Source: Mobula hypostoma (taxonomy: Eukaryota). From it: 64,000 bases of DNA. The stretch's first letter is position 1. Each line of letters opens with the position of its first letter. A program made the position numbers and the translations under genes. Shown here piece after piece: positions 1-64,000 of the stretch. Under the pieces are notes generated by a model that was not told where the DNA came from, did not search any database, and was given only the letters and a program-made list of their open reading frames with translations. The stretch spans positions 102,674,001 through 102,738,000 of the forward strand of contig NC_086097.1 in the NCBI RefSeq assembly GCF_963921235.1, given 5' to 3'.

Positions 1-1581
1 TGAAGGCTGATAAGTCCCCGGGACCTGATGGTCTGCATCCCAGGGTGCTTAAGGAGGTGGCTTTAGAAATCGTGGGTGCATTGGTAATCATTTTCCAATC
101 TTCTATAGATTCAGGATCAGTTCCTGTGGATTGGAGGGTGGCTAATGTTGTTCCTCTCTTCAAGAAGGGAGGAAGAGAGAAAACAGGGAATTATAGACCG
201 GTTAGCCTGACATCGGTGGTGGGAAAGATGCTGGAGTCAATTATAAAAGATGAAATTATGACACATCTGGATAGCAGTAACAGGATTGGTCTGAGTCAGC
301 ATGGATTTACGAAGGGGAAATCGTGCTTGACTAATCTTCTGGAACTTTTTGAGGATGTAACTATGAAAATGGACAAGGGAGAGCCAGTGGATGTAGTGTA
401 CCTGGACTTTCAGAAAGCCTTTGATAAAGTCCCACATAGGAGATTAGTGGGCAAAATTAGGGCACATGGTATTGGGGGCAGAGTACTGACATGGATTGAA
501 AACTGGTTGGCTGATAGAAAACAAAGTGTAGCGATTAATGGGTCCCTTTCGGAATGGCAGGCAGTGACCAGTGGGGTACCACAGGGTTCAGTGCTGGGAC
601 CGCAGCTGTTTACAATATATATTAATGATTTAGATGAGGGAATTGAAAGTAACATTAGCAAATTTGCTGATGACACAAAGCTGGGAGGCAGTGTGAAATG
701 TGAGGAGGATGTTATGAGAATGCAGGGTGACTTGGACAGGCTGGGTGAGTGGGCAGATGCATGGCAGATGCAGTTTAATGTGGATAAATGTGAGGTTATC
801 CACTTTGGTGGTAAGAATGAGAAGGCAGATTATTATCTAAATAGAGTCAAGTTAGGAAAAGGGGAAGCACAACGAGACCTAGGGGTTCTTGTACATCAGT
901 CACTGAAAGCAAGCATGCAAGTACAGCAGGCAGTGAAAAAAGCTAATGGCATGCTGGCCTTCATAACAAGGGGAATTGAGTATAAGAGCAAAGAGGTCCT
1001 TCTGCAGCTGTACAGGGCCCTGGTGAGACCACACCTGGAGTACTGTGTGCAGTTTTTGTCTCCAAATTTGAGGAAGGACATTCTTGCTATTGAGGGAGTG
1101 CAGCGTAGGTTCACAAGGTTAATTCCTGGGATGGCGGGGTTGTCATATGTCGAAAGATTGGAGCGACCGGGCTTGTATACACTGGAATTCAGAAGGCTGA
1201 GAGGGGATCTTATTGAAACATATAAGATTATTAAGGGATTGGACGCGCTGTATGCAGGAAGTATGTTCCCGCTGATGGGTGAGTCCAGAACCAGAGGCCA
1301 TAGTTTAAGAATTAGGGGTAGGCCATTTAGATCAGAGTTGAGGAAAAACTTTTTCACTCAGAGAGTGGTGGATATATGGAATGCTCTGCTCCAGAAGGCT
1401 GTGGAGGCCAAGTCTCTGGATGCTTTCAAAAAAGAGATGGATAGAGCTCTTAAAGTTAGTGGAATCAAAGGTTATGGGGATAAGGCAGGAACTGGATACT
1501 GATAGTGGATGATCAGCCATGATTACAGTGAATGGTGGTGCTGGCTCGAAGGGCCTAATGGCCTACTCCTGCACCTATTGT
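1..1581 (+). mobile_element. CR1 LINE, ORF2 reverse transcriptase and 3' UTR (runs off the window start)
   Basis: Open 485-aa ORF 45..1502 with NYRPVSLTS, YLDFQKAFDKVPH, SGVPQGSVLGP, KFADD and RPHLEYCVQF motifs, then a CR1 3' UTR. Confidence 0.95.
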
Positions 1582-1585
1582 TTGT

Positions 1586-1670
1586 TGAACTCAGCAGGTC
1601 GGGCAGCATCTGTGGAAACATGTTGCGAGTGTTGCTCTGACCCCAGCATCTGCAGATTATTTTGTATTTG
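1586..1670. repeat. Short remnant of the Penelope terminal-repeat family (inverted and deleted)
   Basis: gaactcagcaggtcgggcagcatctgtgg followed by gtgttgctctgaccccagcatctgcagattatt; both pieces match the repeat at 13806-13974. Confidence 0.6.
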
Positions 1671-1691
1671 TTTTTACTAAGTTTCTTTATC

Positions 1692-2497
1692 TCAGAGGTT
1701 TCAAAGTTATATTTAATGTCAGAGAAATGTATACAATATACATTCTGAGCTACTTTCTTCACAACCATCCTCGAAAACAGAGCAGTGTCCCAAAGAATGA
1801 ATGACTGTTAAATGTTAGAACCCCAAAGCCCCTCCCCAGCTCCCCCTCCCATGCATAAGCGGCAGCAAAGCAATGATTCCCCCCCACCAGCAAAAAAGCA
1901 TCAGTCCCCCCCCCACCAAGCACTCAAGCATGCAGCAAAGCATCAATAATGTCGCAGATTTGCAGTACCCCAAGGACTACTCGTTCACCCAGTAATTCAC
2001 ATACCACAGGCTCTCTTTCTCCCTAATAAGGGAAAAAGAGGTGTCCCCGTTTCACAGCAAGAGGGGAGACATAACAAACAACTTGCTGATTTACGATGTT
2101 AAAAGTCTATTGCGTCGCTTTTTCCTAGCTCTGTGCCCGAAGCACTCGGATCTCTGGGCACGCAGCCAGCTTGCTGCTTTCTATCTTCCGTCTCCCACAA
2201 CACACTGATTTTCTGTGGAAGCATCAACCTCAAGTCCGCCTACCTCCAGAGCCACAAAATCCCAGAACCCCGAAGGCATGCTGGTCTTCTGGGTTGCGTC
2301 CTTGGTATGTCGAATAGCAGCCAGTCGTGAGACCCCAAGAGCGCGTCCCATTCTGGCAAAGAACCAAAGTCAGTGTGTAACTCCAGGTCAGGGTCTTCAA
2401 AAGAACCCTGAAAGAGAAAAGTAGAGATACTAAAGATAGAAATAGAGCTGTTTCTGAAGATGCAAACAAAGGAGCCGCCACTAGGAGCCATCGTCTC
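1692..2497 (-). mobile_element. Non-coding retroposon-like repeat (non-autonomous LINE derivative)
   Basis: Highly similar to 14088-14583 over several hundred nt. On the minus strand it starts gatggctcc and ends in a ctttgaaac-type tail; no credible ORF. Confidence 0.6.
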
Positions 2498-2994
2498 TTA
2501 AACTTCACCCTGCTGTATAATATTTGATTTTATAAAGTTAACTAATGCCATTAATAACCCCGTAGAATGTCTCAGCTCCATTCCTCTCATATCTCTGTTA
2601 CCCTGTGACTGATTCTGTCAAACTTGCCATCGATTCCCCTTTAAATTTGTTGCTACTCAATTATTGGGGTAATTTACAGTCATGTTAAATCATAGTAATT
2701 AACATAGTAGCACTTTTGAGATAGTAAACGAAACTGAAACACCAGGGAAATGTACAAACACTGTATATACAGTCCCCAAGGCCAAGATTAATCTGTAAGA
2801 TGGTGTATCTAACTCCTACACCACTGTGCTTGATGTACTGCCCATGTATGTTAAGGTTATTGATGCACCTTGAATTGTTTCCACCTCTTGATGTTACACA
2901 ATTGTGACTTATTGATAAAGTAACATTCAACATGCTCAGAAAGCCGTTGCAATCTCTTGCTCAGTATGTAAGTCTTAATTGAAAGCAAACCTTT

Positions 2995-3230
2995 TCATAA
3001 GACCATAAGATGTGGGAGCAGAATTAGGCCATTTGGCCCATTGAGTCTGCTCCGCTATTTCATCATGGCTGATCCATTTTCCCTTTCAGCCCCAATCTCT
3101 TGCCTTACCTTTGGTATCAATTCATTCCCTGACCAATCAAGAATCTATCTACCTCTGCCTTAATTATACACTTGGCCTCCACCGCTGACTGTGGCAACGA
3201 ATTCCACAGATTCTCCGCTCTCTGGCTTTT
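2995..3230 (-). mobile_element. CR1 3' end fragment
   Basis: (ccataaga)n tail and gcagaattaggccatttggcccattgagtctgc, the reverse complement of the CR1 3' UTR seen elsewhere in the window. Confidence 0.75.
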
Positions 3231-3427
3231 GAACAATTAACTGAACAATCATAATTAAGTTGCTTAAAATCACAAACTATTCCAATGGACCTTTCCAACC
3301 TGACAAAGGCTGCCAAAATTCAATCTGATTGGGCCTCCGGGACCTACAAATTTTAAAATTGAGAGATATAAAAACTGTTATTTTGATATTCCAGTACTAA
3401 GTTTCATTATTTGTCTATTTATTAAAG

Positions 3428-3476
3428 GCTGAGGAAGAGCAGAAAAAAAAGAAAAAACAAACCAACAGTGATGAAG
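3428..3476 (+). CDS. UBR1: UBR1 internal coding exon (window exon 1; AEEEQKKKKKQTNSDE)
   Basis: AG at 3426-27 and GT at 3477; 49 nt. Resembles recalled human UBR1 AEHMQKKRRKQENKDE and joins in phase (G|CT=Ala) to the ALPPP exon at 17917. Confidence 0.85.
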
Positions 3477-4272
3477 GTAATTCAGGTTTAAATTTCTATT
3501 TAAGGATGCCATTTGCAGGTTGTAGTTTTATATTTTACAGTGGGATAGCCAGCATCAATAAAGTTGTTGAGGTTAAATATTATAATGGTTTAGCTACGGG
3601 AGAAATGGGCAAATGTCATAGAGTAGCAGTTCAATCGCAGGTTCAGCTGCTCTTTGCAGTTCACATAAACATAATACTGCATGGGACTTCAATTAAAGAA
3701 TAGTTGAATGCTTAATCTTATATTTCGTCCTTATTTACGACAAATGTGGGACGCATTATTTAATCAAGCAAGCTTGTTCTGAACCACTGCAACAAACAAA
3801 TAAAAATTCTCGGTTATATAAGTGGTTTGTTGGATGGTCTGAGGATTTGGAGTACAGTTAATCTGCAGCACAAAGAATAAAAGGATAAACTTGGCATAGT
3901 GAAATGAACTAAAGCACTGTTGACATTGCACAGTTCGTGATGGTTCAGCAGGATAGGGATTGAGGAAATGAGCAGGACCCTTGACAAATGAAAATTTAGC
4001 TTGGGAAATGCGAGGTGATGCATTTTAGTAGGCAGTATTAGAAGATAAATTATTATCTAAAGAGAGAACTATTGCATAGAAGTGGAGCACAGAAGGATCC
4101 AGTTAGCTGTGTACGAAATGCAGTAGGTTAGATTGCAACTGCTGTAGTTAAGGTTATCAGTCTTCACTGCTAGCAGGTTGAATTTTAAAATTAGGGAAGT
4201 ATTGCTATAGTATTGCCAAATGGGATGAGATAGATCGACACAACGGTCACCACAGACTTAGTTGGCTGTATA

Positions 4273-4895
4273 TTGAATTGAATGATCTTTATTGTCATTA
4301 TACATAGGTACAATGAAACTCTGTTTGGCTTCCTCTCAGGCAATTAAATAACGCGGTAGATAAAAACAAGACAGTAATAGAAAAACAGTATTAAATAAGT
4401 AGCAGAAAATAAGTTGCAGCAGCACCAGAATATCCCAGTAATGCACAAGGTGCCGTTAGTGCAAGTATTTGAGTCCATGTGTGCTCACAGTTTCAGTCAT
4501 TGTTCTGTGGGAGTGGTGTGATGGTGGCCACAGCTCTGGGATAGAAGCTGTTCCTCAGTCTATTTGTTCTGGCTTTTAGTGCCCTGAACCTTTTGCTGGA
4601 TGGCAGTGGGTCAAACAGGGAGTGGCCGGGGTGTGTGGTGTCTCTGGTTATGCTGATTGCTCTCCTCCTGAGTCTGCTGGAACAGACAGTGTCCAGTCCT
4701 GGGAGCTCCAACCTGACAATTCGCTGGGCCGCATTCCCCACGTGATGCAGATCTTGTTGCTTAGCGGCTGTGTAGCTGGCATACCACACGGTGGCGTTGT
4801 TGGTCAGGATGGTTTCAATTGTGCTTCTGTAAAAGTTAAGCAACAGCTTTTGTGGGAGTTTGGCCTGTTTCAGCTTTCTGAGGTATATGATGTTG
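4273..4895 (-). mobile_element. Rex1/Babar-like LINE, 5'-truncated
   Basis: ORF 4493..4843 with FYRSTIETILT...VWY...HPGHSLFDPLPS.KRFR...RTNRLRNSFYPRA; (ttcaa)n-like tail. Confidence 0.8.
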
Positions 4896-5423
4896 GTGAA
4901 GCCACTCCTTGTACAATTTTGATCTCTTATTTAAAAGATTGAGCTAACATCAAAGACAGTCTATTCAGAAGGCTAATTTCTCAGATGAAAGGGTTATCCT
5001 TTTATGTTAGACCTTTATTTTTTGTGGTTTAGAAAAGTAAGGGGTGATCTTACTGAAAAATAAGTTCCAAAGGGGGCATACCAGAGTTGAGGTTGAACTG
5101 TTTCCATTAATGAGAAAAAGACCGGTCAAGGTGAGGGGCAATCTTTTAAAACTGAGGTGCTTAACAACCTTAGCTCACAAGAGTATTAAATCTCTGATAT
5201 TCTGTACCCAGAGGGTTGTGGAGGCACTATCACTCCAGGTGCATTTTGAGAGATTTTTGAAAAATCGGGGAATTGAGAATTGCTGAATTACAGTCAAAGA
5301 TTATCTGGTAAAAGTAATGAGAACTGTTTCACTTTAATTAAGTTCATTTCCTCATTGGGAAAAGTCTGACAATCGTGTAAAGACCTCTGTAGATTGTACA
5401 AGCAATAGCATGATGGAAGCAAT

Positions 5424-6302
5424 TGTTACGTAACCAGCAACAATGAATATTAATCGAGACTGGTAATATAAAAACAACAAAATATTTATTAAACATGTAT
5501 GAATGATAAGGAAAAAAAACAAAGGAAAACTTTAACTGGAGGTTATCAGGTACGCAGCCGTTCACCAACTCGCCACTCGGCTCTGGTTCTGAAAGCGTTA
5601 AATGCTGAAAACAATTCTTAAAGTGATACAGTCAGATATAGTTCTTAAAGCAACAACTTCGAAAGTCCAACGGTTTTACACATTCAATTGGGAGAGACTT
5701 CTCTGGAGAAAGATTTCTTCACAGATGCAACTTTACTGCTGGTTCTGTCCGCAGGATTCCCGATGCCGAAATTAAACAGTTTAAATCGACTGACCTTAAA
5801 TTCCTTTTAGAGAGAGCACCTTTTTGCATGAACTCATTGCCCTTTTACAAGAGTTATCTCGATGCAGATTCTCTCCGACGAAGACTCAATAAGGTCGATT
5901 CTTTATTAAACTGCCAAACGATGCCGACTGCTCTCGATCCTTCACTTCGATGAATTCTTCACTCTCCCTTCAAAACTGTCGGAATTGAGTAAATTGGCAC
6001 TTCCAGCCACAAATTTCCAGTCCAAATACAATATCTTGTAAGAGAACGCACCTTCCGTTTTAAAAATGAAACTGCGTCACAAAAACAAACATGCAACAGA
6101 AACGGAGGCACAACACGTTCTACCTGGAAATCTACAAACTCAAAAACCCACTGCGTCACCTGAGTCGACCCTTATATAGTCATGGGGGCGGGGCACATCA
6201 TCACGTGACCTCACATCGATGGGAAAATCACATCAGGTGACCTCCAAAAGACTATTACATCATTCTCACACAAAAAAAACAGATCTCCTTAAACATGTAA
6301 CA
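5424..6302 (-). mobile_element. Solo LTR, Gypsy-type (879 bp)
   Basis: TGTTAC...GTAACA termini and 4-bp TSD caat (5420-23, 6303-06). Minus-strand TATA-like ctatataag at 6171-79 and AATAAA at 5485-90. Confidence 0.85.
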
Positions 6303-7071
6303 CAATAACTGGGGGACTCAGGCATGTGCTTGGTTGTTGATACCTGAGAACCAGGCTAAATGTAAATGGAGGGAAAGTGGGGAAAAGGAGATGGGGGCAA
6401 AAAGCAAATAGGAAGGAGAGTGGTAGCTAACATAAAATGAAACCAAAATGTCTGTGCTGCATGTATTTAAATAATAAGACATGGAGAATGGAGCCATTTG
6501 GGGAGCAAGATGGGTGCCTACTCATGGAGGAAAAGGACTTGACTGAGGTATTAAATGATTACCTTGTAATTGATGTTAACAGGGTGGTGATGCTGTAATC
6601 ATAGTTTTAAAACAAAAGTTTTACTAAAACATAGGAAAGTACAGAAACAGGCCTTCTCACCCATGGTGCCAGTCTAAACTAATCCTATCTGCCTGCACGT
6701 GGCTGATACCTCCATTCGCATGTGTCCGTCTGAATGTGTCATTCCACCACTTCCCTTGGCAGTGCATTCCAGGCACCTACTATTCTGTATTTAAAAAGAA
6801 CTTGCCTCATTAAACTCCTTTAAACTTTTCCACCTGAAACCTTAAATCTATGCTATCTGTTGTTTAACATTTCCTCATTGGGGGAAACTCTATCATATCT
6901 CTGCCTCATATAATTTTATCTGTCAGGTCTCCCCTTTGCCTCCAGTTCAGAAAAAATAATCCAAGTTTGAACAGCCTCTCCTTGTAGCTAATACTCTGTA
7001 ATCCAGAGAACATCCCAGTGAAGCTCTTTTACTCCTTTTTCAAAGTTTCCACCTCCTCCTTTAGAGTGGGT

Positions 7072-7320
7072 GCCACAGTACTGTAGTAGTTAGTGCAATT
7101 ACGGCTTGGGGTATTCCAGAGTTTGGAGTTCAGTTCCAGCGCTGTTCTGTAAGAGATCTCTGGATGTCCTCTCCATTGAGTACGTGCAGTGCTTTGGTTT
7201 CCTCACACAGTCCAAAGGTGTGCCAGGTCAGTCAGTTGGTCATTGTAAATTGTCCTGTGATTAGGCTAGTGTAAATCAGAGTTGTGGGGTTGCTGGGCAG
7301 CTTGGCTCAGAAGGCCAGAA
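7072..7320 (+). mobile_element. tRNA-derived SINE, degraded
   Basis: A-box-like tgtagtagttag and B-box-like ggagttcagttcc, then a ggtttcctc-cacagtccaaag core shared with other SINE copies here. Confidence 0.6.
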
Positions 7321-8062
7321 TTGCTATTTTATTTTATTGCTATTTTATTACTCCAAAAGTGATCTAACTAAAGTTTCACACAACTGCAAAAATCGTTAAA
7401 GAACAACTTTCTGAAAAGGCTGGTAAGCATAAAGTTCACTCACACAGGATGGGAAGTAGGAGAGAGGCCCCCAGGGCTGGAGAACTGCTAATAAAATGCC
7501 CTTGTACGACAAAAGGAACTGGAGAAGGAACAGAGGGAAATCAGACAGGGAGCAGCACTGTGTTGCAACTAGTAGAGCTCTGCCATTCAACTCCACTGAA
7601 TGGGGTTCAATGCTGCTGTCTGTAAGGGTCTCCATGTGACTGTATTTCCTCTGCATGCTAGTTTCTTTCCATATCCCAAGGATGTGCTTAGGATATTACT
7701 AGATCAATTGGTCAACATAACTCACTCTCTTACAGCTGAGTGGTAGAATCCGGGGAAATATTGATAGGAATTTGGGATAAATAAGAATGAGATGCATGGG
7801 ATGTAATGTCAATGGCTAAAATAAATCTTCAAATCTCCTATGTCTTACCCTAAATCTTTATTCTGCACTGAGGGGAAAAGAAGTTTCTTATTGCCCTCTT
7901 CACCACTCTTTATCTTAGTAATTTCTTCCAGCACTGGAAACCTCTAATTATACTTTAATCATTCCACCCATGGTATCTATGCCTTTACCTGCTTCTGAAT
8001 TAAAACTTTCTCATGAAGACCTCAATGATGAGTTACTATGTTGCAAGAACCACAATAACTTA

Positions 8063-11000
8063 AGACCATAAGACATAGCAGTAGAATTAGGCCCATTGAG
8101 TCTGCTCTGCCATTCCATCTTGGCTAATTTATTATCCCTCTCAAACCGATTCTCCTTCCTTCTCCCCACCCTGACTAATCAGAACCTATCAATCTTTGCT
8201 TCAAATATACCCAATGTCTTAGCCTTCACAGCCTTCTGTGGCAGTGAATTCCACGGATTCACTACCCTCTGGCTAAAGAAATTCCTCCTCATTTCTGTTC
8301 CAAATGGACATCCTTCAATTCTGAGGCTGTGCTATCTGATTTGAGACGTCCCCTACAACCTCTCCATATCCACTCTAATTAGGTCATTCAATATTTGATA
8401 GGTTTCAGTGAGATCCCCTCCCCCACATTCTTCTGAGCTCCAGCAGGTACAGCTCCAGAGCCAATGAATGCTCCTCATACGTTAACACTTCAGTTCTTGG
8501 AATCATTCTTGTGAACCTACTCTGGACCACCTCCAATGCGAGCACATCTTTTAGATAAGGGACCCAAACTTGCTTACAATACTCACAAGTGTGGTCTGAC
8601 CAATATCTTTATAAACTTTCAGCATTACGTCCTTGCTTTTATATTTCTGTCCTCTCAAAATCAATGCGATCATTACATTTGTCATCTTCACCATTATAAC
8701 CTGCATGGTTAGAGTATTGGCTGATTGGTGTAAGGGAGTGAGTGGGAATAAAAGGATCCTTTTCTGGTTGGCTGCCAGTAACTAGTGGTGTTCTGCAGGG
8801 AGCCTCAATATCACATCCTGTCTCTTATATTACATACCTCTAGAAATGAATGCCAATGTTGCATTCACCTTCTTCACCACCGACTCAACCTGGAGATTAA
8901 CCTTTAGGGTATCCTGCAGAAGGACTCCCAAGTCCCTTTGCATCTCTGTATTTTGAATTCTCTCCCCATCGAAATAATAGTCTGCGCATTTATTTCTTCC
9001 ACCAAAGTGCATGACCGTATACTTTGCAACATTGTACTTCATTTGCCACTTCTTTGCTCATTCCCTTAAACTATCTAAGTCCCTCTGCAGGCTCTCTGTT
9101 TCCTTGACACTACCCGCTCCTGCACCTACCTTTGTATCATCAGCAAATTTAGCCACAAATCCATTAATACTGTCGTCCAAATCATTGGCCTACATCGTAA
9201 AAAGCAGCAGTCCCAACACCAACCCCTGTGGAACTCCGCTGGTAACCAGCAGCCAGCCAGAATAGGATCACTCTATTCTCACTCTCCGTTTTCTGCTGAC
9301 CAGCCAATGCTCCACCCATGCTAGTAACTTCCCTGTAATTCCATGGGCTCTTATCTTGCTAAGCAGCCTCATATGCGGCACCTTGTCAAAGGCCTTCTGA
9401 AAATCCAAGTACACCACATCTACTGCATCTCCTTTGTCTACCCTGCTTGTAATTTCCTCAAAAAATTGCAATAGGTTTGTCGGGCAGGATTTTCCATTCA
9501 GGAAACTATGCTGGCTTTGGCCTATCTTGTCATGTGCCTCCAGATACTCCATAATCTCACCCCCAACAATCGATTCCAACCACTTCCCAACCACTGATGT
9601 CATGCTAGCAGGTCTATAGTTTCCTTTCTGCTGCCTCCCACCCTTCTTAATAGCAGGATAACATTTGCAATTTTCCAGTCATCCGGTACAATGTCACTAT
9701 CTATCAATTCTTGAAACGTCATCATTAATGCCTCCACAATCTCTCCTGCTACTTCCTTCAGAACCCAAGGAGATTTATACACCCTCAGACCATTAAGTTT
9801 CCTGAGCACTTTCTCCGTTGTAATTTTCACTGCACATACTTCACTTCCCTGACACTCTTGAACGTCTGGTATACTGCAGATATCTTCCACTGTGAAGACT
9901 GGTGCAAAATACGCATTCAGTTCCTCTGCTATCTCTGCGTCTCTCTTTACAATATCTCCAGCGTAATTTTCTATTGGTGTTAATGACCACCTTGGTTTCC
10001 TTCTGCAAGTTTTTAACATCTTCCCAATTGCCTATCTTCCCATTGGCTCTGCCTTCCTTGTATGCCCTCTCTTTTGCTTTTACTTTGGCTCTAACTTACT
10101 TGTCAACCATGGTAGTATCCTCCTTCCATTCGAAAATTTCTTATTTGGAATATATCTGTCTTACATATTCCTCATTTTTCGCAGAAACTCCAGCCATTGC
10201 TGCTCTGCTGTCCTTCCTGCTAGTGTCCCTTTCCAGTCAACTTTGGCCAGTTTCCCTCTCATGCCATTGAAATTTCCTTTATTCCACTGAAATACCGACA
10301 CTTTGGAATTTAGTTTCTCCTCCTCAAATTTCAAAGTGAACTCAGTCATATTGTGATCATTGTTTCCTAAGGGTTCTTTAACCTTAAGTTCTCTTATCAC
10401 CTCCGGATCATTCCACAACACCCAATCAGCACAGCCAATCCCATAGTGGGCTCAATAACAAACTGTTCTAAAAAAGCCATCCCTTAGGCATTCTACAAAT
10501 TCTCTCTCTTGAGGTCCAGTTCTGGCCTGGTTTTCCTAATCCAATTTCTTGTTAAAATTCCTAATGATTATCATGACATTGCCCTTCTGACATGCCTTTT
10601 CTATCTCCTGCTGTAATTTGTAATCCATGTCCCAGCTGCTGTTTGGAGGCCTGTATTCAACTGCCATTAGGGTCCTTTTACCCTTGCCATAGAGACTGTA
10701 CACCTTCCGATCCTACGTCAACCAATAGGTTTCAATGCAGTCACCCCTCATTCTTCTGAATACAGGCTCAGAGCCAACATAGGACAAGCCATTCAATATG
10801 GAAACACTTTCATGAAACCCTTTAAATCTTCTTCAGTTTCAGCACATCAGTTCTAAGATAAGGGCCCAAAACCACTCTCAATACCCCAAGTGAGGCCTCA
10901 CCAGTGTTTTGTAAAGTCTCAACATTACATCCTTGATTTTATATTGTAGCCCTTTTGAAATGAATGATAACATTGCATTTGCCTTCCTCACCACAGACTC

Positions 11001-13620
11001 AACCTACCATTTAACCTTATGGAATCTTGCAGCACAAGGAGACACATCCCTTTGTGCCTCAGTTTTTTTTTGTATTTTCTCTTCATTTAGAAAATGGTCA
11101 ACCCTTTAATTTCTACAGAAGTGCATGACCATACATCTCCTGACACTATATTCCATCTACCATTTCTTTGTCATTCTCCTAATCTGTCTACGTCCTTCTA
11201 AAGCCCCTCTACTTCCTCAAAGCTACATGCCTCTCCACCTTTCTTCGTATAGTCTGCAAATTTTGCAACAAAGCCATCAATTCCTTCATCCAAATCATTG
11301 ACATATAATATAAAAAGAATCGGTCCCAACATGAACCCCTGTGGGACACCACTAGTCACAGGCAGCCAACCAGAAAAGACTCTCTTTATTCCCACTCTTT
11401 GCCTCCTGCCAATCAGCCGTTGCTTTATCCACACTAGAACCTTTCCTGTAATACCATGGGCTTGTAGCATGTTAAGCAGCCTAGACTGGCACCTTGCCAA
11501 GGCCTTCTGAAAATCTAAGTACACAGCGTCAACCATTTCTCCTTTGTCTATCCTGCTTGTTATTTCTTCAAAGAATTCCAACAGATTTGTCAGGCAAGAC
11601 TTTCCTCGGAGGAAACCTTGCTGACTATGGCCTATTTTATCATGTACCACCAAGTTTCCTGAGACCTCATCCTTAATAATCAATTCCAACATCTTCCCAG
11701 CCACTGAGGTCAGACTATCTGGCCTATAGTTTCCTCCTCCTACTTCTTTCCCTTACTGGAGTGACATTTGCATATTTTCAGTGTTCTGGAACCATTCCAG
11801 AATCTAGTGATTCTTGAAAGATCAATACTAATACCTCCATGATGTCTTCAGCCACCTCTTTCACACCCCTAAGGTGTACACCATCTGGTCCATTTTCTGG
11901 CATTCATTTTCCTGTTGTAATTTGTTGACCACAACCTTACTACTGTTTGGATACAACTCCTTTCAGTGTCTTTTTACCCTTGCAGTTTCTAAGCTCTATC
12001 CACAATTAATCAACACCTTTTGAACTATGTCACCTCTTTCTAATGATTTGATTTCATTTTTTTTTACCAACAGAGCCACGCCGCCCCTCTGCCTTCCTGC
12101 CTGTCCTTACAAACAATGTGTATCCTTGGACATTGAGCTCCTAGCTATTATCATCTTTCAGCTATGATTCAGTGATGACTACAACATCATACATGCCAAT
12201 CTGTAACTGTGCTACAAGTTCATATGCCTTATTCCATATACTGCATGTATTCAAATACAACACCTTCGGTCCTGTATTCAATTCTGTCTGCCTTTTATGT
12301 TGCAATTCTATCAATAGCCTCTCCTCACTACACATTGCCTCTGTAAACCAGCTACCTCATCTTCAGCACTCTCATGTGCATTTCCTACAAAACTTTTTGC
12401 ATTGAAATATACACGGCTCAGGACACTAGTTGCTCAACTTTTGATTCCTAACTGTGAGATCTTACCAACATTCTGCCTCCACAACTTCTCCACAAATTGT
12501 TTTGGCACTCTTGTTCCTATCCCCTGCAACTCCAGTTTAAACCCCACCATGCAGCATTAATAAACCATCATGCTAAGATGTTAGTCCCTCTCCAGTTCAG
12601 GTGCAAACTCTCCCGTCTCTAGGGGTCCCACCTTCCCTGGAAGAGAACCCAATGATCCAAAAGTCTTCCTCTTACAGTAACTCCTGAGCCACGTATCAAG
12701 CTATATAATCTTCCTAGTTCTAGGCTCACTAGCACATGGCATAGGTATCCTGAGATTAAAACCCTGCCCTTTAACTTGGCACTTAACTCCCTGAACTCCC
12801 TATGCAGAACCTTGTCACTCATCCCATCCTACATAGGCCACAACTTCACCCTCCCACTTAAGAATCCTGGGGATCCGAGATATCCCGGGCCCTGGCATCT
12901 GGATGAAACATATATCTGGGAATCTTATTCTCACCCCCAGAATCTTCTGTCTGTTCCCCTAACCAACGAATCCCCTATCACCATAGTCTGCCTCTTCTTC
13001 CCTACTTTGAGTCAGAAAAACAGATTCAGTGCCAGAGACCTAATCACTGTGACCTTCCTCTATTAGGTCATCAGCCCCCCCCCCCACCCCACCCCCCAAC
13101 AATATTCAAAGTTTTATACCTATTGTTGAGGGGGATGGCCACAGGGGTACTCTGTACTGACTGTTTAACTCCTTTCCCCTTCCTGAATGTCACCCAGTTT
13201 CCTGTGTCCTGCCCCTTGTATGTAGCTACCTCTCTATACTATTTATCATCCCTTTCAGCATCCCGAATGATCCTGAGTTCATCCATTTCCAGCTCCAGCT
13301 CCTTAATGTGGATTGTTAGAAGCTGCAGCTGGACGCACATCTCACTGTTGTCGTCATCAGGAACACTGGAGGTCTCCCTGCCTTTCCACATCCTGCAAGA
13401 GGAGCATTCAGCTCTCCTGCCAATCACCTCTGCTGTTCTAGCTGAGCAGATATAAAGAAGGGGAGAAAAAAAAACAATTTTGAACTTTTCTGTCCTTTGC
13501 TTTCTCTGACTGAAGCCTTGAAGTGCTAAAGCCTCAAGATCACTACTCTTGACTCTGTCCGCTCAGGCAATGGCCACTGTGCTTACCCCTGCTAGACACT
13601 AGACAGTTTACTCTTGCTAA
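8063..13620 (-). mobile_element. Cluster of degraded CR1 LINE copies (ORF2 RT and endonuclease; ORF1 zinc finger and esterase)
   Basis: Minus-strand fragments YLDFQKAFDKVPH (9268..9603 and 11198..11704), EPLGNNDHN (10161..10421), ORF1 LLDHWVLFQGRWD and ECSSCRMW (13239..13427); many frameshifts. Confidence 0.88.
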
Positions 13621-13805
13621 TCAATCCAAAATGACATTTGGTCACTGGTGAAAGCTGTTTTTCACTGTAGCAACCCACAGCTGGCTTTTCTACTTGGTCT
13701 ATGGATCTGAGTGAAACCCCCTTTTCTCAAAACTTCCGATGTCAGGATTGATCGGTGGTCAAAGATCTTTAGTGACATCGTGTCCCAAGTAAATGGAGGG
13801 AATGG

Positions 13806-13974
13806 GCAGCATCTGTGAAAAAGATCGGTCGATGTTTCAGGTCGGAACCTTTCATCAGGTTCCGGCCCGAAATGTCGACCGATCTTTTCCACAGATGCTG
13901 CTTGACCTGCTGAGTTCCTCCAGCGTGTTGTGAGTGTTGCTTTGACCCCAGCATCTGCAGATTATTTTGTGTTT
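13806..13974. repeat. Penelope terminal-repeat derivative forming an inverted repeat, with degenerate hammerhead core
   Basis: gcagcatctgtgaaaaagatcggtcga ... tcgaccgatcttttccacagatgctgc arms; minus strand reads CTGATGA-aaggttccgacct-GAAAcATC. Confidence 0.7.
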
Positions 13975-14085
13975 AAATGGAGGGAATCCCAGCTATTTTC
14001 TCAATTAGTTTTTGTTCTTTAAGATTGGTCCCAAATAAACAACTGCCCTGAATAACCAATGTTCCAATGAACTGGAATCCACCGT
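13975..14085. mobile_element. Right-end fragment of a Tigger/pogo-like element
   Basis: agggaatcccagcta...tcccaaataa...ggaatccaccgTA matches the right end of the element at 29545-30565. Confidence 0.7.
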
Positions 14086-14087
14086 AT

Positions 14088-14388
14088 ATCAAAGGTTTCA
14101 AAGGTACATTTAATGTCAGAGGAATGTATCCAATATACATCCTGAAATACTTTTTCTTCGCAACCATCCATGAAAACAGAGGAGTGACCCCAAAGAATGA
14201 ATGCCAGTTAAATATTAGATCCCCAAAGCCCTGCTCCCACGCGTAAGCAGCAGCAAAGCAACGATCTCCCCTCCCCCACCAGCAAAAAAAAAGCATTGGT
14301 ACCCACCACCGAGCATTCAAACATGCAGCAAAGACACAGACTTGCAGTACCCCAAAGACTACTCGTTCACCTAGCACTGAGTATACCA

Positions 14389-14423
<35 letters not shown>

Positions 14424-14583
14424 TCCTTCCCCCTCCCCCTCCCGGAAGCCATGCTAGTCTTCTAGGCCGTGTCCTTGGTATGTCGAATAGCGGCCAGTTG
14501 TGAGACCCCGAGAGCAGGTCCCATTCCCGCAAAGAACCAAAGTCAGCGTGTAACTTCAGGTCAGAGTCTTCAAAAGAACCCTG
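14088..14583 (-). mobile_element. Second, internally deleted copy of the 1692-2497 repeat, containing a (GT)n microsatellite at about 14391-14422
   Basis: Shared blocks tttaatgtcagag, gacttgcagtaccccaa and gtcttcaaaagaaccctga. Confidence 0.65.
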
Positions 14584-14585
14584 AG

Positions 14586-15990
14586 ATTTGAATGAAAATG
14601 TAGATGACTGGATTAGCAAATTTGCGAAGCACACCCAGATTCGTTGAGTTGTGGAAAGTGTAAGTGACTATCAAATACAGAGATACATAAGTCAGTTACA
14701 GATATGGACATAGAAGTGGCAGATGGTGTTTAATCTGGGCAAGTGTGGGGTGTTTCACTTTGGGAGGTGAAAGGGTAGGAGGAAGTGTACACTTCAGATT
14801 CAAATTCATTTACTTATCACGTGCATTGAAACACACAGTGAAATGTGTCATTCATGTTAACAATCAACACAACCTAATGATTTGTGCTGGGGCCACCCTG
14901 CAAACCCATGATCCTCGACAGAGCATCTTAGAGCACAACAAAACAGAACATATAAGTAACAAAACAACAACAGCAAAACAAGTCCTGTTCATCCCTCCCG
15001 AATAGTGTGCGCACACAGTTCTGAAAGTATAGGACAGGTCACCTCCGGCTTCCAGCATCCTCATTTATTCATGAACATTGGGTGCAGGTTCAGGGCTTTA
15101 ACTGTTGGGCCTTGACTTTTGAATTTCTAATTGACCTTTGAGCTTTGATCTTCAGTATCGACCCCAGGACTCACCGATCATAGCAATAAATGAGGACCCT
15201 GAACTCCAGGCCTTCAAACCCTAGACTTGCCGATGATGTGTCACTGAACATTAGGCCTTGAACTCCAGTCACACCGACTCATTTACCTCATGGATTGCCA
15301 GCAATTATTCCTTCTGACTAGACAGAATTCCGGAACCAGCCAATGATTTGCTGGAGTGGACTTGGTGTGCAGGGAGTGATCTTGAGATCAAGGTCCATAT
15401 ACACAAGAAGCCTATGGAATCATTGCCTGTATTGGAAGTGTGTTGAATACAAGAATAAGGAAGTCATGGTGCAACTATATAAAACTTCAGCCAGGCAACA
15501 CCTGGAATATTGTGTGTGATTCTGGTCACACCATTGTACGAAGGATGTGGATGTTGTGAAAAGGTGCAAATGTAGTTTTCCAGAGTGCTGTCTGGATTAG
15601 ATGATATGAATAATAAGGATCGGTCTCCTTGGTGTCAGGGGCTGAGGGGAGATGTGACAAATGTTTTTAAAATTGGGTGGCATAGATAGGTTAGCCAGTC
15701 AGAATCTATTCCCCAGAGTGGAAATGTCAACCAGAGGACATACTTTTAAGGTTGGAGGAAGATTCTTTTTAAGAGGGAGTGGTAGTTGCTGGGAAAGGGT
15801 TACAAGGGGTAGAAGTGGAAGCATGCAATTTGTTTGAGTTTAAGAGGCTTTTAGACACGTGAATATGAAGGGAATGGAGGAATATGATGATAACCAGGAG
15901 GAGTTCATTTAGTATAAATTGTGTCAAATTCAGCACTATATCATGGGCCAAATGGCCTGTCTAGTGCAGTACTGTTCCATGTTCTGCTGA
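14586..15990 (+). mobile_element. Old CR1 fragment interrupted by another repeat (about 14795-15350)
   Basis: Degenerate WISKFA, RPHLEYCV-like DNA (cacctggaatattgtgtg) and CR1 3' UTR. Confidence 0.65.
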
Positions 15991-17916
15991 AGGGTCTATC
16001 ACCATATTCATCATGGCATTAATTTGCTCCTATATTTTATGGTCCATGATCATGCCTGATATGTGTTCCTTCAGTAATTTGTGTGTTACTCCACGTTTCC
16101 AACATCTGCTAAATTTTGTGTCTCCAATAAATAACCCTTACTATTTTTTAATTAAATAGATTTAAACATATTTTGGATTTTTAATTTTTCTTTTAAATTT
16201 AGTTTTCTATTTTTTTTTACATTTTAATACTTGGTGTTTTTGATTGCTTGGATGTCAAGGAGATCTACAGGTGTTCTATTTAAATTTCGGTAGCTTGGAT
16301 AACCAGGAAGCCTTAGAGTGAGCTTCATCATCTTCTGAAGCCTTTCTAATAATTCTTCTGGGGAGAAAACCTGCACTGAGTTGGGTGGCACAAGTCATGG
16401 AGAGATATGACACCAAAACTGACTTCACTCTGTGCCAACTATCATACCCAGTTTTACAATAATGATACTTTAATGCATTTTATTCTCCTTAACATTCCAA
16501 TCAACTTCTCTTATTCTGTTACTCATTTACACATTGGAGGCAGTTAATAGTGATCAAATAGCTTGGCAACTCGCATATTTTTGGGACTTGGGGAAAAAGG
16601 CCTATCCAGTCACGGGGAATGTGTAAACCCCACACAGTGCCAGGCGTCAGGGCACAGCCTGGTCAGTGGAAGAGAGAGGCAGCCACTCCACACACTGTGA
16701 ATTATGGTGTCCTGAAGAAGAGAGAATGTATCATAATCATATTATCATTGACACAAAAATGGGCTCTTCAGCTCACCACGTTCGTGCCAAACTGTTGCCA
16801 GCATTTATTCTGTAAACTATAATGATTCAACTGCAAATCCAGATGGAACTTAAATTTCCTCTAGCTCGTGCCTGAAGCAGTTGCTCTGGAAAAAGAAAGC
16901 AATTAAGAAGCACAAACACTTATTCATTGAGTATTGCAGCATGGAAAAAGGTCTTTTGGCCCATACTTGTCTATACCAACCAAGATAAATATTCAAAAAC
17001 TAATCCCATCTACTGGCACTTGGCCCATATCATTCTAAACTCTAGACATCCATATATCTATCCACAAACTACTGATCTACCTGCCTGAACCACTTCTAGC
17101 AGCAGGTTCCGTATATCTACCACCTGTAGTGTTTTTTTAAGAAGCATCCTTCCAAGCCTTTCACCTCTAATCTTAAAACTATGTTCTCTTGGTTTTTAAT
17201 TTCCCAACCCTGGAAAAAGACTGCCCACCCTGTCTCTGCCCTCAGTTTTATATACCTCCTGAGATCACCATTCAGTCTCCTGTGCTCCAAGGAGCAAAGT
17301 CGAACCTCTCTCTATAACTCAGTCCCTCAACATCCTTGTAAATCTTTTTTGACCTCTTTCTAGTTTAATCACATCCTTCCTATACAGGATGGCCAAAACT
17401 GAACTCGATAATTATTCCTCGTATATGCTTATATGTGGATTATCTGCTCCACCACCTTTTTGGACAGCACATTCCTGATTCCATCCACCCTCTACCTGCA
17501 GTAAAAAGTTTCTCAAATCCTCGTTACTCCTATGGCTCTTACTCCTCACTTTAAACCTATCCTTTCTGTTCTCTGACTATTTCTGCCATGGGGAGAAGTT
17601 TCTCTTACCATCTACCCAGTCTATGCTTTTCATAATGGTGTTAATCCTTTCAGGCTGCTCCTCTGCTGTCTGTGCTCAGAAGACTACCTCAGCCAACCCT
17701 GGCTCTCATAACTGACACATTACTTCCTCACTATCCATCAGTGGAAGTTTTGCCCCATTCATTTAGAAAATGAGAGAGCTTATAAGTGTAGGAATTTACT
17801 TGATGAGAATTCTTGGCAACTAAAGTCTTATACCAATGTTTGGATGACTATAACTTTTGTGCACCAATTATTTTCGCTCTCTTCAACCTCTTAAATGAAG
17901 ATAATTTGTTTTGCAG

Positions 17917-18071
17917 CTCTTCCACCTCCTGTCCCCCCTCAGTTCTACGCAACATTTGCAAAGGTTGCAAACATTTTGAAATGTGACGTTTTTATGCTGA
18001 TCATCAGAACAGTTCTTCAACGAGCTGTAGATTCCATTGGGCAGTTGTGCAATGAAGCAATGGTGCAGAAG
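17917..18071 (+). CDS. UBR1: UBR1 coding exon 2 (LPPPVPPQFYATFAKVANILKCDVFMLIIRTVLQRAVDSIGQLCNEAMVQK)
   Basis: ttgcag| acceptor, |gtatgg donor; 155 nt. Matches the UBR1/2 ALPPPxPPxF...L.CD...RT...RA block. Confidence 0.93.
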
Positions 18072-18759
18072 GTATGGACTTGGAACATGTTGATTACCTC
18101 CAAGTTAATTATGAAAAAATAGAATGGTTTTACTGTACTTTGCAGTAATTCAAAAATGGTATAATGCAACTATTAACCTGCATTTTGAGAACAAAGAAAT
18201 GGAGACTGTTGTCTTTTATATTGCATTTGTAAAAGTAATTTTATTTTGTATTCCATGTTCCTTCAGCTTTTCATTTTAACCTGTTAACTATCGACTTTCA
18301 GCTGTGTAAAAACTAAAGTTGTATCCTAATTGCTGGAGATTGTTGGATCTTTCATGTTAAAACTGAGTGCTAAATAGGAGTTTGCAAAAAGGACAGTCTT
18401 GTTGATCTACTTCTCACCTTTATTTTTATTTGTTTGGATGCCACAAATCCTGCATACCGATACTGTAAGATTTGCCCAAATGCAGTTCCTCTTAAAGTGC
18501 AGTTCCATGTGAAAAGTCACAGAGCAGCTTGAAGTCTAAGTTGTTGTGGCATGAAATTCAAATTCATTTGAACCACTTCCATTAGTGGTACTTGCTGAAA
18601 GTAGAAATCCCAGAATGTGGAGCAGGGGGAGAATGGTAGATCAAATACCAAAGCATTTCAAAGTTGATTTTTAAATTAGTTGACTGGTTTTAATATTTAC
18701 TTTGTTAACATATTTTGTGTGGCTTGTGGCATCAGAGCGTGTTTTTCATCATCATGTAG

Positions 18760-18862
18760 ACCCTTCATCTCATCTGCTTGGCTTTGCAAGAAGAACAGAG
18801 ACAGCTCGAAGGAGTCACTGCAGAGGAGGATGTGACATTTGATGTGTACCTCAAAGCAACAA
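18760..18862 (+). CDS. UBR1: UBR1 coding exon 3 (TLHLICLALQEEQRQLEGVTAEEDVTFDVYLKAT)
   Basis: tgtag| acceptor, |gtaagt donor; 103 nt. Resembles UBR1 AFHILALGLLEEKQQL...EEEVTFDFYHKAS. Confidence 0.92.
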
Positions 18863-19671
18863 GTAAGTTGGCTGCTTTGGCATTTGGAACCTGCTTCTAT
18901 GCTAATGGTTTATAATGTTCCTTTGCAGTTAAATCAAAATCACGCTGCATAGAAACTGCATTCCCACTTTAAAACTGAGATCATAGTAGACCAATGTCAG
19001 CACCAATACTATTCAAGGGCTTATTATTCAAAATTACATTTTGATGTTTTGGATGGGTTCCAGGTAAACTAGGTCACAATATTTTGTGATTGTAGTCAAC
19101 TGTCTTGATTTCTATCCAAGGGATTTGAACTTGTGCACCCCCATCCCTTCCCACCCCGAAATGAACTTCCCACAGTCTGATGAGCATGCTGCTGTCATCC
19201 TGTTAGCTATCTTTGTTAGCACATGGCATAGATCTTCCCTTCCCTTGGGTGGTATGTGTTTTGTCAGGAGATAACATATTATCCAAAGTTGTCTCTTCCA
19301 TTAGTTGTCAAAATTAAAATTCCTTACATGATTCCTTCTAATTTTTTTCGTATTAAGGGAGTTTCATATTTAATGCCATGTTATTATTTTTCTTGAATTT
19401 GTAAACTTTTCAGCTATTGCACATTTGAATTTTGACTGCCTTTTCATTTGCTTACAAATGCCGTCCAAGCACAGTTTTTTCCAGATATATAGCCTTGCTG
19501 CTGTTACTGCGAAGTGAATCAGAATTTTTAAATGATTTTTTTAAATTATCTGACTTTACACAGCATTTCATGTGAAAATATCTTAGTCAATATATAGTAC
19601 AAGACCAGTTTACTTCTATTCTTCTACGTGTGTATTTGGTTTTCTTAAAATCATTGTTTGGTATTTTGAAG

Positions 19672-19781
19672 GGATAGGTAGTTCTGCCGTGAATGCTGAG
19701 AGCATCCTGACACTCCTGGAGAAACTAAAACATGTACATCAATTAGATGCCCAGAAGGACATGATTGTTTATACCTTACAG
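19672..19781 (+). CDS. UBR1: UBR1 coding exon 4 (RIGSSAVNAESILTLLEKLKHVHQLDAQKDMIVYTLQ)
   Basis: tgaag| acceptor, |gtaaag donor; 110 nt. Resembles UBR1 RLGSSAMN...LLEKLK...QLEGQKDMITWILQ. Confidence 0.92.
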
Positions 19782-20788
19782 GTAAAGCTGATAACGTACT
19801 AGACTTCTGGTCGTGTTTTCTGATTTTGAAAGTTTCAGAACTAAGATTTGAGAGATATGGAATTAAGCAAGCAAATAAGAGTTAAAGAGCTCTCTCATAA
19901 CACAATGATAGAATGATCTTGTATACCTGAGAAGCTTCCTTCTGTTACCATGTTCTTTCATTGCACAATGATTTAGTAGTTGAATGTTAGCTTTCTACAC
20001 CTGGGCTGTAAGTTAAAAGACCTGTACACTCTATTTCTTTCATGGAAAATAAATTCCGCAGTCTTGCCCAAACTACTTCAGAGATTGATAGGCCATCTGA
20101 AGAGCTTTTTGTGACTGAACAAACATTTTGGTAAAACTCTTCAGGGCTGCTTACAGATATTTCCTCAGATGAGAAAGAGTAAGAGTGCATTATCCTTAAA
20201 TTAGAGCTACTCCATTCACGACTGAAATCAGAAAGTATTTTCTTGTAATTGGTAGAGAATTTGCCAGACTAAAATTTGTTGATTTTTGTTTTTAATGAGA
20301 AATACAGACCAGGTTTGAGTAAATGTGGTTAGAGTGATGTGACTGAATGGTGAAGGTAGGCTCATGAGACTGACTCGCTAGTGTTCTTTACTAGGACTGT
20401 TAAATTTAATTGTTGAAGCTTTTTTTTTCTCTTTTTAAATCTTTTTATTGAATTAGTACACAAAAGGTAAACCAAATAGGCACTGATACACAGTTGCAAT
20501 ATAACTTTACAAGAGATATTAATACACAAAAAAAAGTTAGTACAAACAGTGCAGTTTAGATATAAAATAACCAGGTAATATAATAGTATACTAATTTTCA
20601 AATATGTCAATAAGGAAAAAAAACCCACGGTGCAAGTAAACTAAAAAGCAAAGCAAAGGAATGGGCTAACTAGGTATCAAGTAGAGTTAAACAACTTAAA
20701 ACAATCACGTCCTCAAACCCGACCTCCATTAAAAACAGTTAAAAAGCAAGAAGGGAATGTAAATATGGCCAGAGAAAGGAAAAAAAAG

Positions 20789-23700
20789 TTACATTAAATG
20801 AAAGTGTTGAATAAAAGATCTCCAAGTCTGTTCAAATTTGACTGAAGAATCATAAAGATTACTTCTAATTTTCTCCAGATTTAAACATAGTATCGTCTGG
20901 GAAAACCAAAAGAATGTAGTTGGAGCATTAATCTCCTTCCAATGTTGTAAGATACATCTTTTCGCCATTAAAGTAAGAAATGCAATCAATCTACGGGCTG
21001 AGGGGGAAAGATTACTGGAAATTCTAGGTAATCCAAAGATAGCAGTAATAGGATGGGGAGAAATATCTATATTCAATACCTTTGAAATAATATTAAAAAT
21101 ATCTTTCCAAAAAGTTTCCAGAGTAGGACAGGCCCAAAACATATGAGTTAAAGAAGCTATCTCCCCATGTCATCTGTCACACAAAGGGTTAATATGAGAA
21201 TAAAAACGAGCTAATTTATCTTTAGACATATGTGCTCTATGGACAACTTTAAATTGAATTAGGGAGTGTTTAGAACAGATAGAGGAAGTATTAACTAGTT
21301 GTAAAATATGCGCCCAGTCATCCACCGGAATAATAAGACCCAATTCCTTTTCCCAATCTGACCTAATCTTATCAAATGGAGCTTTCCTAAGTTTCATAAT
21401 AGTATTATAAATAATAGCCGTTACACCTTTCTGACATGGATTAAGGTTAATTATAGTATCTAAAATATATGTAGGAGGTAGCGTCGGAAAGGAAGAGAGT
21501 ATAGTACTTAGGAAATTTCTAACTTGGAGATATCTAAAAAAAATGTATTCTTGGTAAGTTATATTTGTTAGATAATTGCTCAAAGGACATAAGGGAACCA
21601 TCTAAAAATAAATCCAAAAACCGTGAAATACCATTAGTCTTCCAAATTTGAAAGGCACAGTCAGTGGAAGAGGGAGGGAAGAATATGTTACCTAAAATAG
21701 GAATCGCAAGCCCAAATTGATTAAGATCGAAAAATTTTCGGAATTGAAACGAAATATGTAAGGTATATTTAACCATCAGGTTACAAACCAGTTTACAGCG
21801 TTTCAAATCAAAAGGAAAAGAAGAACCTAAAATGGAGCCAAGTGCAGATTGTAATTCCAATACTACCCATTTAGGAATGGATAGTGTATCTTGATCAAGT
21901 AACCAAAATTTCATGTGTCGAATATTAATTGCCCAATAATAGAATCTAAAGTTAGGTAATGCGAAACCTCCATCTCTCTTAGCTTTCTGTAGATGTATTT
22001 TACCCAGTCTCGGGTTTTTATTTTGCCAAATAAATGAAGAAATTTTAGAGTCAACTTTATCAAAAAAGAATTTGGGAACAAAAATCGGTAGTGCCTGAAA
22101 TACATATAAAGATTTTGGAAGAATAAACATCTTAATAGCATTAATACGACCAATCAAAGTTAAATAAAATGGAGACCATTTAAATGAAAGTTGAGTAATA
22201 TGATCGATTAAGGGTAGGAAATTAGTCTTAAATAAATCTTTATATTTACAGGTAACTTTAATCCCAAGTTATGAAAAATGATTATTAACCAATTTAAATG
22301 GAAGATTCTAATACAAGGGAAGTTGCTTATTAATCAGAAAAAGTTCACTCTTATCGAGATTTAACTTATAACCTGAAAAAAGACTAAATTGTGCTAATAA
22401 ATCTAAAGCAGCAGGGATAGATTTTTGAGGATTAGAAATATATAAAAGTAAGTCATCAGCATAGAGTGATACTTTATGGGACTTTAAACCCCGAGTTAAC
22501 CCAATAATATTTGGAGATTCTCAAATGGCAATTGCAAGAGGTTCTAATGCAATATCAAATAATAAGGGACTAAGAGAACAACCTTGTCTGGTACCTCGAA
22601 AATGAGGGGAAAAAAGGTGAGCTTAAAGAGTTAGTACAGACTGAGGCCATAGGAGAGTGATATACCAATTTTATCCAGGATATAAATTTCGGACTGAAAT
22701 TGAACATTTCAAGCACCTTAAATAAGTAAGGCCATTCGACTCTGTCGAAGGCTTTTTCAGCGTCTAGGGAAATGACGCACTCAGGATCATTTTGTGAGGG
22801 AGTATAAACAATGTTTAACAGTATACGAATGTTATAAAAAGAGTAACGACCTTTAATAAAACCTGTTTGGTCTTCCGAAATAATATAAGGAAGTGCTTTT
22901 TCTAATCTGTTTGCTAATAATTTAGAAAAGATTTTAGAATCAACATTTAATAAGGATATTGGTCTATAAGATGCACATTGAGCAGGATCTTTATCCTTCT
23001 TTAATATTAAAGAGATCGATGCTCTATAGAAGGATTCAGGAAGTTTACTAAGTTTTAATGAGGCCTTCAAAACCCTGAATAACCAAGGGATTAATGAAGA
23101 TGCAAAACATTTATAAAATTCCACGGTAAACCCATCAGGACCAGGAGCTTTCCCTGGACTCATAGAGAAAATAACCTTCTTAATCTCATCAGTTGTAAAG
23201 GAAGTGTCAAGCATAGAAGATATATCATGTGAAATCTTAGGGAAATCTAGGTTATCTAAAAAGTCATACATATATTTAGAGTCTCGTGGAAACTCTGATT
23301 GATATAAAGAGGAATAAAAATCAAGAAAAGATTGATTAATCTCAGCTTGATCAGATATCAGTTGATCATTTTGATTATAAATCTGATTAATTTGAAATTT
23401 GGAATAGTTAGTCTTCAACTGGTTACCCAACAGCTTACCAACTTTGTCACTATGTATATAAAATTCACTTCTTGTTTTCATTAATTGATTTGTAATCGAG
23501 GATGAAAGTAATAAACTATGTTCCATTTGAAGTTCAGTTCTTTGTTTATACAACTTCTTAGAGGGAGCCGTAGCGTATGTCTTATCAATTTCCTTAATCT
23601 TGTCTACAATGAACAGCTCCTCATCCTTCAACCTCTTCCTCAAAGCGGCAGAATACGAGATGATCTGACCACGAATATAAGCTTTAAAAGTGTCCCAAAG

Positions 23701-24556
23701 GATGTTCATAGAAATATCTTCTGTATAGTTGATTGTAAAAAAAGAGATCAATCTGTTCATTCATAAAGTTAACAAAATCCGAGTCCTGAAGCAACAACGA
23801 ATTAAAACGCTATTGTCTATTATTTGGTGTGTTGGCCAATATTTTAATAGAAAGTTTAAGTGGAGCATGATCTGAAATGGTTATAGAGTCATATTCACAT
23901 TTGACCACTGAAGGAATAAGACGAGAGTCAATAAAAAAATAATCGATTCTTGAATAGGAATGGTGAACATGTGAAAAAAAGGAAAAATCTTTTTCCTGAG
24001 GGTGCAAAAAACGCCAAATGTCCGTCGATCCGGAATCTGAAAGGAATGAGTTAATCAAGGTTGCAGATTTATTGGGTAAGGTCCGTAAAGGAGCCGAACG
24101 ATCCAAAGATGGAGATAAGCAAGTATTAAAATCCCCGCCCCAAATTAGTGAAAACTCATTCAAATTGGGGAAGAAATTAAATAATGATTTATAAAATTCC
24201 GGACAGTCCATGTTGGGAGCGTAAACATTAACCAAAACTACCTTTTTATCAAACAGTAAACCACTAACTAATAGAAATTTGCCATTCGGATCAGAAATAA
24301 TATCGTGTTGTACAAAAGTGATTGAGGGATCTATAAAAATAGAAACCCCTCGAATCTTAGCGTTGGAATTCGAATGGAAGTGTTGATCCTTCCAGAATTT
24401 GAAAAAACGTAATCTGTCCCCCCTCCGCACATGGGTCTCTTGTAAAAATAGAACATGTGCTTTAAGTCTCCGGAATACTTTAAAAACTTTTTTCCTTTTT
24501 ATTGGATGATTAAGACCATTAGTATTCCAAGAGACAAGATTAATAGTAGACTCCAT
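20789..24556 (-). pseudogene. L1 ORF2p (APE endonuclease, RT, C-terminal Cys/His region), fragmented
   Basis: Collinear ORF pieces 23810..24571, 22570..23760, 21534..22157, 21170..21601 and 20789..21142 separated by stops and frameshifts. Confidence 0.92.
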
Positions 24557-25254
24557 AAACCCTAAAGTCAACCCGCAAAAAGAGGAGGATTGACAATAGG
24601 TTCAAGCCATGCACCCGGAAAGGGAACAGAACAAACAAGAGATAACGGGAAGGAGAACGCGACCAATAGTTCAGTAATATAAGTAGCCCAAGAGAAAAAA
24701 AACTAAAAAGTGAAGCCCCTCCCACCCACCCTCGAACCCCCAAAGCTAAATCTAAGATAGACCAGCCAGAAAGAAGCAAGCACTAGAACTACCCCTATGA
24801 CTTCCGATAGACACTCGCTAAAAAAGTATATATATAAGAGGATCAGCTAAAGTTATAAAACAGTAGAAAAATTTTAAAAAGTACACCAATTAAAGCAAAC
24901 CCGATATAATATAAAGAAAAAACAGGTAAATATAAAGAAAACCATTAACCAACAACATACCATGTAGTTAAACAAGAAAATAAGACAATTAACATAGACT
25001 AGTGAGGAAAACTACAAAAAGTACGTTTGAAAACTACAAAATTTAAGGCCTTAAAGGAAATACATAAAATGATGCAGAGGAAATAACCACCCAGAATCCC
25101 GAAGGAAAAAGAAAGGAATGATGCAGTTAGAAAAAAATTTGGCAGCCATATTAATTAACCGAAAAAAAACTTTTCTGCCCTCATATAAAGGAAAAAAATT
25201 AAAAAAAACAGATTAACTGCATTCGAACAAATAGAGATGGTTTAATAATTGCGA

Positions 25255-26109
25255 TTAAGATGTTGAAGGCGAAAATTGATCAAGGTAACTCTGGGCTTCC
25301 GATGGAGAGTCGAAAAAACGGGAAGAGCCATCAGGCAAACGAATCTTCAAACGTGCAGGATAAAGCAACACTGGTTTTGAATCCATCTTGTAGAGTTCCA
25401 ACATCACAGATCTATAACGGACACGTTGATCCCGAACCGACTTACTAAAATCCTTTACCAGCCGGAACCGAAGCTGTGAGTAATCAATGTAACCTTTAGG
25501 TCGAGCGAATGGAAGCAATTTCTCCTTGTCTTGAAAATAATGAAATCGTAAAATAACATGCCGAGGTTTATCTGACTTAGACGAATATAATGGGACTCTG
25601 TGAGCCCAATCCAATAGTGGTGGTTGGTCAGGAAATAAGGTAGGGAACGCATCTTTTAAAAGTTGAGAAAAGAACTTTACAGGGTCATCAGATTCAGCAG
25701 CTTCACGAATACCAATAATTCGAATATTCTGTCGTCGCATTCTGCATTCTAAGTCCAAGTTTTTAAAAGTCAGAAAGTCAAGTTTTTTCTTCATTCCAGT
25801 AATTGTCTCTTCAATTTTCCCCATCTTGAGTTCATTTTGTTGTGTGGATTTTTGAAGATTAGATATAGCAGTCTGATGTTCCATGATAGATGTTTCCATT
25901 TTATCGATTACATCAATAATTTTCTGCAGTTTAGTTGAAATTTCCACATGAATCAGATCCGTTATAGTAGTTGAAATTTCCGTTTGAATCAGATCCGATA
26001 TAGCTTTCAAAGTTTACGCTGGTTCAGTCGGAGGAGGATCGGTAACTTTCGGTCTAACCGGAGATTTGCCTTCTTTCCCGTTCTTAGACACGGCAGATCT
26101 TAAAAACAT
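25255..26109 (-). pseudogene. L1 ORF1p (coiled coil plus RRM/CTD)
   Basis: DLECRMRRQNIRIIGI, KPRHVILRF and LYPARLKI motifs; in-frame TAA near 26014 separates the N-terminal part. Confidence 0.88.
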
Positions 26110-27306
26110 CCAAATATCAAAAAAAAAAGAATTTGTTGCAAGGAGTTATGAAAATCGGTGCCTTAATGGTTGGCTTAAATGTAGCTGATCATAGGAAAAA
26201 ACTCAGAGGTAATAGAGCGAGTCAAGAAGATGACTTCAGTCCATGAGCGCTACCGGAAGTCCCCAATTGTTGAAGCTTTCTGACCAAATATGTTATTGTG
26301 AAGATAGATTGAAATAGACAAATAAATAACTGACATTTATTTTCATTGTAATATTTCCTGATTTTTAAAAACTTAGAACTGTCACATTGTATACAACAAG
26401 ACTTACTTTGATTTGTGACTCAAACTTAATGGGAATTAGTCTTGCGGCCTAAGGTAGTTCTGGTGAGCATCTGAGCATGGGCTTGATTGACTACTGTTTG
26501 GGAAATGGGTCAGTTCATCTGAAATGGAGAGATTCCAGGCCCTTTCAGTTCTTTGAATTGCAAATCTACAACATTTTCTAACATAGTTTATTAAAAGCTA
26601 TTATAAAATTCATGGAATTATGTTTGGAGTGAGGTTCATCCTAAACGATTTGAAGTTGCCATGTGATCTGCAAGAAATACCAAATTGTAATTTATGAACT
26701 TCAGAGTTGTAATGGATTTTTGATTTTTGATTTTTAAATGATATTTTGAGTATCCTGCAGTCATCTTCCACTGTTCTGTTGAAGGTTTATCACAAGCAGT
26801 AAGCCCTTGTTATATTCATCACAATGCGAATGTTGTCATTATGTAATCTAATACAAGTGAAAATCAGTGCTGGAAATATTCAGCATGTCCGACTGTAGGG
26901 AAAAGGAATGAAGCAAACATTTCATATCAAAGATCCTTTGTCAGAAAAATGACTTTTGTCACAGATGCAGTTTGACATGCTGAGTACTTCCATAACCTTC
27001 TGTTTTTATTTTATTATCTAAACTATGCAATGAATTGACAGTTATTTGGGTTACATCTGGAATAATTGCAGAACCTTTCCTTAAAATCAATGGACTTTTG
27101 TCAAAAAAAAAGATTTCACTCCAGTTCACCTGGGAGAAATAGTTAACTTGTAAGAAAACTTTATACTTTAGATAGTCTCAGGTAGCCTTGCCATATAGCT
27201 TTCAAAACTATAGTATGGTTAATGTGAATGAAAGGTGAGACATTTGCACCATGTGCTCTCCAGATAGAACATTTGAAGGAATAAATGTACATCTATATAT
27301 TTCCAG

Positions 27307-27384
27307 ATGTTTGATGTTGTGAAAAGGCTGAGAGAGAAATCGAGCCCCAGTTCAGCAGACATTGACATCCAAAGGGCAAATGAG
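27307..27384 (+). CDS. UBR1: UBR1 coding exon 5 (MFDVVKRLREKSSPSSADIDIQRANE)
   Basis: ttccag| acceptor, |gtaatg donor; 78 nt. Resembles UBR1 MFDTVKRLREKS. Confidence 0.92.
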
Positions 27385-27899
27385 GTAATGCTATTTTGAC
27401 TTTATTTTGTTATACGTAGGAAAACAAAGCTGAGCAGTCTGCTGGTTTCCTGTCTCAGCTTTGACTCTGCCAAGCTAAAGCCAGTTAACTTCATAGTTTT
27501 AAAAAATCCTTTCAACATGTTGATGGCAGCTGAACAAAGTAACTGAGGGTACTTGTCTTAGTTTATAGATGCTCAATGGATGGTTTGAGTAGTGGCTGAA
27601 GCAATTGATGTAACTCAGAGGTAGTGAGGCGAAGGTTATGAATTCAAGTTCACAGTCTAGGTTGACAATCCAGAGCGGTGTTGGTGGAGTTGCTGCTTTG
27701 TGAGCTTCGTGTCTCATGGATGAAACATTAAACTGAGACCCCACTAACCATTACAATGCAAATATTCAAAGAAACTTAAGGGAACTGTCCAGAAAATCAG
27801 AGTGAATGTTTATCCCATGTCCCAAAAAAAAATCTGGTCATTAGCACAATACATTGTTATGAGAAGCACATACAGTACAAATTGCAGTGTTTCCTTTTT

Positions 27900-28412
27900 A
27901 TAATAGGAAAGATGTCAATAAAATTGAGAGCGTATAGAGGAGATTTACTAGAATGTTGCCTGGGTTTCATCTTCTAAGTTACAGAGAAAGGTTGAACAAG
28001 TTAGGTCTTTATTCTTTGGAGCGTAGAAGGTTGAGGGGGGACTTGATAGAGGTATTTAAAATTATGAGGGAGATAGATAGAGTTGACATGGATAGACTTT
28101 TTCCATTGAGAGTGGGGGAAATTCAAACAAGAGGACATGAGTTGAGAGTTAAAGGGCAAAGGTTTAGGGGTAACATGAGGGGGAACTTCTTTACTCAGAG
28201 AGTGATAGCTGTGTGGACGAGCTTCCAGCAGAAGTGGTTCAGGCAGGTTTAAAGTTAAATTGGATAGATATATGGACAGGAAAAGAATGGAGGGTTATGA
28301 GCTGAGTGCAGGTCGGTGGGACTAGGTGAGAGTAAGAGTTCAACATGGACTAGAAGGGCCAAGTTGGCCTGTTTCCGTGCTGTAATTGTTATATGGTTAA
28401 ATGTTATATGGT
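27900..28412 (+). mobile_element. CR1 3' fragment
   Basis: LGLYSLERRRLRGDLIEVFK...TRGH...NFFTQRV and a short (ttatatgg) tail. Confidence 0.88.
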
Positions 28413-28504
28413 GATATAATTGTGGCTACGCTTCAAAAGTACTACTTTGATTGTAAAATGCAAGTTGTGCACATTGTTGCATGAAGTTCTTTTTTGCACT
28501 CTAG

Positions 28505-28686
28505 TCCATACAGGACAAAGATAAGGCTGAGAGAAAACGGAAAGCAGATGCTGCCAAATTATATCGACAGAAGATCATGGCACAGATGTCTGCAATGCAG
28601 AAAAACTTCATTGAATCAAACAAACACCTATATGAAAAGGTGACAGAAGTTCAAAAACAAGGAGCAATCATAGCTGAGAATGAAAG
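28505..28686 (+). CDS. UBR1: UBR1 coding exon 6 ([45 protein letters not shown]...)
   Basis: ctag| acceptor, |gtatgt donor; 182 nt. Contains the conserved KAERKRKA...[14 protein letters not shown] basic region preceding the RING. Confidence 0.95.
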
Positions 28687-29261
28687 GTATGTGACACAAA
28701 AGGACAAGCAGCCATTCTAATTCTGCTATGTGATGCAAAGGAAAGATGAAGAAATAGGTAGTCAACAGTAGAATGGCCCTGGAAAAGTCAGCATTCTGCT
28801 TAGTTTCTACACATCCCTGTTATAATTTTAAAAGCTTCCTTTTTGTATATTCTTGTAGGGAAAAGCTCCAGTCTAAGATTCTGCCTGGATAGTTATTACT
28901 TCCCAATTCAAGTGATATTCTTAGTCTTCCTGCAGTAATTAAATATTCATTTTGTAACTTAGCATCAGCTTGCAGTGCTCAAATTAAAATGTTTCTGCAT
29001 AACTTTAATAACAGTTGCCTGCCTTTGCATTACATTTACCAGAAAATTAACCTTAATACCTCACTTGCACACTCATTGCAATGCCTTAGTATTTCATCTG
29101 TATTCCCAGATTTGTTCTTCTTTTCCATGTACATTATAAAAATAAATGGCTTCTTATTTGTATGAAAATGCACATTCAATCTTATTCATCATTTGCACGG
29201 GTTACCATTTTAATGCCTTTTCATGAATTGCATGTGTGTAAAGTACTGTGCAAAAATCTTA

Positions 29262-29330
29262 AATATATATATGTGTGTGTGTGTATATGTGTGTGTGTGT
29301 ATATATATATACACGCGCACACACACACAC
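29262..29330. repeat. Compound (AT)/(GT)/(AC) microsatellite
   Basis: Direct reading of the sequence. Confidence 0.85.
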
Positions 29331-29544
29331 GATGTCTAAGACCTTTGCACCGTACTGTAAAATTTTCATAATATTTGCAAATTCATTTCTCAAGTCTAAA
29401 TCACTTCTTGCAACTTAGGGGTTCAGAGATGTACTTCTGTTCAATTCCTTCCAGTCCATAGATAGTTTTTATCACCTGGTGTTTCTGTGAGGCATGATGT
29501 CAGTCGTGGGTAAATTACTGAAAGATATTCTGCAAGTAAAGTTA

Positions 29545-30565
29545 CAGTGGATTCTGGTTAAAATTGGGATACACTGGAGTGGAGCCAGAATATTTTGGCC
29601 CAATTAAGTGGCTTCCCCATTAGCCAAAGTTTCATGAAAATAATTTTTTAAAGTTTAAAAAAAGACAAAATACATTTACCTGAGTTACAAATAACTTTTG
29701 TTATATTTTTGAGGTACAGCGCAGAATAGGTCCTTTCGCCCTTTGAGCCAACAACTCCCAATTTAATCTGAGCCTAATCGCAGGACAATTTGCAATGACC
29801 ATTTAACCTACCAACCCCTACGTCTTTGGTCTGTGAGAGGAAGGCAGAGCACCCAAGGAAGGGCTATGCATTCCATGGTGAGGGTGTACAGACTCCTTAC
29901 AGATAACATGAGAATTGAACTCCGACACCCAAGATGTAATAGCATCCCTCTAACCGTTACACTACCGTGGTAGCCATGGTGCCATGTACTTTTGATTGAC
30001 TATAAATGAACAAAATTTGTACAGATACCTAATGCAGATAATGTACTACCTGCATACAGTGCTATTGCTGATTGTGTCCTTCAAATCCTCATTTTCATTG
30101 TAGCATTCAAGATAATTGACAATACCTTCAAATTCTTTGTAGTCACTAACTTGTTGAAGCAGCAAAACCGTTTCATTTTCACTCCTACCCATTTCTAGTA
30201 TCTTCAAGCCTGAATGCTTGAAACTGCAGTGAGCAAAACAGTTCTGAATTGTCTTACTGTTTATTACTTGCCAATTATCAGTGACAAAAATCACTGCTTT
30301 TTGAACACAAACACACAAGTGACACTATTTAAAAACTGTTCGCTCTAAGCATGATGTAGTGTCTAACAGCCAGATGACTTGCATGCGACTGGCACTAGTT
30401 AGAAAATGTTCAGCAACAGTCTTCTGTCCCAATTAAGTGGAATAGCGTCCCAAATAAACAAAGGGAATCCCAGCTACCATCTCAATTAGATTTTGTTTTT
30501 TGTGAGTTGTCCCAAATAAGTGGCGACACTGATTAATTGAGGGCCCAATTAACTGAAATCCACTG
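29545..30565 (-). mobile_element. Non-autonomous Tigger/pogo-like DNA transposon
   Basis: TA-flanked TIRs cagtggattctggttaa..ttggg and cccaattaactgaaatccactg; residual C-terminal transposase-like peptide W..I...TIQNCFAHCSF (30046..30318). Confidence 0.8.
29705..29975 (-). mobile_element. tRNA-derived SINE nested in the Tigger-like element
   Basis: Minus strand cacggtagtgtaacggttag (A box) and ggagttcaattc (B box), with a CR1-like 3' end. Confidence 0.7.
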
Positions 30566-30569
30566 TATT

Positions 30570-31740
30570 TGGATAGTCAGGACATGTTTAGTCAATGTGG
30601 CTTTGTGCATGTTAGGTCATGTCTAACCAATTTTAGAGTTTTTTGAGAAGGTTACCAAGAAAGTGATGAAGTAAAGGCAGTGGATGTTGTCCACATACAC
30701 TTTAGCAAAGCCTTTGACAAGGCCTGAATGGGAGGTTGATCAAGAAGGTTCTGTTGCTTGGCATTCAGGATGAGATAGTAAATTAGATTTGACATTGGCT
30801 TTGTGGGACAAGTCAGAGAGATGGTTGCCTATCTGAGTGAAGGCTGTGTCTAGTGGTGTGCTGCAGGGTCCATTGTTGTTTGTCATCTATATTAATGATT
30901 TGGATGATAATGTGGTAAATTGGATCAGCAAACTTGCTGATGACACCAAGATTGGGCCATAGTAGACAGCGAGGAAGACTACCAAAGCTTACAGTGAGAT
31001 CGGGACCAGCTGGAAAAACGGGCTGAAAAAAATGAGATGGAATTTTTTGTGAGATGTTGCATTTTGGGAGGACAAACCAGGTAGGATTAGACAGTTAAAG
31101 TAGGGCACTGAGGAGTGTGATAGAACAAAGGAATCTGGGAATACAGATCCATAATTCCTTTTGGCTTGTGTCACATTCTTTCATAAATCAAAGTATTGAG
31201 TACAGGAGTTGGGATGTTATATTGAAGTTTATAATTCATTGGTGAAAGTAAATTTGGAACATTGTGTTCAACTCTGATCACCTACCTGCAGGAAAGATAT
31301 CAGTAAGCTTGAAAGAGTACAGAGAAAATTGACAAGGATGTTGTCAGGACTTGAAGACCTGAGTTGTAGGGAAAGGTTGAATAAGTTAGGACTTTATTTC
31401 CTGGAGTGCAGGAGAAGGAGAGGAGATCTTTTGCAGGTAAATAAAATTGAGAGAGGTATAGATAGGGTAAATTGAAGTAGGCTTTTTCCATTGAGGAGTG
31501 AGACTAGAACAAGAGGTATTAGGTTAAGGTGAAATATTTAAGGGGAACCTAAGGGGGAACAACTTTACTTGGGGTGGTGAGAATGTGTAATGAGCTGCCA
31601 ACAGAAGTGGTGGATGGGGTTTCGTTTGCAACATTTAAGAGAAGTTTGGATAAGTACATGGATAGGAGGGGCATGGAGGGTTATGATCCAGGTGCAAGAC
31701 TAGATGGGCTGAAGGGCCTTTTGCTGTGCAGTACTACTGA
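30570..31740 (+). mobile_element. Degraded CR1 RT region and 3' end
   Basis: DNA for FSKAFDK, SGVLQG and ISKLADDTKIG plus 3' UTR; many indels. Confidence 0.8.
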
Positions 31741-31923
31741 CTTTTTTGGACATACAAGTCCCAAGTGAAAGAGAAAATGTATTTTCCTATAAATTCACGG
31801 ATTAGGAAGTTAGTCTGATATTTTTCAAAGTGCATAAAGGGAAATGTATTAAACACAAAACATTATTTTTCCCATGTAATAAAGCTGCTTTTTAAAATCC
31901 ATATGCAATTTGTTTTTCCTCAG

Positions 31924-32126
31924 CATTCCTCTGGTGGAAGCTTCTGGTATAGCGCTGGGACCGATGCAAGGTGCAACAGCAACCGAGAAAATAATACTGA
32001 CCTGCATCTTGTGTCAGGAAGAGCAGGAAGTGAAAACAGATGAAATGGCCATGGTACTAGCAGCTTGTGTTCAGAGATCAACGGCCTTGACAAAACATAG
32101 GTGTCGAATCATAACAAGTATAGGAG
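31924..32126 (+). CDS. UBR1: UBR1 coding exon 7, start of RING-H2 (IALGP...[35 protein letters not shown])
   Basis: tcctcag| acceptor, |gtaaag donor; 203 nt. [12 protein letters not shown] motif; overlaps ORF 31910..32197. Confidence 0.96.
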
Positions 32127-32777
32127 GTAAAGCCACGTTCTTTGGAAAAAATAATGTTCCCTCAACTTTTAATCTGAAACGCAAGGGGAATTTCTGATTA
32201 AGTCACAAAGCCTCCAGCCACCTGGTGTACACTTGTGAGCGCTAATCATTAAGTGGGAATTCGAAATAAGGTTTATTCTTCCAACCAGACCCAACTTCTT
32301 TTCTTCCCACACCATTCCTGTCCATAATTTACTCTGCTGAGTAATCAACACACTCTATCCCAAAAATAGCAAATGACGAGTTAACCAGAGGTTTTACACT
32401 GGCCTCAGTCTGGTGTCAGTTATTGGGTTTTGGGCCCATAAATTACCCCTGTAGCTGGATACGTGGTTGGAAGCACTCTAACTTTTGTTTCTCTTCATGC
32501 ACCCACATTGAGTTAGCACTATGTACAAGGTGGAAAGGTATACTGTCCATTGCATTTAACATTCATTGTCAAGGCAGAGCATGGTTGTGATTATTGTTAT
32601 CCATGAGTACAAAGTACACCTGTATTTGATATCTCAGCCTTTTTTATTTAGCCCTTGGTATGCATGGTATTTCCTGATCAAATCATAGGCTCTGTATTAC
32701 TTTAATAATAGCAGAACCATCAGCCATTAGTATTATTGTAATCTGAATCTAACAAAAACAATGTGAATGTTTGCACT

Positions 32778-32883
32778 CAACACACATCAAAGTTGCTGGT
32801 GAACGCAGCCTGCCTGGCCTGCTGCGTTCACCAGCAACTTTGATGTGTGTTGCTTGAATTTCCAGCATCTGCAGAATTCCTGT
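32778..32883 (+). mobile_element. 106-bp Penelope terminal-repeat insertion with 5' inversion (hairpin)
   Basis: 14-bp TSD tgaatgtttgcact (32764-77, 32884-97); perfect 32-bp inverted repeat 32778-32809 / 32821-32852. Confidence 0.85.
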
Positions 32884-34971
32884 TGAATGTTTGCACTGAT
32901 ATGCCATTATATTCCTTTCAGATCACAGAATCAGAATTGTACCCCACGTAAATTGACCTTTTGGGCCTACCTCCTCATACCATCCATAATGCCTATAAGA
33001 TCTATTCTCATTTACCCACATCAGGCCCATATCCTCCTTCTCTCTCAAATCCCACTCAAAGTGCCTATCAAGTGCCTTTTAAGTTTTGCAGAGGTACCTG
33101 CCTCCACAACTACTTCTGTGAGCTCATACCAGAAATTATGACTTGCTGTGTTTTTGAAAAAAAACTTGCCCCTCAGATCTTTAAATTTCTCCCATCTCAT
33201 CTTAAAACGTTAGTTTTGGAATACCCTGTCCTGGCAGAAAAACTGATCATCTATCCTATCTATGTAATTTGTAAACCTCTATAAAGTTAGCCTTCAGCCT
33301 CATACACTGTAGTAAGAATAAGGCCAGCCTATCCAATCTCTCATTTTACCTCTAACCCTTCATTTCAGACAACATACTGGTGAAGAGGTGTGGCAATGAG
33401 ATAGCCTAAGTGCTCTGCATTAAAGCATTACTTTTGACATACAGTCTCTATGCTCCTTTTGGAAATACAACAGCTAATTTGTACCCAGCAATTTCCTATA
33501 AGTGATGATTTAATAATTTTCTTAAGAATTGGTAGCAACATTGGAGATAACTTAGCTCTTTAGAAGTAGTGACAGGAGAGTTTTTATGTGTCCCTAAGAG
33601 AGCAAATGATAGGTTGATTTAACATCTGAATGATAACATCGCTGTAGTAAGCTGTTGGGGTATCAGCTGAGAATATTGTGAAATCTCTGGAGTGGAACTG
33701 GAATCTACAATGGACTATCAGCTGATTGCTGACACAGTTAAGATGCAAGAATCAAGTACATTTTTTCCATATGGTACAGTTTTTGAAATTACTGCAATAG
33801 TGTGAATTTGGTGTGTTTGATTAAAATTTCCTGCTAAAATAAGGATTGTGACATTTGGGAGCAGGAACTTACAGGAGAAATTAAGGAAGCAGCCGCTGCT
33901 GAAGTCTCTCTGTGGCACTGATAAGTGTGGAATCTGATTTCCTCAAAGAAAATTAACATAGAGTTGAAACGATCTTTATTGACTTCATTTATTTTAGTGT
34001 TTGGTTATGTTTAAAGTAATTAATAGTTTATCTTATTATGGGCTTTGTCTCTCTCAGTCATAATTGTTCACTTTGGGTGAAGGGACTTGCTGTTGCTTCA
34101 ACAATTACTGCAAACCTGCCACTGAGGGACCATCATTAGAAATATGGAAAATCTGTGGTCAAATAGCGCTGTTTGTAACATTGCCATGTGTTTGTATTCA
34201 CATTGAAACAACACCAAGCTTTTGGAAGGAATTTGTATTCGATTTGGTTTGGATCATAATACAGAATTGCTCCAGATTTTAATTCAATTGTTTTAGTTAA
34301 ACTTAGTGATGTACCAAATCAGTTGTCATTGCTATTGTTCAGGAATGTTTGACCAAAAGCAACTGAGATTGATTTAAATTTTTGGTTCCATCTATTACCC
34401 ATCTAACAACATCTAATTTCTATATGTCATGCATTCCAAGTGAAGGTGCTTTCTGAGGGGATTTGAAATCATTGGTTTTAGACTGTGCATTTATTTAGTA
34501 TTGACAAAAACTAAATTTGTTTGCTTATTGCTTACTTATTTACTTATTGCTTTGTTCATTTCCAGTATTGTTTACCTTTATTACAGCTTTCTTCAGGATA
34601 TCTATTGACACAAAACCAAACACATTGCCTATAATAGGGTGGGGAAAAACTGATCAAAATCAAGATCCTTTATCAGATAAGGGATTAAATGGTTATGGAT
34701 CCATATTTTCACATAGTTTAATTGCACCTAGAAAACTCTTTCATCTCATATAATGGCTGCTGAGGAGTGAAACACCCTAAATCTGTGATCAGTTGTATTC
34801 CACTGGATATGTCTGACAATCTATTTGAAGCAAAGATTTGAGCTTCACATCACCCATAATATGACTTATTGACAGGTAACTGGGTGACTGTCAGGAGAGG
34901 GAAGGGGAATAGACAGAAAGAGCAGAGCACCCCTGTGGCCGTTCCCATCAACAATAAGTATACTGTTTTGG

Positions 34972-35610
34972 TATGGTGGAGGATTACAAATACCTGGGGA
35001 TATGAATTGACAATAAACTGGACTGGTCAAAGAACACTGAGGCTGTCTACAAGAAGGGTCAAAGGCGTCTCTATTTCCTGAGGAGACTGAGATCCTTTAA
35101 CATCTGTCAGACAACGCTGAGCATGTTCTGCGAGTCTGTGGTAGCCAGTGCGATCATGTTTGCTGTCGTGTGCTGGGGCAGCAGGCTGAGGGTAGCAGAC
35201 ACCAACAGAATCAACAAATTCATTCGTAAGGCCAGTGATGTTGTGGGGATGGAACTGGACACTCTGACGGTGGTGTCTGAAAAGAGGATGCTGTCCAAGT
35301 TGTATGCCATCTTGGACAATGACTCCCATCCACTACATAATGTACTGGGTGGGCACAGGAGTACTTTCAGCCAGAGACTCATTCCACCGAGATGCAACAC
35401 TGAGCGTCGTAGGATGTCATTCCTGCCTGTGGCCATCAAACTTTACAATTCCTCCCTTGGAGGGTCAGACACCCTGAGCCAATAGGCCGGTCCTGGACTT
35501 ATTTCCTGGCATAATTTACATATTACTATTTAATTATTTATGGTTTTATTACTATTTATGGTGCAACTGTAACGAAAACCAATTTCCCCTGGGATCAGTA
35601 AAGTATGACT
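34972..35610 (+). mobile_element. Rex1/Babar-like LINE 3' part nested in CR1 ORF1
   Basis: SVVASAIMFAVVCWG...HPLH...SFLPVAIKLYN; (atgact)n-type tail. Confidence 0.85.
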
Positions 35611-35734
35611 ATACTGTTGGTGGGGACGACTTACCAGGGACAAGTTGTAGTGGTCACGTTTCTGGCACCGAGACTGAACCCTCAGCTCAGAAAGGAAGGA
35701 GGGAAAAGAGGAGAGCAGTAGTGATAGGAGATTC

Positions 35735-35858
35735 AAAGGTTATGGTGAGAAGGCGGGGGAGTGGGACTAAATGGGAGAATGGATCAGCTCATGATAAAAT
35801 GTCGGAGCAGACTCTGGGCCGAATGGCCAACTTCTGCTCCTTTGTCTTATGATCTTAT
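35735..35858 (+). mobile_element. Short CR1 3'-end insertion nested in CR1 ORF1
   Basis: Near-identical to 38900-39020; interrupts the host VIGDS-IxRG motif. Confidence 0.8.
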
Positions 35859-36313
35859 GGGATTTGATATTTAGGGGGACAGATAAGAGGTTCTGTGGGA
35901 GAGATAGAGAATCCCGGATGGCCTGTTGCCTCCCTGGTGCCAGGATCCACAATATCTCGGATCGAGTTCTCAGTGTTCTCAGGAGAGAGGGTGAGCAGCC
36001 AGATGTTGTGGTCCACATGGAGACCAATGACATAGGTAGGAGTAGGGATGAGGTCCTGAAGAAGGAATATAGGGAGTTAGGAAAGAAGTTAAAAAGCAGG
36101 ACCTCAAAGGAGGTAACCTCAGGATTGCTGCCTGTGCCATGAGACAGAGAGGTTAGGAACAGGAAGGTATGGCAGATGAATGCATGGCTGAAGGGTTGGT
36201 GCAGGGGACAGGGGTTCAGGTTTCTGGATCATTGGGATCTCTTCTGGGGAAGGTCTGACCTGTACAAAAAGGACGGACTGCACCTGAACTGGAAAGGGAC
36301 CAATATCCTGGCG

Positions 36314-37428
36314 CAAACAACAGGAATACTGCAGATGCTGGAAATTCAAGCAACACACATCAAAGTTGCTGGTGAACGCAGCAGGCCAGGCAGCATCTCT
36401 AGGAAGAGGTGCAGTCGACGTTTCAGGCCGAGACCCTTCGTCAGGACTAACTGAAGGAAGAGTGAGTAAGGGATTTAAAAGTTGGAGGGGGAGGGGGAGA
36501 TGCAAAATGATAGGAGAAGACAGGAGGGGGAGGGATAGAGCCAAGAGCTGGACAGGTGATAGGGGATACGAGAGGATCATGGGACAGGAGGTCCGGGAAG
36601 AAAGACAAGGGAGGGGGGGACCCAGAGGATGGGCAAGAGGTATATTCAGAGGGACAGAGGGAGAAAAAGGAGAGTGAGAGAAAGAATGTGTGCATAAAAA
36701 TAAGTAACAGATGGGGTACGAGGGGGAGGTGGGGCCTTAGCGGAAGTGGGGCCTTAGCGGAAGTTAGAGAAGTCGATGTTCATGCCATCAGGTTGGAGGC
36801 TACCCAGACGGAATATAAGGTGTTGTTCCTCCAACCTGAGTGTGGCTTCATCTTTACAGTAGAGGAGGCCGTGGATAGACATGTCAGAATGGGAATAGGA
36901 TGTGGAATTAAAATGTGTGGCCACTGGGAGATCCTGCTTTCTCTGGCGGACAGAGCGTAGATGTTCAGCAAAGCGGTCTCCCAGTCTGCGTCGGGTCTCG
37001 CCAATATATAAAAGGTCACATCGGGAGCACCGGACGCAGTATATCACCCCAGTCGACTCACAGGTGAAGTGTTGCCTCACCTGGAAAGACTGTTTGGGGC
37101 CCTGAATGGTGGTAAGGGAGGAAGTGTAAGGGCATGTGTAGCACTTGTTCCGCTTACACGGATAAGTGCCAGGAGGGAGATCAGTGGGGAGGGATGTGGG
37201 GGACGAATGGACAAGGGAGTTGTGTAGGGAGCGATCCCTGCGGAATGCAAAGAGAGGGGGGGAGGGAAAGATGTGCTTAGTGGTGGAATCCCGTTGGAGG
37301 TGGCGGAAGTTACGGAGAATAATATGTTGGACCCGGAGGCTGGTGGGGTGGTAGGTGAGGACCAGGGGAACCCTATTCCTAGTGGGGTGGTGGGAGGATG
37401 GAGTGAGAGCAGATGTACGTGAAATGGG
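36314..37428 (-). mobile_element. Penelope-like element, 5'-truncated (GIY-YIG endonuclease plus terminal repeat)
   Basis: ORF 36754..37080 FTCES.GVIYCVRC.RC.LLYIGET.RRL..RF.EH...EEQHLIF.LG...P.GMN; host CR1 resumes at gggcaggtttgc. Confidence 0.92.
36413..36448 (-). ncRNA. Minimal type-I hammerhead ribozyme motif
   Basis: Minus strand AGUC-CUGACGA-AGGGUCUCGGCCU-GAAAC-GUC-GACU: stem I AGUC/GACU, conserved core, stem II AGG/CCU, palindromic ACGU stem III, GUC cleavage triplet. Confidence 0.85.
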
Positions 37429-38277
37429 GGGCAGGTTTGCCGGAGCTGTTGGGGAGGGTTTAAACTAGTTTGGCAGGGGAGTGGGAATCAGAATGTGAGT
37501 GCAGGGATTAGGGTAGAAGGACAAGGGCATGATGCTGTGTATTCTGAGTTGGTGAGGAAAGACAGGCAGGGGACAAAACATAAATGTAGCCAGTTAGAGG
37601 GGTTGAAACGTGTCTATTTCAACGCTAGGAGTATTGGAAATAAAGGGGATGAACTTGGAGCATGGATCAGTACAGTACATGGAACTACGATGTTGTGGCC
37701 ATTACTGAAACTTGGCTGGAGGAAGGGCAGGATTGGCTGATGCAGGTACCGGGGTTTTAAAAGGAATAGGATGGGAGGTGGGGGGTGGGCAGTAGTATTA
37801 CTGGTCAGGGATAGTATCATGGCTATAGAAAGGGAGGACGCTGCAGAGGGAGTGTCCACTGAGTCGTGTGGGTGGAAGTCAGAAATAAGGAGGGATCAAT
37901 CACTGTGCTGGGAGTAGTCTATAGGCCCCCAAATAGCCCTCGGGACACCGAGGAGCAGATAAGCAGCCTGACTTTAGAATGGTGCAGGAATTACAAGGTT
38001 GTAGTTATGGGTGATTTTAACTTACTTCATATTGACTGGCACCTCCTGACTGCAAGGGGGATAGATGGGGCTGAATCTGTCAGGTGTGTTCAAGCAGGAT
38101 TCCTGACACAGTACGTGGACCGGCCGACGAGAGGAGAGGCCATACTGGATCTAGTTCTGGGTAATGAACCTGGTCAGGTGGCAGACTTCTTGAGGGAGCA
38201 TTTTGGTGAGAGTGACCACAACTCCCTCAGCTTCAGCATAGCTATGGAAAAGGATAAAAACAGACATTGGGGACATT

Positions 38278-39020
38278 AAATGGGGAAAGAATTCAAAGTT
38301 CTGAGATGCAACGGGACTTGGGAGTCCTCGTACAGGATACCCTTAAAGTTAACCTCCAGGTTGAGTCAGTAGTGAAGAAGGCGAATGCAATGTTGGCATT
38401 CATTTCTAGAGGAATATAGTATAGGAGCAGGGATGTGATGTTGAGGCTCTATAAGGCACTGGTGAGACCTCACATGGAGTACTGTGGCAGTTTTGGTCTC
38501 CTTATTTAAGAAAGGATGTGCTGACGTTGGAGAGGGTACAGGGAAGATTCACTGGAATGATTCCGGGAATGAGAGGGTTAACATATGAGGACGTTTGTCC
38601 GCCCTTGGACTGTATTCCTTGGAGTTTAGAAGAATGAGAGGAGACCTCATAGAAACATTTCGAATGTTAAAAGGCATGGACAGAGTGGATGTGGCAAAGT
38701 TGTTTCCCATGATGGGGGAGTCTAGTACAAGAGGGCATGACTTAAGGATTGAAGGGCGCCCATTCAGAACAGAAATGCGAAGAAATTTTTTTAGAGGGTG
38801 GTGAATCTATGGAATTTGTTGCCACGGGCAGCAGTGGAGGCTAAGTCATTGGGTGTATTTAAGGCAGAGATTGATAGGTATCTGAGTAGCCAGGGCATCA
38901 AAGGTTATGGTGAGAAGGCGGGGGAGTGGGACTAAATGGGAGAATGGATCAGCTCATGATAAAATGGCGGAGCAGACTTGATGGGCCGAATGGCCTTCTG
39001 CTCCTTTGTTTTATGGTCTT
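38278..39020 (+). mobile_element. Younger CR1 3' fragment nested in the host CR1 ORF2
   Basis: RT C-terminus and 3' UTR placed between host SDHN...KDKNR and the resuming KVLNW..ANY sequence. Confidence 0.85.
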
Positions 39021-39606
39021 AAAATGAGAAAGTGCTTAACTGGGAAGGGCTAACTATGAAGGAATGAGGCAGGAATTAGCGAGAGTAAATTGGAAACAGA
39101 TGTTCAAGGGTGAAAGCACAGAAGTAATGTGGAGGAAGTTTAGGGACCACTTGTGCTGGGTTCAGGATAGGTTTGTCCCACTGAGACAAGGAAAAAAATG
39201 ATGGGAAAAGGGAACCGTGGCTGACGAAACACGTGAGGCAACCCGTCAAGAGGAAGAAGGAAGCATATGTTAGATATAAGAAGCAGGAAGCAGGAGGGTC
39301 TCATGAGAAATATAGGATAGTCAGGAAGGAGCTTAAGAAAGGACTTAGGAGAGCTCGAAGGGGGCATGAGAAGGCCTTGGCATATAAGATTAAGGAGAAC
39401 CCCAAGGCATTCTATGCGTACGTGAAGAACAGAAGGATGACAAGAATGAAGGCGAAAGGATAAAGAAGGCAACATGTGCCTGGAGGCGGAGGAGGTTGAG
39501 AAGGTCCTAAATGAATACTTTGCTTCAGTATTTACAAGTGAAGAGGACCTTGATCAGGGTGAGGTTGAAATAGAACAGGCCTGTGTGCTGGACAATGTGA
39601 AGATTA

Positions 39607-39800
39607 CAACTCCTTCCTTGGATGGTCAGACACCCTGAGCCAATAGGCTAGTCCTGGACTTACTTCATAATTTACTGGCATAATTTACATATTACTATTT
39701 AACTATTTATGGTATTATTACTACTTATTATTTATGGTGCAACTGTAACGAAAACCAATTTCCCCCGGGATCAATAAAGTATGACTGTGACTATGACTAT
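39607..39800 (+). mobile_element. Rex1/Babar-like 3' tip nested in CR1
   Basis: 7-bp TSD aagatta (39600-06, 39801-07); same 3' UTR and (atgact)n tail as 35445-35610. Confidence 0.85.
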
Positions 39801-41523
39801 AAGATTAAGGAAGAAGTAGTGTTGGATCTTCTTAAAAACATCAAGATTGATAAGTCCCCAGGGCTGGATGTGATATACCCCAGGTTGCTGTGGGAAGTGA
39901 GAGAAGAGATTGCTGGAACAGTAGCTATGATCTTTGAAGCTTCTTTGGTTGTAGGGGAGGTGCCGGAGGATTGGAGAATGGCAAATGTAGTTTCCTTGTT
40001 TAAAAAAGGTAATAGGGAGAATCCTGGGAACTATAGACCGATGAGTCTTGTGTACAAACTATTGGAAAGGATTCTTAAGGATAGGATCTACAAGCATTTG
40101 GAGAAGTACACTCTACTCAAGGATAGTCAACATGGCTTTGTGAAGGGAAGGTCGTGCCTCACAAGCCTAATTGAGTTTTTTGAAGAGGTAACAAAAGAAA
40201 TTGATGAGGGTAGGGCAGTAGATGTGGTCAACATGGATTTTAGCAAGGCATTTGACAAGGTCCCCCACGAGAAACTCGTCCAGAAAGTCATGAGGCATGG
40301 GATCAGTGGAACCTTGGCTGTTTGGATAAAAAATTGGCTTACAGGAGGAAAGCAGAGGGTAGTAGTGGAAGGAAAGTATTCTGCCTGGAGTTCGGTGACT
40401 AGTGGAATGCCGCAAGGATCTGTCCCGGGACCCCTGCTCTTTGTGATTTTTATAAATGACCTGAATAAAGAGGCAGAAGGATGGGTGAGTAAGTTTGCAG
40501 ATGACTTGAAGATTGGAGAAGTTGTGGATGGAGCTGTAGGTTGTCAAAGGGTACAAGAGGATATAAACAGGATGCGGAGTTGGACAGAAAAGTGGCAGAT
40601 GGAGTTCAATCCAGATAAGTGTAAGTGTGAGTTTAAGAGTGTGGATGAACAGAGGAACCTTGGGGTTCAAATCCATACATCTCTCAAGGTCGCTGCACAG
40701 GTCGATAGGATAGTTAAGAAGGCCTATGGGATGCTAGGCTTCATTAATAGGGGGATTGAGTTCAAGAGTAGAGAGGTCATGTTGCACTCTACAAATCTCT
40801 GGTGAGACCACACTTAAGAGTATTGCGTTCAGTTCTGGTCACCTCATTATAGGAAGAATGTGGAGGCTATGGAGAGGGTGCAGAGGAGATTTATCAGGAT
40901 GTTGCCTGGATTGGAAAACAAGTCTTATGAGGCAAGTTGACCAGAGCTGGGACTTTTCTCTTTGGGGCGTAGAATGATGAGAGGGGACTTGATAGAGGTC
41001 TGCAAGATTATGAGAGCCATGGATAGGGTGGATAGCCAGTACCTGTTTCCCAGGGCATGAATAGCAAACACCAGAGGGCATATGTACAAAGTTAAGGGAG
41101 GGAAGTTTAGGGGAGACATCAGGGGTAAGTTTTTTACACAGAGGGTTGTGGGTGACTGGAATGACTTGCCAGGGATGGTGGTGGAGGCTAAAACATTAGG
41201 GGTGTTTAAGAGCCTCTTGGACAGGCACATGGATGAAAGAAAAATGGAGGGTTACGGAGTAGTATGGGTTTAGTACTTTTTAGGAATATATGGGTCAGCA
41301 CAACATCAAGGGCCAAAGGGCCTGTACTGTGCTGTAGTATTCTAGTGTCTTGTGTCTCGTGACAGAACCAGGTCTAAATGTTGTTTCAGTTGTACCAGAC
41401 TTGTGTTATCATTTTGTTTAATGTGGCATTTTTTAAAGAATAGTTCAGTGGTTAGAGCTGTTAACTCAGTGTCAGAGACCCCAGTTCAATGCTTGTTGAA
41501 TTTGCACATTCTCCTTGTGATCA

Positions 41524-43196
41524 TCACATAAATAATCTTCTGGAAATAGTAGGGGACAGAGGGTCTAGTGAGATGGAGGAACTGAGGGAAGTGGTGTTAG
41601 GTAAATTGAAGGGATTAAAGGCAGATAAATCCCCAGGGCCAGATGGTCTGCATCCCAGAGTGCTTAAGGAAGTAGCCCAAGAAATAGTGGATGCATTAGT
41701 GATAATTTTTCAAAACTCTTTAGATTCTGGACTAGTTCCTGAGGATTGGAGGGTGGCTAATGTAACCCCAGTTTTTAAAAAAGGAGGGAGAGAGAAACCG
41801 GGGAATTATAGACCGGTTAGCCTAACATCGGTGGTGGGCAAAATGCTAGAGTCAGTTATCAAAGATGTGATAACAGCACATTTGGAAAGTGGTGAAATCA
41901 TCAGAGAAAGTCAGCATGGATTTGTGAAAGGAAAATCATGTCTGACGAATCTCATAGAATTTTTTGAGGATGTAACTGGTAGAGTGGATAGGGGAGAACC
42001 AGTGGATGTAGTATATTTGGATTTTCAAAAGGCTTTTGACGAGGTCCCACACAGGAGAATAGTGTGCAAACTTAAAGCACACGGTATAGGGGGTAAGGTA
42101 TTGATGTGGATAGAGAATTGGTTGGCAGACAGGAAGCAAAGAGTGGGAATAAACGGGACCTTTTCAGAATGGCAGGCAGTGACTAGTGGGGTACCGCAAG
42201 GCTCAGTGCTGGGACCCCAGTTGTTTACAATATATATTAATGACTTAGATGAGGGAATTAAATGCAGCATCTCCAAGTTTGCAGGTGACACGAAGCTGGG
42301 CGGCAGTGTTAGCTGTGAGGAGGATGCTAAGAGGATGCAGGGTGACTTGGATAGGTTAGGTGAGTGGGCAAATTCATGCAGATGCAATTTAATGTGGATA
42401 AATGTGAGGTTATCCATTTTGGTGGCGAAAACAGATTATTATCTGAATGGTGGCCGATTAGGAAAAGGGGAGGTGCAACGAGACCTGGGTGTCATTATAC
42501 ACCAGTCATTGAAAGTGGACATGCAGGTACAGCAGGCGGTGAAAAAGGCGAATGGTATGCTGGCATTCATAGCAAGAGGATTCGAGTACAGGAGCAGGGA
42601 GGTACTACTGCAGTTGTACAAGGCCTTGGTGAGACCACACCTGGAGTATTGTGTGCAGTTTTGGTCCCCTAATCTGAGGAAAGCCATCCTTGCCATAGAG
42701 GGAGTACAAAGAAGGTTCACCAGATTGATTCCTGGGATGGCAAGACTTTCAGATGATGAAAGACTGGATCGACTAGGCTTATACTCGTTGGAATTTAGAA
42801 GATTGAGGGGGGATCTTATTGAAACGTATAAAATCCTAAAGGGATTGGACAGACTAGATGCAGGAAGATTGTTCCCGATGTTGGGGAAGTCCAGAACGAG
42901 GGGTCACAGTTTGAGGATAAAGGGGAAGCCTTTTAGGACCGAGGTTAGGAAAAACTTCTTCACACAGAGAGTGGTGAATGTGTGGAATTCTCTGCCACAG
43001 GAAACAGTTGAGGCCAGTTCATTGGCTATATTTAAGACGGAGTTAGATATGGCCCTTGTGGCTAAAGGAATTGGGGGTATGGGGGGAAGGCTGGTATAGG
43101 GTTCTGAGTTGGATGATCAGCCATGATCATACTGAATGGCGGTGCAGGCTCAAAGGGCCGAATGGCCTACTCCTGCACCTATTTTCTATGTTTCTA
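41524..43196 (+). mobile_element. 5'-truncated CR1 inserted into a tRNA-SINE (halves about 41443-41523 and 43197-43440)
   Basis: RT ORF 41489..43099 and (ttctatgt) tail. SINE A/B boxes lie upstream and the SINE core tgggcttcc..ggtgctctgg..cctcccacatcccaaag resumes downstream. Confidence 0.9.
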
Positions 43197-43490
43197 TGGG
43201 CTTCCATGGGTGCTCTGGCTACCTCCCACATCCCAAAGTCATGCAGATGGGTTGATTATCTGGCTGCTATAAATTGCCCCTTTGTGTTTGAATAGTAGAA
43301 TCAGGTGTGAGTTGATGAGAGTGTGGGGAGAACAAAGTGGCGTTTATCGAGGATTGCTGTAAATGCATCGTAGCTGATGGACATGGAGGGAGTTCCATGG
43401 TGGTTGATGATTGAAAGCGCTTGTTTTTTTCTGTGCTGCATATCTCTGACATCATTTTGATCAGTTTTCCTTTTTCCCTGTTTACTTTAG

Positions 43491-43584
43491 ACAACTACGA
43501 TCCAATCATTATGCATCCTGACCTCGGCTGTGGCACTCATATAGGAAGCTGTGGGCATGTGATGCATGCCACCTGCTGGCAAAA
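43491..43584 (+). CDS. UBR1: UBR1 coding exon 8, RING core ([32 protein letters not shown])
   Basis: Polypyrimidine tract plus ttag| acceptor, |gtaagt donor; 94 nt. GSCGHxMHxxCWQ RING-H2 motif. Confidence 0.96.
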
Positions 43585-43919
43585 GTAAGTTAATACAAGA
43601 ATGTGCTGTGCATCTTTCAGATCCAGTGCTGGGAATGAGTTTTGATTTGTCATTAATGTTCATCTTTGTGTCAGAGTACTAAAACCACTTCTAAAATTCA
43701 TATCTAAAATTAAGGCCAAATGCATCTCAGTATCTCCCATGTTCACGTGCTGAGCTACTAAAAATAGTTGGTGGTTTTTAACTATTAACAACAGTCCTTC
43801 TGTTATAAAATAGCTTACAGAGCCAGCTACAATCCTTACTGACATTTTCTTTCCAGGAGCTGCCACCTGAAACTCTCCATCCCCAAGTACCTTTGCAACA
43901 ATTTGTTGAAAAAAAAAAG

Positions 43920-45330
43920 TGGAGATGGCCAAAAGATCAGCATGGACATGATGGGCTGAAGGGCCCATTTCTGTATCCTGTTCCTCAATAGATAAAGGAG
44001 TAGCATGAACATGTATCCTGCTCCTCAATAGATACAGGAGTAGGCCCCACCATTCAATATCATTATGGCTGATCCATGCTGACCTCAAATCCTCTTCTGT
44101 ACCGATTTTCCATTACCTTAATTCTTCTACCTTTTGCATATTTATGTGTCTCCACCGTAAATGTATCTGATGACTAGGCCTTCACTATCCTTGGTGGGGG
44201 GGGGGGCAGAGAATTCCAGAAACTCATTCCCGTCTCAGAGAAGGAACTTAACAAATCTGCATTTCAGTTTTTAATGGATGGCCCCTTATTTTGTAGCTAT
44301 GTCCTCTTGTTTGTGATTCTTCTAAAGGGTGGAAACACATCAATATCTACCCTGTAACGCACTCTTTCATTTCTTGTGTTTAAATAAAGTTGCCTGTTGT
44401 TCTAACCTTAGTGAATACAGAACCAAACTACCTAACTTGTTTTGATAGGACAACTTTCTCATTTCATGAATTAGCCTGGTGAATTTCCTCCAATGCCACT
44501 ATAAGACCTTAAGATATAGAAGCAGATGCAGGCAATTCAGCCCATCGAGTCTGCTCCACCATTCAATCATGGGCTGATCCAATTCTTCCAGTCATCTCCA
44601 CTCCCCTGCTTTCACCCCATGCCCTTTGATGCCCTGGCTAATCAAGAACCTATCTATCTCTGCCTTAAATGCACCCAATGACTTGGCCTCCACAGCCGCT
44701 CATGGCAACAAATTCCACAGATTTACCACCCTCTGACTAAAGTAATTTCTCCGCATCTCAGTTTTAAATGGACGTCCTTCAATCCCGAAGTCGTGCCCTC
44801 TTATCCTAGAATCCCTTACCATGGGAGATATTACTACGTCGACTCAGGCCTCGGGGGCTGGCGTCAGGCAAAATGGGAGATAACTTTGCCATATCTAATC
44901 TGTTGAGGCTTTTTAACATTCTGAATGTTTCTATGAGATCCCCCCTCATTCTCCTGAACTCCAGGACATACGGCCCAAGAGCTGCCAGATGTTTCTCATA
45001 CAGTAACCCTTTCATTCCTAGAATCATTCTCGTGACTCTTCTCTGAACCCTATCCAACGTCAGTATATCCTTTCTAAAGTAAGGAGCCCAAAACTGCACA
45101 CAATACTCCAAATACACACTGCATCCTTTTTAAGATAATAGACCAAAATTATGCACAGGATTTGAGGTATGACTTTACCAACACCTTGTCCAACTGACAC
45201 CAAACCTCGCTGTACTTGAACTTCAACAACTTCACAATAAATGATATCATGCCATTTGCTGTCTTACCAGGAAAGTGAATGAAGGCAAGGTTGTGGATGT
45301 TGTCTACATGGACTTCAGTACGACTGTAGA
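43920..45330 (-). mobile_element. Nested CR1 3' fragments (old copy interrupted by a younger copy at about 44500-45110)
   Basis: YLEYCVQFWAPY...RGDLIETF (44806..45117) and CR1 3' UTRs on the minus strand. Confidence 0.75.
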
Positions 45331-45854
45331 CCATAAGATATAGGAGCAGAATTAGGCCATTTGGCCCATTGAGTCTGCTTCACCATTCAATCATGGCTGA
45401 TCCTTTTTCCGCTCCTCAGCCGCATTCTTGGCCTTCTCCCTTTAGCCTTTGATACCGTGTCCAATTAAGAACCTAGCAATCTCTGCCTTAAATACACCCA
45501 GCGACCTGGCCTTCAGCTGCCTATGGTAACAGAAACCACAAATCCACCACACTCTGGCCAAAGAAATTTTTCTGCATCTGTTTTAATAGGACACCCCTCT
45601 CTCCAGAGGCTGTGCCCTCTTGTCCTGGTCTCCCCCACCATGGGAAACATCCTTTCCACATCTACTATATTTAGGCCTTTCAACATTAGAAAGGTTTCAA
45701 TGAGCTCCTTCCCCCCCCACCCCCATCCTTCTAAATTCCAATGAATACAGACTCAGAGCTATCAAACGTTCCTTGTAAGATATCCATTTCATTCCCATAA
45801 TCATCCTTGTGAATCTCATCTGAACCCTGTCCAATGCCAACACATTTTTTCTTA

Positions 45855-46727
45855 GCAACACACATCAAAGTTGCTGGTGAACGCAGCAGGCCAGGCAGCA
45901 TCTGTAGGAAGAGGTGCAGTCGACGTTTCAGGCCGAGACCCTTCGTCAGGACTAACTGAAGGAACAGTGAGTAAGGGATTTGAAAGTAGGAGGGGGAGGG
46001 GGAGATCCAAAATGATAGGAGAAGACAGGAGGGGGAGGGATAGAGCCAAGAGCTGGACAGGTGATAGGCAAAAGGGGATACGAGAGGATCATGGGACAGG
46101 AGGTCCGGGAAGAAAGACAAGGGGGGGGGGGACCCAGAGCATGGGCAAGAGGTATATTCAGAGGGACAGAGGGAGAAAAAGGAGAGTGAGAGAAAGAATG
46201 TGTGCATAAAAATAAGTAACAGATGGGGTACGAGGGGGAGGTGGGGCCTTAGCGGAAGTTAGAGAAGTCGATGTTCATGCCTTCAGGTTGGAGGCTACCC
46301 AGACAGAATATAAGGTGTTGTTCCTCCAACCTGAGTGTGGCTTCATCTTTACAGTAGAGGAGGCCGTGGATAGACATGTCAGAATGGGAATGGGATGTGG
46401 AATTAAAATGTGTGGCCACTGGGAGATCCTGCTTTCTCTGGCGGACAGAGCGTAGATGTTCAGCAAAGCGGTCTCCCAGTCTGCGTCGGGTCTCGCCGAT
46501 ATATAAAAGGCCACATCGGGAGCACCGGACGCAGTATATCACCTCAGTCGACTCACCTGGAAGGACTGTTTGGGGCCCTGAATGGTGGTAAGGGAGGAAG
46601 TGTAAGGGCATGTGTAGCACTTGTTCCGCTTACACGGATAAGTGCCAGGAGGGAGATCAGTGGGGAGGGATGGGGGGGGGACGAATGGACAAGGGAGTTG
46701 CGTAGGGAGCGATCCCTGCGGAATGCG
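45855..46727 (-). mobile_element. Penelope-like element, second copy (GIY-YIG plus terminal repeat)
   Basis: ORF 46249..46620 VIYCVRCSRCGLLYIGET...; nearly identical to 36349-37248. Confidence 0.92.
45918..45953 (-). ncRNA. Minimal type-I hammerhead ribozyme motif
   Basis: Identical 36-mer to 36413-36448. Confidence 0.85.
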
Positions 46728-47509
46728 GAACCCAGAACTGTTCACAGTACTCAAGGTGAGGCCTCACCAGCCTTATAAAGCCTCAGCATCACATCCTTGA
46801 CCTCTTGAAATGAATGCTAACATCGCATTTGCCTTCCTCACCTCCAACTCTACCTGCAAGTTAACCTTTAAGGTGTTCTGCACAAAGTCTCCTAAGTCCC
46901 TTTGCATCTCAGATCTTTGGATTTTCTCCCCATTCAGAAAATAGTTTGAACATTTATTTCTTTTACCAAAGTGCGTGACCATGCATTTTCCAACATTGTA
47001 TTTCATTTGCCACTTCCTTGCCCATTCTCCTAATCTATCTAAGTCCTTCTGCAGCCTACATATTTCCTCAACACTACCTGTCCCTCCACCAATCTTTGTA
47101 TCATCTGCAAACTTGGGAACAAAGCCACTTATTCTATCATCTAAATGAATGATATATAGCATAAAAAGAAATGGTCCCAATACCAAATCCTGCGAAACAC
47201 CACAAGTCAATAGACAATAGACGATAGGTGCAGGAGTAGCCCATTCGGCCCTTCAAGCCAGCACAGCCATTCACTGTGATCATGGCTGATCATCCCCAAT
47301 CAGTATCCAGTTCCTGCCTTATCCCCATAACCTTTGATTCTGCTATCTTTAAGATCTCTATCCATCTCTTTCTTGAAAGCATCCAGAGACTTGGCCTCCA
47401 CAGCCTTCTGGGGCAGAGCATTCCATATATCCACCAGTCTCTGGGTGAAAAAGTTATTCCTCAGCTCCGTTCTAAATGGCAGCCATCCAGAAAAGGATCC
47501 TTTTCTGAA

Positions 47510-48600
47510 AAGTAAGGCATTTGACAAGGTCCCACCTGGGAGGCTGGTCAAGAAGGTTCAGTCACTCAGCATTCAGGACGAGGTAGTAAATTGGATTGGA
47601 CATTGGCTTTGTGGGAGAAGCCAGAGAGCAGTAGTAGAGGTTACCTCTTTGACTGGAGGCCTGTAACTAGTGGAGTGCCACAGGGATTGGTGCTGGGTCT
47701 ATTGCTGTTTGTCATCTGGATCAATGATCTGGATGATAATGTGGAAAACTGGATCAGCAAATTTGCAGATGACACCAAGATTGGGGGTTTAGTGGACAGT
47801 GAGGAAGGATGATGGCAGGTGGAATCGAGTGCAGACAAGTGTGAGGTTTTACGTTTCAGTAGGACCAACCAGGATAGGTCTTACAAAGTGAACAGCAGGA
47901 CACTGAGGAGTGTGTAGTACAAAGGGATCTGCAAATACAGATGCATATTTGTTGAAAGCGGCATCACAGGTGGATAGGGTTGTAAAAAAAATCTTTTGGC
48001 ACATTGGCTTCATACATCAGTGCATTGAGTACAGGAGATGGGATGTTATGCTGAAGTTGTATAAGGCGTTGATGAACCTAATTTGGAGTATTGCGTGCAG
48101 TTTTGGTCACTTTCCTGCAGGAAATATGTAAACAAGATTGAAAGAGTGCAGAGAAAATTCACAAGGATGTTGCTGGGTCTGAAGGACCTGAGTTAGAAGA
48201 AAAGGTCGAATAGGTTAGGACTTTATTCCTTGTAATGTAGAAGATTGAGAGGAAATTTGATAGAGGTATACAGAATTGTGAGGGTTATAGATAGGGTACA
48301 TGTAAGCAGGCTTTTTTCCACTAAAGCTGGGTGGGACTACAACCAGAGGTCATGGCTTAAGGGTGAAAGGTGAAAAGATAAAGGAGAAAATTAGGGGAAT
48401 CTTTTTCACTCAGGGTCGTACCTGCACGAGTGGTCCATGTGAGCTTGATTTCAATGTTTATGTGAAGTTTGGATAAGTACATAGTGGGGATATGTTGGGC
48501 TAAAGTCCTGGTGCAGGCAGTTTAAAAGGTTTTGGTATGGACCAGATGGGCTGAAGGGCCTGTTTCTGTGCTGTATTTCTCTATGACTCTTTGATTCTAT
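47510..48600 (+). mobile_element. Degraded CR1 RT region and 3' end
   Basis: SGVPQG...[13 protein letters not shown] (47591..47812) and 3' UTR. Confidence 0.82.
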
Positions 48601-50216
48601 AAAGTGGTCCGGATGACTCCATTTGTTGTCTTGCCAACTTTGAGTAGTTTATACACTAGAACACCAAATTTTTCTTTAATCCCAATTTTCATTCCACTCA
48701 CTGAAGTACATGGCCTTGCACTTCCCACATTAAGGTCTGTTTGCTGGGATTTCAGCAATTATTCAATCTATCTGACAGAATCACAATGTCCTCTTTAGAA
48801 CAATGTCCAGCTATCTGTTGTCATTTCATTGATATACTTGGAAGCATTGCATCTCTGGCTTGAAAAGCACACATTTATTCCAACTTTTATTTCTATGTGA
48901 CAACCAGTTTTCAGTTCTGGTCACACACTTTTCGTCCCAGGTATACTTAAAGCAGAGCTTCATAGGTTCTTATTTAGTAAGGGTATCAAAGGGGTTAAGA
49001 GGGTTAATAAATCAGCCATGATGGAATGTCAGAATAGACTCGATGGGCCAAATAGCTTAATTCTGCTCCTATGTCTTATAATTTTCTGGTCTTCCTGCAT
49101 TACCTTGAGCTCTTAATCAATGCACCAACCTCTTATGTGGCACCCAACCTATCAAATGCCTTTTGGAAATCCAAATATGCTACCAGCTTCCCCTCTACCG
49201 ACACACCCTGTCATATCCTCAGAATTTAAGCAAACCTTTCATTGAAACCATGTAGACAAAATTTGAGATTTAACTTTGCAGAAATTCCTTTTTTGATTAT
49301 TAATTCTGGCATCTTTACAGAAAAAGATGTTACACTAAGTGGCTTAAAGCACCCCCCACACCATGCTATCCTTGTGCCTTCCGACAATTTTGAGCAAGGG
49401 AGTCATATTGGTGTTACGTACCCCGTAACTGGGTTGCCAAGCCAGCAGAAATGGATCACTCAGTTGGAGTCTGGATTACTGGAACTAAGAACGCTTTATT
49501 AAAGAAACACGCAACACAGTACTCTAATGAGAAGGATAATAAATGCAACAGTTCAGCAATGATAAACACACATGTACACAGAATTAGGATAACAGGATCA
49601 ATCAAGCTCTATCGCCGTCTAGGGGTAAGTGACCAGTTTCAAAGTGACGCAAAGTTCAGTTCAACTGAGTTCAGTTCAGTTCACAGTAATCACTGCCGTG
49701 GTGATGGACAGTGGGGGGAAGGAGAGAGAGAGCAAAAACGAATAAATATTCAAACGGCTTCCACACACACCTTCGATATTCTTCGCGGTCAGCTTTCGGG
49801 CGAGCCCTTTGTGATGTCTTCTGAGGTCACCGACCGTGACCCCTCCGTTTCCAGATACGATCGCTTCTCTGCGGTGAACCTGGCACTTAGGCAAGGGCAG
49901 ACACACATCAGGTTCCCGCCGATCGTACCTTTCCACCCTGTGCGTCTATGGCTTAGTCCCGCGACCAGCCCTCCAAAACTTCCCACCGACTTGTGGGAAG
50001 CGCACCGCTTCCGGGGTCTCGTTACCTCGTGGTGTCGTGTCTCGGCCGGATCCTTTAAGGATTTTTACCGGGGTAATAATTACAAACATGAATACGTTAT
50101 TTGATACACACAAATATACATCTTCATCAGCTATTTGGCTGACACAGCGAATTTTAAGTTGTCAACACCTGACAGACAGTCAGCCATCACATTTTCTGTT
50201 CCTTTTATATGTGTTA

Positions 50217-51158
50217 TTAACAATCCCTCAAACCAGGCTCCAACTTAGCAAACTTCATAGTGGCCAAAAACACTGATGAATTGTGATCAGTGTAACCTCT
50301 CATTGGGTTTCGTCCCGGACCACAATAACAAGGGTTGTCCCATTCCGACTTAGTTTTCTCTCGCAAGGGCTTAGTAGGAGGGGGAGGGGTGGTAACTGCA
50401 GAGTTATTGCAAAACTTCCTACAGTACCCCACCATCTCCAAGAGCCTTCTGAGGGCCCACTCGTCTGTCGGGGTTGGGATGTCAGAGATAGCCCGCACTT
50501 TAGCTTGCATCGCTGCCAGCTGCCCCTGTGTTACCACAATTCCCAGATAAGTGACCTTCGTGTGGCCGAACTCATTTTTTTCAAGGTTCACTATCAAGCT
50601 GGCTTCAGACAGCCGTATCACATCGCCAATACACACTTCTGTGTTCGTCAGCCCTTTCGTCACTGAATTACTCATTCTATGGGGTTGTTGCTCACTAGGC
50701 TGACCTAGCGTAACAAACACCACCCAACGTCCCAGTTCTTTGCATCGCCTTGGGACAATCAAACACACGTGTGTGAGTCGTTTAATTACTTCTCCTAAAG
50801 AGTCGCTTTGTTCGGGGATTAAGGGAGAGACCTTATCAGCAGAGCTGGCCAAAACAATAGCCTTCTCCCATCTGGTCGATACCATACTCATCTTTTCAAA
50901 ATGGTGTTTTTTTCTTATCAGGGGAACCCTAGCTTCATTGATTTCCGCACTAACACCGACTAGGTTTGTTAGCATATCAAAAGCCTGTGACCGTCTCAGT
51001 TCGCGTTTGCCATAATCAATAACATCCTTCCTCCTGTGCAGCCAGTAAACCTCTTTCATGATTCCACCAACTGTTTCCTCCAGTACCTCAAAATGTCCAC
51101 CGAGGGGTACCTTGTGGGCCAGGTTAAAAATCTCCTCCCCATAACTCTTTTGCACCAC
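50217..51158 (-). pseudogene. Deleted pol remnant: integrase zinc-binding start fused to RT C-terminus
   Basis: LAH.VPLGGH...YW...RKDV (integrase N-terminus) followed by L.VNLEK.EF....VTYLG and LRRLL.MVGYCRKF (RT); catalytic cores absent. Confidence 0.75.
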
Positions 51159-51357
51159 CCCCCATTCCTCATCTGTGGGTACGGTACTTGGTCCTCCCTT
51201 TCCTCCTTAGCACTTCCTCCTCCACACAATAGCCTACTGGCTCCCTTCTTAATTCTGCATCAGAGAGAGCTGTCTCCGCCAAAACCATCAGCCCCTCGTC
51301 TCGCTCCTGCGCCTGCACAAATTCCTTCCTGGCTAATGCTAAGTCTTTCTCAGCTCC

Positions 51358-53127
51358 CTATCTACCTCTTGTTTCACTACACTCCTTCTTTTCACTGTCT
51401 ACCTCCTCCTGGTATGTCTCAGCTAAATTTACTTCAGCAGTCCCGGGATGAACCTGTGAGTCCATGGGCGGGGCCTCAATGCTGGCAGGCTGACCTGTCA
51501 ATCTCACGGCTGGGAACACGATTCCCCCGGCGAGGTCATTACCGAGCAAGACTTCCACGCCTTTCATCGGTAATTCGGGCCTCACCCCGATCGTGACTAG
51601 TCCAGAGACCAGGTTGCTTTGTGAGTGTATCTGGTGCAAAGGGACTGCCTCTGTCCCTCCCCCAATACCTTTGACCTTGACCTCCCCAGTCTGGGTCTCT
51701 GAGCTAAACTCTAATACACTCTTCAATATCAATGACTGACACGCTCCCGTGTCTCTCCAGATCCGCACTGGAACTGGTTTTAACCCCTCCTTCACCGACA
51801 CCAATCCGGCCGAGATAAACCTCTCGCGCCCTTCCTGAACTTTGGCAGACCTTTCCTCTCCAAGCGGTTGGCTTACCAGCTCAATACAGCCAGTCAAAAT
51901 CGCCGTTTTTCCTTTTCCCGTCTCCTTCTTTGGGGCAAAGCACCTGGACGCAAAGTGTCCGACTTTCCCACAATTATAACAGACGACCCCAGGAGACTTC
52001 CTACCAGACTGCTCCCGGTCTACCTTATCCTTCTCACTAGTCCCCGGCTTACTTTCTGACTTTTCTGGCGGACTCTCCCCGCCATCCTGACTACCCTTCT
52101 GGTAGCCTTTACTCGGGGCAAACTTCATTTTATGCGTCAACGCATACTCATCCGCTAACTTAGCAGTTGCGGCTAACGTGGCTGCCTCTTTCTCATCTAG
52201 GTAGGGTCTCATACCCTCAGCGACACAACCTTTAAACTGCTCAATCAGGATCAGCTGTAGCAGTCTGTCATAATCCCCCTCTACCCCCTTCGAGGCGCAC
52301 CAACGCTCACAATATGTCTGCATCTCACGGGCAAACTCTAAATATGTGCGGTCCCACTGCTTCCTCTCATTCTGGAACCTCTGCCGGTATGCCTCTGGGA
52401 CCAACTCATAAATCCTGAGGATGGCCTCTTTCACCACCTCATACCTCTGGGCATCTTCCACGGACAAAGCTGAGTAAACTTGTTGGGCTTTCCCTTTCAG
52501 TACACTCTGAAGCAAAACAGCCCACTTATCCCTCGGCCAGTCCTGACTTGTAGCAACTTTTTCGGAATGGAGAAAGTACCGATCCACATTGGTATCGTCA
52601 AATGGGGGAACCAGCCTAACCTCCTGGGTCGCCCGGAACCCTCCACCTTGGTTCGGCACGGGCCCCTGCTCTGCCCTTATCTTTAACTTCTCCAGCTCAA
52701 ATTCCCTTTCCCTCTGTTTCTCCAACTGCCTCTCTTCTCGCTCCAACTGTCTCTCTCTCTCCTGCCTTTCTAACTGTTTCTCTTTTTCTTCTTGCTCCCA
52801 TTGCCTCTCTTTCTCTTCGTGTTCTAACTGCCGTACTCGGAACTCGTGCTCGAGTCTCAGTTTTTCAAGCTGCACCTGTACCGCGTCTCCAGCAGGTTTT
52901 TCAATAGACACCACCTCCAGCTCCCCTTGGGGAAACACACCTTTAGATACATAGTGCTCTACTATAGCTCTGTGTATCTCCTCTCTCCTCATTGTCGACT
53001 TCCCCTTAACAAGATTCAACCGTTTGGCCACAGCTGCCAATTCCGCTTTCCTGGCATCCTCTAATGCCTCCAAGGTCGGCGCCTTTATAAATTCCTCAAT
53101 CTCCATTTCTGCTGTTTGTCTTTTCAT
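51358..53127 (-). CDS. Gypsy gag-protease ORF (589 aa; coiled coil, SCAN-like capsid, CCHC knuckle, aspartic protease)
   Basis: YELVPEAYRQRF...EQFK capsid region, CYNCGKVGHFASRC knuckle, RDTGA catalytic motif, LLGNDL; no internal stops. Confidence 0.88.
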   Translation of the reverse strand: MKRQTAEMEIEEFIKAPTLEALEDARKAELAAVAKRLNLVKGKSTMRREEIHRAIVEHYVSKGVFPQGELEVVSIEKPAGDAVQVQLEKLRLEHEFRVRQLEHEEKERQWEQEEKEKQLERQERERQLEREERQLEKQREREFELEKLKIRAEQGPVPNQGGGFRATQEVRLVPPFDDTNVDRYFLHSEKVATSQDWPRDKWAVLLQSVLKGKAQQVYSALSVEDAQRYEVVKEAILRIYELVPEAYRQRFQNERKQWDRTYLEFAREMQTYCERWCASKGVEGDYDRLLQLILIEQFKGCVAEGMRPYLDEKEAATLAATAKLADEYALTHKMKFAPSKGYQKGSQDGGESPPEKSESKPGTSEKDKVDREQSGRKSPGVVCYNCGKVGHFASRCFAPKKETGKGKTAILTGCIELVSQPLGEERSAKVQEGRERFISAGLVSVKEGLKPVPVRIWRDTGACQSLILKSVLEFSSETQTGEVKVKGIGGGTEAVPLHQIHSQSNLVSGLVTIGVRPELPMKGVEVLLGNDLAGGIVFPAVRLTGQPASIEAPPMDSQVHPGTAEVNLAETYQEEVDSEKKECSETRGR

Positions 53128-53171
53128 TCTTTCGGGAATTTTAACCCAATTTACTCTGTCCCAAATTTGGC

Positions 53172-53197
53172 GTTCAAAATCGCGGACAAGAACCCCA
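53172..53197 (-). promoter_or_regulatory. Primer-binding site, tRNA-Pro-like
   Basis: Minus strand TGGGGTTCTTGTCCGCGATTTTGAAC resembles the tRNA-Pro complement TGGGGGCTCGTCCGGGATTTGAAC and lies 45 nt upstream of gag. Confidence 0.7.
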
Positions 53198-53319
53198 CTC
53201 TAGATTATGTATTAAATTGAACTGCTGCTGCTAAGTTAACAAAGTCACATGCTGGTGATAATAAACCTGATTCTGATTCTGATCTTCTGATAAATGGCTA
53301 TGCTTCGAGGGAAAAAGGC

Positions 53320-53842
53320 ACTGCACACCAACATCAAAGCCTTAATAAACTATGATGCATGGTGGAAGGAGCTTCATGGTTTGGGCTGCTTTGCTGCTTC
53401 AGGGCCTGGACAGCTTGCGATCATTGAGGAAACAATTAATTCAAAATTGTATCAAGACATTTTACATGAGAATGTCAATGTAGTGGTCTGTCACCTGAAG
53501 CTTAATAGAAGTTGAAAGGTGCAGCAAGACAACGATTGGTCGTGTTTTGGAATGGCCAAGTCAGAGTCCAGACTTCAACCCAATTGAGATGCTCTGGCAT
53601 GACCTGAAGAGGGCTGCTCAAACAAGGTATCCCAGAAACATTGATGACCTGAAACAGTTTTGTATGGAGGAATGGTCTAAAATCCCTCCTTGTCATTGTG
53701 CAAGTCTGATCAGCAGCTACAGGAAACATTTTTGTGGAGGTTATTACTGCTAAAGGAGGTTTTACCAGTTATTAAGTGCAAGGGTTCATTTACTTTTTCC
53801 AGCCTAGACTGTGAATGATTAAACAATCTGTTCAATAAAGAC
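53320..53842 (+). mobile_element. Tc1-family transposase fragment
   Basis: GCFAASGPGQL..IE..INS..YQDIL, QQDND and [16 protein letters not shown] motifs; frameshifted. Confidence 0.88.
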
Positions 53843-54165
53843 GTGTGGATAGTCAGAGGCTTTTTCCCAGGAGTGAAATGGTTGCCACAAGAGGTCACAG
53901 GTTTAAGGTGTTGGGGAGTAGGTACAGAGGAGATGTCAGGGTAAGTTTTTTTACTCAAGAGAGTGGTGAGTGCATGGAATGGGCTGCCGGCAATGGTGGT
54001 GGAGGCGGATGTGATAGGGTCTTTGAAGAGACTTTTGGATAAGTACGTGGAGCTTAGAAAAATAGAGGGTTATGGGTAAGCCTAGTAATTTCTATGGTAG
54101 AGACATATTTGGCACGACTTTGTGGGCCAAAGAGCCTGTATTGTGCTGTAGGTTTTCTGTTTCTA
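53843..54165 (+). mobile_element. CR1 3' fragment
   Basis: DSQRLFPR.EM.ATRGHRFKV; same subfamily as 62360-62600. Confidence 0.85.
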
Positions 54166-54344
54166 TAAAATGTACAATTGTTTGTGTGTTATTTGCTTAG
54201 ACAGGTTGTGTTTATCACACCACATTTTATGGCTAATTAATGCAGAAAACCAGGTAATTGCAAAGGATTCACAAACTTTTTCTTGCAACTGTATGTCAGG
54301 CTGCTGTTTGTTGACTACAGCTCAGCATTTAATACAATCATTCT

Positions 54345-55392
54345 TACAGGGCTGGTCAAAAAGTCAAAAACCTGGGCCTCTGTACCTCCCTCTGCAACTG
54401 GATTCTCAGATTCTTCACTGGAAGACTACAGTCGTGCAGATTGGAAATAACATCTCCACCTCACTGATAATCAACACTAATGGACCTCAAGGATGTGTGC
54501 TTAGCCCATTGCTCTATTCTCTCTCTACTCCCATGACTGTGTGGCTAGATACAGCTCAAATGCCATCTATAAATTTGCTGAAGAAACAACTATTGGCAGA
54601 ATTTCAGATGGTGACAAGAAGGCTTACAGGAGCGAGGTAGAGTTAAGTGGTGTCAGAGTAGCAACCTTGCATTCAATATCAGTAAGACCAGAGAATTGAT
54701 TATGGACTTCAGAAAGGGTACGATGAGGGAATACACACCAGTGTTCATAGAGGGATCAGCTGTGGAAGGAACAAGCAATTTCAAGTTCCTGGGTGTCATC
54801 ATCTCTGAGGATAAATCCTAGGCCTGATATATCGATGCAGTTACAAAGAAGGCACGACAGTGCCTATATTTCATTAGGAGTTTGAGGAGATTCGGTTGTC
54901 ACTAAAGATGCTCTCAAATTTCTACAGATGTACTGTGGAGAACATTCTAACTGGCTGCATCATTGTCTGGTATGGGATGGGGGCACTGTACAGAATCAAT
55001 ATAAGCTGTAGATAGTTGTAAACTCGGTCAGCTCTATTATGGGCACTTGCCTCCACAGCATCCAGGACATCTTCAAGGAGCAGTGCCTCAAAAAGGTGGT
55101 GTCCATCATTAAGGATCCCCATTAACCAGGACATGCTCTCTTCTCATTGTTACCATCAGGAAGGAGGTACAGAAGCCTGAAGGAGCACTCAGTGATTCAG
55201 GAACAGCTTCTTCCCCTCTGCCATCCAACCCACAAACACTACCTCACTATTATTTTTGCACTAATTTAATTTTACTTGTATATACTTACTGTAATTCACT
55301 GTTTTAATTATTATGTATTGTATTGTACTACTGCCGCAAAACAAATTTCACGACATATGCCGGTGATATTAACCTTAATCCTGATTCTGAAG
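54345..55392 (+). mobile_element. Degraded Rex1/Babar-like LINE
   Basis: GPQGCVLSPLLYSL, FKFLGV.I and YRCTVENILTGCI.VWYG motifs; (ctgatt)n tail. Confidence 0.8.
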
Positions 55393-55639
55393 TGAACTCC
55401 TGTGAAGGGTAATATGGACAATTTATCACCATTGGATATTCCAAGCTGTGTAAGCAGTACCTTGCTGGAATTAATATATCCAAGCACCATGATTTGTTGA
55501 TTAGGAAGCAGATCTCCACCTCTAGCTTTGCCAGAGGATGCTGAATGGTCCATCCACTAAATTAAACAGATAGTTGAGGAGCAGTGGCAAGAAGCCAGAG
55601 TGGAAGTAGAAGAGGAAAAGGGGAGGGGAAGAGGAGAAA

Positions 55640-57875
55640 ACTACTGGAAGGAAAAATTGATATTAATGTCATCAGGTTAGAGCCTACTAACCATTCAGGA
55701 ATGACTGCCTCCATTCAGGGCTTCACCTGCAAATCTGTTAGGGTCATCTTTGACCATAAGACATAGCAGAATTAGGCCATTCAGCCCATTGAGTCTGCCC
55801 TACCATTTCATCATGGCTGATCCTGGATCCCATTCAACCCTATATACCTTCCCTCTCACATATCCCTTGAAACCCCAACCAATCAGGAATCTATCAACTT
55901 CTGCTCTAAATATACCCATGGACTTGCCTTCCACTGCAGTCTGTGGCAGAGCATTCCACATATTCACTACTCTTTGGCTTAAAAAACATTCCTCCTTACT
56001 TCTGTTCTAAAGGATCACCCCTGTGCCCCCTAGTTCTGGATACCCCCACCATAGGAAACATCCTCTCCACATCCACCTTATCTAGTCCTTTCAACATTCG
56101 GTAGGTTTCAGTGCATTTTCCTAGATTCCAGTGAGTACAGGCCCAAAGCTGCCAAACGCTCCTCATATGTTAACCCATTCATTCAGAATCATCCTCTTGA
56201 ACCTCCCCTGGGCTCTCTCCAATGACAATGCATCCTTTCTGACACAAAACTGCTGACAGTATTCCAAGTGCAGCCTGACTAGTGTCTTATAAAGCTTCAG
56301 CATTATCTCCTTGTTTTTGTATTCTGTTCCCCTTGAAATAAATGCCAACATTGCATTTGCCTTCGTTACGAGACTCAACTTGTAAATTAACCTTCTCGGA
56401 GTCTTCCACGAGCTCTCCCAACTCCCTCTGCACCTCTGATGTTTGAACCTTCTCCCCATTTAGAGTCCACACTATTGTTCCTTTTACCAAAATGCATTAT
56501 CATACATTTCCCAACATGGTATTCCATTTGCCACATTTTTGTCCATTCTTCCAATTTGTCTAAGCCCTGCTGCAATTGCATTGCTTCCTCAGCACTACCT
56601 ACCCCTCCACCTACCTTCGTATCATCTGGAAACTTTGCAACAAAGCTATCAATTCCACTATCTAAATCATTGACAAGCATTATGAAAAGTAGTTGCCCCA
56701 ATACTGACCCTTGAGGAACACCACTAGTCACTGGCAGGCAACCAGATAAGGCCCCTTTTATTCCCACTCACTACCTCCTGCCTGTCAGCCATTCCTCTAT
56801 CCATGCCAGTATCTGTCCTGTAACACCATAGGATTTTATCTTGTTAAGCAGCCTCATGTATGGCATCTTACCAAATGCCTTCTGAAAATCTAACAAAATG
56901 ACATCCACTGCCTCTCTTTTGTCCATCCTGCTTATTACTTCCTCGAAGAATTCTAACAGATCTCAGGCAAGATTTCCCTTTACAGAAACCATGCTGACTT
57001 TGACATTATTTCATTAGTCACCAAATACCCCAAAACATCATCCTTAATAATGTTCTCTTAACACTTTCCCAACCACTGAGGTTAGGCTAACTGGCCTATA
57101 ATTTCCATGCTTTTGTCTTCCTGTGGAGTGGCATTTGCAATTTTTCAGTCCTCCAGGACTATGCCAGGATTAAGTGATTCTTGAAAGATCATGCATGACC
57201 AATGTATCCATTATCTCTTCAGCAACCTCTCTCAGGAGTCTGGGATGTAACTGTTGTATCCGGTGCTCCCGATGTAGCCTCCTGTGCATTGTTGAGACCC
57301 AGTGTAAATTGGGGGACTGCTTTGTTCAGCACCTCTGCTCCATTCCTAAAATGCAGAATTTTCATTCCTCTCCCCATCCCATTCCAACATGTCAGTCCAT
57401 AGCCGCTTGTTTTGTCATGATGAGGCCACTCTCAAGGGACAACACCTCATATTTTGTCTTTGTTGCCTCCAACCTGTACTACATCAATTTCAGCTTTCAG
57501 TAATTTTTGTTTCTCTTTTTTCTTCTCCCCTCTCCCTCCTCTTCTATTCCCTACTCAGGTCTTTTACAACTTCTCTTCAGCTGCCTTTCACCCCCCCCCC
57601 CCCGCCCAGTCCCCTCTTCTTCCCTTTCTCTTGTGGTCCACTTCCTTCTCTTATCAGATTCCTACTTTTCCAGCGCTTTACCTTTCCCACCTATATGGCC
57701 TTATCTATCATCTTCTAGCTTTCACTCCATCTCCTCACCCACCTTTTTATCCTGGCTTCTTCCCAATTCCTTTCCAATCCTGATAAAGGATCTCAGCCTG
57801 AAATGTCGACTATTTATTCATTTTCGTAGATGCTGCCTGACCTGCTGAATTCCTTCAGCATTTTGTGTGTTTAGC
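55640..57875 (+). mobile_element. Old Penelope-like element split by a minus-strand CR1 (about 55751-57250)
   Basis: FTCKSVRVI at about 55722-55749 continues as CIRCSRCSLLCIVET after 57250; terminal repeat with decayed hammerhead at 57776-57811. Confidence 0.75.
55751..57250 (-). mobile_element. CR1 fragment (RT and 3' UTR)
   Basis: SGVPQGSVLG...KFPDDTKVGG (56387..56767); (ccataaga) tail. Confidence 0.87.
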
Positions 57876-60191
57876 ACATAGCAGCCCTTCCGTTCTCTTT
57901 GATAGGTCAGTCTCACTCTTAATTCATTAACTCTGTTCTTAATGGCCTGGAACACAGATCATTACAGTGTAATACAGGCCCTTTGGCCCACGATGTTGTA
58001 CAGACCTTTAACCTACTCTTAGATTAAAACCCTTCCCTCCATTTTTCCCTACAATAGCCCGCCATTTTTTTTTATCATTCCAGTTAGTTTAGCTGGTAGT
58101 ATGCTGGAGAAGGAGAACTTGTTTGAACCTCAGCTGCAGCCCAGCCCTCTTACCGCACTTTCAAGATAAGTGACCACCTCTGGTTGGTCCTGAAATGGAA
58201 CCATCTGGGCTGGAAGGTAAATGACTGCTGAAGGGCAGACCTGGGCTGGATTAAGCTCGGCTGTCAGATTCACATACAGGCCTGAAAGACCAGCTGAGGA
58301 GTGAGCTGTCCCACCAGTTAAGTTGGGGGCATCTCCGGGAGCCTTGGCATCAGGACTTGGCTCTGGGTGCTTTAGACTTGTTGGGGCGTCGGCATCAGGC
58401 GCCTCTGCAGGTCAGGAATTCAGTCAGGTCAGACCTCAGGGCATGGCCCCTGCTGCTAACTGAAGCACTGTACTTCATTCATGAAGTCACTGGCAGCAAC
58501 AGGCATCCTTTCTTTTAAGCTCTCTGTCTCTGAATCAGACACAATCCTTTAAGAGGTGACAACATTAATTATTGTGCATGAGCTGATTTTATAAAAAGCC
58601 ACAGAGAGTGCGCTCTAAAATTGAATATCTCTAGAGCTGCAGTCCTCCCTAGTGTTTGCCGAGAATGAAACTATAGTCACAGCATGCAACACGGTCATAG
58701 ATTCTGTCTGTTGTAAGTTCTGCTCTTCTCCTTTTAACATGGCATTATACTTTTGGATTGTATCTTTCTACTTTATGTCCAAGATCTGTACCACTGTATT
58801 TCTGTTCTTTCATTCCAGCTATAAGAATTAACTTAGTGGAACAGGGAGTAACTATACTTTGTGAAGGAGATATTCCACTGTCTTAATCTCTAATTCTTGT
58901 TCCACAAGCATTATTTATTGGGTTTAAATTACAAGTCCTCACAAAATTGTGAGATCCCGACATGTACAGTGTATACATCTGAATGAGCACTTAGGAGGCC
59001 GATAGGATGGATTTGCCAGCTGCTGCTGAGCTACAGGTTTCTTCTACTGTGTGGGACCTCAGATTATGGCAATATATAAATAGTTGGGTTGAACTCTCTG
59101 GTTTAACTGCTTGTTACCCTTGGTTGGCCTATGTTCTTATTTAACTACATTGCCAGCAGCCAAACTGTTTGGGTTAGAACTTTTCTCAGAAGTGGAAGCT
59201 GTGGTAACTTTGGGAGGACATGTATTCACAGTGCATAAAATGGATGGCAGAAACTTGATATCCTGGGTGGAATAGGTATTTGGCAGAGAGTGAGAATGGT
59301 GTGCTAAAGAAAAGCCGCAATTTCTACTGTCTTTACTTGAAGAATACAATGCAATGGAAGTCTGGAGTCCATAAAAAATGAGATTAAGTTGAGCAGATGT
59401 TGTCATCTGCAATATATGCCTTGGAAGGATAGAGAATTGAAGGGGAAAAATGTCACAGGTAGGAATTTCACAGAGGCAGTAGGAGTACATTTGAGTGGTG
59501 TAGCAAGGTATTCAAAGTCGAGTTTATTGTCATACGTACAAGTATGTGTGTGCACAGGTAGAGTGACAAACTTATATGTAGTAGCATCATGAGAAAAACA
59601 TTAATTGTATACAACTTCTAAAGAGCAGAATTAAAACCAAAAAAATCAAGTCCATTTTAGTGCACGGCCATCTTAATGGTCATACTGTTGCTAAACTGCA
59701 GTGATTAGGTTGTACCAGTTGGTTGAACAGCCAAATGTTTGAAGTGAAATAGCTGTTCTTAAAACTTACTGTATGGAACTTCTGGTTTCTGTAGGAGAGA
59801 AGATGGCATGGCTGAACTGGTGGGTATCTTTAATGATGGATTCTGTTACTCTTGAGGCAGCGCCTTCTGTAGATAATATTCATGTAGGGAGAGATGTATT
59901 GATTCTCATCTCAAGCTGACTTAAGCTGGTTAATCTTCATGTACCTGGAGGTTTGTAACATGAGCTCTGGTTACTGTGAAATATTTTCAGTCATTCAAGC
60001 CATAATTTCATTCCAATCATATTTGTCACTCACTCCCAATGGTGGTGGTCCTGACGTGGATAATGTTAAGGTTCTGCTTAATGATAGGGATGCTGAGTCG
60101 GCTCACAAATCATATTTTGTACATATAAATCTAAAGCCCACATGTTCCAGTAGTCAGTCACAACATTTAGATTTTTTTTTGCCATTTCTAG

Positions 60192-60344
60192 ATGTTTTGG
60201 ATCTATGCAGAACCCAACACGCAACCGGGTTCATGTTGAACTTCCTTTTGGTCTGGAAGATGGAGAGTACCTCTGCCCTTTGTGCAAGACTCTTTGTAAT
60301 ACTGTCATCCCAGTCATTCCACTGCAAGCACACAGTCTAGACAG
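60192..60344 (+). CDS. UBR1: UBR1 coding exon 9, RING end ([50 protein letters not shown])
   Basis: ttctag| acceptor, |gtatgt donor; 153 nt. [17 protein letters not shown] fits UBR1 better than recalled UBR2 (GEFLCPLCECLSNTVIP). Confidence 0.95.
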
Positions 60345-60435
60345 GTATGTTTGTTAGCAATCTAATTCTTCATTGCATGTATAAAAGCTTATGTGGGAAA
60401 TAGATTGGTGTTTGAACTGTCCACTGGTCATATAT

Positions 60436-60471
60436 AGTCCTGACGAAGGGTCTCAGCCTGAAACGTCGACT
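60436..60471 (+). ncRNA. Minimal type-I hammerhead ribozyme motif, sense to the UBR1 pre-mRNA
   Basis: AGUC-CUGACGA-AGGGUCUCAGCCU-GAAAC-GUC-GACU; predicted cleavage after 60467. Confidence 0.85.
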
Positions 60472-60570
60472 GCACCCCTTCCTACAGATGCTGCCTGGCC
60501 TGCTGCGTTCACCAGCAACTTTTATGTGTGTTGTTTGAATTTCCAGCATCTGCAGAATTCCTGTTGTTTG
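60437..60570 (+). mobile_element. 134-bp solo Penelope terminal-repeat insertion carrying a hammerhead
   Basis: 15-bp TSD cactggtcatatata (60422-36, 60571-85); near-perfect reverse complement of 36314-36447. Confidence 0.9.
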
Positions 60571-60965
60571 CACTGGTCATATATATTTTGTTTCCAACAT
60601 CTGTAGTTAATTGCTTTTCAATTAATAACCTCACTACTGTTGATTTTTTTAAAAATTAAAAATATGTTCAAAAGGTGTTTCCACTTTCCCACTTAAATCT
60701 TTTGATCTGTTTTTTTATTTTATCCTGGCTTCCTTGCTTGTTACCCTGATCTATTCCTATCTGTGCTCTATTCCAGAGGCCTGTCACTGACATTCCAATA
60801 CTGCACTCTCAAAACTGTCAATTAGGTTCAGCTGAGATAAGTTTAAACCAAGTGGAATGCAAATCTAGTATTGGAAAGACAACCAAATAACCAGCTTCAC
60901 AGTTTTAGAAAATGTAAATAGTATGAGAATTCTCTTCATAACGTTCAATCTGTTGTGTATTGCAG

Positions 60966-61063
60966 CAAAGATATCGAAGCAATAGCACCTACACTCACAA
61001 TATCTCGCTGGCTAGAAAATGTCTCAGCAAGAATTATGGGATTGAATGCTTCGGGCACAAAAG
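60966..61063 (+). CDS. UBR1: UBR1 coding exon 10 (SKDIEAIAPTLTISRWLENVSARIMGLNASGTKG)
   Basis: ttgcag| acceptor, |gtacgt donor; 98 nt, in phase with exon 9. Resembles UBR1 [26 protein letters not shown]. Confidence 0.9.
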
Positions 61064-61321
61064 GTACGTATGTGAGGGAAATTGATTTTAATCAGAAAGG
61101 TTATGTTTGGAAAGCAATCCAGACACAGTCTGATATCTGATCAGAAAAAATTACTCAGTGTGAGGTAAGAATTTGGCATTCTGGTGCTTGATTAGAGCTT
61201 TGGAGGAATGTGGTGGGAGTGAGAAGAGAAGAGAGTTGTCAGGCATCAGCTGCCCACTGTCAAATGCTGATGATCATCACAGTGTACATGAGTGACATAC
61301 AAAAGTGATGAGTGACATTCT

Positions 61322-63367
61322 TACTTCAGTGGTTGATAAGTTGATGGAGAAGATCCTGAGAGGCAGAATTTTTGAACATTTGGAGAGGTATAATATAATT
61401 AGGAATAGTCAGCATGGCTCTGTCAAGGGCAGGCCGTGCCTTACGAGCCTGATTGAATTTTTTGAGGATGTGACTAAACACATTGATGAAGGAAGAGCAG
61501 TAGATGTAGTGTATATGGATTTCAGCAAGGCATTTGATAAGGTACCCCATGCCAGGCTTATTGAGAAAGTAAGGAGGTATGGGATCCAAGGGGACATTGC
61601 TTTATGGATCCAGAACTGGCTTGCCCACAGAAGGCAAAGAGTGGTTGTAGACGGGTCATATTCTGCATGGAGGTCGGTCACCAGTGGAGTGCCTCAGGGA
61701 TCTTCTGGGACCCTTACTCTTCGTGATTTTTATAAAAGACTTGGATGAGGAAGTGAAGGGATGGGTTAGTAAGTTTGCTGATGACACAAAGGTTGGGGGT
61801 GTTGTTGATAGTGTAGAGGGCTGTCAGAGGTTACAGCGGGACATTGATAGGATGCAAAACTGAGCTGAGAAGTGGCAGATGGGATTCAACCTGGATAAGT
61901 GTGAAGTGGTTCATTTAGGGAGGTCAAATATGATGGCAGAATATAGTATTAATGGTAAGACTCTTGGCAGTATGGAGGATCAGAGGGATCTTGGGGTCCC
62001 GAGTCCATAGGACGCTCAAAGCAGGTGTGCAGGTTGACTCTGTGGTTAAGAAGGTGTACGGTGTATTGGCCTTCATCAATTGTGGAATTGAATTTAGGAG
62101 CCGAGAGGTAATGTTGCAGCTATATATGACGCTGGTCAGACCCCACTTGGAGTACTGTGCTCAGTTCTGGTTGCCTCACTGCAGGAAGGATGTGGAAACT
62201 GTAGAAAGTGTGCAGAGGAGATTTACAAGGATGTTGCCTAGATTGGGGAGCATGTCTTATGAAAACAGGTTGAGTGAACTTGGCCTTTTCTCCTTGGAGC
62301 AACAGAGGATGCGAGGTGACCTGATAGAGGTGCAGAAGATGATGAGAGGCATTGATCGTGTTGATAGTCAGAGGCTTTTTCCCAGGGCTGAAATGGCTGC
62401 CGCAAGAGGGCACAGGTTTAAGGTGCTGGGGAGTCGGTACAGAGGAGATGTCAGGGGTAAATTTTTTTTACTTAGGAAGTGGTAAGTGCATGGAATGGGC
62501 TGCCGGCAACGGTGGTAGAGGCGGATATGATGGGGTCTTTTAAGAGACTTTTGGATAGGTACATGGCGCTTAGAAAAACAGAGGGCTATGGGTAACCATA
62601 GCAGACATCCCACCCTGCAAAAACTCATTTCAGGGAGGTAGCACTATCAATTTGCAGGAGACTCCCGGAACTTTCGGGAGAGGTGGAATGTCTGCAATAG
62701 AGTAGCTCCTGAGCAGCTAGCCAGCTAGTTTAAATAATGTTAGCTATGCTAATGAACGAATGATACCTGTTAAACTCACCTCAACATGTCTTTACAGTCT
62801 TAACCCACCACGGGCAATAGAAGAGTCACTGTTGCAAACAGCGCAGCGAGCAACACTGTCATTATTTTGACCCCTATTAGGCAGGGGTACACTTTAGTGT
62901 AGTCTGGGTGACGTACGTTTTATATTTTCTTTTTTTGGAACACTCTGCCATGGTGCGCGCTCGCTCGTGCTCTCGCTTGCTTTCTCTCTCGCTTTCCCGC
63001 TCGCTCGCTCTCGTGGTCACTCACGCGCTCTTTCGCGCTCTCGCTTTCCCTCCCGTTCGTGCGCTCTCACTTGCTTTCTCTCTCATGCGCACACTTTCTG
63101 TCTCGTGGTTACTCTCACACTCTCTCTTGCTTTCTCTCACACTCTCTCTTGCTTTCTCTCTCTCACTCGCTCTCAAAAAAATTGATTTCTGTGATATTGT
63201 ATATAATTTGCGGGCATCAGGGAGCCACTATTAATATGCGGGAGACTCCTGGAACTTCCAGGAGAGGTGGGATGTCTGCCATAGTAATTTCTAAGGTAGG
63301 GACATGTTCAGCACAACTTTATGGGCTGAAAGGCCTGTATTGTGCTGTAGGTTTTCTGTGTTTTCTA
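61322..63367 (+). mobile_element. 5'-truncated CR1 with a DNA element inserted near its 3' end
   Basis: YMDFSKAFDKVPH, KFADD and RPHLEYCAQFW fragments; the 3' UTR resumes after 63284. Confidence 0.9.
62602..63278. mobile_element. Non-autonomous TIR element (hAT-like MITE, 677 bp)
   Basis: 13-bp TIR cagacatcccacc / ggtgggatgtctg and 6-bp TSD ccatag (62596-601, 63279-84); internal CT/GC-rich simple repeat at about 62955-63175. Confidence 0.85.
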
Positions 63368-63374
63368 AAAGTGG

Positions 63375-63595
63375 GTGTATTAGGGTTGCACAGTTAATGC
63401 ACGGCTATTACATAGCCAGCAGTCTAGGTTTAATTTTGCTGCTGCCTGGACATTCTTCCCTTGCCCGTGTGGGTTTTCTCCGGGTGCTCGTTTCCTTCCA
63501 CAAAGACATACGCGTTAGTAGGTTAATTGATTCAATAGGTGTAATTGGGTGTCACAGGCTCATTGGGCCAGAAGGGCTGTATTTCTAAATAAAAT
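63375..63595 (+). mobile_element. tRNA-derived SINE, degraded
   Basis: Core gtgggttttctccgggtgctc-gtttccttccacaaagac and a CR1-like 3' end gggccagaagggc. Confidence 0.6.
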
Positions 63596-64000
63596 TTAGA
63601 AATACTTGAAAAGCAAGATACCATTGATGCTGAAAACCCAAAACAAAAACAAAATGATGGAAATGTATAGCTTTGGGATTATAGTAAAACTTAGACAATT
63701 TTCCATCCCATTGTTGGGGATCTTGCCGATTTGGCACGTTTCCCACGTTCCCTTTAAACTCGTGGTGGAGTGGGAGGAATGCTTCCAATACTTCCTTAAA
63801 ACTCGCAGGGGAGAGGGAGGAACGTTTCCCACACACTTCAAACTCATGGAAGAAGGGAATGTCTGCTGCATGCACTTTAAAGATTGTTTGCATAAAAATT
63901 GTGTGATTGAAAGTACATTGAAATATTAAGAAGAATACTGTCCAATAGACCACAAAATCTACAAGCTCAGCATGCCCAAAATCCAGAGTGATGCATGTTT

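What the first reader, a model, noticed from the sequence alone, without database searches (positions are those of the whole stretch)
36413..45953. Identical hammerhead ribozymes in the terminal repeats of two GIY-YIG Penelope copies
Seen: both minus-strand Penelope copies carry the same 36-nt hammerhead (36413-36448 and 45918-45953) about 300 nt downstream of the endonuclease stop. This links the ribozyme physically to the coding element. With 60436-60471 that makes three intact cores, plus decayed ones at about 13830-13860, 26915-26945 and 57776-57811, so about six in 64 kb. Inference: if this density is typical, the genome holds a very large, probably unannotated ribozyme family spanning several age classes.
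Basis: partly seen in the sequence, partly recalled or inferred. Interest (0 to 1): 0.7.

Follow-up and report, generated by a model that had tools for sequence, protein, structure and literature searches.

The report
Known Penelope hammerhead in ray genome
These are real copies of the small hammerhead ribozyme motif that Penelope-type jumping genes are already known to carry at their ends, here in broken copies in a ray-like fish genome, so the catch is correct but ordinary in kind and notable mainly for its abundance.

Summary
The 36-nt motifs at 36413-36448 and 45918-45953 (minus strand) are identical and lie 305 and 295 nt past a GIY-YIG stop; 60436-60471 differs by one loop base. [quoted passage not shown] The carrier is probably Neptune clade, in a batoid (best hit Mobula).

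'Identical' means little: the copies differ by only 1.9%, so P = 0.51. Both copies are 5'-truncated, lack RT and have one hammerhead each. Stem covariation is clear across related elements from other animals but not shown among ray subfamilies. Public contigs show a huge family whose motif outlasts both flanks.

Three intact copies run 68 or 104 nt past the scissile bond, so they were copied from RNA not cut there. This matches the known 'tail' and internal RT initiation (Frangieh 2024). Cleavage was not tested. Five of six listed cores are supported; 26.9 kb is only a remnant. The scan has noted this family repeatedly in this genome and others. Verdict: new member of a known kind.

The parts
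36413..36448 (-). Minimal type I hammerhead, copy 1. Stem I AGUC/GACU, core CUGACGA, extra A, stem II GGGU/GCCU, GAAA, loop-less palindromic stem III (CG), predicted cut between 36417 and 36416.
36754..37449 (-). C-terminal part of the Penelope-like ORF, copy 1: CX2-5CxxC linker plus GIY-YIG endonuclease. 5'-truncated at about 37425-37449; the RT core is absent.
36449..36753 (-). Pyrimidine-rich 3' spacer of 305 nt between stop and hammerhead. It ends in a pyrimidine tract plus AG next to stem I.
36313..36412 (-). Sequence 3' of the hammerhead, including the optional ~36-nt tail (about 36313-36348). 36313 is the long 3' end.
   Evidence: loose ends at 36312 in 53 contigs of run X9
45918..45953 (-). 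Minimal hammerhead, copy 2, identical to copy 1.
45854..46726 (-). Copy 2 as a whole: 5'-truncated linker plus GIY-YIG with an internal deletion and frameshift near 46554, ending at the short 3' end without the tail. It is inserted in a LINE remnant with a small target deletion and no long TSD.
60436..60571 (+). Solo stub: intact hammerhead plus long tail, starting at the 5' edge of stem I, flanked by a 14-15 bp target-site duplication.
57237..57871 (+). Old-subfamily copy: decayed GIY-YIG, a different spacer, decayed hammerhead at 57776-57811 (30 of 36 identical to copy 1; G8 lost), short 3' end.
13804..13973 (.). Inverted (head-to-head) stub of another subfamily. Partial hammerhead on minus at 13830-13859 and a 3' half on plus from about 13858; tail on one side only; 14-bp TSD.
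32778..32885 (.). Inverted stub of the young subfamily without a hammerhead: short-end arm inverted against a long-end arm; 14-bp TSD.
26866..27002 (.). Heavily decayed inverted stub with a broken hammerhead remnant at about 26915-26945 (minus).
   Evidence: nhmmer E 0.0085 and 0.00083; not found by the covariance model
1582..1667 (.). Inverted tail-only stub of the 13.8 kb subfamily, without a hammerhead.

Best explanation
These are the 3' ends of 5'-truncated, non-functional insertions of a very abundant endonuclease-positive Penelope-like retrotransposon family, probably Neptune clade, in a batoid genome. Each end carries the standard minimal type I hammerhead.

Shown here: the motif, its position, its structural conservation across the clade, two preferred 3' ends 36 nt apart, and inverted stubs with 14-15 bp TSDs.

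Inferred from published work: in the active tandem (pLTR-ORF-pLTR) element the motif is a weak, conditional self-cleaving RNA. As a monomer it has no stem III and folds into a rod that buries the core. It needs a second hammerhead (pairing through the ACGU palindrome) or the element's own protein to cut and process multimeric transcripts. Reverse transcription starts internally at one of two sites downstream of the cut site, on RNA that was not cut there. That is why the genomic copies keep the whole hammerhead plus 68 or 104 nt. The window's copies are lone passengers that decay after insertion, largely at CpG sites.
For: Motif fit: it matches the published consensus (CUGANGAH, G10.1-C11.1, palindromic 15.2-16.2). 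The family variant at 36425 (29% of depth in X1, 21% in X9) turns the G-U at 10.1-11.1 into the canonical G-C and stabilises stem II.

Clade conservation: in 48 eligible loci of 80 related PLE loci, a core-only search with no pairing asked gave 20 sense hits, against 1 antisense and 0.31 per shuffle. 14 of the 20 had both stems of at least 3 bp, against 0 of 94 in shuffles. In 14 non-ray motifs 7 of 8 pairs change on both sides, and 93.8% of cells pair against 21-50% for slid controls. L017 has two direct 358-nt repeats, each with a hammerhead, 3152 nt apart around a 936-codon ORF.

Subfamily conservation: young versus old ray subfamily, hammerhead 30 of 36 identical, spacer 124 of 259, next 17 nt 6 of 17. 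Contig alignments break at both edges of the motif (458 and 419 contigs) into sequence matching the old subfamily.

Ends and fold: 3' ends lie 104, 68 and 104 nt past the scissile bond, matching the 30-40 bp tail and internal initiation on unprocessed RNA. The monomer MFE pairs the core with CGUC.
Against: No cleavage evidence of any kind: no raw RNA reads were available. No full-length ray element was obtained (no genome held; two searches found nothing), so tandem architecture is inferred from relatives at about 45-50% amino-acid identity.

28 of 48 eligible related loci had no exact core within 600 nt, and 6 of the 20 core hits failed the stem test. Among ray subfamilies no two-sided stem change was seen. 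The hammerhead's excess conservation over the endonuclease ORF is not significant (6/36 vs 87/274 mismatches, P = 0.08). With the upstream spacer included, ViennaRNA gives stems I and II a probability of 0.01 or less. The motifs in the covariation alignment were first picked with a pairing descriptor, so one search is partly circular; one search is the non-circular test. The clade call rests on a linker motif and a shared hammerhead, not on an RT tree.
Confidence: 0.88

Rival explanations
1. The motif is kept in this lineage as a structural signal (protein binding, translation start or splice-site context) and no longer cleaves.
For: All three intact copies derive from RNA not cut at this hammerhead. 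In Anolis, catalytic mutants do not affect insertion in vitro and RNA-seq shows no ends at the cut site. 8 of 9 Xenopus dimer elements did not cleave. No pile of ends at 36416/36417 among the 12 of 1,780 loose-end rows shown. A 20-nt block just downstream is about as conserved as the core.
Against: Across relatives the invariant positions are exactly the catalytic ones while stems covary. The Anolis motif does cleave with protein present and shows C3/G8 rescue.
Confidence: 0.25
2. The short hammerhead-plus-tail units are a separate non-autonomous (SINE- or retrozyme-like) family that starts at the hammerhead and is mobilised by the Penelope-like protein.
For: 60436-60571 starts at the 5' edge of stem I and has a clean TSD. 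Summed contig depth is about 3-fold higher over hammerhead and tail (22-33 million) than over most of the ORF and spacer (3-15 million, one bin 21 million). The first-listed joint in X1 links an inverted tail to 36447, and two more joints start at 36448.
Against: Other stubs break elsewhere (32778-32885, 1582-1667, 13.8 kb). The loose-end pile at 36448 has a consensus matching the old subfamily's spacer, so subfamily divergence explains it and much of the depth step. The tool states that depth is no copy number. No tandem array was seen among the copies found in the window.
Confidence: 0.12
3. Individual copies have been co-opted by the host and act as ribozymes in host transcripts.
For: Database gene models of Mobula and Hypanus include this region or the ORF as exons (P0024-P0026, P0002, P0006). 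19,108 contigs of a probable RNA run lay on it.
Against: The copies are young or decaying, lone, and two sit inside other repeats. Identity between them is explained by age. The RNA label of X9 is a guess, and the gene models are predictions.
Confidence: 0.03

Closest known systems
[quoted passage not shown]
   Same: Core CUGANGA plus an extra nucleotide, G10.1-C/U11.1, GAAA, loop-less palindromic CG stem III, short stem I, U-rich 5' flank. It lies 3' of the GIY-YIG ORF, occurs mostly as single motifs on 5'-truncated copies, and is very numerous.
   Different: No cartilaginous fish appears in Table S1 or in the Fig. S3 rows I read. Stem II is short (4 bp). The young subfamily mostly has G-U at 10.1-11.1. 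The extrapolated density (9,700-137,000 intact cores per Gb) may exceed the coelacanth and Xenopus counts, but the methods differ.
Neptune-clade PLEs, e.g. the Acropora digitifera Neptune hammerhead of Fig. S3 in PMC4209133; clade features from Craig et al. (bioRxiv 10.1101/2021.04.23.441226; 12 passages read)
   Same: CX2-5CxxC linker before a C-terminal GIY-YIG, 5' truncation, inverted copies and a one-sided 30-40 bp tail. Related locus L018 carries a core and stems identical to the published Acropora Neptune motif.
   Different: Only about 45-50% amino-acid identity to those relatives. The spacer is about 300 nt against about 90-140 nt in most relatives (L017 also about 305). The two EN-bearing copies sit in LINE remnants, not (TA)n.
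Poseidon element PAc of Anolis carolinensis (Frangieh et al. 2024, PMC11167929; read parts 1-2 of 4)
   Same: Hammerhead upstream of two preferred 3' ends that define the tail; insertions copied from uncut RNA; AT-rich flanks.
   Different: A different PLE clade. The ends here fall in UG-rich, not AC-rich, sense sequence. Whether the ray ORF starts inside the hammerhead is unknown.
Non-LTR retrozymes of animals (Cervera and De la Pena 2020, PMC7229834, passages read; Li et al. bioRxiv 10.64898/2026.07.22.740005, parts 1-3 of 5 read, supplements closed)
   Same: Type I hammerhead derived from PLE termini. Li et al. report them in the one chondrichthyan genome they sampled.
   Different: Retrozymes are tandem arrays. 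The copies found here are dispersed monomers or inverted stubs.

Membership tests
min-HHR of Penelope-like elements | Complete catalytic core (CUGANGA, GAAA, UH) | tested here: met
   Three copies have the full core. A model built from non-ray relatives scores them E 1e-8 to 3e-7.
min-HHR of Penelope-like elements | Extra nucleotide before stem II, G10.1-C11.1 pair, palindromic 15.2-16.2 with no loop III | tested here: met
   Extra A and CG palindrome are present. The pair is G-U in the window copies and G-C in 21-29% of family depth.
min-HHR of Penelope-like elements | Compensatory changes in stems I and II | tested here: met
   Met across the clade. Not shown among ray subfamilies, where only a one-sided U/C change and loop changes were seen.
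min-HHR of Penelope-like elements | Located in both flanking pseudo-LTRs of a full-length element | tested here: inconclusive
   Window copies are 5'-truncated with one 3' motif each, and no ray full-length copy was available. Relative L017 shows the two-hammerhead architecture.
min-HHR of Penelope-like elements | Weak self-cleavage as dimer or with protein | not testable with these tools
   Needs an in vitro assay or raw RNA reads. The raw runs offered were DNA, and the two laid held next to none of the family.
EN+ Penelope-like element | C-terminal GIY-YIG endonuclease in one ORF with a PLE-type RT | tested here: met
   GIY-YIG in the window. Close homologues at 65-90% identity and full-length relatives carry RVT_1 plus GIY-YIG. 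RT itself is truncated away in the window.
EN+ Penelope-like element | Optional 30-40 bp tail and inverted 5'-truncated copies | tested here: met
   Ends 68 vs 104 nt past the cut site. Inverted stubs at 1.6, 13.8, 26.9 and 32.8 kb, two with 14-bp TSDs.
Neptune clade | CX2-5CxxC linker between RT and EN (shared with Nematis) | tested here: met
   CKRNKCYTC in the window ORF, and the motif in 15 of 16 homologues at that position; definition.
Neptune clade | RT phylogeny groups with named Neptune references | not tested
   No named reference sequences were at hand. Indirect support: L018 shares the published Acropora Neptune hammerhead, and Li et al. found only Neptune and Poseidon in vertebrates.
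Non-LTR retrozyme | Tandem repeat with a hammerhead in each unit | tested here: not met
   All copies found by blastn, nhmmer and the covariance model are dispersed monomers or inverted stubs.
Rfam hammerhead families | Score against Rfam hammerhead models | tested here: not met
   No hammerhead family among 20 hits at E<=5 in the window or 2 hits at E<=10 in 36300-36520.

The most novel reading that the evidence does not exclude
In this ray family the 5' edge of the hammerhead is a real RNA boundary or template-switch point, marked by a pyrimidine tract plus AG that abuts stem I in two subfamilies. A ~136-nt hammerhead-plus-tail unit would then be retrotransposed in its own right and make up one of the largest ribozyme families in any vertebrate. 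Its tens of thousands of 5' junctions would record in vivo whether, and how often, the Penelope hammerhead cuts.
Probability: 0.12. Interest if true: 0.55.

Novelty: new member of a known kind. Interest (0 to 1): 0.2.

Why it matters
The kind is known, so the finding mostly adds a lineage. My searches of the held library found no paper describing the hammerhead of cartilaginous-fish PLEs; subscription papers and the Li et al. supplements were not visible. Rfam does not detect the motif.

The useful point is scale. The role of hammerheads in endonuclease-positive PLEs is stated to be unclear, and a young, very high-copy family gives a natural data set. Insertion ends can be mapped against the scissile bond, and subfamily consensuses can be compared for core conservation. 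The element's exon-like intrusion into predicted ray genes is also an annotation hazard.

Tried and rejected
- Own genome: none held, so no genome-wide count and no full-length ray element.
- Exact-pattern scans for the ray motif: 0 hits in metagenome contigs and 0 in viral contigs. The protein scan of viral contigs gave 38 pattern matches and 0 confirmed relatives.
- Raw-read runs X21 and X22 held 2 and 0 matching reads, so they give no test. X1 and X9 are contigs and cannot show ends, strand or copy number.
- 'Identical, therefore selected' is rejected.
- Rfam hits to mir-6536/mir-2 at 32.8 kb and PrrB/RsmZ at 36.4 kb are below gathering score and reflect an inverted stub and purine runs.
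- Folding z-scores of the motif (-1.2) and tail (-1.7) are not significant.
- A protein search with the reading frame that is open across hammerhead and tail found only 3 host gene models among 35 candidates and no PLE N-terminus, so the ORF start is unresolved.
- A splice joint to the acceptor-like AG was not among the 15 of 424 joints shown, and the AG is not kept next to stem I in the 13 invertebrate-type relatives inspected.
- Rows dropped: 32 of 80 loci were ineligible (ORF end or 300 nt of downstream DNA missing). L005 was left out of the model alignment because of its long stem II. Near-duplicate motifs (L015, L036, L047, L067 and the inverted second copies) were not aligned.
Full report
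OBSERVATION. The two 36-mers at 36413-36448 and 45918-45953 (minus strand) are identical, and 60436-60471 (plus) differs at one loop II base. They read as stem I (AGUC/GACU), core CUGACGA, one extra A, a 4-bp stem II with a 4-nt loop, GAAA, a loop-less CG stem III and a GUC cleavage triplet. A descriptor finds exactly these three in the window and none in 100 dinucleotide shuffles. Both minus-strand motifs follow a Pfam GIY-YIG frame by 305 and 295 nt. Of the three decayed cores listed, 13830-13859 and 57774-57814 are the fourth and fifth hits of an independent covariance model (E 4e-4 and 0.08). 26915-26945 is not among its 31 hits, but it is a homologous remnant by nhmmer (E 0.0085). The identity of the two cores carries no signal, because the copies differ by only 16 substitutions in 864 aligned bases, giving P = 0.51 for 36 identical bases. 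Rfam has no hammerhead hit.

THE CARRIER. The best protein hits are from Mobula (90% identity), Hypanus, Rhincodon, Stegostoma and Chiloscyllium, so the host is a cartilaginous fish, most likely a batoid. No genome was held. Copies 1 and 2 cover only the linker and endonuclease; they begin at about 37425-37449 and 46726 and lack the RT core. Each has one terminus and one hammerhead, and each sits inside a LINE remnant without a long target duplication. A third endonuclease-linked copy at 57237-57871 belongs to an older subfamily. The CX2-5CxxC linker is present; Craig et al. give it as the mark of Neptune and Nematis (passages). Li et al. found only Neptune and Poseidon in vertebrates. Neptune is therefore likely, but no RT tree was made.

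ENDS AND STUBS. The three intact copies end 104, 68 and 104 nt past the predicted scissile bond. The 36-nt difference is the optional 30-40 bp tail of PLE insertions. Frangieh et al. tie that tail to two internal RT start sites on unprocessed RNA. In run X9, 53 contigs have loose ends at 36312 with an AT-rich, low-agreement consensus, which fits a true 3' terminus joined to many AT-rich targets. Short stubs at 60436, 32778 and 13804 have 14-15 bp target duplications. Those at 1.6, 13.8, 26.9 and 32.8 kb are inverted pairs. It follows directly that the three intact copies were templated by RNA that had not been cut at this hammerhead, or had been rejoined.

IS THE STRUCTURE CONSERVED? Within rays the evidence is indirect. 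Young against old subfamily, the motif is 30 of 36 identical, the spacer 124 of 259 (P 6e-5), the next 17 nt 6 of 17 (P 0.001), and the endonuclease ORF 187 of 274 (P 0.08, not significant). The spacer is low-complexity and aligns poorly, and a 20-nt block further downstream is as conserved as the core.

In DNA run X1, 215,587 of 34.2 million contigs lay on the 821-nt stretch at 80% identity or better. Two of its six listed loose-end piles fall exactly at the two edges of the motif (458 contigs at 36448, 419 at 36412), with consensus sequences matching the old subfamily's flanks. Of the 40 variant sites shown (80 more were not), my hand count gives 1 in the 36-nt motif, 21 in the 305-nt spacer, 16 in 347 nt of ORF and 2 in the 100 nt downstream. 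The one in the motif converts G-U to the canonical G-C at 10.1-11.1 (29% and 21% of depth). No two-sided change was seen among ray copies.

Across the clade the evidence is strong. Of 80 related loci from metagenome contigs, 48 had the ORF end and enough downstream DNA. A search for the core alone gave 20 sense hits, 1 antisense hit and 0.31 per shuffle; 14 of the 20 had both stems, against 0 of 94 shuffled hits. 28 loci had no exact core, a few of them a one-mismatch one. In 14 non-ray motifs 7 of 8 pairs change on both sides, with 93.8% of cells paired against 21-50% in slid controls; these were preselected for pairing, so this count is partly circular. A model built from those 14 alone picks out the ray motifs. 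L017 has the full architecture, two direct 358-nt repeats with hammerheads 3152 nt apart around a 936-codon ORF. L018 carries a core and stems identical to the published Acropora digitifera Neptune motif.

MECHANISM. Shown: anatomy, position, clade-level covariation and two 3' ends. Computed: the monomer's lowest-energy fold keeps stems I and II but pairs the core with the CGUC segment into a rod (-11.7 kcal/mol against -7.7 for the open hammerhead). With the upstream spacer included, both stems are disfavoured. Inferred from the literature: such motifs cut weakly, as dimers through the ACGU palindrome or with the element's protein, and cleavage is not needed for insertion in vitro. The likely role is processing of multimeric transcripts of the active tandem element. 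The window's copies are lone passengers. Nothing here tests cleavage: no raw RNA reads were available and contigs cannot show ends. The main rival is a conserved but non-cutting structural role (0.25). A separate hammerhead-plus-tail stub family is possible (0.12). It has in its favour the stub at 60436 that starts at stem I, joints at 36447-36448 and higher depth over motif and tail; subfamily divergence explains much of that.

ABUNDANCE. Three intact cores in 64 kb extrapolate to 47,000 per Gb (95% Poisson interval 9,700-137,000), and six cores to 94,000 per Gb (34,000-204,000). This is one window and assumes random spacing. The contig count supports a very large family, but the tool's depth is not a copy number. 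Earlier notes of this scan on the same genome (41 fit the look-up, 8 shown) and on other genomes describe the same family and give tens of thousands of intact copies. Those are unchecked AI notes and I do not count them as evidence. One of them (e1-7790562) reports a stub starting at the cut site, which I could not check; the rows shown have no pile at that position.

COMPARISON AND NOVELTY. The motif meets every sequence and structure feature of the min-HHR of Cervera and De la Pena 2014 that I could test (text parts 1-2 of 4 and supplement parts 1-2 of 3 read). That paper already reports these motifs in Xena, Poseidon and Neptune elements of fishes, about 4,000 in coelacanth and 9,000 in Xenopus, mostly as single motifs of truncated copies. 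No cartilaginous fish is in the table or alignment rows I read. Searches for Penelope + shark + ribozyme, Penelope + Mobula, Penelope + elasmobranch + transposable elements, and hammerhead ribozyme + Chondrichthyes found no description of this family. Li et al. 2026 report non-LTR retrozymes in one chondrichthyan (supplements closed), and a whale shark preprint notes Penelope-like expansion (two passages). Subscription papers and Repbase were not searchable.

VERDICT. A correct observation of a known kind in a lineage I did not find described: new member of a known kind, interest 0.2. Its value is as material for asking whether PLE hammerheads cut in vivo.

Noticed in passing
window 36449-36465 (-) and 57755-57777 (+): A pyrimidine tract followed by AG abuts the 5' strand of stem I in both ray subfamilies, like a splice acceptor. 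In D. virilis Penelope the intron's 3' end maps to helix I. It is not kept in the invertebrate-type relatives, and no splice joint was among the rows shown.
   Followed up: partly
window 36333-36399 (-), 60486-60551 (+), 13893-13956 (+): An 8-9 bp inverted repeat downstream of the hammerhead is kept in two subfamilies. It would close a stem-loop containing the short 3' end, a candidate protein-binding or RT-start structure. The sequence is identical in both, so there is no covariation.
   Followed up: partly
P0024, P0025, P0026, P0002, P0006, P0022: Database gene models of Mobula, Hypanus and Rhinoraja contain translated pieces of this element (hammerhead plus tail, or RT/EN) inside named host genes. 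These are either exonisation or annotation artefacts.
   Followed up: no
P0005 residues 509-522: A Stegostoma gene model reads through the spacer and ends in a peptide that looks like a translated hammerhead, hinting that shark relatives carry the motif at the same place.
   Followed up: no
window 50220-53199 (-): Gypsy-like LTR retroelement remnant: gag-like ORF with SCAN, zinc knuckle and a weak protease match, followed by a fragment with a weak integrase zinc-binding match.
   Followed up: no
window 20789-26013 (-): Fragmented L1-like element with an ORF1-like frame, endonuclease and RT frames, judged by eye from the translations.
   Followed up: no
L048, L049, L058, L060 (220-440 nt past the ORF end): A group of related PLE loci has hammerhead-like cores followed by CCGC or CGGC and UA in which the standard stem I pairing fails. 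This may be a hammerhead variant with a different stem III register.
   Followed up: no
L016:260-360 and L017:269-430: In L016 the first ATG of the long ORF lies inside the hammerhead core, close to the arrangement reported for Anolis Poseidon. In L017 it lies about 130 nt downstream of the cut site.
   Followed up: no
window 36313-37449 and 45854-46726: The two endonuclease-bearing copies lack the 14-15 bp target duplications seen on three short stubs, and copy 2 removed several target bases.
   Followed up: partly

What the first reader, a model, noticed from the sequence alone, without database searches (positions are those of the whole stretch)
60422..60585. Free-standing 134-bp hammerhead-ribozyme retroposon in sense orientation in a short UBR1 intron
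Seen: a 134-bp insertion bounded by a perfect 15-bp TSD (cactggtcatatata). It begins at a complete minimal hammerhead (stem I AGUC/GACU, whose first A is the last TSD base; CUGACGA; stem II AGG/CCU; GAAA; palindromic ACGU stem III; GUC site) and has no coding sequence. It lies 92 nt after the donor of the RING exon 60192-60344, in a 621-nt intron, on the transcribed strand. Known: Penelope-like elements carry minimal hammerheads that are thought to cleave mainly as dimers. Inference: every UBR1 pre-mRNA from this allele contains a potential self-cleaving site. The unit may be a SINE-like ribozyme element moved in trans by Penelope, or a copy truncated where reverse transcription met the ribozyme fold. 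Because the whole ribozyme was copied, the template RNA was uncleaved.
Basis: partly seen in the sequence, partly recalled or inferred. Interest (0 to 1): 0.82.

Follow-up and report, generated by a model that had tools for sequence, protein, structure and literature searches.

The report
Truncated Penelope element end, UBR1 intron
The 134-base insert is the broken-off tail end of a very abundant Penelope-like jumping gene carrying that family's usual small hammerhead motif; it sits in a UBR1 intron that is still spliced out normally, so it is ordinary, although many copies of this family begin at exactly the same base.

Summary
A 134-bp insert (60437-60570) lies between perfect 15-bp direct repeats. 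It starts with a complete minimal hammerhead motif and sits in sense in a 621-nt UBR1 intron.

It is not a free-standing element. It is the 3' end of a Penelope-like element (PLE: reverse transcriptase plus GIY-YIG endonuclease). At least 46,383 such 3' ends are in this genome.

The family shows the published PLE signatures:
- 5' truncation
- head-to-head inverted arms
- a 35-nt "tail"
- TSDs of 11-17 bp

Short and long copies share the same polymorphisms, so there is no separate SINE lineage.

5' ends are not random: 15 of 100 unbiased copies start within 3 nt of the first hammerhead base, 43 start at -50..+10, and only 2 start at -249..-51. I read this as the 5' end of a PLE RNA (inferred, about 40%).

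The intron is spliced out in all four runs laid. The lone motif is predicted to fold into an inactive hairpin. Published tests found no monomer cleavage.

Earlier notes of this scan describe the same family and, in another genome, the same 5' clustering.

The parts
60422..60436 (.). Left copy of the target-site duplication (CACTGGTCATATATA). The last 1-2 bases (TA) could also be element bases -2/-1.
   Evidence: 100% repeat; parent has TA before GTCC
60437..60570 (+). 134-bp insert, equal to the last 134 nt (+1..+134) of a Penelope-like element. 5'-truncated, non-coding.
   Evidence: 96-98% identical copies; 23 of 30 continue upstream
60436..60471 (+). Minimal type-I hammerhead motif: stem I AGUC/GACU, core CUGACGA, stem II AGG/CCU with a 7-nt loop, GAAA, palindromic ACGU in place of helix III.
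   Evidence: sequence; 3 in window against 0.01 expected; activity not testable here
60467..60468 (+). Predicted hammerhead scissile bond (after C17 of GUC).
   Evidence: Position follows from the hammerhead consensus (PMC4209133, text read). No cleavage data.
60536..60570 (+). 35-nt 'tail' (+100..+134), present at the 3' end of the direct copy. Inverted arms of the family mostly lack it: 41 of 48 end at +86..+107.
   Evidence: tail concept from PMC8557442 and PMC11167929
60571..60585 (.). Right copy of the target-site duplication.
60192..60344 (+). UBR1 exon upstream of the insert (residues 1174-1223 of a 1751-aa UBR1).
60345..60965 (+). 621-nt UBR1 intron holding the insert (472 nt before the insertion). 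Removed by GT..AG splicing.
   Evidence: joint 60341->60963, cut +3, in 4 of 4 runs
60966..61063 (+). Next UBR1 exon.

Best explanation
The insert is a dead-on-arrival, 5'-truncated retro-insertion of a very abundant endonuclease-bearing Penelope-like element (PLE).

Mechanism:
1. The PLE GIY-YIG endonuclease made staggered nicks about 15 bp apart in the UBR1 intron, which gives the TSD. Inferred from the TSD and from published PLE biochemistry.
2. The PLE reverse transcriptase started at the distal of the family's two start sites, which gives the 35-nt tail. Shown as family structure; the start-site mechanism is by analogy with PAc.
3. It copied an uncleaved RNA through the hammerhead and stopped at the first hammerhead base.

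That stop is a family-wide preferred end. I think it most likely marks the 5' end of a PLE transcript that starts in the pseudo-LTR just at the hammerhead, so that the 134-mer is a run-off copy (inferred, about 40%). The alternative is enzyme arrest or template switching there (about 30%).

The copy has no promoter region and no ORF, so it cannot move again. In UBR1 pre-mRNA it is a passive intronic passenger. The lone minimal hammerhead needs a partner copy, and probably PLE protein, to cut. The intron is spliced normally.
For: Identity:
- The 134-mer has many 96-98% copies. 23 of 30 continue upstream into conserved sequence.
- Long copies carry an ORF that ends about 300 nt before the hammerhead and has GIY...YIG motifs. 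Pfam GIY-YIG scores 19.9 and 21.9 bits.
- 115 longer relatives of 640-1358 aa were found. Most list RVT_1 and 18 list GIY-YIG. P0007 has RVT_1 at 291-479 and GIY-YIG at 708-751.
- Family copy L042 aligns to residues 72-533 of P0054 at 74% identity, across its RVT_1 domain.
- YIDD is read in 6 long copies.

Abundance:
- The 26-mer at +105..+130 has 46,383 hits and 0 in the reversed control.
- The hammerhead tile has 122,976 hits.

PLE insertion signatures in 100 unbiased copies:
- 48 have an adjacent inverted arm.
- 41 of those 48 arms end at +86..+107, so they lack the tail.
- 47 of 65 short copies have TSDs of 11-17 bp that flank the whole unit.

5' ends:
- 15 of 100 lie at -3..+3, with binomial P=3.5e-7 within -50..+60.
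- 43 lie at -50..+10 and only 2 at -249..-51.
- Genome-wide, the -13..+13 tile has 89,267 hits against 122,976 for the +1..+26 tile.

No separate lineage: 9 polymorphic columns all give Fisher p>=0.13, comparing 37 short with 33 long copies.

Inertness:
- Spliced joint in 4 of 4 runs.
- Monomer MFE hairpin -10.7 against -5.3 kcal/mol for the hammerhead-like fold.
- No monomer cleavage of minimal hammerheads (PMC4209133, text read).
- PAc hammerhead cuts only with protein, and cleavage is not needed for insertion (PMC11167929, main text read).
Against: - I could not read a full-length master. Whether +1..+134 sits as a leader before the ORF is unknown.
- The family's own ORF scores just under Pfam's GIY-YIG cut-off (19.9 and 21.9 against 22.6 bits).
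- The sharp 5' pile-up means this is not simple random truncation. Short RNAs moved in trans remain possible.
- There are no RNA 5'-end data: no raw-read RNA run was offered, and contigs cannot show starts.
- The base before +1 is A, not a pyrimidine, so +1 is not a textbook initiator.
- Stem II closes with A-U (or has an extra U before G12) instead of the G10.1-C11.1 pair said to be highly conserved. Activity is therefore uncertain even as a dimer.
Confidence: 0.88

Rival explanations
1. The 134-nt unit is a discrete non-autonomous element (SINE-like or retrozyme-like). It would be transcribed on its own and moved in trans by the Penelope enzyme, so this copy would be a full-length member and not a truncation.
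For: - A sharp, recurrent 5' end at the first hammerhead base.
- 8 solo copies start exactly at G(+1) next to unrelated flank: 6 of the unbiased 100, plus the window copy and L013.
- A scan note reports 134-nt units in another genome (e1-7858391, unchecked).
- A preprint argues that animal retrozymes derive from PLE pseudo-LTRs (10.64898/2026.07.22.740005, abstract and Results read).
Against: - Short and long copies share the same polymorphisms at the same frequencies.
- The unit is identical in sequence to the end of RT/GIY-YIG copies.
- 5' ends also scatter from -30 to +10 and beyond.
- The copy has no upstream promoter region and no tandem repeat at this locus. No tRNA, 7SL or 5S match in the insert in the Rfam scan.
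Confidence: 0.07
2. The preferred 5' end is made by the reverse transcriptase and not by the RNA. The enzyme stalls, falls off or switches template at the hammerhead region because of its fold, a dimer partner or bound PLE protein. This is.
For: - A smaller cluster of ends at +30..+37 (6 of 100, two of them duplicates of one locus) lies at the 3' base of the predicted hairpin.
- Inverted arms also end at -3..+3 (12 of 48), and several junctions use the AGTC stem-I microhomology (205 sites genome-wide).
- PAc protein binds RNA near this region (PMC11167929).
Against: - An obstacle should stop the enzyme on its 3' side (about +36). The main peak is at the far, 5' edge (+1), after the fold has been copied.
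- The shoulder lies upstream (-30..-4: 19 copies), which fits scattered start sites better than arrest.
- PAc showed no such stop in vitro in the text I read.
Confidence: 0.3
3. The intronic hammerhead is functional in its host. It self-cleaves UBR1 pre-mRNA and lowers or regulates UBR1 output from this allele.
For: - The core nucleotides are intact and in sense on the transcribed strand.
- Partner hammerhead RNAs could be plentiful, because the family is very abundant in the contigs of the four runs laid (summed depth only).
Against: - The spliced exon-exon joint is present in 4 of 4 runs.
- It is the only intact sense copy in the 64-kb window. The two others lie on the minus strand and the plus-strand relative at 57778 has a decayed core.
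- The monomer is predicted to fold into an inactive hairpin.
- Published minimal hammerheads are inactive as monomers and weak as dimers (PMC4209133; PMC6765202, passages).
- It is one of more than 120,000 such motifs.
Confidence: 0.03

Closest known systems
Minimal hammerheads (min-HHR) in the pseudo-LTRs of metazoan Penelope-like elements (Cervera & de la Pena 2014, PMC4209133; whole main text read)
   Same: - Type-I core CUGANGA...GAAA.
- Short helix I (4-5 bp).
- No helix III loop, but a palindromic 15.2-16.2 (ACGU), which implies dimer action.
- Thousands of single motifs per genome, attributed to truncated PLEs.
- Pairs on opposite strands 100-700 bp apart.
   Different: - Helix II here is only 3 bp with a 7-nt loop. 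The paper describes 6-8 bp.
- Helix II closes with A-U (or needs an extra U before G12) instead of G10.1-C11.1.
- The copy number here (about 123,000 motif hits) is far above the 4,000-9,000 quoted for coelacanth and Xenopus.
Poseidon PLE of Anolis carolinensis, PAc (Frangieh et al. 2024, PMC11167929; main text read)
   Same: - Reverse transcription starts at two adjacent internal sites. The 30-40-nt 'tail' is the stretch between them. Here the ends lie at about +99 and +134.
- Both DNA strands are cut and extended, which fits the head-to-head arms inside one TSD.
- The hammerhead lies about 70-100 nt upstream of the start sites.
- Uncleaved RNA is the main template.
   Different: - In PAc the ORF starts inside the hammerhead. 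Here no ORF start is seen in +1..+134, and the stop codon of the preceding ORF is about 300 nt upstream.
- A preferred 5' end at the hammerhead edge is not mentioned in the text I read.
Canonical EN+ PLE insertion architecture (Craig et al. 2021, PMC8557442; passages read)
   Same: High 5' truncation, an adjacent inverted 5'-truncated copy, a 30-40-bp tail at one end, and the hammerhead in the pseudo-LTR.
   Different: This locus is the simplest form: a solo direct arm with no inverted arm and no tandem partner.
Animal non-LTR retrozymes (Cervera & de la Pena 2020, PMC7229834, search listing only; Li et al. 2026 preprint 10.64898/2026.07.22.740005, abstract and Results read)
   Same: Small non-coding hammerhead-bearing sequences related to PLE pseudo-LTRs. 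'Monomer' derivatives are dispersed, including in introns.
   Different: - Retrozymes are tandem repeats whose unit ends at the hammerhead cut site and which circularise.
- This insert is a single copy with a TSD. It runs from the hammerhead's 5' edge to the RT start site and is sequence-identical to the autonomous element's end.

Membership tests
Endonuclease-bearing Penelope-like element (parent family of the insert) | Reverse transcriptase domain in the single ORF | tested here: met
   - L042 aligns to residues 72-533 of P0054 at 74% identity. P0054 has RVT_1 at 285-467, 32.9 bits against a cut-off of 29.6.
- YIDD is read by eye in 6 long copies.
Endonuclease-bearing Penelope-like element (parent family of the insert) | C-terminal GIY-YIG endonuclease | tested here: inconclusive
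   - The family's own ORF scores 19.9 and 21.9 bits against a cut-off of 22.6.
- Relatives at 48-54% identity pass, for example P0007 and P0013 at 25 bits.
- GVIY...YIGET motifs are visible.
Endonuclease-bearing Penelope-like element (parent family of the insert) | Complex insertions: 5' truncation, adjacent inverted 5'-truncated copy, 30-40-bp tail at one end, TSD around the whole | tested here: met
   - 48 of 100 copies have an inverted arm.
- 41 of those 48 arms stop at +86..+107, that is without the 35-nt tail.
- 47 of 65 short copies have TSDs of 11-17 bp.
Endonuclease-bearing Penelope-like element (parent family of the insert) | Pseudo-LTRs from partial tandem copies around a full-length ORF | not tested
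Minimal PLE hammerhead (min-HHR) | Conserved core CUGANGA and GAAA, cleavage triplet NUH, helix I closing the motif | tested here: met
   Read: CUGACGA, GAAA, GUC, AGUC/GACU. 3 in the window against 0.01 expected.
Minimal PLE hammerhead (min-HHR) | Palindromic 15.2-16.2 with no helix III loop (dimer design) | tested here: met
   ACGU at 60463-60466.
Minimal PLE hammerhead (min-HHR) | [quoted passage not shown] | tested here: inconclusive
   The sequence reads GA-A-GG...CC-U-GAAA. This is either an A-U closing pair or a G-C pair with a bulged A and an extra U before G12. A second PLE family in the window has AGGU/ACCU, 4 bp with a UCCG loop.
Minimal PLE hammerhead (min-HHR) | Self-cleavage, as a dimer | not testable with these tools
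   - Needs a bench assay.
- The nested-pair energy model cannot score the double hammerhead.
- Rfam models give no hit.
Non-LTR retrozyme | Tandem repeats of a hammerhead-bearing unit, with the unit bounded by cut sites | tested here: not met
   Single copy between TSDs, with no tandem partner at 60300-60700. The unit starts 31 nt before the cut site.
SINE-like independent lineage | Its own source genes, seen as diagnostic substitutions, and an internal promoter | tested here: not met
   No diagnostic column among 9 common polymorphisms, comparing 37 short with 33 long copies. No small-RNA family match in the insert.

The most novel reading that the evidence does not exclude
The first base of the hammerhead may be the true 5' end (start site) of a Penelope RNA. 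In that case roughly a quarter to a third of the about 120,000 hammerhead-bearing arms in this genome would be run-off 'leader' retrocopies. They would be made when the enzyme starts at its internal start sites close to the RNA's 5' end. The rare inverted arms that end exactly one base after the predicted cut (+32; 3 of 48, one with a CCC filler) would then be genomic footprints of hammerhead self-cleavage in vivo, which published work has not been able to show for these elements.
Probability: 0.35. Interest if true: 0.5.

Novelty: new member of a known kind. Interest (0 to 1): 0.25.

Why it matters
The locus itself matters little. It is one of tens of thousands of dead Penelope ends, and UBR1 splicing is intact.

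The family is more useful. Its very high copy number and young age (3-4% divergence from the majority sequence) leave a clean record of how Penelope-like elements insert:
- two reverse-transcription start sites, seen as the tail
- priming on both strands, seen as inverted arms inside one TSD
- a sharp preferred 5' end at the hammerhead edge

If that end is the RNA start, it fixes the position of the ribozyme at the very 5' end of the transcript. It would also give a simple genomic read-out of template ends, including possibly cleaved ones. The role of the hammerhead in these elements is still called unclear in the papers I read (PMC8557442, PMC11167929), so this bears on it.

Tried and rejected
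- Rfam scan of 58000-64000 at E<=10: 7 weak hits, none a ribozyme and none in the insert. My first fixed-spacing pattern had the wrong spacer and found nothing. CTGANGA...CGAAAC also found nothing.
Fetching 6 kb upstream of 17 long copies and then 3.6 kb of 3 copies: not granted. A walk with L075:2-400 returned places but no loci. The 5' part of the element therefore stays unread.
- An apparent second boundary at -1331 was an artefact. Only L075 is truncated there.
- RNA evidence: no RNA holder was listed. The four runs laid are contigs, so no starts or ends could be seen. No contig joined across the insert as an empty site, and no contig covered 60372-60405.
- Intron idea: a pyrimidine tract plus CAG ends 3 nt before the hammerhead, as in D. 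virilis Penelope, where the intron ends at helix I (PMC4209133). I saw no plausible donor in the 250 nt upstream, so I dropped it.
- Initiator idea: TTAGTCC fits the old YYANWYY consensus (recalled) with A(-1) as the start. But only 3 of 8 exact solo copies have A before G(+1).
- Scoring the double-hammerhead dimer failed, because the pairs are not nested.
- tblastn with 7 relatives against all held DNA found N-terminal ORF pieces only from about residue 72 on (L041, L042, L056). None had a leader.
- The search of earlier findings by sequence found nothing.
- Lunse et al. (RNA Biol) is not held. I cite it only through a review passage (PMC6765202).

Full report
**Observation**

The sequence is as described. 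CACTGGTCATATATA stands at 60422-60436 and again at 60571-60585, both exact. The 134 nt between them (60437-60570) begin GTCCTGACGAAGGGTCTCAGCCTGAAACGTCGACT.

With the A at 60436 this reads as a minimal type-I hammerhead:
- helix I AGUC/GACU
- core CUGACGA
- a 3-bp helix II (AGG/CCU) closing 7 nt
- GAAA
- the palindrome ACGU where helix III should be
- the GUC triplet, with the predicted cut between 60467 and 60468

The relaxed pattern CTGANGA-N8-20-GAAACGTC occurs three times in the window against 0.01 expected. Rfam's hammerhead models do not see it at E<=10. I take this to reflect the missing helix III loop.

**Gene context**

The gene context is also right.
- Exon 60192-60344 translates to a peptide 100% identical to residues 1174-1223 of a 1751-aa protein named E3 ubiquitin-protein ligase UBR1 isoform X1 [Mobula hypostoma].
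- The intron is 60345-60965 (621 nt).
- Contigs in each of the four public runs I laid join 60341 to 60963 with GT..AG ends, the cut fitting 3 places further right.

So the intron, insert included, is removed on the plus strand, and the hammerhead lies in sense. I did not test the label 'RING exon'.

**What the insert is**

A search of the window's own genome (3.48 Gb) with the 134-mer gave 40 scored matches of 96-100% identity. I looked at the flanks of the 30 loci returned.
- 23 continue upstream of GTCC with the same conserved sequence (...CTCACTCTTCCTTCAGTTA). One of these does so for only about 22 nt.
- 5 have a reverse-complement copy of the same region butted head-to-head.
- 2 (the window copy and L013) abut unrelated DNA.

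The 134-mer is therefore the 3' end of a longer element. I number it +1 (G of GTCC) to +134.

Long copies carry an ORF that ends about 300 nt upstream of +1. Its end reads GVIY...YIGET...LEEQHLIFRLGSLQPDGMNIDF. Pfam places GIY-YIG there at 19.9 and 21.9 bits, just under the 22.6 cut-off.

A search for longer relatives found 115 proteins, mostly 650-960 aa. Most list RVT_1 and 18 list GIY-YIG. In my own scan P0007 has RVT_1 at 291-479 and GIY-YIG at 708-751, and P0054 has RVT_1 at 285-467. A family copy in L042 aligns to residues 72-533 of P0054 at 74% identity. Six long copies read ...RYIDDCIG... further upstream (read by eye).

Reverse transcriptase followed by a C-terminal GIY-YIG nuclease is the architecture of endonuclease-bearing Penelope-like elements (PMC4209133, PMC11167929).

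**Abundance and insertion signatures**

A 26-mer from the tail (+105..+130) has 46,383 matches with at most one mismatch, and none for the reversed control. The tool lists matches in chromosomal order. I took the first 100 places as a sample unbiased for 5' ends: 30 loci and 70 fetched.

All 100 downstream flanks are unrelated to one another, so each anchor is a true 3' terminus.
- 48 of 100 have an inverted arm directly upstream.
- 41 of those 48 arms end at +86..+107, which means they lack the last ~35 nt.
- 47 of 65 short copies have TSDs of 11-17 bp that flank the whole unit, inverted arm included.

These are the published hallmarks of PLE insertions: high 5' truncation, an adjacent inverted truncated copy, and a 30-40-bp 'tail' at one end (PMC8557442, passages). 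They fit the biochemistry of the Anolis element PAc. That element nicks and extends both strands and starts reverse transcription at two adjacent internal sites, with the stretch between them forming the tail (PMC11167929, main text). The window copy, with a 15-bp TSD, a tail and no inverted arm, is the simplest variant of this pattern.

**Discrete unit or ordinary truncation?**

The ends are clearly not random.

| 5' end of direct arm | Copies (of 100) |
|---|---|
| beyond -250 | 33 |
| -249..-51 | 2 |
| -50..+10 | 43 |
| +11..+105 | 22 |

- Within -50..+60, 15 of 58 ends fall in the six positions -3..+3 (binomial P=3.5e-7).
- Six solo copies of the sample, plus the window copy and L013, start exactly at G(+1) beside unrelated DNA.
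- Twelve of 48 inverted arms also end at -3..+3.
- Genome-wide, the tile +1..+26 has 122,976 matches and the tile -13..+13 has 89,267, both with at most 2 mismatches. About 27% of hammerhead-bearing arms therefore stop within 13 nt upstream of the motif. The sample gave 36%.

Yet the short copies are not a lineage of their own. At all 9 common polymorphic columns of +1..+134, 37 short and 33 long copies have the same allele frequencies (all Fisher p>=0.13). Their divergence from the majority sequence is alike, 4.1% and 3.2%.

So the same source elements produce both long copies and a recurrent ~134-nt product.

**Mechanism of the preferred end (inferred)**

A fold that blocks the enzyme should stop it at the fold's 3' base. 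The predicted hairpin spans -1..+35, and there is indeed a small cluster at +30..+37. That cluster has 6 of 100 copies, but L036 and L078 have identical flanks and count once.

The main peak, however, is at the far edge of the motif, and the shoulder lies upstream (-30..-4, 19 copies). This fits better with cDNAs running off the 5' end of an RNA that starts at +1, with minor starts just upstream.

In D. virilis Penelope the pseudo-LTR holds the promoter and start site, 46 bp before an intron (PMC2377424, passages). That intron's end maps to the 5' end of helix I (PMC4209133). A start close to the hammerhead is therefore plausible.

Because PLE reverse transcription starts internally (PMC11167929), an RNA starting at +1 would give a 134-nt run-off copy from the start sites nearest its 5' end.

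I could not check this. The 5' part of the element is unread, and no raw-read RNA run was available. I put this reading at about 40% and enzyme arrest or template switching at about 30%.

It is not independent evidence.

**Consequences for UBR1**

- The insert is the only intact sense hammerhead in the 64-kb window. The copies at 36417 and 45922 are on the minus strand. The plus-strand relative at 57778 has a decayed core, CTGATAA and GAAATGTC.
- As a monomer the RNA is predicted to fold into an extended hairpin that pairs GACG of the core with CGUC: -10.7 kcal/mol against -5.3 for the hammerhead-like fold.
- Single minimal hammerheads showed no detectable cleavage, and dimers only low activity (PMC4209133).
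- The PAc motif cut only with its protein, and cleavage was not needed for insertion (PMC11167929).

Together with the spliced joints, I see no reason to expect an effect.

**Comparison and novelty**

Single minimal hammerheads scattered in thousands and ascribed to truncated PLEs, including pairs on opposite strands, are in print (PMC4209133). The tail and the inverted arms are in print too (PMC8557442, PMC11167929).

The insert is not a retrozyme. It has no tandem repeat, and its unit is not bounded by cut sites.

What I did not find in the texts I read is the sharp 5' end at the hammerhead edge. They cover only the held library, and I did not open the supplements of these papers.

Other agents of this scan reached the same general verdict for this family in this genome (e1-7808612, e1-7812955).

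**Verdict**

The locus is an ordinary, inert, truncated Penelope end. The family-wide end-phasing is a modest refinement worth a proper genome-wide histogram and RNA end mapping.

Noticed in passing
L063, L090, L095 (junctions near oriented positions 1395-1465): Three of 48 inverted arms end exactly at +32, the first base after the predicted hammerhead cut. L090 has a CCC filler after it. L095 joins through the 4-nt AGTC overlap with the direct arm. Poisson P is about 8e-4 for a pre-named position. This may be a footprint of cleaved RNA templates, but snap-back through the stem-I complement could give the L095 type.
   Followed up: partly
own genome, counts only: The L095-type junction (arm ending at +32 fused through AGTC to the hammerhead start) occurs at 205 sites on many contigs. 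The blunt palindrome +1|+1 occurs at 119 sites.
   Followed up: partly
window 36316-37430 (-), 45854-46726 (-), 32778-32885: Three more copies of the same family lie in the window. One is 1.1 kb with a tail, one is 0.9 kb ending at +99 without a tail, and one is a small inverted pair.
   Followed up: partly
window 13800-13975 and 57778-57871: Two other, older Penelope families. One is a head-to-head pair whose hammerhead has helix II AGGU/ACCU with a UCCG loop. The other is a no-tail copy with a CpG-decayed core.
   Followed up: no
L041 1-640 and L056 2380-3026: Two loci share one rearranged form: a reverse-complement piece of the N-terminal ORF (from about residue 72 of relatives) butted against a C-terminal piece that runs to +134. 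This may be an amplified rearranged copy.
   Followed up: partly
L042 1515-2909 (-): The tail (+105..+134) is joined directly to RT-coding sequence (relatives' residues 72-533). The endonuclease part, the 3' UTR and the hammerhead are skipped.
   Followed up: no
L036 and L078: Two 'independent' places have identical flanks and the same +37 start, so they are one insertion duplicated with its surroundings.
   Followed up: no
family coordinates -18..-4 (parent copies, e.g. L003): A pyrimidine tract ending in CAG lies 3 nt before the hammerhead. It recalls the D. virilis Penelope intron that ends at helix I. No donor site was seen upstream.
   Followed up: partly
family coordinates +1..+102 (window 60437-60538): Reading frame 1 is open from +1 to +99, with an ATG at +52, and hits TGA at +100-102, exactly where the tail begins. 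Its meaning is unknown (read).
   Followed up: no
3' junctions of L031-L130: Many insertions are followed by TTTG|CGT... or TTTG|CAT... and A/T-rich DNA. This suggests a target preference or a few more templated bases.
   Followed up: no
window 60406-60575 in runs X1, X2, X5, X10: Summed contig depth over the insert is 10^4-10^6, against 7-240 on the UBR1 exons. Family sequences are therefore very common in these runs' contigs. The kind of run is only guessed as RNA.
   Followed up: no
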